NCBI RefSeq assembly: GCF_964355755.1
Contig: NC_092675.1
Coordinates: 16,154,912-16,218,911 of the forward strand
DNA length: 64,000 bases
Source: Antedon mediterranea
Taxonomy: Eukaryota > Animalia > Echinodermata
Direction of reading: 5' to 3'
Below are positions 1-64,000 of this stretch, one piece after another. The position numbers were made by a program, and so were the translations under genes. The notes below the pieces were generated by a model. That model saw only the letters and a list, made by a program, of their open reading frames with translations. It ran no database searches and was not told the origin of the DNA. The stretch's first letter is position 1. Each line of letters begins with the position of its first letter.

Positions 1-258
1 GAACTTCAATTATCATGGCGGGATTTAAAGTAAATTAAGATAATAGGGGGCGTACGGATTATCTATTTTTTTCTACCGTTCCTATCAGTCATGTGCTGTG
101 ATTGACCAATCATATTTGACTGTCCTGGCTTAAATTCTTAAATAAATTAACTTTAGTTGCAAATCATTACTCCATAGGACGGTTATTATACAACAACCGA
201 AACTTCGAGATATTACGTAGTGTATTGTAAACATTATACTAGGCCTAAATAAGGAACG

Positions 259-3200
259 ATGGTATGTCTAATAAATGTAAGTCGAGTTATTTCGACAGCT
301 CTCCAAAAGTTATTTTACAGGTAAGTACGGTAAACCTTTTAATTACATACTATAGGCATACTATAAACTATAGAGTCTATGCGTTCACATTATTAATTTC
401 AATTTAAAAGGAAGATTATCTCTGTGTATGTTTCTTAAAAACAGAGAAATACCCCCACTTTAAACGTGAGTGGACGTAAGGTTCTTGTCAATGAGAGTAT
501 ATATATATATATATATATCTTGAATACCCTAATGTATATCGAAATAGGTCTTTTCGTTGTCTATAAAATCTTAATCTCAAATTTGATGATAGAATTGGAT
601 GGTTTACTGGAAGAAACCCGTATACTTGCATTGGTGTCTGTCTGTTAGTAACGTTCCTACTTGGATTCGGAATTACAGTCCTAAAGGAGGAGCATAGAGG
701 AGACAAACTGTGGGTGTCAGAAGACTCACCAAATCAAGCGTACTATAGACACATTCAAGAGAATTACAAAGATCCATTTACTGAAGAATTAATCATAACC
801 AGCCATGATATATTAACACCTGACTCGCTGAGTTCGGTAAGTCTACAACTAACCTAAACTCAAAACTTAACTCATAGTAGAGACCTACCAGCATGATTGG
901 ACGCAGAGCGTGTACCCCAACTCACCCCTTCCTCCCCTCCACACTTCCCTTCTACGATTGTAAATTGTTAACTTTAATTTGGTAAATACAGTAGTAAGGC
1001 TTAATGTCATGAAACAGTTTTACGACATATAGATATATTCGTTTCTTCATATTTGTTTAATCCTACTTAGGCCGACGTTAAGATCCGTCATAATTCAGAA
1101 GATCCATCTAAGCTATGAAAATGTTATAGAACAGCCTAATTTTAGTACGGCTTTGTTACTAATTGTTGGTGTGACTATGCACAGCAAAGCGGAAGCTTTG
1201 AAGCAGAAAACGATATAACATCATCTCAAATAAAGTATTCATGTTGAAACAGATGTTATGTCTATATCTAATACATAATGTAAATGTACGTCTTTTAAAT
1301 TGAAACAGTTATGATTAAATCAATTGATGTATGTACCATAGTAAAAATCTTAATATCGTTTCCGTAATTATGCGTTCTTTTATCAGATGTTATTAATTGA
1401 TGAGACTGTAAAATCAGTGAATGTTGGCAAATCGTGGGATGAAATATGCTATCGGTACGTACACTCTAGACAATAATATGCGCGTATAATAATAACTTGT
1501 TATATTTTTTTTTAAATAAGGAATTACATCAATAAAAATAATGTGTTCGTATATGTCCCTTTAAGACAGTTCTTTCGCTACTGGCGATAATAAATATCTA
1601 ATAAAAAAAGAACGTTACTCTCACCTATTACACCTATTATTTTTCACAAACATTTAACAATTCACATTTAAACTATCCATTGTAATACAAACAAGCATAC
1701 TTTTTAATTCGGTATATTGAATGTAGTTTATAAGATTAACGTTTTTGTTAACGTGTATTTAATAAGATAATTTTCGAAAATGTGGTATTGTTTATTTATC
1801 ATGCCTGTCTACTTCGAAAAGGGATGTTTAGAAAAACACTAAATATTCTTACAAATGGAATTTTTGTTTGATTTGTTAGGGTTGGAGAGTTTTGTTACAG
1901 TTCAAGTATTTTAGAAGTTTGGGGGTTTAATAAAAGAATTATCAATAACCTAACACGAGAAGATATCCTAGATAAAATAAATGCCTTACACGTTTTCAGG
2001 TAGGTTGTTTGTGTGTGTGTGTGTAAATCTTGCTTGGTCAACATTGTCAGTATCACCTTTAACAACATTATAAACATCAGCATCAATGTGTTTTACCAAC
2101 GAGTTATCATCATAGCCTACTGGCATCACCATCAAAGCGTGTTGGTTTTGCACTGTGTCAATCATTAATGTATTCATTTACTTTTATTTATCTATTTTAA
2201 TTTTATTTACTAGTTTGTGTAAACCTTCGAGCTGAACCAATCGGCCAGCTGATTCAAAGGCTCTCTTTAAAATGATAAAATATAAACACCACTAAACTAA
2301 ATTAAACTCTTTAAAATACAAAACAAGAAGAAAAAACAATGTAGGCCTAATATACATATCTTCATATATTTTTGTGTCCTCTTTCAAGTCCATTAACCTC
2401 TCGTAACGTAGATGTATTGGCGTTGCTTGGCGGCGTTCAACGCGGAAAGAACGGTGATATTATTTCAGCAGAAGCCGCCGTAGTAACCTATGGACTACGT
2501 AAAAGTGACGTAGACCAAGACAAGACTGATACATATGTAAGCATACATCGTACACATCGATCGTTATGAAAAAATATGTAAATACATTATGATTAATATT
2601 GATTGATTTAAGTTTAGTTTAGTCCATGAGTTATAATTAATTTCATTGCTTTACTATATTTCCCAGGTTGGTGATGACGTAACAAAATGGGAAACCGAAT
2701 TCATAGATTATATTGGCAAACGTAACTATGGAAACCTAAATGTCACTTTGTTTGCTTCCACAAGGTGTGTATCATTTGATAGTAGGTCTATGGTTGTAAA
2801 GATATCTGACGATGTCATGTCGACTAAAGTTCTGTCTAACGCTATCAAACTAGTTTGACAAAAAGTGTGATATGCCCAAAAATATGACGCCATTGTGTCC
2901 AATATGGGCACATCACATTTTGTTTTTACATGAAGTTTGATAGTGTAGACAAATCTTAATATGATATTGGCGACAATGATAATAATACGGTAACTAAGGA
3001 GATGATAATGACGACACTTCATATCATTATTGGTTTTTTTTAGCCTTGATAGAGAATCATCTGACGCCATCAAAAACGACATATTTTTACTTGCAATAGG
3101 CTATTGTTTGTTGTTCGTTTACATCATGGCGATGCTGGGACAATTCAGTCTTATTGAACACAAGGTATTGCAGTATTCTCATATCCCTCTGATAAATAGA

Positions 3201-6200
3201 TATATTTCTATGCGAGACGGGCCGCTATCAATCTAGGAATGCTAAGCCAGTTTCTTATTATTATTTCTAAATGATCTAGATCCAATGGCAGGATGCAATA
3301 GAACACAGAGTACGCCCTTTGCATGCCTCTACCTGATACAAACATGTAGGCATATTTACCACAAAATTACATTACAACCCCACCCGAGGGAATCGCTTGC
3401 AAATAGAAAATCAACTAATAGCTTTGGCTTTATTCCTGGCCCAGATCAACACTGTATACAGCATTTCTGCAGACAGGAACGTGTATAACTTGCTATAGTT
3501 TTATAGATAGATACCTCTTGGCAGTAGCAGAATCGTCTGCTGTATACCACAAGTAGACCATACACTAATAACAACACAGGCTATATTGTCTTATGGTTAT
3601 ACATTTCAATACAGTAAACACTATTTGCTTTTTCAGATCTACGTATCTTTGTGTGGTATATTTACAGTAGTCATGGCGTGTACGGTAGCAATTGGATTAT
3701 GTTCCATTCTAAGAATTATGTATTCTGCAACGAATTCCATTTTACCATTTCTTCTACTTGGTGAGCAATTCAATCTTTTTCGAAATTGTATTATTTAAGA
3801 TTTCTATGTAAGTTAAATAGTAAACTACAATAATAATATTACAAGAAATGGAGTTAAAATCGTATAAAATCTATCAATACTTAATAAATGTACCATACAC
3901 CACTTCTTTCATTGTTTACAAAACGTTAGTCAAGCTAGACGTATAAAAGCAGTGCCAATGTAGGCTTTATGATCGGTGCAGAGTGAGATTGCATTATGGA
4001 TTTTGCTAATCCAACCAATTCTCTCAGTTCTTACAAAAACAATGTGTTGATATACTGTACAATTTTAATTTTAGTTTGTACTAATTACGTAAAATTTAAA
4101 ACTAATTGCAAAGTAGGAAATTATGAGACTTCATTTACATGATAGGTTCGTTATCATGGCCTAATTCTACATAACTTCAATATAGTTCTTATAATCTATA
4201 ATAATATAAGACTAGACCTAAATATTTCCCATTTTGCAGTTTCTAGAAAGATCTACATTATTCAGGGGATAAGAAGCTGTCTTTAAAACTGATTTCACTT
4301 AAAGGATATAGGTCAATTCGATTTAAAGTAAACAAAAAGATAAAATAAATTAGGCCTAATACAGTTGGTGAAATTCTTTAAGATCTTTATTGTATTGAAG
4401 AAGGTCAAGTCTTCGTCTTACATCGTTTGTTCCCAATATGGCTTCTTGATAATTCTACTATCACACCCTATCATTTATCTAATTACGTTATCATTCTTCA
4501 TTCATTCATTCATTCAATACTATGTAGGCCACTGGCCTAAGTACATTAATAGAAAATAATACATATTATACAATTTAAGTATAAAGTAGTAGTAACAGCA
4601 AAATAATTAGTTCTCTTTTTATATATACGAAAAAGGCAAATCTTACCGGGTTATTGATTACTTTTTTCTTTTTGTTTTTCATTAGTAAATTAAACTTTTT
4701 ATTTGTTGGTTGATTAAAATAATAAGGTTTTAAAAAGTAGTATCTAATTTCGTTGTAGTAGGCCTATGGACATACTAAAACAAAATGATATTCGTTTTCA
4801 ACCTTTTAAATTTGCAAACTTACAGATTCGTTTTTCCCTTTCAATTCCCTTTTCGTTTTCAAGATCTAAAATTCCTAATCTTAAAGGCCAGGTGCGGGCA
4901 AAAAAATAATAATAATAAATAACATTTATAAAGCGCAAGAGACAAAGGTTTCAAAGCGCTGTGTTTTCCAAGATCTGTGCAAGTAGTAGCGTGTGATTAT
5001 GCTTCTCTGAAGAGATGAGTTTTGAGTTTAGTTTTAAATGTGATTACAGATTTTGATGAGCGTATTTCGAGGGGTAGAGTGTTCCAGAGTTTTGGGGCTG
5101 CGACAGCGAAAGCACGATCACCGTAAGAGTTCTGGAACGGGGTCCAGGTTTTAGAAGAAGTCTGCTGGATGAACGAAGCGTAGAGTTTGTTGACGGAGTA
5201 ATGATGTCACATATGTAGGCTGGAGCACATCCGTTGATGGCCTTATATGTCAGCAACATGATTTTAAAACGAATGCGCTGATCTACAGGCAACCAGTGTA
5301 AGTCACGTAAAACGGGAGAAATATGTTCATGTCGTTTAGTGCCAGTGATAAGTCTAGCGGCGGAATTTTGGATTCGTTGAAGAGGAGACAGATAAGAAGT
5401 TGGTAGGCCGTACAGAAGCGAGTTATTACAGTCCAGACGAGATGAAACAAAAGCATGAACAAGACGTTCAGTTGATGTTTTGTCAAGGTACTTACGAATC
5501 TGGCCGATCTGGTAAATTCCAAAGGAAGCACCACGGCAAACATTACGAATGTGTTCTTTTAAACTGAGGCTGTTGTCTAGTTGGACGCCAAGATTTCTGA
5601 CACTAGTATCTCCGATATGGACCAAAGGAAATGTTGATGCCTCACGGAACTTTGAATGAAAATGGATCATTTCAGTCTTGGAGTCGTTGAACATGAGTTT
5701 ATTTTGAATGGCCCATGAGCGAACATCTGCGATGCATGATTCAAGGCTGTTAACAGATTCAGAATGATGTGTAGGTTTCATGATTAAATATAGTTGAGTG
5801 TCATCTGCATAGATCATATGACGAACTTCCGGGTGGGAATCAATGATGTTGCTGAGTGGTCCAGTGTATAAGATGAAATCGAGTGGACCTTTTACGGATC
5901 CCTGCGGTACACCCCAGGGTAGAGCGAACTCATCAGACATCGAATCACCCACAATGATTGCTTGTCTACGATTCTCAAAATATGAAATAAACCATTTCAA
6001 TGCGGTTCCGCTTATGCCGTATATTGATCATACATTCCAATAATTATCGATCTATAGTTTCCCCTATGTTTCATAATTTGTGCGATTTTATTTGTGTTAC
6101 ACGAGCTTGTTGAAAATAAGCACTTTCTTATCAGTGGGGGGATAGTTCAAATTACACAGTAAAATCTCTATTCTTTTGTACATAAATTTTGTAAACAGAG

Positions 6201-9200
6201 AGGCATTTTAAAAAGCTATGAAAAATAAACGGTGTAGTAAAAAATGTTATCAGACTATCAGACTAAATACAGGTAATATAACTTGAATATTACATTTCTG
6301 ATATTTGTATTCAACTTGCATCGCCCAACATTCTTCATTTCACCCAACCTTTTTAATTTGAAACTCATAGCATTTTTTCATATCAATCTTACTTTACTTG
6401 TGCTTTTCATCGGGAAAACGCCCCATTTCTGAAAGACCTGAAAGATTTGTGGCATTATTTCCAATTCCAAGGGCATATCTACAAACTGGTGTGTACCTTT
6501 TCAACACTCTTTAAACTATGAAATCCCCATATGTCTGAGCCATGGGTGAGTATTGGTATTATTTTCAAATCAAATATAATGGTTCCATTCCGATTAGCAG
6601 CAGCAGGTAAGTATGCTGATGCTGAACTTCATTGCAAATAATGCATTTTTTGCTAGACAATAGTCACAACAGTATCTATTGTATTATTCCACTTTCCATT
6701 TGCACTAAATACAACCCCAAGATACTTATACGAATCAACAATTTCAATGAGGTTTCCTTTATAAAACCATTTTCGATACTTCTTAGTTTGCCTCCATTTT
6801 TAAATACTTTTTTTTGTTTTTTCTACATTTACAGTTATTCCCCAGTCATCACAATATTTACCCAAGATGTTAATGAGTCTCTATAAATCTTTAACAGTGT
6901 CTCCTATTAGTACAAGATCGTCTGCAAATAATAAGTGATTATTACAATCTCTAACCTGTATTTTATCAGATTGTTTTGTAGAATTTAAATTAACACTTAA
7001 GTCTTGTTGAAAGATATCAAATATTAGAGATGATAATAGTGACCCCCGTTGTATTACCAATTTCATTTTTTAGGGAATCCGATAATTTATTTTCAATTTT
7101 AATAAAAGACTTTAGCTTTGAATAGAGTGAATTAATTACAATTAAAATTTCACCTTGCATGCCAGGTCTTTAAATTGTAAGTAAAGTAATTGTGGTTTAT
7201 TGAATCAAAGGCACATTTTAAGTCGACAAAAGTAACAGAAATTCTGCCCCGTTTGTTACTAAGATATTTGGATACAATTGTGTTCAAAATAAATATATTG
7301 TCGAGAGTTCGATCCTTTCCTAAACCCGGCTTGCTCCTGGTTCAAAATGTTACATTCATCTGTCCAGTCTATGATGATATAATAGAAAGCCTTAGCTATT
7401 GTTGGTACCCCTCTATAGTTTTGAGGTTCAGAACTATTCCCTCTTTTGTGTTCCCACTGACAAATATTAAATTAAACTTTGGAACATTTAATATTTCGCT
7501 CGTGATACCATCAATACCCGTGGCTTTACCATTTTTTGTTCTTTAAATGCACTTATGACTTCGTCTAATTTAATTTCTGAGTTCAATATATGACTGATAC
7601 AATATAATTACTAAATTGTCGATGCCATTCCATTAATGAAATTTGATGGATTATTTTTTTCTTCTCGGAGGTTTAGCCAGAATCTTTTATTATCGTTATC
7701 TTTGAGGAGTCTTATTATGTTTTTCCTTTTTGTTTTGTAGTAGTCTATTCTTTCTGTTTTAATTTTTTTTTTTTTTTTGTCTTGTGTGAGTTCATCTCAC
7801 GTTTATTTAAATTCTCATTGGTGAATATATTATATATATATAAGTACATTTGTGACAATTAAAAGTAAGTGTTTAAAGTAGTTAAAATACAGGTATATTT
7901 ACATAATAAGATGCTTGAATTCAGTATTAACCATATTTGTTTTCATTAAAATTTTAGATACGGTGTTAATTAAAATGTAAAAATGAAAAATGGCGGTAAA
8001 ATACATGATTAAAATTTTCTTGTTAAACTATCTTATTTGTGATCTTATTTGTGTTCGAGTAGAGAGGCTATAAACTCAGGGGAGGAAAATGTAGTATCCT
8101 CCCTTTTCACCAAGATAAAAAGGATGAAATGAAAAAAGAGGAATGCAAAAGTTTGAAAGTTAGACATTTAGAATGATAGCATGCAATGATATATTTAATG
8201 AAAACCGTAAGGTTAGAATCCATACACTGTGCAAGTCCAAGATGCGATTTTGGCTCTGTGCGTATGTGAGACGCTTCATACCCGATGTCACCTTGGTACA
8301 ACTACTATTTACAATTTGTATTTACGATATAAAATATTGCAAATATAGAAAAATATATATATTGGACAAATACAAATACATGCAGATAACATTGACATGT
8401 ATACAATATGAATATTGCAAATATAGAAAAATATATATATATTAAAAAATAAATACCAATAATTACAGATTTCATATAAGTTATTAAAATTGTCTAAAAA
8501 CATAATCAAGGGTTACATTTAAAATCACTTGAAATAAAAAAGGGCTACACATTTATATTAAAACTTATACAGCATATGTCACACTAATATAAAATACAAT
8601 TGTAAAACGTAGGGATAGAGATCTCCAGCACATATATTTTAATTATTCAATAGGTCAAATATCCAAATGTGTTTTTCATTTTCTATATGATTCTTACACT
8701 TATTACATTTGTCTATTGTGGATAATTTCCATCTTTTTTGGTTTTTTTTACATATAAGGATTCGATGTAACAAATTAAAATTAAATTGAGCTACTTTTAC
8801 TGTGTTTCATTCTACATACTTTTCTATTCCATATTTCATTCCAGTCAATAATTTCATCTCTAAATTCTATTTCCCATTTCATTTGAGGATTTGGAATAAT
8901 ACATATATCATTTATAAACTGCTTATAATAGTAAGACGATCTTATCCTATTATGAAATATATTATGTTCTCTTAATTGTATATCTATGCGTGCATTTTCC
9001 AACCTTATTTGTTCTTTCCATATATCAGGTATTGCATTTATTGTTGCAAAGTATTCAATTAATCCCTTCTGTTTATTCGACTGAGTTGGAATAATTTCTG
9101 CTGCAGTCAATAACCTGTTATTAACGACTATATCATTTACTCTTTTGTATCCAGAGTTTAACCAGGTGTTGAAATATAGAGATTTTCCCTCAATTGATGT

Positions 9201-12200
9201 TATAAATTTGTTTTCCCATAAGTTTTGTGACTTAATTTCTTGTAAATTTTGCGGTTCTAAACAATATACAATATTGTTTAACTTTACAGCTGCTTTCAAC
9301 ATATTCATATAAAATACTGGCATATTTTTTAATTTAGTATGTGCTTCAGTATTTAATTTGCTACAATTCGCAGTATAATCAACTGGATGCATATAGTAGT
9401 TTGGAATACATTTCCAAATACCAGGGTTAGAATTTAACAGTCCCTTAACCCAACTCCACTTCAGAGAGTCCACTAAGATATTAAAATTCACCATATTTAT
9501 ACCACCTTTATCTACTGTGTTTATAAGAGTTTTTCTTTTAATTTTTTCACTTTTTCCTCCCCACAAAAATCTATATAACAATGTATCAACTTTTGGAAAG
9601 ATATAAGATGGTACATCTATTATACAAGTATTGTATATTAATTTCGAAATGGCAAGAGATTTTATTACTGTTACCTTGCCATTCGTTTTTCCCATAGTTT
9701 TAGTGTATTCTCTAATTTTAAAGCTGTATCATCCCAATTTCGTTTAACACAAGTATGTTTATCATACCCTACGTAGATTCAAAGGAATTTCACTGGTTCT
9801 TTGGTCCATTTGATATTAAATGGCGATGTTTGTTTGTTTTTAATTGCTCCAATCCAAATTCCTTTCGATTTACTTTTATTTAACCTTAAACCTGATATTG
9901 AACAGAACATTTCAATTTCACACAGAAAATGGTTTAAACTAATTTCATCCTTTGTAAATATTACAGTATCGTCAGCTAGTTGAGCTATTTTAACAATATG
10001 ATCTTCATTTTCTACTTTAGATAATTCTATTCCTTTACATAGTGGGTTTTTTCTTATATTAGTTGCCATTATCTCAGCAATTAATACAAAAAGTAAAGCA
10101 GACAAAGGACAACCATGTCTTACACCACATCTCATATTGAATCTTTCAGATATCCAACCATTGTGGGTTACAAGGCATAGCGTATCTGTATATATAGTTT
10201 TTATCCAGTTAATAAATGACTGTCCAAAACAATATTTTTTGAGACATATAAACTGTTTTAATTTTTTAATGTAATTGTCTTTAGTATTTATATATATTTT
10301 TAACAATTCCTTTGTTCGAAAATGTCTAAACTGTGATAATTTTCTTTTGTGTTATGTTATGTTACGTTATAAAATAAATTTATACAAACGTTTTGAAATA
10401 ATATTACAACATCTCAAAATATTGACCCTTTTACAATATCTACATAAAATATTATTGTCTTTCTCTTTTTCCCTCTTGTGGGGATTTCGCCTACCTTATT
10501 TCTTGTATAAAAATGCATATTTCATTTTATATACCGTAATAAGTGTATATTGTATCGTTATATTTATATTCTTCATTTGTAACGTGTTCATTAATATATT
10601 TCTCTACTCAACTATATTCATACAGGTGTAGGCTATATAACTTTTATTATACATACATTATGAAAATACAATAATAATAATAAATTATATTACAGTATTT
10701 ATATTCTCATAAATCATTATAAGTAGGCCTACATATTTAAACGCATTTCTCACCTAGACAAAATGTTATAGTCTTAAAGATTTGTTTATTTTTACACGAA
10801 GGATATAAACTAGGTCATGTGAAAAAGATTTAAAAAAAATAAGAAATACTGGTAGTTGTGAATACTGAGTCTTGAAATTTACATTCTATTAGAAGTAAAT
10901 AGGCCTATTTTAAGTCCTAACTATGGTATAAAAACTCCTAATCTTTCATTCGTGCGTGTATAATCTTTGGTTTAGGTGTGGGTGTCGACGACATGTTTGT
11001 AATTGTACAGTCTTGGGAAAATCTAAGTTTAGAAGAAAGGACCAGACCAGTGCATGAAAAATCCGCCATTGCCACGCAAAATGCTGTAAGTTAGCAGTAA
11101 CAATAACATCATCATTTAATTTCAAGGCTTCAACAGTTAGAAATTTCGTCACACAAATCATCAGTTTGTAGGTCTATTAATGTAGACGGATTATCATCAA
11201 AATACACTAATCGTATTTCATTAAAATGTTTTTCAATGTTTTAACCCATTACAGGGTGTCTCAATCACCGTAACATCGGTAACCGACATGATCGTGTTTG
11301 CAGTTGGAGCGACCACCATTTTCCCTGGATTACGTTCGTTCTGCCTCTACTGCGGTGTAGGCATCTTCTTCTTGTTCATCTTTAGTATACTGTTTTTCTC
11401 GTCCGTACTAGTTTTAGATGAGCGACGCGTTGACAGTAGACATGACGCATGTATTTGCTGCTATCGTCACAGAGATGACTATGAACCGCCGAAATGTGCT
11501 AAACGCCAACTTCTTCAAGAGTTTTTCGGGAAAATATACGCACCTGTACTTATGAAGTTATCCGTTAAGGTGGGTATCTTCAATATGTTATGAACAATAT
11601 AGAACGGTATAAGATTTGCACTATATTATATTAATAAATATTAATTGTATGCACTAGCAAATAATATTCCTTGGCACTAGTCACTAGCAATGTAATGTTA
11701 CTATTCTTCTTTTGTTAGGTATTTGTTGTTGTAATAACTGTTATCATGTTTATATTTGGGACATTTGGAACATTAAATATTGAGCAACATTTCGATTTTG
11801 CTTTATTTGTTGCGCCAGATAGTTACGTCAATGAATTCTTTGATTTGAGGCAAAAGGTTAGTCAACTTTGAATTTATGCCAACACATTGTCCAGATGTTT
11901 CCCATTGATAAAAACAAAACAAAATATGTTGACTTATAAATAAAAAAAAAAAACATGATACATTTTTTATACGGCTTTACCACGTTGAAACACCGGTTCT
12001 CAGATCACTGAAGTTAAGCAACGTTGAGCCTGGTTAGAGCTTGGATGGGAGACGATCTGGGAATATCGGGTCCCGTTTATTAGGCATTTGAAATCAGCAC
12101 TGCTGACTCTTATGGCAGCCCCTGCATCTAGTATCTGCCTCAGACGTATTGGCTTATGCCTTTCCTCTGGTCAAGGTGGGCACTGGACGAGAGAAGTCCT

Positions 12201-15200
12201 TGATCAATGTTAGGACCAATCAAGTCCTGGCTTTGTTTGTATCAAACCTGTTAGTGGCGGTAATTATCGCTGTTGGTTTCGATTGAATAAAATTTAAAAA
12301 AAATAATAATAATAATAATTGTGATTAAGAATAGTATAGGCTGCGAGTGTGCTATTGAGCCATCCCCTCTCTGAGGAGAACAGTACAGTCCGGAAACAGT
12401 ATCAATTATGAATATAATGCCACTAGAAAATCTACCCGCCATAAGAATGAATGAATGTAAGCATCTATTAGTACGCTACGATCGCTGAATTGATTCCGAA
12501 AACACGATGATGTGTGGTTACAATATGAATTGTAGTCAGTGTAGCTAATCTTTAGTAATTACAACTTTTTTTCCACACAGTTTTTTCCTGAAAGAGGATC
12601 ACAGTCAGCCATATACTTGCCAAACGTTCGTTTATTTTACGAGCAAGCTGCCATCGAGAACCTTTACCTAAACGCGCGTAAAGACGCATTTATTGCGCCA
12701 CTGTCAGTATCGAGCTGGTACCAAAGTTACGCACAATGGATTCTAGTTAATAAAGAAGACTATGACGATTTTGATAAGAATGTGAAATGGCCAAAAACTG
12801 AAGAAATATTTTTTGATTGGGTTAGTGAATTTCTGAACTCAACAACCGGGAAACGATATGCAAATGACGTTGTATTCGATAGAATAACTTCAAAATATGT
12901 CGTAAGTATTGAAGTTAGTTATTATTGCATATAACATGAGATGTAACACTTACGGTACTGTAATTAACAAATAGTATGAGTATATCAATATTTTTAAAAC
13001 CTAAAGACGAATATGCAATGATGAAGAAATGACGAGTGCTGACGACGGTGATCACAACCTTTTCGACAATGAGATAGATGCTGATGATATCAATGAGATA
13101 TATGCTGATGATATCAATGAGATAGATGCTGATGATATCAATGAGATAGATGCTGATGATATCAATGAGATAGATGCTGATGATATCAATGAGATAGATG
13201 CTGATGATATCAATGAGATAGATGCTGATGATATCAATGAGATAGATGCTGATGATATCAATGAGATAGATGCTGATGATATCAATCGTATTATCTATTT
13301 TAAACATTCGTTTTTCAATAGTCTTCGCGTATCACTTTCAAACACATTGTACTAGACAGTTCGGCGGAGGAATTAGACGCAGTATCCAGTATACAACACA
13401 TCATTGACGGAGCAGGATTTAAGTACGAAAACGGAGCGTTTGCCTTCTCTAAGCCATATTTATACTATGAAACAAACAGGGTAATATTTACTATTTTTTA
13501 TCGTTCTACAATATTGGTAAATATACGGAAGTATTTGTGATTTAATGTTTACTTTCCAAAACACTGATTTTGCAAAACCATGTGGAACTATTTTGATGTC
13601 ATTGAGATGAACATGTCCAAACTGATCATTTAATAACTGTTACATATTGTCTATTTTAAATGAGCATTTTTTTAAATAAAGCTTGCCGATAACAACAATA
13701 ATATGCTTTCATCTTAATAGATAATTAAGAAGGAATTGTGGAGGAACTTAGGCCTAGCGTCTCTGTGCGTCTTAGTAGTTGTTTTACTGCTTCTTGCAAA
13801 CGTCAACGCAAGTCTTCTAGTCTTCTTCTCTGTCATACTGACGTTGGTAAGTTTAGCTAAACTGAATAAGCGAAATTAATGTTATAGATTCTACTAAACG
13901 ATTCTCCTCCTCACTCTTCGTTATTTTATTTTTTAAGGTCAATGTGTCTGGGTTCATGTACTTCTGGGATATCAAAATTGACGTAATTGTCACCATGTTA
14001 TTTATACTGTCGGTTGGCATTGCTGTCGATTATGCGGCGCATATAGCTCATACATTTATGACTGTGACGGGAACAAGAAATGGTCAGTTAATTAATGTAT
14101 TCATACGACCAATTTACACAGACGAGCGGTAACGGTAATAAAAATATAGAATCTATGTTATTCCTAATATGACAATTTACACAAAGCGCGGAGCGGACGG
14201 GCGGTTTCAGTCGATGACAGATATACAGATTCTATGTGGGACAAGCTACGCGGTTTTCCGCTTACCATTACCGCTCGTCGTGTAAACTGGCCTTTATAGT
14301 ATTCAAAAGTAATATTATGCTTTAATTACAATCCGAGAGTCCTGGTCATAAAACACTTATCTTAAACCATGGTTCGCTCTTGGACGCAACGCAAGAGGCG
14401 TACACGCAACATAAGTGACCAATCACAAGCGACAACTCGTGCGAAATCTTGGTCAAACTACACGTATGTACTTATGTTCTTGCGTTGAGTCCTTTCTATT
14501 GGAAACCAAGATTTAGCGTCTAATCAATCACTATTAATTTTACAACGAACGAGCTTAGTTTCGTATCATGTAAGTACCTCTAAGTAGCCTCTTATACATA
14601 CTTTTTCTCACCAGAACGCACTTGTCATACTATGCGAAATATTGGGCCAGCTGTATTTAATGGCGGCTTTAGTACTTTCCTTGTTGTCATTCTCATGTCA
14701 CTGTCAAATGCCTACGTTTACCAAGTGTTCTTTAAAGTGAGTATAAATATTGATTATTATTACTACCTGTACAATATTTCAAATTAAATAGGCCTATCTA
14801 AAACACTAACAATTCACAACAATCCGTTAATATAAGGGGTTTTGTACAGGTTTTCTTATTAGTTGTCGTATTCAGCTTGTTTCATGGTTTGGTGTTATTA
14901 CCGGTTCTCCTAAGTTGGTTTGGACCATCTCCACTACCTCAATATTTGAATGAAGAGCCAACCACAGGAGAAGTCAAAGCCAAGGGAGAGGAATGTAAGG
15001 AAGAACGAGAAGCAGGAGGAGTTGACAACACGGCATTCGAGGTGGAGATTTGTACATCAAAAGAAGACGACCATGTTGATGTGGTTAGCAATGACGACGT
15101 CGATGATATTACAGAGAACGCTGAAGTCGCCTGTAAAGACGAGCTCTATATACAATGCGTTGAGGACGGCGAGACAAAGGACGATGATTCTAAGCAGAAC

Positions 15201-15344
15201 GCCGACGATGCCTTACAAATAGAAGAAATTAAAGATCGTGCCTTATTTCATAAAAGCGAATTCGCTGTTGAGTGTGTAGATGGTGTGGCATATTCGAATA
15301 AAGTGGACGATTTTGAGGACGGCGAGAATGGCAGGTCCGAGTGA
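259..15344 (+). CDS. Patched-domain / sterol-sensing-domain multi-pass membrane protein (PTCHD3/patched-related/NPC1-like), 17 coding exons
   Basis: GT-AG exons traced in frame: 259-320, 593-836, 1387-1454, 1880-1999, 2389-2536, 2667-2764, 3044-3164, 3637-3760, 10976-11085, 11255-11569, 11719-11856, 12581-12901, 13322-13480, 13721-13846, 13938-14082, 14615-14736, 14850-15344. Motifs ILPFLLLGVGVDDMF (SSD GxxxDD), GVSITVTSVTD, SVGIAVDYAAHI, HGLVLLPVLLS; acidic C-terminal tail. Confidence 0.88.
2824..2958. mobile_element. Palindromic MITE, family A copy 1
   Basis: TAAAGTTCTGTCTAACGCTATCAAAC...GTTTGATAGTGTAGACAAATCTTA termini; same family at 15897, 18501 and 56358. Confidence 0.7.
4900..6027 (-). 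mobile_element. 5'-truncated L2-clade LINE (RT C-terminal half) in intron 8
   Basis: ORF 5044-6000 with GVPQGS, YADDTQLY, SRLDCNNSLL, LHWLPVDQRIRFK; 3' end AAGCGCTTTG...GCGCTTTATAAAT followed by (TTA)n, typical of L2 tails. Confidence 0.85.
6050..7790 (-). mobile_element. Degraded non-LTR retrotransposon RT (L2/CR1-like group)
   Basis: Frameshifted RT motifs on minus: KATGIDGI, FVDLKCAFDSI, VIQRGSLLS, LLFADDLVL. Confidence 0.7.
8290..10270 (-). mobile_element. Degraded L1/Tx1-clade LINE ORF2 fragment plus AT-rich 3' UTR
   Basis: ORFs 9779-10306 (GVRHGCPLSALLF, QLADDT) and 8781-9695 (GKVTVIKSLAISKL, FLWGGK, KGGINM), broken by frameshifts. Confidence 0.8.
11970..12320 (+). mobile_element. 5S rRNA-derived SINE (SINE3-like): degenerate 5S head, unique body, LINE-type stem-loop tail, (AAT)n
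   Basis: 11970-12085 resembles 5S rRNA (TACGGC..TACCACGTTGAAACACCGGTTCTC, A-box AGTTAAGCAACGT, C-box TGGATGGGAG) with deletions. 12242-12291 is nearly identical to 59301-59350. Ends AATAAA + A/AAT repeats. Confidence 0.8.
13068..13287 (+). repeat. 24-bp minisatellite, about 9 copies, in intron 12
   Basis: (AATGAGATAGATGCTGATGATATC)n with one substitution seen. Confidence 0.95.
14108..14296. mobile_element. MITE family B (GGCCAATTTACAC termini); further copies about 16785-16940, 21830-21985, 57113-57260
   Basis: CCAATTTACACAGACGAGCGG...CCGCTCGTCGTGTAAACTGGCC; shared internal ATATAGAATCTATG and ACAAGCTAC blocks among copies. Confidence 0.7.
14361..14515. mobile_element. Short palindromic MITE
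   Basis: TAAACCATGGTT..GGACGCAACGCAAG / CTTGCGTTGAGTCC..AACCAAGATTTA inverted ends. Confidence 0.5.
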
Positions 15345-15896
15345 TGATGTTAATGATGAGCACAATGACATATCTTGATAACAAACAGACGCTGTAGACG
15401 ATGCCATCCAATTTCTGACAGGTGCAAAACTTTTCTAAAACGAATATAGTATATTATAATATACAGTATAGTTGATTACATAGTTTATTAATATTTAGAC
15501 GCTTATCAATGCAAACACCAAACAAGTACTCGATTCGATTTATGTTTATAATTTATTAAAACCTTCTTGGTATCATATACTACATACCAGTAAACTGTAA
15601 ACGTGTATAAATATTACGTCAAAATGTACCCTTCGTACAATACCATTTTGATGTACAATAATAAGAATTCAAAACAAATCTAAAAAAAGAACTATTACTT
15701 CTATCAATCAGATTAAGTCAACGTAATAATGGTCTACGTCTACTACATAGGATAGAATCACAATACAGTACATATAATTACTTTTGCACAATACACTCGA
15801 CAAAAACACTGTTTACTTATGATCCAACTCTTTCCCGATACCGTACTAAACGCGTTTTACATAAACACGACGAAAACTTTGTTTTATGATGTATTA

Positions 15897-16019
15897 TAAA
15901 GCTCTCTCTACACTATCAAACTTTATGTGACAAGCCTATATATGACGTCATGTTATTACCATATTTGGCCACATCTCACTTTTTTGTCAAACTAATTTGA
16001 TAGTTTAGACAGAGCTTTA
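15897..16019. mobile_element. Palindromic MITE, family A copy 2
   Basis: TAAAGCTCTCTCTACACTATCAAAC...TTTGATAGTTTAGACAGAGCTTTA. Confidence 0.75.
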
Positions 16020-18500
16020 GTTTAGTTAGTTAAATACCACAACTACTTTCACATAAGTAAAACGCCACGTACTCAAGGTCACAAAAAAATAGTAAACATT
16101 TAATTGAAATCAAAGTAAGATTACTTTTATATTCAATTCATTAACTTCATCCTCGCTGCCTATTACGAATTAGGAATGATTTGATTTAGAATATTGCACA
16201 TTATCAAAATGATTAGTTATGTTATTACAGTACGATATATTATCTAAATAGGTAGTGTACTAGTATAAGTAGTAGTAGTCAAGATTTAGAAAACTGTTTT
16301 TTTTAGGTTTTTTGCTAAGCAAGTTCGATAGTTCAGACCACAAATTATCCGCAATGTTCATATACAGGGGCGGATTGTAATAAAGGTCTTAAGCCTGGTC
16401 TTATCCTTAAGCCAAAAATGAATCTCTTGGCGAGAGTGGTCTTATAATTAAGACCATTGCAATATGAAATCTAATCCCAAGACTATCAGCACCATTAGTC
16501 TTCAAAGATTCTAAGCCTCCTCTAGGTCTGTAACTGTAGTAATAGTTTATCTCTTTCTATATGCAAACTTAATTTCTTATAAACCTCATAATATATATTA
16601 TGTTTATTGCAAACTATTTTCGAAATAAATATATATGTTTCAAGGTTTGTCTCTCTTATTCAAGCACAGCCTAAGATCTGACTTACATTTATGGAATCAT
16701 ATTACAAAATTAATAATGTAATAGAAATCAATTTTATCCTACTTCGTTGACATTGGCCTATAAATGTACAGTAAAGCCAGGATAAAGGGCCAATTTACAC
16801 AGACGAACGTGGTTTCCTCACATACGATCTGTATCTATCCTGAGCGGAAACTGCCCGTCCGCTCTGCAGTGTATGTAAATGGTCATAAGGAATAACATAG
16901 ATTCTATATTATTATTATTATCTGTGTACATTGGCCTTAAGGGGACAACTTTGGTCTGAATAGAGGTAAGGGTTGGCCAAACATAAATAACCCCTCGTTA
17001 GTTGTTTGGAGGAAGATGTCGCCTTAATAGGGGTGTGCCCTAAATATGGATTCCTGAAGGAGGGGTTTTACTTCAACAATATATAATTTCATAACATTCG
17101 ATTCGTTTATGTAATAATAAACCATCCTGTATTACTGGCAAGTTGCTCACTGTATGAAATAAAAATTAAAAATAATCATAATTATCTTTAAAATTATTTC
17201 TTCTGATAATGAAATAATGTGAGACAGATAACTTCATCTTAAGTACATAACCGTATATGGAATAATAACAGAGTAAACTTCATCATGAGTTGAATAACAA
17301 ACGTGATTGGAATATCTACACTATACTAATTCTGCAATATAATTCTTAATTTAAATCATGTAGCACTGTAATTGGTATCTGCATTATACAATTGTGTAAT
17401 ACATTTCATATACATTACATCTACAGTATTATATTATATACAGTACAGTACTTAAACGTAGTGAATCAAAAACAATGCAAACAAATTGCACTAAATGAGA
17501 TACCGTACAGTATACTGTATTTATCTAAATGAATATTTAAAATGTAAATAACGTAGTAGTATCAATTTTAAAGAATTCAAAATTACTTCATGAATCCGTT
17601 TTTTTAATCATGAGATAAGACATAAGTATTGTTGAATTCATGTGTTTTTAAAACAATTGATAAACTTAGCTAGCACCAGTTAAAGAAAAAGCGATTTTAC
17701 CACCAAAAAAAAAAATAAAACCAGCACTGTAGAAAATGATAGAATAGGGAGTTTTTCGATTTGTGGCAACCTAGGAACTAGCTAATCTTTGGCAGTAAAC
17801 ATTAATGTTAAACTTTATGTAATCATTCTGTGATTTAAATGCAAATACTGTAATCTTAAAAGTAACTTAACATGGCAAATTGTAATTCAATAATAAAAAA
17901 AATGTCTTATTTTAAATATATTATTATTTGAATGAATCTAAAGGAGGGATTTATTTAATAATTTCAAACTTAATATAATTATTACTGATTTCAAATTTTA
18001 ACTTCTAAAACTGTGCATTTATGCATAAAATGCAAGTAATTATTATTTAACATTCTCTAAACACGATAGCTTATTTCACCAATATTTGGTGTTATTCTAC
18101 AAGACTGTGTTGACGTACATCATATTGTTAATATGTCACAGTAAAAACAGTCCTGACTTTATAAAGTTTGGGTTCGAATCATGATTTCCTAAGCTTATAA
18201 TTATGTCTTTGTGAGCTGGCAAGGAATACATTCCTACATATTCATTATTATTAATTTAAAAAAATCTCCGTATTCATTTAACACTTTAAAAATATTATAG
18301 TTTATATATTATTTGTTTATATGCTTCTTAACAAAGTAAAAATGTACAAATAATTTAAACACTTCTATACTGTTTTTCAACAAAATTATGGCACTTACTG
18401 TCTTTTCTCACATACAACTAGAGTATGTGAGAAAACCAATGATGTACCAATACCCAGAGGCTGAGCTCAAATGTCTTCAAATATCATCAGTTGAATTTCC

Positions 18501-18659
18501 AAAGCCCTGTCTACACTAGCAAACCTTTTGTGACAAAAAATGTGCTCATATATGGACATGATGATGTCATCTCACTACCATTTTTCGACATATCACCACC
18601 ATTTGTGGGCACATCACACTTTTTTTGTCAAACTAGTTGATAGTGAAGACAGAGCTTTA
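18501..18659. mobile_element. Palindromic MITE, family A copy 3, abutting the LMBRD2 stop codon
   Basis: AAAGCCCTGTCTACACTAGCAAAC...GTTGATAGTGAAGACAGAGCTTTA; the terminal TTA (18657-18659) is the LMBRD2 TAA stop. Confidence 0.75.
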
Positions 18660-21600
18660 GATATCATCAAATATTCCACGTGGTTTGCTTTTATGACTGT
18701 AACGACCAACACCATTTGATCGTTCATTTTTACCGCCTCCCGATGAGTACCCACTAAGCTCGTCTGTGAATTCGGCAACTGTGTCCTCATTGAAGTCAAT
18801 CGGTTCGTCCTGTCGTAAAAGTTCCACATGGTCGTCACATTTTGGCATTCTTGAATATTTTGCTGAATTCAATAAATTTAAAATTATTAACAGGTAATCT
18901 CATGATATAAAGTATCTTTCACATCTGCATCGGCATGGTACCGGTGCAAGAATCGAACATCAATGCACATCGATTGGTGCGTCATTAAAACTAAAACATT
19001 GATGTTCAATTTGATTTTCAGCGAGACTGTTGGAACAGGTGTGAAAGACCAGTTTAGAAAGCCCTTATTTAAATATTTATTCTTCAATGTTTAGGGCTGA
19101 ACTATATTTTACTTTATTTATGTTTACAATGTTTATAACTTATTTTTGGGTAAAAAAGAAAGAAAGAAATGTATATAAAAAGCAAATGGTTACAGTGCCT
19201 GATTAAAGACCCCTTCCCTGCAATTTTGGACGTTTTTTGGAAAATAATACATATATATCACTTTAAAAACATTAAACCATGTCATTCCTTGTCTTAAATG
19301 TACGTTTTATGGTAAATTATGATAAAAAGTGAGAAACAATGCACTACCTAAGTAGCTCGCGGCGATCGACCTCTCGTGGACGGTCTTAGGCCTAGCCTAG
19401 CTAGGCTTAGTTTTGTAGGCCTAGCTGGTAAACATCGGTAACGTACGAACATCGTACGCTAGCTATATACCTAGCCCGACGTTGTATAGTTGCTGCATTA
19501 ATTGTCTTTCTATTTTTGACAGACTCCGTTGATACAAATTGGGGAAAACCCGGTATTTTCGCTGAAAAGTTAGGAGTCTTCCATTTGTTTTGGCCTCACG
19601 ATCGATCGAAAAGTGGGCGAATTACAGGTGAAAAACAAAAATATCAATCCGCGCGCAATGCATTTTGGGATTTATAGCGGGCCGCTATAATTATTAGAAT
19701 CGACTTATTTTTCACATTTTTAACCGTTTAAAGACGAAAAAAGTTATCGCAATAGGACCATATAGTATATTTTTACATTAAATATAGTTTGTGATCTTAA
19801 ATTAGATCTAAAAAACGTAGGGAAGAGGGCTTTAAACATTGAAGTTTCTTAATAGTTGGCCCTTCCAAGGTGAAACTAGACCCTACAGTACCTACCACTT
19901 TGAATTTTGTTAATTATTAATAAGTAATAAGGATAAAAACGTTACCTTTATTTGAAAATGAGCCGACACTGCCCCTACTTGTATCACTGTCACTGCCTGG
20001 GGCTCTAGGTCTACGTGTGTAATTATCTGCTTTTTGTTGATATTTTTCTTGGAAATTTTTTCGCCTCAGCTCACCATCTAATGATCTTCTCTGTTTACGT
20101 CGTTCTATAAAATCAACAACATAACAATATAAAAAATAACTGGAACTGGAAAAACTTTTCTCCAGCAGCACTGCAAACAGTTGAAAAAAAAACCAACTAA
20201 ATAAAGTCTAAAATAAAGATTAATTTTATACCTCTTTTGATTAACTCTCGACCCTCAGAAACGTAATCAGTCGTCATATCTCCTTCACCCACAAATTGCT
20301 GAAAGCCGAGACAAGATAAACAGCGCCCTCCTAAGTTGAAAAATGTAGCAATACACAAAAGCAGTATTGTGATTGGGTAGTAAATGTAAAAGCCATTCTC
20401 AAGAAGAGGTAGTACATCGAGATGTCGGCCCATTATCTGTAAAAACAAGTTAATCGGTAATTACTGTAGTTATTCAGTTTTTTTAGTTAAATCAGATATA
20501 TGAAAACAGTACATTTAATACTTACACAAGTGGACATCACGTTATACAGTTCTTAAGTTTGGTGTACCAGCTTGTATTATACAGAAAGGGTAGGGGGGGG
20601 GGGGGGGTTCTATCTACAAAAGGGATTTTTTTCCCACAAAAAGAGCACAAATTGTCAAAAGCTAGGTTAAACATATCATCACTTCACAACACCCCTGCCC
20701 CCTAACCCTACCCCCAGGGGTACAAGCTTAATGTATGTGGATTATAATATAGATAAAAGGAAAAAACTCACTGATGTGTAAGATGTTTCTATCATGTTAT
20801 TTTCTCCTGTTACATGCCCATCAAGATGAATAAGGCCAAGGAAGTTGAGACATAATGGAGGAGTCAAGCGACACAACATCCTAAATAATAGATTAATATT
20901 TGAAAAGTTTTACCATGCTTTTAACAAAGCTAATGATGAAAAATTCATATCTTATATACAAAAGAAAATGAAAAAACTTTGGGGGTTTTTATTTAATTTT
21001 ACAGTACTTATTTGATTTTTTGGAAATGTAATTTTCTAAACCTAAATTATGTTTATTTTAGGTGATTCAGTATCTATTGCATAGTTGTGATTATTGCCAA
21101 AGGGGAACTGGATTTGGTACTAACATCATAAATAATGGATTAATATTTGAATAGTTTTATATCTTTTACCAAAGCTAGTGATGTGAGCAATCAATATCCT
21201 ACACGAAAGAGAATAAAAAAGCTTTAGAAGGCTTTTAATTTATTTTAAAGTACTTATTTATATGTTTTTTTTTAATTCATTTTCTAAATCCAAATTATGT
21301 TTTTTTTTAAATAGTTTTATCATACTTTTACCAAAGCTAATGATGTGAACAATCAATACCATATATATACAAAAGAGAATAAAAAAGATTTTTAATTAAT
21401 TTTACAGTACTTATTTGTTTGATTTTTTGCAAATGTAATTTTCTAAACCCAAATTATGTTTATTTTAAATGATTCAGTATCTATTGCATATTAGATTATT
21501 ACCAAAAGGTGGACTGGATTACGTGCTTTCCTATTTAAATTGTGGTGTACTAAATTTACATACAGGGAAAATTAAAGAGGCCATATTAACACAGGAACTG

Positions 21601-24600
21601 AATTCACTACATACATTCCACAAAAGAGGAGGCTATTTTCATCTGTCTGATGGTGAGGAGCTAGGTAGTAGAAATTGAAGATTCTTATCTTGAAAACAGT
21701 GTAGTAGGAACAGACACATAAATATGTGATGATAATGCAACAAGCCAGCTGTTAAAAAATGGAAAAAAATTATTGAGAAATACATTGTGTGTGTGGACAA
21801 GGCTCAAGAACATATTACACAGACTAATAGTAACGGTAATAAAAATATAGCATCTACAGGATGTTATTCCTTATGACCATTTACACACATAGGCGGTTTA
21901 CTCTCAGGATACAGTAGATACAGATTCTATGTGGGACAAGCTACACATTTTTTCCGCTTACCGTTACAGTTCATCTGTGTAAATTTTTTCTGTACTAAGA
22001 GCATAAATGAGTTTGGTGGGAAAATGAGCTAATAAATAAATCACATTATAAAGCTTGATTGTGACTTTAAATGAATTCATAATTCTATACAGAGAGCGTT
22101 TAGAAATTAAATGTAGGTAGCTTCATGTTTCAGGAGCTCCAATTGTGACAGAAAAATGTGAAATTTTACCTCAATATAAATATAGTGATAATTCTGTTTT
22201 GCGATGTTGATAAAAACAGCAAACAAAGACAACACTGGGTCTTTACTGAAAAATGTCACTTCTGACCAAATGACCATGAAGGAGAAAATGACCAAGACAA
22301 CGGCTAAAACCTTGAGACAAACAGGTTCAACCACTATTTTCCAGTACCATTCGACTTTTGGTGTGCAGATGTGAGTAGCCCATCCTGTATATTGTGGCTG
22401 CAGTGAATGATGGAACTCTCTTTAAAAGAAAACACATTATTTTGAAAAAAAATAATTAAACTGACAAAAATAAAAAAATGTTCCAAAATATCGGGAGAAA
22501 ATTGCAATTTGTTGGAAGAGTGGGAGATGACTAAAAATATCGTTGGGAGGTCTGAATTGATGTCTTTACATCTCATCCAAAGGACGAGGCAAAGCGAGTA
22601 TAGTATCTTGCCTAAAGGAAGCAGGCAACATGTTAGTGATATCCCTTACCATTCCATCCTCTTTAATTTGTATAGAGTTTAGATTTAATTTAAATATGCA
22701 GGCACTAAGAAAACCTTAACCACCCAGTAATATACTGGAAAATAATTAATAATAATGAATGCAGCTTGTAATCAATGCAAAGTTGTGTCTTGACCTTACC
22801 AGGTACCCATTTGTACCCCTGGGTGGAGAGAGGAAAATTTAAGTAAAGTGTCTTGCCTACGGATACAGGCAATGCGGCGAGCATTGGATTTGAACACATG
22901 ACAACAAGATCAGTCCAAAACACTGCGCCACATGCCTTATTAATATATAAATGTTTAAAAAGGTGAACCTTGAGGCACATATTTCATTCTGTTGTATGTC
23001 TTCAAGTTTACAAGCTTTCTCCACCATCAAGTTCCACTGGGTTTCTGTCCTACGTTGGCTTAAAATTGCAGCAATGACTTTCTGGTGCAACTTCACAAGA
23101 TCTTTCTCTGATGGCATCTGGATTGCCCTTCTGTCATCATACTCTTGGAAGTCATCCAGGTGCTTGCTTAGAGAGTCTTGGAAGGCATCAGGACATTTCT
23201 CTATAATGGTGTTTACATGTTTACGTAGAGGATGGTTATAACGAATGACATCAGAGGCTTTTCTTATATCCTTCGAGAAAAAAACTATTAATCATTATTT
23301 TGAAATTCAAAAATATTGAATTGTTCTTTGTTTCCTATCAAGAATGTCATCATCTGACATAACTAACTTGTTATGTCCTAAAAACACTGAATTAAAAATA
23401 TTTATTAATAATATAAATGTTATTATTAAACCTTATTTCAACAGATTAAACATAGTTCATTGGTTCTCTTCCTGCAAAAAGCCAAGGAAACCCTAAATAG
23501 ATTACATTAATAGAGATAACCTGATCTTCTGTTAGATAGCCGTGACCTGCAAATTTGGCTCTATGGTGGATGAAATTGGTGTTGTTATATCGTATATTCC
23601 AGTGTTTGTTTTATGCTAATACCACAAATTATTATGTAATGATGGTTTAGGAATTTTATTTAAAAAGCATAGATATAAATTACGTTAATTATTACAAGAA
23701 AATAAACTCTAAAAACCCCAAAATTCAACTCAATATTTACCTCAAGAATATCTTCCAGTTCTTCATCAGCTTCAGATTTTTCTGTGCTAAGCTTCGCAAC
23801 TTGAAAATAAGTATGGTTCAGTAAGTAGCTTTTACTTGATTCTGCCCAGTATTTCCTAGGTACTTCAACCAAGCCATACCCTAACAGAAGAACCAGCAAC
23901 AATAATCCCCAAGTATTGCTTGCAGTTATTCCAATAACTTGTAATTGGGCTCTAAAAGAAACATAGAATAGAAAGAATATTTAGGTGATCATTTAGAATA
24001 AAATGATCACCTATTGTTATTGTATGAAATCTTTATTTTTTTTCTTTCTGTACACTTTTTGTGTAACAAATATCTCAAAAAGTTGAATAACAATGATCAC
24101 AAAAATTTCACAATGTCTTTCAAATACTTTAACTTAGCCATAATAAGCTTTTCAGCGTGATCACTGATCCGTGACGTCACGTATACGCCATTTTGTGAAA
24201 TCACATTATCAATCATATATCCATAATTCATTATCACATATTTATGAAATTCACTACACGTAAACTTCAGGTCAAGGGTAAAAATATTAGCAAATAAAAA
24301 CGCGTGCGCACGTACGGTCATGCGCGTGAAATCGCGCATTAAAAATTTAAAAAGCTCAAAATTACGTTTTAATCAATTTAGAGCATGAATTACTGTAGGC
24401 CATTTGCGTGTTTCAAAAAATTACTGCGCAAAAAAATTATTTTGCGCGCGCGATACTTACAAAGTGTAAAAATTGCAATTTTTTATACAAATCGCATTCT
24501 ACTCACCATCCTTAGTACATTCACCAAATTTGAGTCAGTTTCGACTTAAAATAACGGTATACGAGCAGGTTAAAAATATCAAAATGCGCAAATTAATTGC

Positions 24601-27600
24601 ATCAAAGTGATGAAAATGGTGAAAAATAAGGCCTTTTTAAAATGAATATAACTCTTCAGAATGGCAGGTGACCCCAATTTTTTAAAGTTATTCGGGAAGC
24701 CATTGGGTTGTAGATACATATTCATGTACACATTAGACGTACAAAATGGTATGACGTCATCAAATGGCCACTTCAATTTAAAAATTAGTAATTTTTATCT
24801 TTTTGTATGGGTTTTCACATTCAATAGAGCGCATCTCCGTTATTTTAGCTCGATTTTCGGAGAAGTTTTAGTATGTGCTTGCTCAATTAATTATCTTTCT
24901 CAGGAGTTGTCAATATTTTTTTTTTGATGACATCATCACGCGTAAAAACTTGAATAATGTAGGTCGTGTAATTTCAGCTACACCTTACATTTGAATATAT
25001 TATAGCTCTTCAGAATTAAAGGTGACCTTGAAGATTATAACTTATTTTGAAAGCTGATGAAATGTAGATATGAATTAATATAAAAATTAAGCCTATCGGA
25101 TGTTGTGATGTTATCATATGGCCAGTTGAAGTTAAAACGTTGTTTTTAAATTTCTTTAGTCGAAGTTATACAAATTTCAAAGAGCGCGCATTGCGCTTCT
25201 ACGTGTCAAATTCTCTTCCAATCCTTATATTTATTTGCTCAATTCATTATCTTTCGAAATTGTCATCTTCGAGTTTATTTTGATAATTCCATCATACCGA
25301 AAAATTTGAACATGATGTGGGTCCAGTAATTTCACCTATGCTACACTGTATATAGATACAGTATATACTGTACATAATAGGTACAACTCAGCACTATAAG
25401 TGTATATGCATCATGTCATAGGATGGCGTACATCAGCTTTTTACGATCGTATGTTAACGTACGTGCATGTTTAAAAAATGTTAATTTCATTAAAATGATA
25501 AAAATGATCACCTATAATTCGTCAAAGTGACGAATTAAATTCTAGTGTTATTTTTAGTATTGTTTCACATAGAACACCAAGATGCAGATGTCCCAACTTG
25601 AAAAAACTATATTTGAACTCGTCACTATAGACGAGTTAGGTTATCCGCATCGTATGCATGTCATACGTTAGAAAATAAATTGATTGGAATGATGAAAATA
25701 AGTGACCAAAGTTATTCACGCTTTTGCACATGATGACATAATAAAAATTTTAAACAAGGTAAATTATGAGAAAGATAATTGATTGACCTAGACAATATAA
25801 AAATATGGGGGAAAATGGAATATGGATAAGTGGAGCTTATTTAAGTGGCGCTCTATTAAATGTGATGAGATACGACGAAAGAGACAAAAATCCTATATTT
25901 TATATTCCGAGTGGCAATACGATGACGTCACAATGTCCAATTAGCCATATTGATGCATGATCCGATATCTACAACTCATCAACTTCCAGAATATGTAAAC
26001 AAAAATAAAGTTCACCATGTAGTTTAAAAACTATGACTGACTGTTTAAAAAAAGGCATACTTTAGACGAATTTTTTAGTTTTTTCATCAAAAACGTGCGC
26101 AAATTGTCCAATTCGAAGTGCTCGTATGACGTGATTTTAAGTCGAAATTGTTTAAAAGTTGGTAAAATTACTAGAAAAGGCTAGAAAAACATAATTAACG
26201 CTTTTAGCGCTACGTGCACAGCGCGTGCGAAAAAGCTCGTGGACATTTTTACATGCATAAAATGACATGAAACGCGTAGAAAGTTGATTAGAAATTGATT
26301 TTTCGCATTTTGAAATTTTAAACGCGCATACGCGCCTAACTTTCTTTAAGACATGCCATTTTTTTTCCACAGAAAGTTAGCGCATGATATAAATTACACT
26401 TTTGCCAAGTTTCAATTTAAATTGTTTTGTTGTTTTCGATCTATGTTAAATACGCGAAATTCATAAAATCGTGCGCAACTTACGCTGCGTGACTCTGAAG
26501 TCATATAACAAAGTTTCTTGCACATCTACAGCTACAGGTCAAAGTTATACAATCTTTATGTTGGCTAGAATTAGAGATACGCTGCGAACAAAATTTGTGG
26601 AAAGAAAGAAGAATATAGAAAAAAAAAACTAGACATGAAACTCATCACTTTGACGAGTTAGTTATCCGCACGACAAACGCCACGTGCACGTCATACGTTG
26701 GAATATTGCACACAGAAAACTATTATGGCATTATGACCTGAACTGAAGAATATGATATGTTGTTATTGCTGAATATTCTGTATTATATAACACCTAAATA
26801 AATTCCTGTCATTTGATTGGACGAATGTGGGTCACATGGCGTGCAATAGTACGCACTATTCAACGATTGTTAAATAGTACTTTTTGAAACATTTTTGTGT
26901 ACGAAAAAAAAAACGTCTCGCGGATGAAAAAAAATCTAGTACACAAATTATCCTATGATATGGCTATGTACTGTGAAATACAACAGCGCCACCTGTCGTC
27001 TGGTCTGAGTTTCATTTGTAAACACCACCGCGAGATATGCAACAGCAGCAGATATTTGTGTACGATTTGGACATTATGTACTAATTTCATTCAAAAAGGC
27101 ATTTAAATTAGCTTTAGATCGTTTTTAGGATTTTGATTAATTAATGGGGACATCCCTACAGGACGTGGAATTGTTGGAAAAACCATAATTAGCTTAGATA
27201 AGTTCCAATTGTCTGTCGAAGTTTTGCCTTTCAGCCAAGCTAGTACTAGGCTACTAGGTCTAGCCTAGGCCATGCTAGTATTAGGCTTAGCCTAGGCGTT
27301 TTAGCCTTGCTAGGCCTAGGATTGTTTGGTCGTTTGTTGACATAATTAACACAAAAGTAGGTGTGTTTACGAAATCCATATAAATATAACATTTAATATA
27401 AAATTATTTAAAACGAAATGTTACTGTTTTTAATCAATGTGTGTGAATGAAATGTAGTAAACTTTGGCTAGGGCTACCTTTTATTTGATTCAAATAACTA
27501 GAATTTATTTAGATGTTATATAAAACAAATAATGAATGTTTTGTATTCGTGTAATGGTACAAATAATGGCACTTGGTGAATGATGAAAGGTTATATTTCA

Positions 27601-30600
27601 ACTCGGCTCATCGCCTCGTTGAAATATAACCTTTCATCATTCACCTCGTGCCATTATTTGTACCATTACACTCATAAACATTCATTATTTGTATAATATA
27701 GTATACACAGTATAATCTGTATACATATCACATACAGTGTAGAATAGGTGAAATTACGAGACCCACTATTTATTTCAATTTTTAACATATTGACGGTTTC
27801 AAAATGAAACGTGAAGGTAGCAATTTCGGAAGGAAAGTATCTCAGCAACAACATATTAACATCTGATGACATCAGAACATCCGATTGGCAAAATGTTCAC
27901 ATAAATTCGTATCTACAATCCAATAGCTTCCAGAAAACATTTTAATCATGATTATCACATTTTATTCTTACTAGCTATAACAGATTAAAATTTACTGTAA
28001 AGATGAAATTAATGACCCACGTAATTTAAATTTTTAGGCATGATGACATCATAAAAATTAAAATATTTTTAACTCATGCGAAAGATAGTTGATTGAACTA
28101 GACAATATTAAAATCTCGGAGAAAATGGAATATGGATAAGCGTGATTCGCTCCATTGAATGTGATTAACAATAACGAAAGAGGCAAAAATCCTATATTTT
28201 ACATTCGTGTGGCCATACGATGATGTCATAACATCCGTGAGGAAAAAATTCTGCATGAATTCATATCTACAACATATCTGCTTACATATTAAGTTAAAAA
28301 AATTAGGGGTAATCGTTGATCCTGAGGAGCTATAATAGATTCAAAAGAGGTATAATTTTGACAATATTTTGTAACTTTTGCAACTAAAACGCACACAAAT
28401 GGTCTAAATCAACGTGTACGTACGACGTCATTTTAATTTGAAATGATGTCAATCTTGTTCAAAATAATTTTTTGCGCGCGCGCGGGAATTTTTGACATGC
28501 TCAAAATGTCATGAATCGCGTAAAAAGTTGATTAGAAATTAATTTTGCGCATTTTGAAATTTTAAATGCGCGTCCGTGTGTAACTTCTTGTAAAACATGC
28601 CATTTTTAATCCACAAAAAGTTTGCTCTTGATATGACTTAAACTTTCACAAAGTGTCAATTAAAAATTACTTTTAGTTTTTAATCTATGATCAATCATAA
28701 AAAATCATAAATCGCGCGTAAGTCACGTTACGCAACTCTGACGTCTTTCAAAAATAGGAGGTGACCAACTTCAGGTAAATGTCCACATGTTGTCAAAGTT
28801 ATGAAATGTTATGTTTACACATTTTAGAGAAACGCGCTGCACAAAAATAGCGAGAAAGAAAGAAGAATAATACAGAAAAACTAGATTTGAACTCGTCACT
28901 TTGACGAGTTCGGGTTATCCGCGCAAACGCAACATGCACATACTTAACTATATGAACCTCGACAATTATTATGCCATCCTATGACATGAAATAAATATGT
29001 TTACAGTGCTGAATTGTACCTATTATGTAGCATACACCATATTACAGTATTTTACAGAATAAACTGTATATGTTATATACAGTGTAGCATAGACAGAATT
29101 ACGAGACCCATCTTTTAAATCCAATTATAAACACGATGACATCATCAAATTGACATATAAAGATAACAATTTACCAGTTGCGGATAACAAAAAAAGATAT
29201 TTACAATCACAAGGGGTATCCGCAACTACTAAGTTGCGGATAACCCCAAAAAAAAAATATTGATCCCATACAATAACAAGGAGTTATCCGCCAAGTGCGG
29301 ATAAAAGTGCGGATAACTAAAAAGAAAAAAAAAAGATCCTGACAATAAGTCAATGCGGATAACCAATTAAATATCAGACCAAAACATAGAGGGTGCTATA
29401 ATTGTTTTAAAACATAGAGGGAACTACTGTTTTTTTTTTAAATTTTAGAATGTGGTGTGGTGATTGAAAGATGTTTGTCCTGCAAACACAAGATCGTGTG
29501 TTCTACTTTAATCTTTCTAGATCATTCTTATTTAAATAAAAATGTTTATTGACCATACTTTAAGATATCTAAAATAAATGTAAAGCAATTATACTTACGC
29601 ATCTATGTTTAATTTTGGTGAAACAATTACATAGATGAGGAGAGCACCAAATATGACTAAATAGCTACCATACCAAATGAGATTCTCTATAAACGCTGAT
29701 TTTAACTTTCCCCGTACAGTAAAATCACCAGCATTAGCATAGGATTTAAGCAAAGGTATAACAGCCCTATAATGAAAATATTTAAAAAATCAGATGAATG
29801 AAATAAAATTGACAGCAATTAAATACAGTCCTTGTTAAGTGATAATGACCCCTCTCCCATCAGAGCTAAATGTATGACAATGTAAAGCACCATACAAGCT
29901 CTTTGCATGACATAGCAACAACCACTAAATGGGCAAACCATCTTATTATTATCATCGCAATGGGCTAATTGTAAAGTATCATCTTGTATCTAAAGTTAAG
30001 TGTTATAACTGCAGGCTTTGAATGTTGTTGTTATTTTTGTTACACACCAAGGATAGCCCACTATAGTCCGTAGACTTGTTTCCAGTGGGATCCTTCTGGT
30101 GGTGAATTGGGCAGTACACCGGAAGACGATCCCCTACTCTTTTTTTGGTGTTCTTTAACGTGTACATGAGCCATGTTGCATACGAAACCAATGGCTTAAC
30201 GTCTCATCTGAAAAACGGAAACCTGCAAGTTGGAACACACAGAGTGTGGTGATGGTATGATGGTAGAAATATAGATTAAACATTCTAAAAAAATCACCAT
30301 GTTAATAGAAATGTTGTCCAATAAACAATCTTCCATATAATAGGTAGAATATCAGGAACATAGCTCCAGGGTTCCTGACAGTTTACAGCATCTCTGACGG
30401 ATCGCCTATGAGTTGCATTCGCATCATAGTCATCAGAATTGTTCGTCACCATTGTGCTAATGATTGCTGCTGCTGAAGTTGTTGTAGTTCTTTCATCCTC
30501 CACTGGCATTGAAGGACTGTTTTTGGTAGAGTCATGATCAGCTTTGCATTGCTGATAAAATGTCTAAGTAATAAACATAACAATCAATATATAAAATAAC

Positions 30601-31080
30601 AAATTTGCTGCAGAAGTAACATATTACTATAACTGTTTTTTTTGCAATAATTTAACTTGCCTAGATAATGTACTACAATTTAAATTAATCTAAAAGAATT
30701 GCAATATGTACTAGGGTCAGCTTTAATATAATTTGTATCCTGGGTGAATGAAGTTTTTTAACATTAATACCAAGTAGTGAGCCCTCTCTATCCGAATATA
30801 GTTTTCCTTTATATATTTTGTTAAGTACTACACTTAGTTTCTCAGTGCTTTCAATTCATTTATTTGGTTTTTTTTGGCATAACATACATTTTTAATTAAC
30901 ACTTACCGCTGAAACATCAAGTGGAATGAGAAAGATTATAATCAATGAAAAGTACCAAGAGATAAAAGTGATGATGGTAACAAGTGGATGCTGTTTCCTC
31001 CAGTTACCATATTTATGCAATAAGTAAGCCGACAACACGAAGATGCAGATGATCTCTACCACCAGCGGACCCACACTCAT
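18657..31080 (-). CDS. LMBRD2: LMBR1 domain-containing protein 2, 11 coding exons
   Basis: Exons in transcript order: 30907-31080, 30298-30563, 29599-29766, 23741-23951, 22969-23270, 22170-22419, 21615-21748, 20772-20880, 20232-20436, 19946-20104, 18657-18862, all GT-AG and in frame. Motifs [49 protein letters not shown]-terminal IFDDI. Confidence 0.93.
19207..19831. mobile_element. Non-autonomous TIR element with TTAA TSD (Kolobok-like)
   Basis: TTAA|AGACCCCTTCCCTGC ... GTAGGGAAGAGGGCT|TTAA; purine-purine termini. Confidence 0.65.
20881..21525. repeat. Degenerate tandem triplication (units about 170-250 bp) in an LMBRD2 intron
   Basis: Recurrent blocks CAAAGCTA(A/G)TGATG, TACAGTACTTATT, TTTCTAAA..AAATTATGTTT, TGATTCAGTATCTATTGCATA. 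Confidence 0.7.
22745..22935 (-). mobile_element. tRNA-derived SINE with Meta/CORE-like central domain
   Basis: Minus: GTGGCGCAGTG (A-box), GTTCAAATCC (B-box), GGCAAGACACTTTAC...CTCTCTCCACCCAGGGGTACAAATGGGTACC. Confidence 0.6.
23981..25546 (+). mobile_element. Non-autonomous Helentron/Helitron2-like element (HINE)
   Basis: 5' TAGGTGATCATTT (23982) with subterminal complement AAATGATCACCTA (25502), then hairpin TAATTCGTCA-AAG-TGACGAATTA and CTAGT end. Confidence 0.65.
25605..29365 (-). mobile_element. Tandem array of about three related Helentron-like elements
   Basis: Three 3' ends on minus (GCGGATAAC..AACTCGTC-loop-GACGAGTT..CTAGT) at about 25607, 26628 and 28879; TTATCCGC 5' repeats at 29180-29365; 25720-26620 is homologous to 28030-28880. 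Confidence 0.6.
26781..27698. mobile_element. Non-autonomous element with asymmetric inverted repeat and long terminal hairpin (Crypton-like)
   Basis: TATTATATAACACCTA (26781) vs TAGATGTTATATAAAA (27510); about 80-bp-arm hairpin 27525-27692; ends TATAATA. Confidence 0.55.
30015..30215 (-). mobile_element. SINE fragment with Nin/Deu-like domain
   Basis: Minus: CAGATGAGACGTTAAGCCATTGG...CACGTTAAAGAAC...AAGAGTAGGGG...CCGGTGTACTG, ending in (AAC)n. Confidence 0.55.
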
Positions 31081-32957
31081 GCTTTTAATTTGTCACTGTT
31101 ACTCTAGAAGAAACATAGACATGTTGTTAATAATAACAAATATATAATAGTTGAACAACCTAAATGGAGAATAAAAATTGCCAGCATTATTATAAATAAC
31201 TATTACTAGGCCTAGGCCTTTTAGTAAGAGGTCTTTCAGTAGTGAAATACCCCTCCTGATAATGGTTTAGCCTACCGCGTGACCCAATGTAATGTGCGTC
31301 ACTAACGAAGAGAGCAGCGGTCTCTTTTGAAATTGGTTTTGACTAGTGACCACGGATAACGCTTACCGCTATACCAGGTACACACTAGATATAGATATTT
31401 GCCTTACGTATTCCACAGCATGGATTAAGGAATAGAAGGATATGCATCAGTTTGAGATAAAAACTTCCATGACTCTAGCCGACAGAGTGCGGACCGCCCA
31501 CAATGTTACAAAATAAACACAGTTTAATTAACCGTTGTTACGGTCGCATGCCTAATATATTGTTTACTGCACATGATCAACAACCTTTAACCTTGTTGGC
31601 TATGCTTTCGCGCGCTCTTGCTGGCGCGATTAATATTTTATATTTTTAACGCTAGCTGCTAAACTTTATGCGACGTACAGTATTTAATATTACTTTTCTG
31701 AATTCAAATTAAACGATCTCCCAGAAATATTACAAGATTATTAATAAATGTAATTACAAGATTGAATACAAATTGTTTGTAAATTGTAGTACCCTTTGGG
31801 TTAAAAAAACATTAATTTTGCCATGTTTGCGATTGATTTACGCTAATGTTTTTATGACCTTAAAGTAGCATGACCTGTAGTAGCCCTACAAAATCAGTAA
31901 GGATACTAGGCCCAGGTCTTCTAGGCTTACTAGTAAACCCTATGTTTTGCCAACATTGATATAGGCCTATAGGTACAGTAGGCCTATTGGCAGGCTAATC
32001 GTAAGTTTAGTAGCTAACATGTGTAATCATGATCTATATACTCATCGTTGTCTACTTTGTGTGGGAATAATGATACAGTAATAGACAAGGTACTTTTATG
32101 CTTCGTTTGCCTTGCGTCTACTTTTCAAAACGAAACGATCTCTAGAGAGTAGTAGAATCGGTGGTGACGTATCGCAACTATACATAGCCAGCCAATCCCG
32201 GATCAGGGATCGCAGTTTTCATTCAATTAGGCCTGGTGATTGGATGTGATGTGGATGACATAACCACATCGATAATTAAGGAGATTTATGAAGAAACCAC
32301 TGCTTAGCCATATATTAATTATGACACGGTAAAAACATACATGGTCAAATGCATAATTTAATATTCTATAGATTAACGCAATTTTTAATGGCAGGAGGTG
32401 GCAGACCAATGTGATAATTCAAATATAACAATTGCATATTTTATTAATATAATTACCAACTACTTAAAATTATCGGTCGTAAGAAAGTTTATACTTTTCG
32501 TAGTCCGATTGTGATGAAATTAAAACAGAATTTTTCAGCAATATATTGTTGAGGTCAATTAATCATCGACGCAGACATGCCAATAGAACAATCAGACTGC
32601 GCATACGATTTCTACATGGCTACGTTTTGTTCTCAAAAAATGTAACAGTTGATTCGCAGCGTTCTATAGAGGGCCGTGGTTAGAAACACAGAGTTTCTTG
32701 ATTGGCAGCAGTGCTTTAGTATAGGCAAGCGCGTTGGAAAATCGTTTGATGTCAACGTCAATGCATATCCTTCAATTCCTTAATACATGTCCACACCAAA
32801 GAGACAACACGAACCGGAAAGCGAGTGAGATGCATTCTACCAGGTTGAACAGAGCTTTCAAGTCAGCCACTCGTCGGATTACACTCCCCGGTATGTCTTG
32901 TGGAAAAGATTAAAACATATATTAGTGCAACGAGCTGCTGGGTGATGAGCACCAGGA

Positions 32958-33215
32958 AATTTCTCCATTTTGGACAAATCGGATTTCTCTATTGGACAGT
33001 TTCTCTATATTGGACACAGCGCTTCTCTATTCCGGACAGAAATGTCCCCATTTTGCACAAATCGAATTTCTCTATATTGGAAAGTTTCTCTATTTTGGAC
33101 ACAGCACTTCTCTATTCTGGACAAAAATGTCCCCATTTTGGACAAATCGGATTTCTCTATTGGAACAGTTTCTCTATATTGGACACAGCACTTCCCTATT
33201 CTGGACAAAAATGCA
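32958..33215. repeat. Compound tandem repeat of 15-21-bp subunits
   Basis: Repeated TTCTCTA(T)TTTGGACA / GGACAAATCGGATTTCTCTATTGG / GGACACAGCAC blocks. Confidence 0.75.
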
Positions 33216-33698
33216 CTGTATGAATTCGTCAAAATGCTGTTAGTGTTTGGCCTATCCAACTGACCGGTTACATTCTCCTGTGCCATGGGGTTAGTACTAC
33301 GGGGGTTGGTATGGGACATTGTAGCATTCCTTGACAATATTGTCGTGCTGGGCAAAACCTTTGCAGACCATCTAAATAAGTTAACCAATGTCCTGGGTAG
33401 ACTTAGGAATGCCAACTTTTAACTAAAACCTGTTGTACCGTCTGACTGAGAAGGGAGCCCAATTTGGAGAGGACCAGCAGGTCGCTTTTGAAACTCTCAA
33501 GAATGCAGTGGTTCAACCTCTTGACTTAACATGACCGAACACAAGTGATGAATTCATACTGGATGTAGATGTACCAGATCACGCCATCGGTGGTGAACTG
33601 CTGCAGGTACAAGAGGATAAGAAACAAGAAATCGCCTACGGTACCACCCGGTTTAACGCTGAACGTAACTACTGCACGACCCGTAAGTAGTTGCTGGC

Positions 33699-35137
33699 GG
33701 GTATTGCTAAACTGCGCAAACACTGCGCAAACACTTCGCAAACAACAAAAAAAGCTGCGCAAACCTCCTTCAAACCAATTAATATTTATTAGAACACAAC
33801 TAGAACTATATAGGGAGACAATTTATGGGAAAAAGAATTTGAAATTCCTTTAAATTTGCCTTTTTTTGGGTGAAAAACTTCAAATTTGGGAAAATTACTG
33901 ATTTCACAGCGCAAACCCCCCAAAAAAGCTGCGCAAACCTCCTTCAAACCAATTAATATTTATTAAAACACAACTAGACCTATATAGGGAGACAATTTAT
34001 GGGAAAACAAATTTGAAATTCCTTTATTAAAGTTTGCCTTTTTTTGGGTGAAAAACTTCAATTTTTGGGAAAATTACTGATTTCACAGCGCAAACAACAA
34101 AAAAAGCTGCGCAAACCTCCTTTAAATCAATTATTATTGATTAGAACACAACTAGAACTATATAGGGAGACAATTTATGAGAGAAAAAAATTGAAATTCC
34201 TATAAGTTTGCCTTTTTTGGGTTAAAAACTTCAATTTTTGGGAAAATTACTGATTTCACAGCGCAAACCACAACAAAAAGCTGCGGAAACCTCCTTTAAA
34301 TCAATTAATATTGATTAGATAACAACTAGACCTATATAGGGAGACAATTTATGGGAAAACAAATTTGAAATTCCTTTAAATTGCCTTTTTTTGGGTGAAA
34401 AACTGCAATTTTTGGGAAAATTACTGATTTCACAGCGCAAACCCCCTAAAAAAGCTGCGCAAACCTCATTCAAACCAATTAATATTTATTAGAACACAAC
34501 TAGAACTATATAGGGAGACATTTTATGGGGAAAAAAATTGAAATTGCTGTAAGTTTGCCTTTTTTTGGGTGAAAAACAGAAAATTACAGATTTCACAGAT
34601 TTACTGTAAAGGTTTGCGCAACTGCGCAACCTCAAAAAAAGCTGCGCAAACCTCCTTCAAATCAATTAATATTGATTAGATAACAACTAGAACTATATAG
34701 GGAGACAATTTATGGGAAAACAAATTTGAAATTCCTTTAAGCTTGCCTTTTTTTGGGTGAAAACTTCAATTTTTGGGAAAATTGAAGTTTTCACCCAAAA
34801 AAAGGCAAACTTAAAGGAATTTCAAATTTTTTTTCCCATAAATTGTCTCCCTATATAGGTCTAGTTGTGTTTTAATCAATATTAATTGATTTAAAAGAGG
34901 TTTGCGCAGCTTTTTTTGTTGTTTGCGCTGTGAAATCAGTAATTTTCCCAAAAATTGAAGTTTTTAACCCAAAATAGGCAAACTTAAAGGAATTTCAAAT
35001 TTTTTTTTCTCATAAATTGTCTCCCTATATAGTTCTAGTTGTGTTATAATCAATAATAATTGTTTTGAAGGAGGTTTGCGCAGCTTTTTTTGTTGTTTGC
35101 GCAGTTTGCGCAGTGTTTGCGCAGTTTAGCAATACCC
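33699..35137. mobile_element. Foldback/MULE-type non-autonomous element built of about 173-bp tandem units, 9-bp TSD
   Basis: TIR GGGTATTGCTAAACTGCGCAAACACTGCGCAAA and its complement; TSD GTTGCTGGC at 33690-33698 and 35138-35146; about six forward and two inverted units, switching orientation near 34780. Confidence 0.85.
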
Positions 35138-36987
35138 GTTGCTGGCCTTTTTGTGTAAGACCCAACCAGCAGTCTGACTTGGTTCCTGAATTTCAAGGAT
35201 TCTCAAGGGCAACTGGCTCATTGGATGGAGGATCTCAGCCAGTACACCATGATGGTAGTTGAACATCGAAAGTGAATTGTTTAGTTCTTTATGTAAAGTT
35301 TTACACATCCACAATCTGTAAATAGAAATGTATCCAAATCCACCTATGGAGATTAGCACAACCAATATCAGATTGACGCAGCAGCAGGTTGATGGGAAGT
35401 GGTGGTCCTTGGAGGAGCAAGAAGAAACGGACAGTGACTGCTTCAACGAGCGACTGCTCAACGCTGTACTGTACCACCACTATACCAACTGCGGAGGTCA
35501 GTGAAGACGTTGCCAGAGTGGAGACTGCCATTGGCCCGGAACCAGAGCACAAGCCATCAATCGCAGCAACATCTGACCAATAACCACAGAGGAAAAATCT
35601 GTGTGTGACTAGCTTGCGGTACATAACATGTGGAGGCATGTATGGGTGCAGCACCTTCCCACAAGACGCAGACCAAGCTGTACCTGCTGCGAAAAAATGC
35701 TACAGATTGAAATCATGGGGAGATCTGAGGCCATATATAGGCTGTATAGAGGAGATACATGTCATTGCCTTTGGCGAGATGCAGGGCTCGCAGAATCCTA
35801 AAATATTTGGTTGCCCATCGGGCAAGTAGGTTTTAGATTTTGGTTGCCCTCATCATTTTTTTACTTGCCCACTATTTTAACTTAATTTTAATGTTTTATA
35901 CCGCGACTGCACCGCGGAAAAACGTCGGTGAAAAACGCCTATGCTTAATACACTGTGGTGTTTTTTTCGATGGATTTTAAAGTAGTGAAAACAATTTTTC
36001 AAATTTTTTCAATTACACAGTGATGTAGGCCAATCTTTTAAGAACATTTTACAGTAATTTATTTTCTCATACGATCCTCCGTACAAGAGTTGCGATTGTT
36101 TAATTAACATGGTGTCCTGAAATCCCTTGAAAACGCTATGTTATTTCTGTTGGTTACGCTTCGTTGCACGGCATTGTTTGTCATCGATCGAAGATGTGTT
36201 CCGTTTCGTGAATGAAAAAGGCGTATTCACGTGGGTTTACTTTGGGAGCAAAAACGTTTTGCTTCTATTGTGCAATGAAATTCCGAAATCAAGCTATTTT
36301 GCGATATTTAAAATGTAGTGGCCTAGACATGGCACTAATTATCTTACAATTATTTAATAGATATATCTAAAATATTGCCTATAGAAATGTAGGCCTCCTA
36401 GGCCTAAAAAGTACTTATGAAGGTGATGAGCTTGTAACGCGTTGAAATCATAGAGAAGAAAAAAAAAACAAACATCAACTGACGTCCGTCTACGTGACGT
36501 GAAACAATACGCATGCGTATAGCAAAAAACCTCACAGCAGCTGCCGTAACGTAGTAGGAGCACATGGGTACGGTGTGTGGAGAGTGCGGGCTTGTGGAGG
36601 TTTGCTTGTTGTTTCAGTTGAAGCTCGCACAGGTTGGATAAAAACAACCATCTGCTCGCACAAGTTGGTGATTGAAAACAACACAAGGGAACTGTGCCGA
36701 ATTGTGGTGAAAACCACGTGCTCCGCCAAGTTGGAGTTTTTGAAAGTTCAACTCTCGGCGATACCCGAAGAAGTGTATTATTTTCAATGTTGATAATAAA
36801 AAATATACTGTAACTATTTAAGTATTCAATGTATTTATTAAATAAATTATTAGGCCTATTAAATTTATATTCTGTAATATTTATAAAAAAAATGGTAGGC
36901 CTACTTGCCTGTGTTAAAAACATCGGCCGCCGCCTATTTGGCACAGACTACACAAACCAACAGTGGTGTTGGTAGTCTATGAGTGCC

Positions 36988-37157
36988 GCTTACCTGGATA
37001 AACCAACATAAGCCTCTCTCTCCGACGAGAGGTAAACATTACGAAAAGAAGAACATTAATAACATTAATTTTTCCCCACCCCCGTCGGATAATGGATCAG
37101 TCCGCCACCAGTACGCCCTCAAGTGAGACACACCCACTTATCATCGTCATCATTTCT
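36988..37157. repeat. DIRS 3' inverted terminal repeat (with terminal extension 36945-36987)
   Basis: Reverse complement of 42126-42295 with no mismatch seen by eye. Confidence 0.93.
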
Positions 37158-37192
37158 CAAGACCACCTGCCTGAGGGGACGGTAGGGAGGGC

Positions 37193-37290
37193 GTTTATCC
37201 AGGTAAGCGGCACTCATAGACTACCAACACCACTGTTGGTTTGTGTAGTCTATATCGTGCCTAGCTTACCTGGATAAACCAACATAAGCC
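37193..37290. repeat. DIRS internal complementary region (circle-junction copy)
   Basis: First part complements 36945-37003; second part complements 42269-42312; the two overlap on GTCT. Confidence 0.93.
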
Positions 37291-37353
37291 AGTGTAGCAC
37301 CGGACTAGAGTCTAGTCGGAGGCGGGAGGCAAGGTAAACATTGTCATACATAC

Positions 37354-40293
37354 CTAGTGTCTGGGCTTCAAGATTGAAGCCGCCACCGTAGACTGGTTTG
37401 CGGAGGTATCCGACAGGTAGTGGGATGTGAAGGTGGACTGTGATCGCCACCATGCCGCTTGCAGGATGTCTGGAAGGGGCACCCCAGCAAACAGCGCCCA
37501 TGAAGCGGCTATGCCACGCACTTGGTGCATATGTGCCGGAGGAGGCGTATTTGTGGAGTCGTAACCAGCCCGGATGGCTGCCACGACCCAGTTTGCCAGC
37601 GTCGACCGAGCAGCCGGTCGGAAGGGTGCAACTGTCGATATGAACAGATGTGACGCTGAGACCCGAATGGACTCTGTGCGTTTGATGTAAAACTTTAGTG
37701 CCCGCACCGGGCACCAAAGTCTGTCTTCCTCAACCCCTGAATATGCAGCAATGGTGGGAATAAACACAGTCGGCGGCGAGAAGTTCAATGTCTGAGATTT
37801 TGCAAGGAAATCTTTCCTAAAAACCAACCGCGCGCCACCCCGTTCAAACCTGATGTGCCCTGGCTCCAGAGAAAGAGCATGCAGTTCACCTCTGCGCTTG
37901 CACGAGGCTAGTGCAATCAAAAAGGCAGTTTTGAGAGTCAGGTTGTAAAGTGATGCCCTACTCAGGGGCTCGAAGGGTGGACGCATAAGAGCGGCTAGGA
38001 CGACATTGACGTCCCAACGTGGAATCAGGGCCTTAGTAGGAGGCCGTTCTCGAAACATCCCGCGAAGCAAACTGGAAATTGCAGGGGATGAAGAGATGGT
38101 CGAGCCGTCTTTAAAATTCGGAATTACTGCAGCCAAGGCAGACCGATAGCCGGATACGGTGCGAACCTGCAGACCTGACTCAAACAGGTAATGTAGGAAA
38201 GCGCAGACCTGGCCCAAAGTCACTTTCATAGGGTCGGTCTTCTGGCGCTTGCACCATTCGAAAAAGTGTTTTAATCGGCTATTGTAGACAGCAAGAGTGG
38301 ATTCCCGTCGGGATTTCGCCGCGAGGGCGGCCGGACCATCTGGAATGCCTGAGTCTCTGAAACGATCCCTGACAATGGCCATACAGTCAGGTCGAGGGAT
38401 ATGAGGTTCGGTAGCGCAAACCGAGCTCGGCCCTGCGTCAGCAAGTCGTTCCGAATCGGAAGACGTAACGGCTGATCGTACAGAAGGCCCAGAAGCAGTG
38501 GAAACCACGGCTGCCTGGGCCAATACGGCGCTATTAGTAGGACTCGGCATTGATGGCGCTGAATGTGCGTCAGGACCAGTGGCAGTATTGAAATCGGTGG
38601 AAAGGCATATGCCCAAAGGTTGTCCCATGGTATGGACAGGGCATCCACCGCCCACGCATGTGCATCCCGATATCGACTGCAGAACGTCGGGAGCTGCGTG
38701 TTGCCTGACGTCGCAAACAGATCTACATGGGGCCGCCCAAAGTGGTTGAAGATCTGGGTGGCGATTATTGGAAGAAGGCGCCATTCCGTAGGACGTAGAA
38801 GTGGACGGGACAGTGCGTCCGCCACTATGTTCAGACGACCCGCAATGTGGGCCGCTGACAGTTGGATGTTGTGTCTTATACACCACATTAGCAACGTCCA
38901 CGTGTGGCAACATAGCGTGGGGGACCGTGTACCCCCTTGCCTGTTTATGTATGCCACGACGGTTGTGTTGTCGGAATTGACGAGAACATGGCGATTTGCC
39001 AGATGGGGAAGAAGAGCCTCCAATGAGCGCTCGACTGCCCAAAGTTCGAGCAGGTTGATGTGGGCGCGCGTCTCCTCGGGCGACCAGAGGCCGGAGACGC
39101 GAATGTCCGGAGACGGTATGTGACCGCCCCAGCCTACTTCGGATGCGTCCGTTTCCACACGGACATCCGGAATTGACCTTTGTATAGGTGTGCCCACAAG
39201 TAACCTGTCTTCCACGAGCCACCATTCGAGATGCGAGATGATGAACGCATTCGTTGGAACCACCTTGTGTAGAGAGTCTGATCTTGGGCGGTACGCTGCC
39301 AGAAGGTGCAGATGTAGAGGCCGCATCCTTAACCGGCAGAACGGAACGAGGGCGACGAAGCTGGCCAGTGACCCCAAGGTGCGTAGCCAGTCGTACGCCG
39401 TCGGAGCCTGAGCATTGATAAGATGTAGCACTGCAGTTCTTGCCTTGGCCACACGCTCGATGGATGGGCACGCACGGCCCGTAACCAAATTTATTTGGGC
39501 TCCGAGATACAGAGGGTTCTGAGAAGGGAGAAGACATGACTTCTCCTCGTTTATTATGAACCCTGCTTGTTCCGTCACGAGGCGGACAAAAGATAAGCTG
39601 CTCAGCAGCTGGTCCCTGGACTGGGCCACGATCAACCAATCGTCTAAGTACATGAACACTCTGATGCCGTGTTGATGAAAGAACGCCGCCAGGGTTCTCA
39701 CTAGACGAGTAAACACTCGTGGGGCCGTTGAGAGGCCGAACGGCAGAGCTACGAATTGGTATACCTGATCGTGAATGCGGAAGCGCAGCCAACTCTGGTG
39801 TTCTTGCGCAATAGGCACATGAAAGTACGCGTCTTTCAAGTCTATTGTGGCTGCCCAGTCCCCTCGTCTTAGCCCCAACAGGATAGATGAGACAGTCTCC
39901 ATCCTGAACCTGCGGGGCCGGATGTATTGCTTGTTCAGACTTTTGAGGTTTAGGATGGGTCGCCAATCGCCCGATTTTTTCTGGGCGAGGAAAACGGTGG
40001 ACTCGTGTCCCGGGATCGTAAGTTGTTCCTTTTGAACATGCACCACAGCTCCTTTCTGGAGCAGTGCTTCGAGGCCCGTCATGAGCGCTTGACTCTTTTC
40101 CGGCTCTGACGGAATCCTCGTGTGCCGGGCACCTCCGCTCACCGGAGGGCTCGAGAATTCGATACGATACCCGTGTGTCACGGTGGAGAGAACCCATCTG
40201 TCTGTGGTCAGGGTCTCCCAAACCCGTGAAAACCGTTTCAAGCGACCCCCCACCTGCCCGCCCTCGCTTGGAGGGACGGGCGTCCCCGGGCCG
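37354..40293 (-). CDS. DIRS tyrosine recombinase ORF (long N-terminal part overlaps the RT ORF)
   Basis: Catalytic residues KRRGEL (R), LAKSQ (K), HQVR (HxxR), WWRS, HY; LCPVRAL-like WCPVRAL. The frame is open up to the gag stop at 40294-40296. Confidence 0.92.
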   Translation of the reverse strand, partial: RPGDARPSKRGRAGGGSLETVFTGLGDPDHRQMGSLHRDTRVSYRILEPSGERRCPAHEDSVRAGKESSAHDGPRSTAPERSCGACSKGTTYDPGTRVHRFPRPEKIGRLATHPKPQKSEQAIHPAPQVQDGDCLIYPVGAKTRGLGSHNRLERRVLSCAYCARTPELAALPHSRSGIPIRSSAVRPLNGPTSVYSSSENPGGVLSSTRHQSVHVLRRLVDRGPVQGPAAEQLIFCPPRDGTSRVHNKRGEVMSSPFSEPSVSRSPNKFGYGPCVPIHRACGQGKNCSATSYQCSGSDGVRLATHLGVTGQLRRPRSVLPVKDAASTSAPSGSVPPKIRLSTQGGSNECVHHLASRMVARGRQVTCGHTYTKVNSGCPCGNGRIRSRLGRSHTVSGHSRLRPLVARGDARPHQPARTLGSRALIGGSSSPSGKSPCSRQFRQHNRRGIHKQARGYTVPHAMLPHVDVANVVYKTQHPTVSGPHCGSSEHSGGRTVPSTSTSYGMAPSSNNRHPDLQPLWAAPCRSVCDVRQHAAPDVLQSISGCTCVGGGCPVHTMGQPLGICLSTDFNTATGPDAHSAPSMPSPTNSAVLAQAAVVSTASGPSVRSAVTSSDSERLADAGPSSVCATEPHIPRPDCMAIVRDRFRDSGIPDGPAALAAKSRRESTLAVYNSRLKHFFEWCKRQKTDPMKVTLGQVCAFLHYLFESGLQVRTVSGYRSALAAVIPNFKDGSTISSSPAISSLLRGMFRERPPTKALIPRWDVNVVLAALMRPPFEPLSRASLYNLTLKTAFLIALASCKRRGELHALSLEPGHIRFERGGARLVFRKDFLAKSQTLNFSPPTVFIPTIAAYSGVEEDRLWCPVRALKFYIKRTESIRVSASHLFISTVAPFRPAARSTLANWVVAAIRAGYDSTNTPPPAHMHQVRGIAASWALFAGVPLPDILQAAWWRSQSTFTSHYLSDTSANQSTVAASILKPRH

Positions 40294-40304
40294 TCACCGG
40301 CGCT
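38271..40304 (-). CDS. DIRS reverse transcriptase / RNase H / adenine-methyltransferase-like ORF
   Basis: VGGRL, RPILNLK, IDLKDAYFH, LPFGL, YLDD; RNase H TDAS, INLLEL, SDN, ADALSR; MT-like DLFA, VDAL, YAFPP. The frame opens at 40304 with no AUG before the conserved N-terminus. Confidence 0.93.
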   Translation of the reverse strand, partial: SAGDGPGTPVPPSEGGQVGGRLKRFSRVWETLTTDRWVLSTVTHGYRIEFSSPPVSGGARHTRIPSEPEKSQALMTGLEALLQKGAVVHVQKEQLTIPGHESTVFLAQKKSGDWRPILNLKSLNKQYIRPRRFRMETVSSILLGLRRGDWAATIDLKDAYFHVPIAQEHQSWLRFRIHDQVYQFVALPFGLSTAPRVFTRLVRTLAAFFHQHGIRVFMYLDDWLIVAQSRDQLLSSLSFVRLVTEQAGFIINEEKSCLLPSQNPLYLGAQINLVTGRACPSIERVAKARTAVLHLINAQAPTAYDWLRTLGSLASFVALVPFCRLRMRPLHLHLLAAYRPRSDSLHKVVPTNAFIISHLEWWLVEDRLLVGTPIQRSIPDVRVETDASEVGWGGHIPSPDIRVSGLWSPEETRAHINLLELWAVERSLEALLPHLANRHVLVNSDNTTVVAYINRQGGTRSPTLCCHTWTLLMWCIRHNIQLSAAHIAGRLNIVADALSRPLLRPTEWRLLPIIATQIFNHFGRPHVDLFATSGNTQLPTFCSRYRDAHAWAVDALSIPWDNLWAYAFPPISILPLVLTHIQRHQCRVLLIAPYWPRQPWFPLLLGLLYDQPLRLPIRNDLLTQGRARFALPNLISLDLTVWPLSGIVSETQAFQMVRPPSRRNPDGNPLLLSTIAD
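40239..40296 (-). promoter_or_regulatory. Predicted translational recoding signal: UGA-CGG, 12-nt spacer, H-type pseudoknot
   Basis: Minus: TGA CGGCCCGGGGAC GCCCGTCCC TC CAAGCGA GGGCGGGC AGGTGGGGGG TCGCTTG; S1 GCCCG(U)CCC/GGGCGGGC, S2 CAAGCGA/UCGCUUG. Confidence 0.6.
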
Positions 40305-41823
40305 TCACATTATAATACCGGCGACCACTCCTGTTGGTGGCGCCTTTGCCACCCCTATTTCGCATTCCGCGAGGGGGGTGTGAAGCCTGTCTTGATGTAG
40401 AAGCCTGACTTTGCATAGGCTGAGCCGGTGGCGGCGGGGGAGGCTGCATCTGCTGAGGAGCAGCAGGGACAGGCGGCGGTCGTGCGGCTGTCCTTGAGCG
40501 TGAATTGCTAGCTCGGCGTTTTTGCGGGAAGCGCGCTCTTGTCTCCCGACGAGCTTCCCTCTCACGAGCCCATTTATCCTCCTTCTGTGAGAAGGAGCCA
40601 AAGAACAAGTCCTGCGCCCCGAAGGAGTCAGACGTAGTAAACCTACGGAAATCGGTCGGTGCGATGTCAGTTGCACCCAAGACGTTAACGCGACGGGCCG
40701 CGGCCGCAGATAATGAGATCGTTGCCTGTTGATCAACAACCAGGCCCATGATCTGCTGTAGTAGAGCTATCACGTCCGAATCGCCCTGGGGCGGATGTTC
40801 TGGATCAGCCAGAAAGGATAGCAAGTACCCGGCCATAGAGGCGGCTCTAAGCGTCTCGCGTGCGGCCCTGTCGACGGACGTAAGGACGTCCTCTGTCCGG
40901 GATTCCGAAGGCTTCAAAAAATTAGTCCTGGACGGGTCCAGGTTCTGGTCCTTACGGACCCGTTCCTTCGCTGCCTCCGGGACGCTCGGCGCCGCGATGT
41001 ACAGTTCGAATTGTTTCTGCGGCACCGGAAAAGCCGATGACAGGCTATAAGGCATAGGCCTACGAATCTTGGACTCTTTAGCGATCAGCTCCACACGTTC
41101 CACAAGTTCTGGATCGAGAGGCGTAACCGGGCACGAAGATACCTTCTTAAAGGGCGTGCGTACGCCAAAAGTGGAAAACCGCTTAGACGAAGGAGTATGC
41201 TTAGGCTCGCGATACGTGAAATCGACGCCGAGAAAGGACAGCACCGCGGGGACCGTCCGCATAACTAGCGCCTGCAGACCTTCCTCCCCTGGCCCGGCCT
41301 GCTCTCGTAAGCTATCTCTATCATCGTCAGAGAGCGAGGCCATCGTCCTGTCACTATCGTAATCCCTTTGCCGGACGGACGAACCATCGAAAAACGAGGT
41401 CTGCTGTGGGCCAACATCAATGTATGGAATATGGGGAGGAGGTCTAATCTGAGAGGGTACCTCAGGCTCATCCCTCGGCAGAGCTCTCACAGCTGCAACA
41501 ATGGCTTGCAGTAACCCCGGAGAAAACTCATTCACCCCCGGAACCGCAGAGGCCGCAGCCGGTGCAGGCATATCTGGAAGGCTAACTTCCGGCGCGACGA
41601 CAGGAGGGCCTGCCGTATCAACGGTACCCACCTCCGAAGGTGGTGCCGCTTCCGTGCGCTCTTTAGGCTTAGGGAGCGATTTGAACTTGGACGGTGTCCA
41701 GCGGACACAAACATCGCACGGCGACAACTCGGTACACGTGCGGCAATTTATACACTCCAAGTGGCGGTCCCACTTCACGGTAGAGCGGGGACCCCTACAT
41801 TTAATACAGTCCTGCTTAGGCAT
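40294..41823 (-). CDS. DIRS Gag-like ORF1
   Basis: 509-aa ORF at the element 5' end; N-terminal Cys/His cluster (CIKC..HLECINC..C...CDVC..W), RRxNVL..DLF motif, basic Arg/Gly/Pro-rich C-terminus. Confidence 0.85.
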   Translation of the reverse strand: MPKQDCIKCRGPRSTVKWDRHLECINCRTCTELSPCDVCVRWTPSKFKSLPKPKERTEAAPPSEVGTVDTAGPPVVAPEVSLPDMPAPAAASAVPGVNEFSPGLLQAIVAAVRALPRDEPEVPSQIRPPPHIPYIDVGPQQTSFFDGSSVRQRDYDSDRTMASLSDDDRDSLREQAGPGEEGLQALVMRTVPAVLSFLGVDFTYREPKHTPSSKRFSTFGVRTPFKKVSSCPVTPLDPELVERVELIAKESKIRRPMPYSLSSAFPVPQKQFELYIAAPSVPEAAKERVRKDQNLDPSRTNFLKPSESRTEDVLTSVDRAARETLRAASMAGYLLSFLADPEHPPQGDSDVIALLQQIMGLVVDQQATISLSAAAARRVNVLGATDIAPTDFRRFTTSDSFGAQDLFFGSFSQKEDKWAREREARRETRARFPQKRRASNSRSRTAARPPPVPAAPQQMQPPPPPPAQPMQSQASTSRQASHPPRGMRNRGGKGATNRSGRRYYNVKRR

Positions 41824-42125
41824 GGTGATCTAACAGACCTACTTTTCCCCACTAGCCTAACGAACAACAAAGATCTTCCAGTATTTCTATCCAGGTGAAA
41901 CACACTGGATAACGGCTTACAACGCTAAATTTTAACTCCTGGCAACCAGCCAAGGGTAACGATTCTAAACGTATCCACCACAAGATAACGATCTACTACA
42001 CTTAGCTTCGTTTTCTTGCTCTATTCTTCTCTTCCAGTCTACAGTATAAAGGTCTTTATCGCAAATTCCTCAGGAATTCCAGGAATGTGTTCAAAAAGAC
42101 GTACGTACACAACGACGTTACGAAA

Positions 42126-42295
42126 AGAAATGATGACGATGATAAGTGGGTGTGTCTCACTTGAGGGCGTACTGGTGGCGGACTGATCCATTATCCGACG
42201 GGGGTGGGGAAAAATTAATGTTATTAATGTTCTTCTTTTCGTAATGTTTACCTCTCGTCGGAGAGAGAGGCTTATGTTGGTTTATCCAGGTAAGC
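42126..42295. repeat. DIRS 5' inverted terminal repeat
   Basis: Reverse complement of 36988-37157. Confidence 0.93.
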
Positions 42296-44491
42296 TAGGC
42301 ACGATATAGACAATTAAAATTACGTATCTATTATAATTTAATAATATACTGTATTGTAGTTTGTACATTTGAACAATAATTACAGTAATTCAGCAAATTA
42401 TTTATTACACACAAAATACATAACATGAATGTAATTAAACATAGGCCTAATCTACTATCAGGCTGTAGGCCACATAATTAATACTAAGTAGTAGATTCAG
42501 ATTTTATTACCACCGTAAAATGATGTCGATAATTGAGAAAAACAAAAACCAAAAACATACTAGCCCCTATTTTATTTGGTTTATAGTATAACTAGGGAGT
42601 TGTTAATTAGAAACTCCCTGGTATAATAACTTCAAATAAGAGCCGAGAGTTCAACGCTTCCTATTTCGCGATCAATGGATGCCGCAAGAGACCGCGTGCT
42701 ATATGACAGACCTGGAAACTCTATACGCAACGACTTGATACGCCCGACTGCATAGAAACACGTGTTTTGGCTCCTGGAGATAACGTTCCATACCACCGAA
42801 TTCCGATCCATACATTTACTTAACAAACACTACACTGGTCTCGACGTCAAGAGAATTCGTTCGTGCGCGACTATTATTTTCATTGTTACAGTTTTTCACA
42901 ACCCCTGTAAAACATCGTGGACATTTTCGGTGATTTTAAGAGGTTGCCCGTCGGGACATGACATGTTAAATTTTAGTTGCCCGACGTATTTATTTGGTTG
43001 CCGCGGGACGTTGGGCAAGCGATTCTGCGAGCCCTGAGATGGGTACGATGCGAGGATTGGAGTACACCAAAGAAAGACATGCCTTCTGGCCAACTCTCCC
43101 GACTGTACTGAAGGCCTTGGTGCGCTCCAGTACTACCCGGGTGCTCTGGGAAATTGGCTTGACTACTCAATATCTGATTGATTGGTTTCCAGGAGATGTT
43201 TCGCTGCCTTCTCTTGCAGGGGTTCTCGTCAAGACATCACCTAGCAATCTGCCTGCACCTGAGAGGCAGCCGAAATTATTATTGCACTCAACAAAATTAC
43301 AACAACACACTCACTTAATTTTTTTTATTTTATTTTTTTTAAATTCAGAAATAAATACATTTTTAATTAGGCTAGGCCTAGACTAGCTTATTTACAAATA
43401 AGAAAATATCTATAACAAATGTAATATTAAAAAGTGATAGGCTAGGCCTAGGCCCGCCCAGGCTACCCTACATGCACTGGACACCAGCTCTCACTGGCTA
43501 GGCGTCCCATCTAGACCTCAAAAATCCTTCTTTATTGAGAGAGAGGCTAGCCGCTATAGCCTAGCTAGCACTCGCTCTAATTTTTGCAGTTACTTTAATA
43601 TATATCTGTATAAATTTTAACTTTAATCAACTAAAATGAGAATAAAGTACACATACCATTTAAATCAACAGTTATATTCATTTCGTAATAATATGAAATT
43701 GCAGTTTAAAGGATCAAAATAACACAAGCTTACTTGCTTCAAGTAGTCAAATCAGCCTGCAGTCACACGAAGAAGAAAGAGAAGTACAAAACAAACACAA
43801 CACGTCACACTATGGAACGCCATTACTGCCTTCTTTGGCTCTTTTACCATTCGGCTGGCTCTTTCAACATTTTATACGGCTCTTTCACCACTTTTACCAT
43901 TACGTTCGGCACTTTTACCAATTCATATGGCTCTTTTTCCATTTCATACGGCTCTTTCATCATTTCATACGGCTCTTTCATCGTTTGGTGCTTTTCTATT
44001 TAACCCTTTTACCATTTACGTTCAGTGCTTTCATCATTCAGTGCTTTTACCTTTCGGCCCTTTTCACGTCTCAACAAATATGACCCTTGACATCGGGTCA
44101 ACTGAGAAAATGTGACTGAAGGAGCCTAGTCAAACTTGCTCAAACTTGCCCAAGTACACGCGCGACACATCAAGTTCCTACGGTAAGAGGTTGTTTTAGT
44201 GTGGGTTCGAATGCCTTTAAAAATTACTATAATAGCAAAATCAAACATGTTTCTGGTTTTTCTCTCGAAGAAATTGACGAGAGCCTTATCGAAGAGGAAT
44301 TGAGAAATCTCAACCCATCTAAAAGTGTAGGCCTTGATCAGATTCCTGCAAAATTTCTTAGAGACGGAGCTCCTAATTTTAAAATACCAATAACACATAT
44401 AATTAACCTCTCCATTAAATACGAACGTATTCCCTCGGATTTTAAACTCGCAAAAGTCACGCCCCTTCATAAAAAGAATTCCAGAACTGAG

Positions 44492-46124
44492 CAGGCCCGT
44501 AGCCAGGGGGGGGTTTTATGGTTCGGGCGAACCCCCCCTTTATAGCGAACCCCCCTTAACCAACTGCGAACCCCCATCCCCGACATGCCCAATACCTCAC
44601 CCTCATCTCCAAAAATCCTCCAAATACGTGCCCCACAGTACAAAAAGTTGTTTGTAAATTGAAAAATTCGTAAACTTGTTCGTGAACCTTCTTCTCTGTA
44701 TGATGAGCGTCAACTAGTGATACGTGTCTGTAAATTTCTAAAAGCTTCAAATGAATTGCCGATTTTAACCTGAAAAATAAATGTTTGGTCCCTGCATGTA
44801 ACATGATCTGTTGACTGTTTATATGGCGTATATAAGACCTATTTTAGAATATGCTGCCCCTGTTTGGCATGGCGCTATCACTAAGGACATGTCCAAGTCT
44901 ATTGAAAAGGTACAAAAGAGAGCATTGCGTATCATGCTAGGTAACAACTATTTGTGCTATGATCATGCATTGTCTGTTACTGGTTTACCTACTCTTGTTG
45001 AGAGAAGAAACAAACTTGTGTTGCCTTTCGGGGAAGGCTTTTTAAAATCCGGTCTCTCAGAGTCAACCGCTTTCTAGAAGTACCTCATTGTAAAACCAGC
45101 AGACTTAGGTCGTCTCCAGTTCCCACCATGGTGGATATAATTAATAGGCACCACTAGCTTTTTTTTTGATATGTAATAAGTGAATGTTTTTAAGGTTTTT
45201 TATTCATGTATGTTTTTAACTCTATGGTACGATATCTAATTTTATTAAGATGTTTCTATTTTTATAGCAATTTTAACTAATTTTTAGTCATTTGTAATAC
45301 ATTTCATTTCAGTCCTTGACTGTCGTTTTGTAATATATTTTTATATACCGAATAAATTAAAAAAAATAAAAAACATGATATTGACGCGTCTCATAGCGAG
45401 CTGACGCACGAACGATTCGTACAAAGGACACCGCCAGACAACTGCGTACCTATAATTGTTTAGATCACTGGCAGTCAGGCAGCATGCATAAAGTATATTA
45501 TAGCCTTCCGACGTACATCAGTATTTATGTGCGACTATGAAGTATAATGTATCATAGAGGATTATAGTGAATATTAATATTTTACACTATAATATCTATG
45601 GTATCAAGTACTGTAGTTCACATTATGGCATCCGATTATTTTTTTCTAGACCACGCCGATACGTTCTAAAATGTATCAATATCACCTATTTACATATTTA
45701 TATTCCTCAACAAATTGCTGTAAATAAATATTATAGATAGAGCTAGCAAATAGCATTTGCCTTCACCCAGTGTGCTTTTTTCGGGGCTGCTCCTAGATAT
45801 ACGTTCGCATTGAACTTGAACGCAAACAAAATACGAAGTAAATGATCAAACAATCGGTGGTTCCGCACAGAGCACGCGCATCTAACATACGGCAACAAAT
45901 AGTTATCGTCATTTAAATTATCGACGTGTTTGAGGAGGAGGAAAAAAGTACGATCTTTTTGCTCATTGGTTATATAGCATGCTGCACGAGAGTGTCTTTT
46001 CCGGCCATCTAGGGTGTCATTTAACAAAATTCGCTTCGCATCAGGCTGGGGGAGGGGGGGGGGGGGGTTGACCCAAATATTTAGTGTCCGAACCCCCCCT
46101 TGACAGATCCTGGCTACGGCCCTG
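44492..46124. mobile_element. Non-autonomous TIR element with 5-bp TSD (hAT5-like)
   Basis: CAGGCCCGTAGCCAGG / CCTGGCTACGGCCCTG; TSD CTGAG at 44487-44491 and 46125-46129; subterminal CGAACCCCCC repeats. Confidence 0.85.
44808..45371 (+). mobile_element. Severely 5'-truncated LINE (RT C-terminus and 3' UTR) with 8-bp TSD
   Basis: YIRPILEYAAPVWH...IEKVQKRALRI; AATAAA and A-rich tail; AACATGAT at 44800-44807 and 45372-45379. Confidence 0.8.
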
Positions 46125-48322
46125 CTGAGGCTAATAATTACAGACCTATAAGCATTCTCTCCTCAGTTTCGAAAATTCTGGAGAAGGTGGTATATATACA
46201 AGTTTCCGATTACCTTGAAAGGAATCAACTTATCTACGATCATCAATCCGGTTTTCGTAGATCATTTTCTACCGACACATGTCTTATTCATCTTAGAGAT
46301 CACCTTAGAGTTCAAATGTCAAATGGTTTATTTACGGGTATGGTTTTACTCGATGTCCAAAAGGCCTTTGACTCGGTCAATCATGATATTTTGTGTAAAA
46401 AACTTAAGTATCTAGGATGCCGGTCTATCGGTTGGTTTCAAGCGTACCTGTCTGGGCGAAATCAGATTGTCGATATTAAAGGTACCAAATCGGACTCTAT
46501 TGAGATTGGATGTGGAGTCCCCCAGGGTAGCCTTTTGGGTCCTCTCTTGTTTCTTATTTACGTAAATGACCTACCATCTAGTATCGAAAGTGATTGTAAA
46601 GTTGTTTTGTACGCTGACGATTGTGCAATTTTTTACTCCCATAAAGATCCAATCTCAATCCAATCTAAACTCCAAAACAATCTCGTATCATGCAATAATT
46701 GGCTGATCGACAATCAACTTTCGCTTCATATGGGTAAGACCGAATGCATCCTGTTTGGTTCTAAACGTAGATTAAGCAAAGTGAACGAATTCTATATTGA
46801 TTGCTTTGGAACGACTATAAATGGATCAAAATCTATCAAATATCTAGGTATTGAGATTGACCAAAATGTATCAGGTGACGTCATTGCCCGCTCTGTTATA
46901 AACAAAGCAAACGGCAGACTGAAATTTCTGTACCGACAATCATCATTTCTTAATTCACATTGTCGCAAAATTCTTAGTTTTGCTTTAATCCAACCGATGT
47001 TCGATTATTCGGTTTGCTTATGGTCTTCTACGGTTAATAAAAATTTAAAATCAAAATTACAAACGACTCAAAACAAAATGGTTCGTTTTATAAAAAAGTT
47101 AGGTCCCCGATCTCATGTTGGTCAATCTCAGCTAAACGACGTTGGTATGTTAAAAGTCCAAGACCGTGTCGAATTTCTTAGAGTCTGTCATGTTTTTAAA
47201 ATATATAATCATTGTTGTCGACCTTATTTATGCAATCGCTTTATTAGAATTTCAGACAGTCATAATTACAATACTAGGGGATGCAATTTTAATTTTAGAA
47301 TCCCAACTATCAAGCCAATGGCACATGTGACCTTTTTTTACAATGCTATTAAAGAATGGAATAATTTACCAATTAACATTAAGGAATCACAAACTGTTTG
47401 TTGTTTTAAAAGTAAAGTTAAAAAGTATCTACAGGAACGTTCACTAGCTCTAGAAACTATTTAATAAGCGCTTCTTCTTTTTTCGATTGTCCTTTTTTGC
47501 TGTTTTTTGTAATTTTTATATGTTGCATTGTTTGTCTTTTTTGCTGTTCTTTCAAAGGACCTCATTGGAAACAAGTCCGTAGAGGACTTTTATGAGTTAT
47601 CCTTGGCATCCTTGTTTTATTTTGGTATTTTTATATTTGCCAATTTTAATTGTATGTCTGTGATATTTTATGTACTGATGCCGAAATAAATCAAATCAAA
47701 TCAAATTTCCACCCCACCCGCCACCAATAGGTGAAAAATTGTTCAACCAATCAAAACTTTTTCGGTTCGTGTGAATATATTCTATATCTTATACACTGTC
47801 TCTGTCTCTATAGGCCTAAACTGTTAGCGTAGTTTAGACCTATTGGAACGACCTGCATCGGACTCAATGTGCCGCGTGTGTACTTGGGCAAGTTTGAGAA
47901 AGTTAGACTAGGCTCCAGGCAGCAGTCACATTTTCTCATTTGACCCAATGTCAAGGGTCATATTTGTTGAGACGTAAAAAGGGCCGAAAGGTAAAAGCAC
48001 TGAATGATGAAAGCACCGAACGTAATGGTAAAAGGGTCAAATAGAAAAGCACCAACTGATTAAAGAACCGTATGAAATGATGAAAGAGCCGTGTGAAATG
48101 GTAAAAGAGCAGTATGAAATGGTAAAAGAGCCATATGAAATGGTAAAAGTGCCAAACGTAATGGTAAAAGTGCCGAACGTAATGGTGAAAGAGCCGTATA
48201 AAATGGTGAAAGTGCCAAATGGTAAAGGGCCGAATGGTAAAAGAGCCGAAGAAGGCAGTAACGGCGTTCCATATAACACTCGATCCTGTCTGTGGCTTGG
48301 TGGTTGGTGGTACGGAGTGGTG

Positions 48323-50452
48323 TATGAGGCGCCATACGCAGCAAAAGTGTCACGCAAAAATACAAGTGGAAATTTTAAAAGTACTGTGTAATTGACCAAA
48401 TGAACATTTTAAAATACTATGTCTGATTTCTTAAAACGTACTGTGTAATTTTTAAAATACAAATGAACATTTTAAAATACTATGTATGATTTCTTAAAAC
48501 GTACTGTTTATGTGTAATTTTTAAAATACAGGTCTGATTTTCGCCTCAAACGTACGGTCTAATTAAATGCAATGTTTAAAATGCGATGTCACGCTCAGTT
48601 AGACACCTCTAACTGAGCGTGACGGATCATTCCATTTTTTTTGGGGGAGGCAATAGGTAAATTAAACATACGTCGCAAACGCACATGTGGTAGTGGTGTA
48701 TAGTACGTGGATTGCGTCGATGAAAATTGCGTCGATGAAAACTGCATCGATGAAAACTGCATCGATGAAACTGCATCAATGAAAACTGCGATCTCCTGCC
48801 GGTATGATTTGAATATGATGTCTTGGATGCTGGACATTTTAAGTTTATGTAGGCCTACTGTACTGGTGGATTAACACGGAAGCAATTCCGCATCTCATCC
48901 ACTACACTCGCGCATTTGGTAATAATCCACGTACCATACACCACTACCACATGTGCGTTTGTGACGTATGTTTAATTTACCTATTGCCTCCCCACCAAAA
49001 AATGGAATGACCCGTCACGCTCAGTTAGAGATGTCTAACTGAGCGTGACGAATTGCTTCCATTTTAAACATTGCATTTAGACCGTACGTTTGAGGCGAAA
49101 ATCAGACCTGTATTTAAAAAATTACACAGTACGTTTTAAGAAATCAGACATAGTATTTTAAAATATTCATTTGTATTTTAAAAATTACACAGTACGTTTA
49201 AGAAATCAGACATAGTATTTTAAAATGTTCATTTGTATTGTCCCCAAAAACATGAAAAATGAAAATTAATTAAATCAGACTTTGAATATGTTATATTGTA
49301 GTTTTAATAAAGTTAATCACTTCCAATGAAAAAAAACGAAAAAAAAAACTTTTTCACTTATAAAATGACAAAATAAATGGTTAAATTCAACCAAAAATTC
49401 ATTGGCTGGCAGCCAATTTGACCATGTTTTGCTTTAAATCATATCTTTTCAGGTAAATACATTTTTTTTTCGATCCAATTTTTGGTCAAAGTGGATAACT
49501 ATTGTGTTACATTAATCTGGAATATTTAAAAAAAAAATTTGTAAGAATTATTTTTTCAGGGGGACAATACATCTTTAACAATTAGTATTTTTGCGTGACA
49601 CTTTTGCCAAAGAATATATATCACAAGAATGAGTATTCCGCGATTTTTGCATGAGAAATTTGTAACAGAGAGCTCCAGTGAGTGATGCCCGCCCTCATAA
49701 GGGCGGATGTATACATACTAAATAAGACTTGATTTAATAGATATTATACATGTCACATTAAATAGAATTATGATAATAGTTTTTGCAATTGTAAACTATT
49801 TTATAATACATATTTATTAACAAACTAGTGTACATTCACTTTTACAGACAATTATTTACTAACATGCTAAGTTAGTTCACAAAAAAGGCCTAACACAGCA
49901 ACACCAAAAATCAACAAATCGTTACTCAGCACGGCCTATTCTTTACCATTGCCGTGTACTACTCTACGCCCGGTAAATTAAGTATTGTTTTTATGATATA
50001 AATTAGTATAAAATACATGTTATTAATAGGAAAAAATGTTAAATGTCATTAACATTTATTTGTTTTACCAGAAACAGGTTAAATATAGGAATATTATTAA
50101 ACTATCCTACGTGAACACGCCCGGTCACGCTATCGTAGCGCCCGGTTGATAAAGCAAACTGTTTATACGGCAGTTTTTACTAAATAAATTGCATAAAACG
50201 AACAATTAAATATCCAAAAAGTATTTAACATGATGTTGGCATGTAGTTGATAACATTTTTTATCATGAAAATACTACCGGTGGTCCAGCCTTTGATTAGT
50301 GAAACCGTCACAAAAAGTTGTATACATCCCAGATACATCCACACTTATGGCGGCGCCTACCACATGGACAATATTACTGTTACAGGGAAAATCGCGGATT
50401 ACTCATTCTTGTGATATATATTCTTTGCTTTTGCTGCGTATGGCGCCTCATA
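48323..50452. mobile_element. TIR element (about 41-bp TIR) with internal foldback 48398-49238; right TIR split by another element
   Basis: TATGAGGCGCCATACGCAGCAAAAGTGTCACGCAAAAATAC on the left; its complement occurs in two pieces, 49585-49607 and 50428-50452. Inverted arms 48398-48713 / 48925-49238. Confidence 0.75.
49608..50427. mobile_element. Non-autonomous TIR element with 7-bp TSD (P-element-like)
   Basis: 40-bp TIR CAAAGAATATATATCACAAGAATGAG..CCGCGATTTT; TSD CTTTTGC at 49601-49607 and 50428-50434. Confidence 0.7.
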
Positions 50453-50874
50453 GCGGTGAACACACGAAAATTAAACCTAAAAAAAAACTTGCAGCTACTA
50501 CTGTAATCATCATCAAAAGGCATAATTTGCAACTTGGTACATTATTAGATAATATAGTAATACATTATGATTGTTTAATTTTAATTTGTATAATAACTAG
50601 GCCTAGTCCTAGCCTAGGAAGCATATAAATACTAGAGTAGTTAGGCTAGGCAAGCTAGGCTCCTACCTAGCCTAGTAGCCTAGTAGGCCTAGGCCTAGTA
50701 GTATAGTAGTAGTAGTAGTAGTACGGTGAAACTGCAGTAGCGCCCGGTGAACCTGTACTAGAGTAGTAGTAAGCCTATTTAGAATAGTACAGTAGGCCTA
50801 GTAGAGACCAACATCATGTGTGTAGTCCTTCCTCTTTGATGACATGGCCAGACCTACGTAATCCCTGTAATGTA

Positions 50875-52662
50875 TGGGATGGGATGCTAGCCAAGTCGGG
50901 CCAAAACAAATTCACCCCCGACACAGTCTCCCCAAAACAAAGTCGTCTCAACACAAAGTTTCCCCCATCGCAAAGTCAGCCCTAAATTAAACGTTTAAAT
51001 AGTTTACAAGTGCGTAAAATTACTTGAAGCTTGCGGTCGCACTTACTAAACGCGCTAGCTCCCACCAGGGAGAAACCCCCGTAATTACTCCGCCAGGAAA
51101 AACCCCTCCCGGAGTCACTCACTTGTAAAACAATTTATTAATAAACATTCAGTTTACTAACTATTCTATTGTGTTATGGTAGTATAGTATTACAATGAAC
51201 ATTGATTAATAACCCAGAAAAGCCATCCCAGCAGCATTATCCATTAAAAAATTGCATCATACTGTATATCATTCCAAATATGTTTTAAAAACTAAGACAT
51301 AATTAAGTATGTCAATTAATTTAATCGGACCTGCGCCTTCTGGCAGCTGTTTCCTCACAACAACTGGCTACTGTACGTGTTTCTGCTAACTTTAAAAAAA
51401 ACATGCACTAGACAAAACGATATGTACAATCGTTTATAATGGTCAAATTGTGGCGTCTTCTTATTTACTAAAATAAAATATCATTTTTTATTTGAGTATT
51501 TTTTACTAACTTCTTCATTTTGAAAATCGTTAATAGTCATAACCATAATAATATTAAATAGTATAACTCATTGTTTTACATAACGCTGTTTGTTTTAACT
51601 AATCTATATGGTAGGCCTAAGATCATAGTATCATTTATACATTTATTATTATATTATCCTAATAAACTACTAAATGAGCTGGTATTCACTTTTAGGCATC
51701 ATAGAAAGATTTGCAATTGTGGTTTACAAAAATACGTAATAGGAAGGCTCTTGTGGTAACTAATTTTTAATCACTGGTAATCTTTTAGAAACTTGCAAAA
51801 CAAGACTCATTTTTTTAAATGATTTTCAAAAAGCACATTACTTCATTGGAACGTGTAAAATTAAAATGAAAACACTAATTATGTATATGTAGCAGACCTA
51901 CCACATAGCTTTTATTAAACAATTCAACAATTACTTTTAATTTTATTATTTATACATCCTCTATATCTCTTTATTTAACCTCACATTGACAGGTTACCTT
52001 CCTGTTACCTTCACTTTTCTAGCTAATGGATTTTAAGAATGTTAATGACTCTAACAGAAAACCACATTAATTCTCTTAATCCTAATTGGTCAGATGAGAT
52101 GGGCCAAGCCCAATATTACCATGCACTGACCACATTATTAACACACTCTTTTCTCAACTAGTCATGTAGCTACACCGTTTTATTGCTCTGTCTTATCAAA
52201 CATTGTATATTGTATATTTTATCTGTTTATTGAGAATCCTCACTTGATTCACTTGGAATAAATGGCATACTTACTTTATACATTTAGTAGTTGTTTTATT
52301 TTACCGTTGCGCCGACAAATACTAAATATATAAGGATAAACATAAATAATATTCATAATGTATACAACATTTAGTAGAGCAACCAAAATAAGATATCAAA
52401 TGCAACCGATATGATTAAAACAGCTCCATAAAGGTTATACCAAACCAAAATAAAACCGATCATAGGTAGCCTAGCTAAGCATACTATTACTACTACTACT
52501 AGTTTGGTAAGATATTTTCCATTAGCAAAAAAAATAAATAAAAAACGATATTTGAATTTAAAACTATTTAACGCAAGGGGAGAGTTTTCGATGGGGCAAC
52601 TTTGTGTTGGGGCGACTTTGCGATGAGGCGACTCTGCGATGGGACAACATGACTGGATCCCA
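50875..52662. mobile_element. Diverged TIR element with 17-bp subterminal repeats, upstream of the IPP CDS
   Basis: CAAAGTCG/TCCCC-type repeats at 50890-50985 mirrored by GGGGCGACTTTG repeats at 52575-52660. Confidence 0.55.
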
Positions 52663-52860
52663 CTGTATGAATAGCTATCTAAAGAGGAAATAAGATGCAA
52701 CATACAAATTCAAGCTAGTAGAATACTGCCTGTAGTCACATATTTGAAAGAAGGGTTTTCTGTATCAGTCATACGTTTCTTTATATAAATACAAAATTTG
52801 AAAAATACAGAAAATATTGAATATTTTTTATTGATTTCTCTTTTTTTAGATTTGATTCAG

Positions 52861-55816
52861 ATGAATAGCACGGACAAATCACCAGTGAAACCAAACCAAT
52901 GTCTAAGTTACAGAGCTGCAGGTCATGCACAGAGTCTTTTACAACAACTATGCATGTTGCATTCCGAAAAAACTTTCTGTGATGCTACTATCATAGTTGG
53001 TAGCCAGATTTTCACAGCTCATTGCGTCGTCTTGTCGGCATGTAGCCAATATTTTAAAGTGATGTTTTGTGGTGGATTGTTAGAGTCACTTTCAAAACAA
53101 GTAGAGCTTCATGGCGTTGAAGCTGCTGTGTTTGACAAATTACTAGAATTTATTTATACCGGTAATTTAGTTTGGTATTTTGCATAGTAAAAAGTATATT
53201 TGTAGTAAATTAATCAAATAGAAACAACATGATGATGGTATTATGTTTTAATAGAACCCCAAGGGTACACCTTTGGGACCTAAAATAATGTCCTCTAAAG
53301 AGTGGTATTCCCTGGATTAGGGTTGGCCCTGAATAGTGGTGTCTTCTGAATAGGGGTTGGCTGTGTGTTACAAAATACAAAACAAATTGCCGGTCATTTC
53401 ACAGAAAAGTTTCTACTGTATACTGTGTATCAATACACTTTATCGTCGTTAGACATACTCATGGGCCAATTTGTCTTTAAGTGGGCCAATGTAATTTAGT
53501 GCTGTTTTGAAGACTGTATAAAGCCACTACAGTCTAATTCATGAAAGCATATAGAAATTTGATATGAAAGTGAGCAGACAATATAAATCAATTTTAAGTA
53601 AACAGGTTTTTTGTTTTTGCAGGAGAAATTGATATTACATCTGAGAATGTTCAGGATTTATTATCAGCTGCAGATATGTTACAAATTCCAGAGATAATCC
53701 AAGCATGCTGTAACTTTCTTCGATCTCATCTACATCCTGCAAACTGTCTTGGTATCTACAAATTTGCATCCGCACGTTCATGCATTGAGCTGTGTGCAGC
53801 TTGCGATGTTTACACACATATGCACTTCTTACAAGTCATCCAACATGACGAATTCATTGAACTTGAGTGTACTGAACTCTTGGCACTTCTAAGCAGTGAG
53901 AAATTACGAATTGAAAATGAACTACAAGTCTTTAAAGCAGGTTTAAAATGGATTTTACATGATGCAACACAGAGAAAGAAATGTTTAGTTCAAATCTTAG
54001 ATCGTGTGCGATTCCCTATTATTTCATGTGAAGAATTATTTGATTACATTGAAACACATTGTACCAATCTTAATATCAAAGTTGCACTAGGTGCTTTATT
54101 AGCCGAATATAATCCTAAACGAAGGTTTAGGAAATCATCAAACCGACCGCCTACTTATAAAATGAAACCAAGATTAAGTGCACGTAAATACCTGTACGTG
54201 ATTGGTGGTTATAACCGTGAACCAGGTGGCTGTTGGAGTAACAACCAAACATTAGAAAGTGTTGATCGACTAGATTCATTTAATCGTGTTTGGAATTCTA
54301 AACCGAAACTAAATCATCCAAGAAGTTCTCACACTGTAGAAACACTCGACGGTGTAATATACGCAATCGGTGGCGAGGATGATTTGCTGTTGTATGACAG
54401 CGTCGAAGCGTTTGACCCACTTGAAGAGAAGTGGGTTATGAAATCGCCAATGACAGTGCCACGAAGCGGACATTGCTCGTGTGTCTTTGAAGGTGCAATA
54501 TATGTTTTTGGAGGGTGCATTGGAACTGAAATTGGCCAAACTATTGAGTACTACTGTCCGAAAAGACAAAAGTGGAGAGAATCTGGCAAAATGCTGTCTC
54601 CCCGTACCTCCTTTGGACTAATTGAAAGTGAAGGTAGTGTTATTTATCAGAAAAAAACATTTATACTATAGCTTGACAAATTAGTTTATTTACTTAATTA
54701 CAAAATTCATGTTGAGCAGCTGGCAAAGTGGGGGATTGGAGGATGAAGAAAAACAACTGATAATGGAAATCCATAGCTGTTCTTAAAATAAAGAAATCAA
54801 CAATTGCGCCTAAATCTGTTGAATAAGTTGCTATAAAGAATACGGTAATGAATAAAATAAAAAAAACCTCCTATTAAGGCACATTATTTATATTAATATA
54901 TTATTATTAATATACATGTACATATGTGGAAACTTTGTTGGGTCCCAAGTCAGTTCTTCTATATGAAGACACTTTTGGAAAAGCACTGAAATAATACAAA
55001 TATTAGACTTTATAATAATAATCATATTACTTTTTCACTTCAGGCCTCATCTATCTGTTTGGTGGAATGACTGCTGTAGGAGCAGAACTTAGAACGGCAG
55101 AGAGTTATAATCCTATCACCAAGGAAACGGCATCATTAGCAGATATGAGAAGCCGTCGGATAGGCTGTAGCGCTGTGGTGATTGATGACAATATATTTGT
55201 GGTTGGAGGATCCAATGCAAGGAAAGGTGCACTCAATACAGTTGAACAATATTCAATAATAAATGTAATTTATGTTTTGTTATTTTTTTTTTTTTAAATT
55301 TAAACCTGGAGCTACCCTTTAAGGTATATTATAGGGCTAAGTGCGTCCCACAGCTTAGCTAACAAATTTATTGATCTTATGTATTCTAGTAGAACAGTAT
55401 CATCTGATTGTGCAACTTTAGCACAGTGGGACTGAGAGTAAACTGAATGCAGCAAAAAATGTATTGGCTTGTGTTGATTTTTGTGTTCTGAAAACATTGA
55501 CAACTATCTGGCTGAAATGGTGCATGTCTTTTCCTGATGTAATGAAATACAATTTGACAGTTATAACTTCCAATTGTTCTTTACATAGGAAAAATGGACA
55601 ACACTACCATGTATGTCTACTGCACGTACTGGCGCCAGAACAGCAACTGTCAATGGCCTTCTGTATGTTGTTGGTGGTCGCACAGTAAATAGAGGATTTG
55701 GATCAGCAGTAACATTTCTGGATACGGTAGAATGTTATGACCCTCGAACTCAGTGTTGGACAAACCTTGATAAGATGTCTGTAGCTCGATGTGAAGCTGC
55801 TATTGCAGTCTTATAA
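52861..55816 (+). CDS. IPP: Actin-binding BTB-BACK-Kelch protein IPP (KLHL27), 4 coding exons
   Basis: Exons 52861-53161, 53623-54633, 55044-55264, 55589-55816. IPP-specific segments ARKYLYVIGGY..GG.WS, GTEIGQTIE, GAELRT, and C-terminus RCEAAIAVL. Confidence 0.9.
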
Positions 55817-56357
55817 TTATTTTCTTACAGATAAACTTTTTTTCTGATCATAAATGCTGGACCATCTTTTATTATAGGTGCATAAGTACTAGCAACCCAA
55901 AACCAATTATACTAGAATTTCTCCAATGTGACATGCCAAGCTCCACATATATTAGTTCGTATCAAAACAATTAAATACAAAATCCCTTGCTAACCTTATG
56001 TACATAGACCAGTCGTATTTGAGGTAATAGGTACAGTATGTCACTTATTGCAGAATTTACTTCACCTATTTTTTCTGGGGTAATTTTGGCTGTAGAATAT
56101 GAGTAACAGACAACAGACCATTTCATTAATAGGGATACTGTAATAAATTAATTTTTAGGTGTGGTGCTTGGAATTTGACAATTAAATTATCAAACAGTAA
56201 AAAGTATTTTAGCATTATATATTAATTTAAAAAGCTACTTATTATTTATGCACAATAATAGTTATGATAAAACATTACAATTGTGCATTCATTGTTGGGA
56301 AAAGCTGGTTTTATGTTATTTATGTTGTGATCATACAGAATCCCAACATTTTAATCT

Positions 56358-56485
56358 TAAAGCTCTGTATAAACTATCAAACTTTATGGACATGATGAAT
56401 ACTACCATATTTAAGCATATCACTACCATATTTAGGTACATCACACTTTTTTGTCACATAAAGTTTGATAGTGTAGACAGCTTTA
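56358..56485. mobile_element. Palindromic MITE, family A copy 4
   Basis: TAAAGCTCTGTATAAACTATCAAAC...GTTTGATAGTGTAGACAGCTTTA. Confidence 0.75.
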
Positions 56486-57499
56486 CTGTATGGCAATACC
56501 TATTCACATGCAGATGTTTAAAAAAAAGGTGTAGTAGCCACCACTTAAAATAGTATATTTAATGAAAACTATCGATATGTTTATGTGCAATAAAGATATT
56601 TTATATATGATCATTAAATTGTATTTATTCATTTGATGAATACCATTCAGTTATTGTTCTCTGCACTTACAGAAGGTATTTCTTGGCAAAATTCCAATAC
56701 TGGTGAATTGAAGATTAGACAGGTGAATTTTTCGGATGGCAAAACATTTTTATTAACACCTTTCATGAACAAAAATAAGTCAAACGACAGTTGAATTATA
56801 TTGCTGCGTTTTATTTTTTTAATCTTAAGGTAAAAAACAAGTACACTTTCCCAACACAGAAAACCACAATCAATATGATTAACCAAAAAACAGTTATTTA
56901 AAACTTGAAGAGAATTTGAGAGAATATCAATAACAGCACACTATCAAAAACACTAAAAAATGTACAGTATCAGCCAATTTGGACCAAATTATTAGTTGTC
57001 ATGCAACTAATGCATATTATATTATATATTGTTAGTTCATTACTTACAGTATTTTGTTAAATTAATATTTTTACTGCAAAATATGAATTTATTTTTCTAA
57101 TAAGATGCATCAACGCCAATTTACAGACAAGCGATAAAGATAAGCGGAAAACTGTGTAGCCTGTTCGGAGGGGAAACCACCCATCTGCTTAGCGTTGTGT
57201 GTAAATGGTCATAAATATAGATTCTATATTTTTACCGCTCATCTGTGTAAATTGGCCTTATTACAGTACTTGTTTATAACAATGTTAAATGTTTTACAAA
57301 AAAACTTCACTGTTTAGACATTTCTTTAAAAAAAAAAATTAAGACTCCAACCAATTAAAGATTACATCTGTTTTGCCTTGATTTAACAATGAAATGTTAA
57401 ATGGGAGTGAAACAAAGTTTTATTTAGTATGCAAGTTTATTTGACAGTTTCAGTTTGTAAATATAGAGAGATAGTCATATTTAAAAGCAATGCATTTGT

Positions 57500-58405
57500 T
57501 TACAATACAGTATACTGTATTTCAGCATTTTCTGGTACTGGTAGACATTTCTCAACAAAATTGTGGCACAACTCGATATACTGTTGAGGATGAAGTTTCA
57601 TGTGAGTGCAATGTCCAGAATCTGTCCAGCACTGCTCTTCTACCATTATCCCAAGTTTTCGTCTTTCAGCAATAACATCACCGATTGTAATATAATTACA
57701 AATGATATCGGCTTTGGAGTAGAGGTAAAGTTGAGGGTATCGACCACGATCTTTTTTCAAAGCAGAAATAAACGAGAATCCATAGCGAAATACTGCCCAT
57801 GCTGGTGGGTAGAAGAAAGATGCGATTATTCCCATTATAATAACAAAAGCATTGAAAATTCTTTTAAAGTTAAAAATTCCTCCTTTTGTATTTTCTGGGT
57901 TGGAGTAGAATCGCGACATAAATAGAACTTTCAAAGTTATAGGACTTGGGCAACTATCGTAAATGCAACCTTTTACTTGGAGCAAAGTGAGCTCTCCACT
58001 TTTATGATCATGCAGAATTTCAGTAATATGTCGATAGAGAAATCCTCCTCCATTACTGAATACGTGAAAAAATATGTTGCATTCCTCCAAACCAAATTCA
58101 AATAATAGTTCAAGAATTTTTTTAGCAGTTTCACGCAATTTTTCTCCCTGGAAAAATACTTGTTTGATGGGTGCTGTATAACGAATCGTACCATAACCTT
58201 TCTGCTGATAAATCGCACTATACTTTGCGAGATGTTTATCTAAGCAGCCAACCCAACCCAGAAGAATGACAACTGTCTCTCTGTTGCTGGTGGGGCTCTC
58301 TTCTTCTTGGCCATCACCACCAAAACCATCTTCTGGACCACATGATGGTACAGTCGGAGGAAAAACAATATGATACTCAAAATCTTCCGAATTATTTTCC
58401 TCCAT
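57500..58405 (-). CDS. TMEM53: Transmembrane protein 53 (DUF829 alpha/beta-hydrolase fold), single coding exon
   Basis: VVILLGWVGC.DKHLAKYSAIY, IRYTAP, FHVFSNGG, YDSCP, QLYLYSKAD, H..H..LHPQQY. Confidence 0.93.
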   Translation of the reverse strand: MEENNSEDFEYHIVFPPTVPSCGPEDGFGGDGQEEESPTSNRETVVILLGWVGCLDKHLAKYSAIYQQKGYGTIRYTAPIKQVFFQGEKLRETAKKILELLFEFGLEECNIFFHVFSNGGGFLYRHITEILHDHKSGELTLLQVKGCIYDSCPSPITLKVLFMSRFYSNPENTKGGIFNFKRIFNAFVIIMGIIASFFYPPAWAVFRYGFSFISALKKDRGRYPQLYLYSKADIICNYITIGDVIAERRKLGIMVEEQCWTDSGHCTHMKLHPQQYIELCHNFVEKCLPVPENAEIQYTVL

Positions 58406-59090
58406 GATGATAACCAGTTAACCTACAGAGCAGGCAAGGGAGGTACGCCCTATGTTTATAGAGTTTTCAATAAACTACACAACAAAAAAGCTAAGCCTGT
58501 CAAGGTCAATTTGCCGAAGAAAAGAAGCCGGGCGGACGTGACAAGCAGGAGGGTCAAACAACACCACCTTTTTGATGATCAATGAACCGTGATGATGAGG
58601 AGAGAGATTCTTTTTAGTAAACAATTCTGGTCTGCGCATGGTCACTGACCTCTGACCGATGGTGGCAACCGTCAACAAAAAACAACACGCCGATCGAGCT
58701 CTTCTTTCTCTCTCTAAAAACGGAAAGTAGTTTTTTAAAATGTGATAATTAAGCCTAGACAACTAAGAAAAAGATTTTGAATTGTATGTAGGCCTACAAC
58801 ATCCAACTGACATAGGTAAGGCATGTAGTATAGTTATATAGGCCTAGGCCTAGGCCCAAAAAAGAGCTATTTACTACCTACCTACTAGGTAGGCATAGAT
58901 AGCCTACTAGAGTAGGCCTACTAGGCTAGTACTAGCCTTGAGAGGGATCTAGAGAGGCCTAGCTAACTATAGCCTAGGCCTAGCTAGGCTAGTAGTAGTA
59001 GGCGCGGCCCAGAGGGCCTTATTAGCTAGACAAGTGACTATAGGCCTAGTGTAGTAGTAAGCCTAGGCTAGTAGTAGTATTACATAGCCT

Positions 59091-59377
59091 TTTATTATTT
59101 ATTTCTTTATTCTGACATATCATATCGATATTTTTAATGATAGACTTGGTTATTTTAAGAGGACGATTATGTGTTCACTTCTTGAACATCCTGCATAACC
59201 TGTTTTAATTGAAATTGTTTATGGCATGCCAATCTATGTTTTATTATATTTTATCTGTATTTTATTGTTAACCGTTTTTGATGTTGTATTGTTTTATGTT
59301 TCAAACCTGTTAGTGGCGGTATTTATCGCTGTTGGTTTTGATTGAATAAAATAAAAAAAATAAAATTAAAATAAAAC
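59091..59377 (+). mobile_element. Retroposed LINE-like 3' UTR fragment with 8-bp TSD
   Basis: T-rich UTR, terminal stem-loop shared with the 5S-SINE, AATAAA and A-rich tail; CATAGCCT at 59083-59090 and 59378-59385. Confidence 0.65.
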
Positions 59378-59730
59378 CATAGCCTATACTAGGATAAAAA
59401 ACACAATAAAGTACCGAGACGGCAAACTTATTTCCATTGTGGTCCTAAACAAATAGGCCTAGCCCTAGGCCTATAACAGAAAAAACAAGAAAACCACATT
59501 TAATTAAACATAATAAACATACATATAGCAAATTAAATTTCTCACAATCTAAGAATTTCACGAAAGTATTTAGCCTACATTAGCATTCTTCTAGGTAGCC
59601 TAGGACTAGGCCTACCTAGCTAGAGGCTAGGCCTATCTGGCTGGGTGGGTCGGCTATCTAGCCAGTACGGTAGTGTTGTTGGATGACAGCAGGCAGCATG
59701 GATGATACTGATAGAGCTAAGCCCTTCCAG

Positions 59731-60514
59731 CCAGTGACGGGACATTTTGCCGACAGACTACTGGCCGACAGACTATTCACCGACTGGACATTTTGCCTAC
59801 AGGACAATTGTCCGGATGTTTAAACTGTGGGTTAAGGTTGGTATTCTCGCAAGCGGGCTAATTATTCCCACAACTAAAATCAGATTTATATTACCGTATT
59901 TATTCGAATAAACAGTCCGCTTTGAATAAACACTCCTCGCAACGCCCCCACCCACAGGAACTGCTTTAAAATAATCAATGCCTAGACGTTTATTTTATTC
60001 CTCAAATAAGCACACATTATTGTATTTTAACACATTTCTATTTGTAATAGAATTTATTGACTTTTACAATTTACCAAGCAAAATGTATTTTCTCACTTAA
60101 GATTACTCTTGTCTTGATTTTTGGTGTATTTATTTAATTGTGTTACCATATTGATTACACCAAAAAAAACGTCTCCCTCGAATAAACGCCCCCTAAAAAC
60201 TCAATACGGTATAATTTCATGCCTTATTTCTAAGTGGAGGATCAATGAATTTTGAGTAGAAAGAGTATTTAGTGCTATTGAACTGTGTAGGTAAGGTTGC
60301 GGCGGAATTTCATAAAATAAATTGCCATGTCAGCTAATTGTCTGTCGGCCAATTGTATTTCGGCAAAATGGCCTTTTGGCTAAATAGCGAAATATCCTGT
60401 CAGCCAATTGTCCTGTCGGTGAAATTTCTTGCTGGGAATTGTCCGGTCGGCAAAATGTCTGTTGACGAAATATCTGTTGATGAAATGGCACTCGGCGAAA
60501 TGTCCTAGCAGCGG
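59731..60514. mobile_element. MULE-type MITE (9-10-bp TSD) with nested Tc1/mariner-type MITE at 59893-60211
   Basis: CCCTTCCAG at 59722-59730 and 60515-60523; GGACATTTTGCCGAC 15-bp subrepeats inverted at the right end; inner TA|CCGTATT...AATACGG|TA. Confidence 0.7.
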
Positions 60515-60549
60515 CCCTTCCAGGACCAACTAGCTAGGGCTACTACTAA

Positions 60550-61850
60550 GTGGAAGTGGCCGCCAACCAAGCGGCCGCCAGTTTAATATCGTTACTTGTA
60601 TGGTCGTGGATGGAACGCCATGTGTGCTTTGATTGCCGTTGTCATTGTACTATTGAACCTTTATATCTCATTTACATACTATTGAATTTTCATATCTTTT
60701 TTTTAATGTATTGGTAGAAAAAATAACGTTAAACTCACCCGTTTCTCCGAGCACTCCTGTCGAATCTATATTTGGTAAAATTAGATGTTTACCTTTTGAC
60801 CTTTATTGGTCATGTGACTTGTTTTAATGCAAAATAACTATGAATTTTTTTATATGGGTGTAATGGAATAACCGTATCAAATTCTCTTTCCAAATGACAC
60901 TATTGATGCCTATGTTTCAGTGTGCAGTGTTTCGGCCATTTTGAAATCCAAAATGGCTGCTTTTCTCTGGCCAAATTTTGTGCAACCCTTCCATTCTATG
61001 TTTTTGATACCCTAATGAACAACTGTGCCAAGTTTCAGAATGTTATCACAATTCGAAGGATTGGTTCCCTTGACACGTCTACTATAGCAGTAAGCGAGAG
61101 GTCGCAAGTTCGAATCCCGCCAGAGACATTTTTTCATACAACTAAAAATACGGAACATTCGCCAATGAGCTATGCTCGACGCGATTATGAGATCATGTTC
61201 CGAAATATAAGCACTGTTTCTATAATTTGAGAGTATGATTTACTATAGCAGAAATCCGCGTACAGATACATCTAATTTTAGTTATTAAAACTCATTTTGA
61301 TAAATATTTGTATATCAGAAGGTATAAATGATGTAGGATATTAAAATAATAAATAAATAAATTGCTGTCATCATGTTATTGTAAATAAATTAAAAGTTAA
61401 CAAATTATGATTGCGAACACTATAGTTACTTTACTAATTAATTATATACAATAACAAAAATATATATATATTTTGATATACTTTATTGAAAAAAATATAT
61501 ATAATTCTTAATTATTGGCTTATTATATATTATATTATATACAATACAAACACCACAATGTATTTTATTGATATAATATATATCATTTACAACAGTTAAA
61601 ATAAGTAATATCATCGATTCGCCATTTAGTTTAAAAGAACGTATCACATTCAATCTGTAAAAAAGAGAATAAATTACATAATAATGTATTTTAATTGTTA
61701 TTTACATCCAAGGTAAAAAAAGGTTAATTAAAGATTAAAGCACATGGGCCAATGGCGTGGTAACAAACAACAATCAAACCCTACACAGCGTTCCATATAG
61801 ATTACCGTTATTAAACTAGCGGCCGCTTTGGTTGGCGGTCGCTTCGACCG
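60550..61850. mobile_element. TIR element with about 90-bp diverged inverted ends
   Basis: GAAGTGGCCGCCAACCAAGCGGCCGCCAGTTTAATA vs TATTAAACTAGCGGCCGCTTTGGTTGGCGGTCGCTTC. Confidence 0.55.
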
Positions 61851-62041
61851 TATCCTAGTCATGGCCTATTAGTATTAGGCCTTGCTTTCTTCTATATAGG
61901 TAGGCCTAATATTTAATATACAATAACGATTAAATAATACTTTTTTTTACGCATCCCCTATAATTTTTGTTTCAGCATAGTTCTTTATTTTATTATTTAA
62001 CTATGTTTTCTTGTCTGTCGTGAAAAATTTTTTTAAATCTT

Positions 62042-62092
62042 ATTATATTACTTAAATCTCAGTTCCAGGAACTGAGATTTAAGTAATATAAT
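62042..62092. repeat. Perfect palindrome, 25-bp arms, 1-nt spacer
   Basis: ATTATATTACTTAAATCTCAGTTCC-A-GGAACTGAGATTTAAGTAATATAAT. Confidence 0.9.
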
Positions 62093-62191
62093 TGTACTGT
62101 ATACAAAAGAATGTTTTTTTTTAATAAGCTTTTTTCTGGAAGTTTTAAATAGTAAATACTAATGTTTTGTTTTATCTACAGAACCTTAAAC

Positions 62192-62725
62192 ATGGCTAAG
62201 AATTTGTCAAGTACATCCAAGGTAATGTCCCTTCTTCAACAATGGGATAAAGGTTCAAAAACAGTACGAGCTCAGATTTTAACAGATTTTATTGCAAACA
62301 ATCAAAATAAGACTGGCCCTGAGTTGGAAGCAGAGTTTGCACAGGCTGCAAGCTTGTTTTTTACTAGGTTGACAGCATGGCTTCGCTTAACGTATCCTTT
62401 TAATTGATTAAATTTAGGATTGTTTTGTTCAGATCTGAAGAAAGAAAACATCGCAGAACAAAATGAAGGGATTTTTGTTAAGCCTTATGTTCCAGCCATG
62501 GGATAATTAACTAATGCTGAGTGGGTCAAAATCAGAATTAATTCTTCGACCGTTGCTAAATGCAAAAAAAAATGTATCAAACGGAACCTAAGAACCTGTT
62601 TAATAATCTATCTTGATGTCTATTTTATTATGTTTCCTAACCCACATTAAAAATAGGTATATGATAGGAACATGTCTGAAACTTCAGCTACAAGCAATCA
62701 ACATATTTGTATCTTCATCAAGTGG
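62192..62725 (+). CDS. ARMH1: Armadillo-like helical domain-containing protein 1 (C1orf228), first two coding exons (62192-62391, 62657-62725); continues beyond the window
   Basis: LLQQWDKGSKTVRAQILTDFIANNQNKTGPELEAEFAQAASLFFTRLTAWLRLT|YMIGTCLKLQLQAINIF matches the remembered ARMH1 N-terminus ([37 protein letters not shown]..RITYM). Confidence 0.85.
62392..62656 (+). other. U12-type (minor spliceosome) GT-AG intron
   Basis: Donor GTATCCTTT; branch-like TTCCTAAC at 62634-62641, about 15 nt from the AG; no polypyrimidine tract; splicing restores the frame. Confidence 0.85.
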
Positions 62726-63049
62726 GTATGTATTCTCCTTTACATAACAAAGTAGAGGGTACTCCGAGAGTACAAACCTCCGCCTACTGTAAAATTCCCC
62801 TACATAAAATGTGTCCGGAAAATATATATATATTTTTTTTAATTTTTTTTTATTAGTTCTAAGTGTAAAGAGGCTAACTGCAAACTACAAAGTTGTGGAT
62901 GAGAGTTTGGTGTAATGATTATGTATCCAGCCTCTCACAGTTGAGATCGCTGGTTCAAGTCCCGCTGAAGGTTTTTTTTTTTGTTTTTTTTATTAAAAGA
63001 AAGTACGTTTTCCAATCAGAAATTTAACTTTGGTACTCAAATTGTGATG

Positions 63050-64000
63050 GTTTTCTAAATAAGAAGTCAGAGTTACTTTCTCGTTTGGTTTCAGAAAAAG
63101 TTGATTTTATTGCATTGACAGAGATTTTACCAAATCATTGTTTGTACCCGCCACTGATAAATGAATTTCGTGTCCAAGGTTACCAAGCATTTTTTCGAAT
63201 GAGTATTTTACTTCTGGTCGTGGTGTTTTAATTTATGTCAGAAATGGAATTTCAGTTTATCAAATTTTCTTTAAGAAGAATAAGTTTGTAGAGTCAGTTT
63301 GGGTTAGAGTAAAAGAAATAAAAACGGATCTTTTCTTAGGTTGTGTTTACCGTAGCCCGACTTGTAGTATGGATAATAACATCAAGCTGAACTCATTGTT
63401 CCGTGAAGTACATAAATCATCTTTTTCTGATTTAATCGTTGTCGGTGATTTTAACTATAACAGTATTAATGGGAATTAAATTTTGTGTCTTCGGAAGATG
63501 GAGATTCCAGCAGAAGTTTCTTTGACACCATCAACGATCTATTTTTAATTCAACACGTTATGGAACCTACTAGATACAGAGAAGGCGAAACACCCAATGT
63601 TTTGGATCTGGTTTTTACAGACAAAGAGAATACTATAAATGGCATTATGTCAGTCTCCACCACTGGGTAAAAGCGACCATATGATGTTACAATTTTCATT
63701 GGATCTTGTACGAGATGACAGAATTGAACCAAATATTCGAAGTTACAGGCATGGTAACTATGATTTGCTGCGCGAGAAAATTGGTTTGGTAGATTGGGAT
63801 GTGGTTTTCAATGATAAATCAGGTATTCAATCGTGGGACGAGTTCGAGCATATACTTGCGAAGAATATTGATGAGTGTATCCCGATGAGGAAGGTTTGCC
63901 ACGGAAGAAAACCCCTTTGGATGAACAAAAAAATTGAAAAGCAGATTGCCAAAAAAAATAAATGTTGGAAACAGTATGTAAAGGCCAAGAGAAAACAAAA
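63050..64000 (+). mobile_element. CR1-clade LINE ORF2 fragment (APE endonuclease), degraded, runs off the window
   Basis: IALTE, GRGVLIYV, GCVYRSP, VGDFNY, QHVMEPTR...LDLVFT, SDH, then PLWMNK; contains stops and frameshifts. Confidence 0.85.

Follow-up and report, generated by a model that had tools for sequence, protein, structure and literature searches.

A candidate three-outcome recoding switch at the single gag stop codon of a DIRS1-type retrotransposon in Antedon mediterranea

DIRS1 elements occur widely among animals, fungi and amoebae. How do they produce a reverse transcriptase (RT) and a tyrosine recombinase (YR) from reading frames that lack starts of their own? In the consulted parts of two accounts of DIRS1-like elements (PMC3266345, PMC7192593), the RT/YR overlap is described without a way of translating ORF2 and ORF3. 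The question is raised sharply by an element in the DNA analysed here (the window, 64,000 nucleotides of contig NC_092675.1), in which both enzyme frames lie open behind one gag stop. The original prediction was that this stop could yield three products.

The element and its gag junction

The element (Table 1) is an intact, multi-copy DIRS1 retrotransposon. In public contigs, positions 36949 and 42312 border on many different flanks, and the element has the inverted terminal repeats (ITRs), the internal complementary region (ICR) with a 3-nt junction, RT plus RNase H, and the 3' YR overlapping pol by which DIRS1 elements are recognized. A 43-nt end of the left ITR is complementary to the ICR. 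The terminal triplet is GTC, in contrast to the NTT given as usual for DIRS1-like elements in the consulted part of PMC3266345. A search of viral contigs for relatives of the element found none.

Table 1. Features of the element and of its gag junction (window positions)
Feature	Position	Strand	Remarks
DIRS1-type tyrosine-recombinase retrotransposon, full-length	36946..42311	-	~5.37 kb; GTC at both ends
Left inverted terminal repeat	42126..42311	-	170-nt arm 100% complementary to 36988-37157
Right inverted terminal repeat and extension	36946..37157	-	repeat complementarity
Internal complementary region (ICR)	37193..37290	-	complementary to both termini; GAC circle junction
gag-like ORF1	40294..41823	-	509 aa; Cys-rich N-terminus, R/G/P-rich tail, single UGA
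RT-RNase H-methyltransferase ORF	38271..40304	-	+1 frame, 677 codons, no AUG before VGGRL
YR ORF	37354..40293	-	gag frame, 979 codons; recombinase domain from ~residue 660
CGG-UGA-CGG at gag stop	40291..40299	-	leaky-type stop; putative readthrough and frame-switch site
AUG-UGA in RT frame	40305..40310	-	seen in sequence and ORF frames
Stem S1 hairpin	40256..40281	-	40281-40273 with 40263-40256; starts 12 nt after stop
Predicted pseudoknot stem S2	40239..40270	-	40270-40264 with 40245-40239; 10-nt linker

ORF1 had no match in a Pfam search, and its name, gag, is given by position. The RT ORF matches RVT_1 (E 7e-23, above the cut-off) and RT_RNaseH (E 0.004). For its methyltransferase region, Pfam gave no match and a PDB search 0 hits; a Dam domain is found in 3 of 53 aligned relatives, and the window element carries VDLFA and YAFPP motifs, which we take to belong to the methyltransferase. 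The YR ORF, which overlaps the RT ORF for ~620 codons (~2 kb), gives matches to four Phage-integrase Pfam families (E 4e-4 to 0.016, all below curated cut-offs) and has the catalytic motifs R, HxxR and H/Y.

The junction reads as it had been described. On the minus strand, gag starts with the ATG at 41823 and ends in AAG CGC CGG TGA (40296-40294), followed by CGG, and of the 1490 codons from 41823 to 37354 just two are stops, codon 510 and codon 1490, hence a single internal one. The RT frame, +1 relative to gag, is open from 11 nt upstream of the gag stop; it has no Met until residue 75, which lies 56 codons beyond the conserved GGRL start. S1 and S2 can pair at the places claimed. In the YR frame, the 33rd codon past the gag stop is an AUG. 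The main contigs of organisms A and B both carry the AUG-UGA of the RT frame without change, and the idea that its UGA (40307-40305) is a private mutation was rejected on this ground. Since this UGA lies 11 nt upstream of the gag stop, it confines RT entry to 40304-40251 (57 nt), which makes the window family a good test case. The junction (40080-40480) is also identical in a high-depth contig of the same organism, which may be the source of the window itself. It is not a private mutation.

The gag stop and the recombinase frame

The original prediction asked for conservation at the junction. For the frame layout it is seen: gag, one stop and an in-frame YR ORF are found in 54 of 76 scorable relatives. 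The pseudoknot is predicted in 13 of 43 elements, and RNA structure behind the stop has modest, uneven support among relatives. Counting the window, 55 of 77 elements have this arrangement together with RT at +1 (type A), as do all three further close-group loci with a visible junction. Six of the other scorable elements have gag in the RT frame, and 16 belong to neither class, being broken, truncated or different. Type B elements fall at 6 separate places in a quick tree and have no YR-frame stop in the linker (1.0-2.1 expected); no canonical -1 heptamer is shared among them, and they may be functional or mutated copies. In L023, gag and YR are fused in a single ORF of 1626 codons, and in a distant family gag and RT are joined in one ORF (6 loci).

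The context of the gag stop was compared between 43 de-duplicated elements (RT identity below 65%) and 56 terminal RT and YR stops taken as controls. UGA-C is found at 20 of 43 gag stops versus 0 of 56 terminal stops (p 2e-9) and UAA at 1 of 43 versus 12 of 56 (p 0.006). Given the shared ancestry of the elements, these p-values, like the others in this comparison of relatives, overstate independence. UGA-CUA occurs at seven gag stops and at no terminal stop; together with UGA-CGG, the context of the window and a type II readthrough context according to PMC3542737, the count is 9/43 versus 0/56. On the 5' side, CAA directly precedes the gag stop in 11 elements (1.0 expected), and AA in 17 of 43 versus 0 of 24 controls. 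UAG-G is not enriched (7/43 versus 9/56). The stop contexts of these elements match readthrough determinants described in the consulted part of PMC3542737. Judged from these contexts, the gag stop looks selected for leakiness in the 43 elements.

The avoidance of UAA would also be consistent with removal of the stop by A-to-I editing (UAG/UGA to Trp), and the UGA of the window sits in a predicted 9-bp hairpin. However, 29 of the 43 gag stops are UGA, which is a poor ADAR context. A related idea is that the polymerase slips on the G run of VGG: the first Gly is encoded by GGG more often than expected (20 versus 10.5), and indels in this run distinguish two sister-family contigs. Against it, a G run longer than 3 is missing in 18 of 37 elements, and slippage there would not preserve an open RT-frame linker. 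We regard editing or slippage as very improbable.

Behind the stop, the YR frame is free of stops over 600 codons in 30 of 31 elements, where ~23 stops would be expected. In 10 of 37 elements it is open for more than 100 codons before any AUG; these ten contain 2744 open YR codons upstream of the first AUG, with ~105 stops expected. The in-frame YR extension is under selection, as for type II readthrough. Could YR instead be made from its own AUG or RNA, with an ordinary gag stop and junction features that are by-products of overlapping coding? A YR-frame AUG does lie within 85 codons in 26 of 36 elements, the window included, but an own start leaves unexplained the enrichment of UGA-C and 5' AA, the avoidance of UAA and the long AUG-less stretches of the ten elements. 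It is an improbable account. A search for a longer Gag-fusion protein found none, which is weak evidence. Supported by stop identity, by 5' and 3' context and by the YR frame that is open without AUG in relatives, readthrough of the gag stop into YR is likely.

Entry into the RT frame and the predicted downstream structure

Between the gag stop and VGGRL, the RT frame contains no stop, versus 22.6 expected from base shuffling and 6.9 from shuffling of codon order (P 0.001); the third frame of the same linker has 27 (30 expected). Upstream there is no such depletion, with 5 RT-frame stops in the last 40 gag codons (6.7 expected). That these stops are absent after the gag stop and tolerated before it places RT entry at the stop. 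An RT-frame AUG is absent in 13 of 37 elements and occurs at chance level in the others (19 versus 16.8). As in shifty-stop systems, ORF2 is in +1, is open across the ORF1 stop and has no start of its own, except in L041, where an RT-frame stop follows the gag stop by 73 nt, and in L013, where one precedes GGRL by 18 nt. These patterns support, indirectly, that the RT frame is entered at or beside the gag stop.

Whether ribosomes would get there by a +1 shift can be judged in part from the P-site codon. Antizyme-type P-site codons are found in 9 of 37 elements (4.1 expected, p 0.018), and both such a codon and 5' AA are missing from 12 of the 37 type A elements. The P-site codon of the window, CGG, is outside the antizyme table and allows no +1 re-pairing; as it is not shift-prone, we do not file the window as a shifty-stop +1 member. 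No slippery motif shared among elements was found. UUU-CGN was rejected as a common +1 motif, since it is present in some gag tails only and absent from the window. Likewise, the length of the +1 overlap ahead of the gag stop was rejected as evidence of shifting (median 251 nt, 251 nt by chance); the overlap is equally long in type B. All in all, it is plausible, and slightly favoured, that ribosomes enter the RT frame by shifting +1 at the stop.

Two alternatives keep readthrough for Gag-YR and provide RT otherwise. RT could come from a spliced RNA linking a gag donor to a junction acceptor. A phase-0 candidate pair exists, GAG-GT cut at 41632/41631 with CAG-GTG cut at 40254/40253, and by approximate matrices this phase-compatible donor is the top-scoring one in the window gag, while the junction scores a little higher than background for acceptors (median percentile 0.64, p 0.047). 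By the same approximate matrices, however, the best acceptor of the window is ordinary (57th percentile) and donors are not enriched; the CAG of CAG-GTG has no pyrimidine tract. Acceptor position and phase vary among elements, a sister family apparently has GAG in place of the acceptor CAG, and no match to the candidate intron occurs among the contig joints listed. Moreover, an acceptor at VGGRL would not preserve an RT frame that is open right behind the gag stop, and splicing appears unlikely. RT could also start anew near the stop, by reinitiation, at a non-AUG codon or from a junction promoter, for which Candida Tca2 is a precedent (PMC2194720, consulted in part). A new start also accounts for an RT frame open from the stop onward, and the lack of a shift-prone P-site codon in the window favours it. 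Yet no near-cognate start is conserved, the V codon being GTG in 15, GTA in 11, GTT in 4 and GTC in 3 of 33 elements; there is no RT-frame AUG in the 13 elements mentioned above, and related families produce RT as a Gag fusion. We consider a new start unlikely as well.

The pseudoknot claim held in part: the pairing can form in the window, and support from sister families is partial and by eye. An extended hairpin competes with the predicted pseudoknot. The 5' arm of S1, GCCCGUCC, is kept in two sister families, as seen by eye at contig ends. The 3' arm of S2 coincides with the G-R-L codons of RT; its pair 40268:40241 is A-U in the window, G-U in a close family and apparently G-C in a sister family, and in that close family the terminal pair no longer forms. 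The S1 hairpin alone, a stretch picked by eye, folds at z -4.3, and the whole 55 nt at z -0.98 when pseudoknots are left out. When dinucleotide shuffles were put through a crude H-type energy scan, 2 of 150 did as well as the window. A swapped-partner test gave p 0.001, with p 0.008 in one control region. Close to the stop, folding z is -1.1 to -1.2, barely below the values of other regions (-0.4 to -1.06). An Rfam search gave nothing above noise. The predicted pseudoknot is plausible, though clade-local and no general DIRS1 feature. That a downstream stem or pseudoknot stimulates recoding in the clade of the window is an evenly balanced possibility.

A possible three-outcome stop and known recoding systems

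On balance, we lean towards the view that the single gag stop of the window element acts as a switch with three outcomes. Most ribosomes would terminate and release Gag. Some would read through in frame and make a Gag-linker-recombinase fusion of ~1490 residues, and others would probably shift into +1 at the stop or next to it, giving Gag-RT-RNase H-methyltransferase. The 2-kb RT/YR overlap would then be the stretch that readthrough ribosomes cross to the distant recombinase domain, which would explain the dual-coding overlap of DIRS1 elements. Of the original prediction, readthrough to YR is well supported by the sequence comparison and RT entry at the stop indirectly so; a +1 shift as the mechanism is plausible, and the pseudoknot is no general feature. 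More tentatively, and with some doubt on our side, a programmed three-way switch could extend to the whole DIRS1 superfamily, with all products essential and enzyme frames swappable by a single indel.

The conserved, leaky-looking stop offers one testable answer to how start-less RT and YR ORFs are made. If true, enzyme-to-Gag ratios would be set at one codon, and DIRS1 would be a natural system in which a single stop has to be both read through and frameshifted; recoding research would gain a natural example of competing outcomes that are all put to use. No claim of DIRS readthrough or frameshifting was found in the main texts of the DIRS/YR and TE papers searched, nor in the consulted part of PMC5009743. 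In the literature so covered, the layout of Gag-YR and +1 RT at one stop is apparently unreported. The window shares ITRs, ICR, three ORFs, RT-RH-MT and the long RT/YR overlap with the DIRS1-like elements of PMC3266345 and PMC7192593, as described in the parts consulted. What the present sequence comparison adds to those parts is a lone, leaky-looking gag stop that is conserved and is followed at once by both open enzyme frames.

Among known systems (each as far as the consulted part of the cited paper goes), type II readthrough of alphaviruses and tobraviruses (UGA-CGG/CUA plus 3' stem) has the UGA-CGG context in common with the window, and gammaretroviral gag-pol readthrough with its pseudoknot has the C-terminal extension of Gag; in both, the structure starts 8-12 nt downstream of the stop, as is predicted here (PMC3542737). 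With a UGA and a predicted compact pseudoknot, the window combines type II and type III traits. Unlike in these systems, the readthrough product would be a recombinase and not a polymerase, and another essential ORF, in the +1 frame, is open from this point too. The gag-UGA-pol junction of Candida Tca2 is also a retrotransposon gag UGA with a predicted pseudoknot, but Tca2 is an LTR element with one downstream ORF; its junction gave no readthrough in yeast reporters and contains a cryptic promoter (PMC2194720). Reporters have shown that weak stops feed the 0, +1 and -1 frames (PMC9841425). In antizyme, a +1 ORF2 is entered at the ORF1 stop with a 3' pseudoknot, like the layout of the window (PMC1874602, PMC9841425), and the antizyme-like P-site codons UCC, CCC, UUU and GUU are over-represented in DIRS1 relatives. 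The window differs in its P-site codon, CGG, and antizyme leaves the 0 frame unused.

The DIRS1 element and its gag stop

The window carries a member of a known family, a complete DIRS1-type retrotransposon with three intact ORFs (gag-like, RT-RNase H-MT and YR, the tyrosine recombinase). Because both its ends are joined to many different flanks in public contigs, the element family is multi-copy. Its closest protein relatives are about 51% identical, and the three that bear names are from echinoderms.

Features of the window
Feature	Coordinates	Strand	Remarks
DIRS1-type retrotransposon	36946-42311	minus	complete; inverted termini of 170 nt, 100% complementary; internal complementary region
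gag-like ORF		minus	509 aa
RT-RNase H-MT ORF		minus	Pfam RVT_1, E 7e-23
YR ORF		minus	979 codons; final third resembles phage-integrase families, all scores below family cut-offs
gag stop UGA	40296-40294	minus	CGG before (P-site) and after
Predicted stem S1	40281-40273 with 40263-40256	minus
Predicted stem S2	40270-40264 with 40245-40239	minus	3' arm = G-R-L codons of RT
Predicted 9-bp hairpin	40325-40293	minus	gag UGA in 3' arm
Repeat array, ~174 nt	33698-35138		two opposed blocks, perfect 35-nt inverted repeat on either side; candidate foldback or satellite-bearing element
LINE-like fragment	46085-47461	plus	RVT_1 match
LINE-like fragment	5047-6027	minus	RVT_1 match
LINE-like fragment	8784-9728	minus	no Pfam family matched
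Long host exon	53598-54668	plus	BTB-BACK-Kelch protein
Long host exon	57503-58417	minus	DUF829 protein
21-nt tandem repeat	43842-43986		plus-strand frames open

According to the original prediction, the same gag stop could serve both readthrough to the recombinase and entry into RT by a +1 shift, with a pseudoknot downstream as part of the candidate switch. Its coordinates all hold on re-reading of the sequence. Gag and the in-frame YR form 1490 codons with one internal stop, UGA-CGG; the RT frame is +1 to gag and opens 11 nt upstream of this stop; no AUG precedes the VGGRL start of RT, whose first Met is residue 75; and S1 starts 12 nt downstream of the stop. A YR-frame AUG at codon 33 past the gag stop had been overlooked.

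Conservation of the junction and probable readthrough into YR

A metagenome scan gave 436 related stretches, of which the best 80 were retained. Four lacked the RT N-terminus; the other 76 and the window were scored by the frame of the long upstream ORF ending ≤200 nt from GGRL. The frame layout proved to be conserved: among these 77, the relatives being drawn from the best 80 of 436, 55 including the window are type A (gag, one stop, in-frame YR, RT at +1), six are type B (gag, one stop, in-frame RT), and the remaining 16 truncated, broken or of another kind. When elements were merged at 65% RT identity, 43 (37 A, 6 B) were left. A second collection of 15 loci, with the junction missing in five, contains three of type A, one with gag in the third frame and six with a single gag-RT ORF. 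These six (L087, L089-L093) are all one distant family; their ORF spans 1212-1274 codons, and their contigs are filed under bacterial MAGs, where eukaryotic contamination is likely. Another relative, L023, has gag and YR as a single 1626-codon ORF (1446-6326) with RT at +1; the fusion is known from one contig and could be a mutated copy. In the clade of L026, L038, L039, L042 and L057 the YR frame opens 130-300 nt past GGRL and the gag frame varies. This clade may use another expression route.

Gag stops in the 43 elements are UGA (29), UAG (13) and UAA (1). Compared with 56 terminal RT and YR stops from the same elements, they are rich in UGA-C (20/43 versus 0/56), and in UGA-CUA (7/43 versus 0/56), and poor in UAA (1/43 versus 12/56); UAG-G showed no enrichment in this comparison. 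Directly 5' of the stop, 11 of the 43 carry the codon CAA and six AAA (1.0 and 1.3 expected from gag-tail codon usage), and AA precedes 17/43 gag stops versus 0/24 YR stops. UGA-C, UGA-CGG/CUA and two 5' adenosines are readthrough determinants according to PMC3542737. The p-values of these contexts are too small because the elements share kinship; in a quick tree of 72 rows the contexts differ and reappear. The gag stop thus looks selected for leakiness.

In 30 of 31 elements the YR frame runs through the first 600 RT codons with no stop, where synonymous shuffles lead one to expect about 23 stops. YR could be translated from its own AUG, as codon 33 in the window would allow. However, this cannot explain the 10 of 37 type A elements whose first YR AUG lies >100 codons past the gag stop: the 2744 codons upstream of these late AUGs are open where about 105 stops are expected. 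An own AUG is therefore insufficient, and readthrough accounts for these codons. From such sequence patterns, it is quite probable that YR is reached by readthrough of the gag stop.

Entry into the RT frame

Upstream of the gag stop, the RT frame is typically open for about 250 nt, which equals chance for gag-tail amino acids and is seen in type B as well as type A. The linker from the gag stop to VGGRL, of variable length, totals 599 codons over the 37 type A elements and has no RT-frame stop, versus 22.6 expected from base shuffling and 6.9 from codon-order shuffling (P 0.001); over all 55 type A elements, one was observed versus 11.9 expected. Third-frame stops in the linker number 27 (30 expected), and RT-frame stops in the last 40 gag codons five (6.7 expected). 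Since RT-frame stops are tolerated before the gag stop but not after it, ribosomes in the RT frame probably cross the entire linker. For the window element, RT entry is limited to 40304-40251.

Upstream RT-frame AUGs occur at chance rate (19 versus 16.8); 13 of the 37 type A elements have none. RT may arise by reinitiation or from a promoter at the junction, for which Tca2 is a warning case (PMC2194720). Production of RT from spliced RNA is also possible: sequence scoring found a phase-compatible donor and acceptor in the window, but the enrichment of acceptors at the junction is weak, their position and phase vary, and donors show no enrichment. RNA editing and polymerase slippage fit poorly.

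Weak stops supply all three frames, with the +1 share set by the P-site codon, as PMC9841425 shows. P-site codons of antizyme sites (Table 1 of PMC1874602) are present in 9/37 type A elements versus 4.1 expected. The window codon, CGG, is absent from this set and not known to be shift-prone, which counts against a +1 shift, as do two relatives that close the RT frame late (L041 and L013) against a shift at the stop. No shared slippery motif was found across the related elements examined. Of the three predicted products, Gag-YR stands more firmly than Gag-RT; that a +1 shift at or beside the gag stop gives RT is slightly favoured.

RNA structure and relation to known systems

The predicted pseudoknot fits the window sequence and is plausible locally, but it is not common to distant relatives, passing a loose scan in 13/43 elements. 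S1 alone has a folding z of -4.3, on a hand-picked stretch, and the whole 55-nt region, folded without pseudoknots, one of -0.98; in a crude H-type scan, 2/150 shuffles were as good as the window. Folding z near the stop is slightly lower than over the rest of the element. Some relatives (L002, L007, L009) can form strong stems between the post-stop segment and the GGRL codons, and a test of own versus swapped partners gave p 0.001 on 36 of the 43 elements, with one of six control pairings also at p 0.008.

Close families, compared by eye from contigs and 30-letter loose ends, offer better hints than the distant relatives. In one from organism B (~95% identical), S2 pair 40268:40241 changes from A-U to G-U and the terminal S2 pair is broken, with no further change among those listed from 40240 to 40317. 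One sister family apparently retains UGA-C, an 8-pair S1 and G-C at 40268:40241; in another, the 5' arm of S1 survives and the loop differs. In the G run ahead of GRL, indels distinguish two sister contigs and would bring RT into the frame of the stop; one of these contigs carries further indels and a rearrangement and may be defective. A role of the pseudoknot as local stimulator is plausible.

Readthrough to the recombinase is the likely part of the proposal; its bold claim, which can be tested, is that RT uses the same stop as well. A long RT/YR overlap is described in the covered portions of the DIRS/YR literature (PMC7192593, PMC3266345, PMC5633606, PMC5941688, PMC8547959, PMC6681497, PMC9210276, PMC3950715, bioRxiv 10.1101/2021.04.08.439009, PMC5009743). 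These portions, and literature searches on recoding in DIRS elements or retrotransposons, yielded no recoding model for DIRS ORFs. The gag stop would represent a conserved, probably unreported expression switch assembled from known parts.
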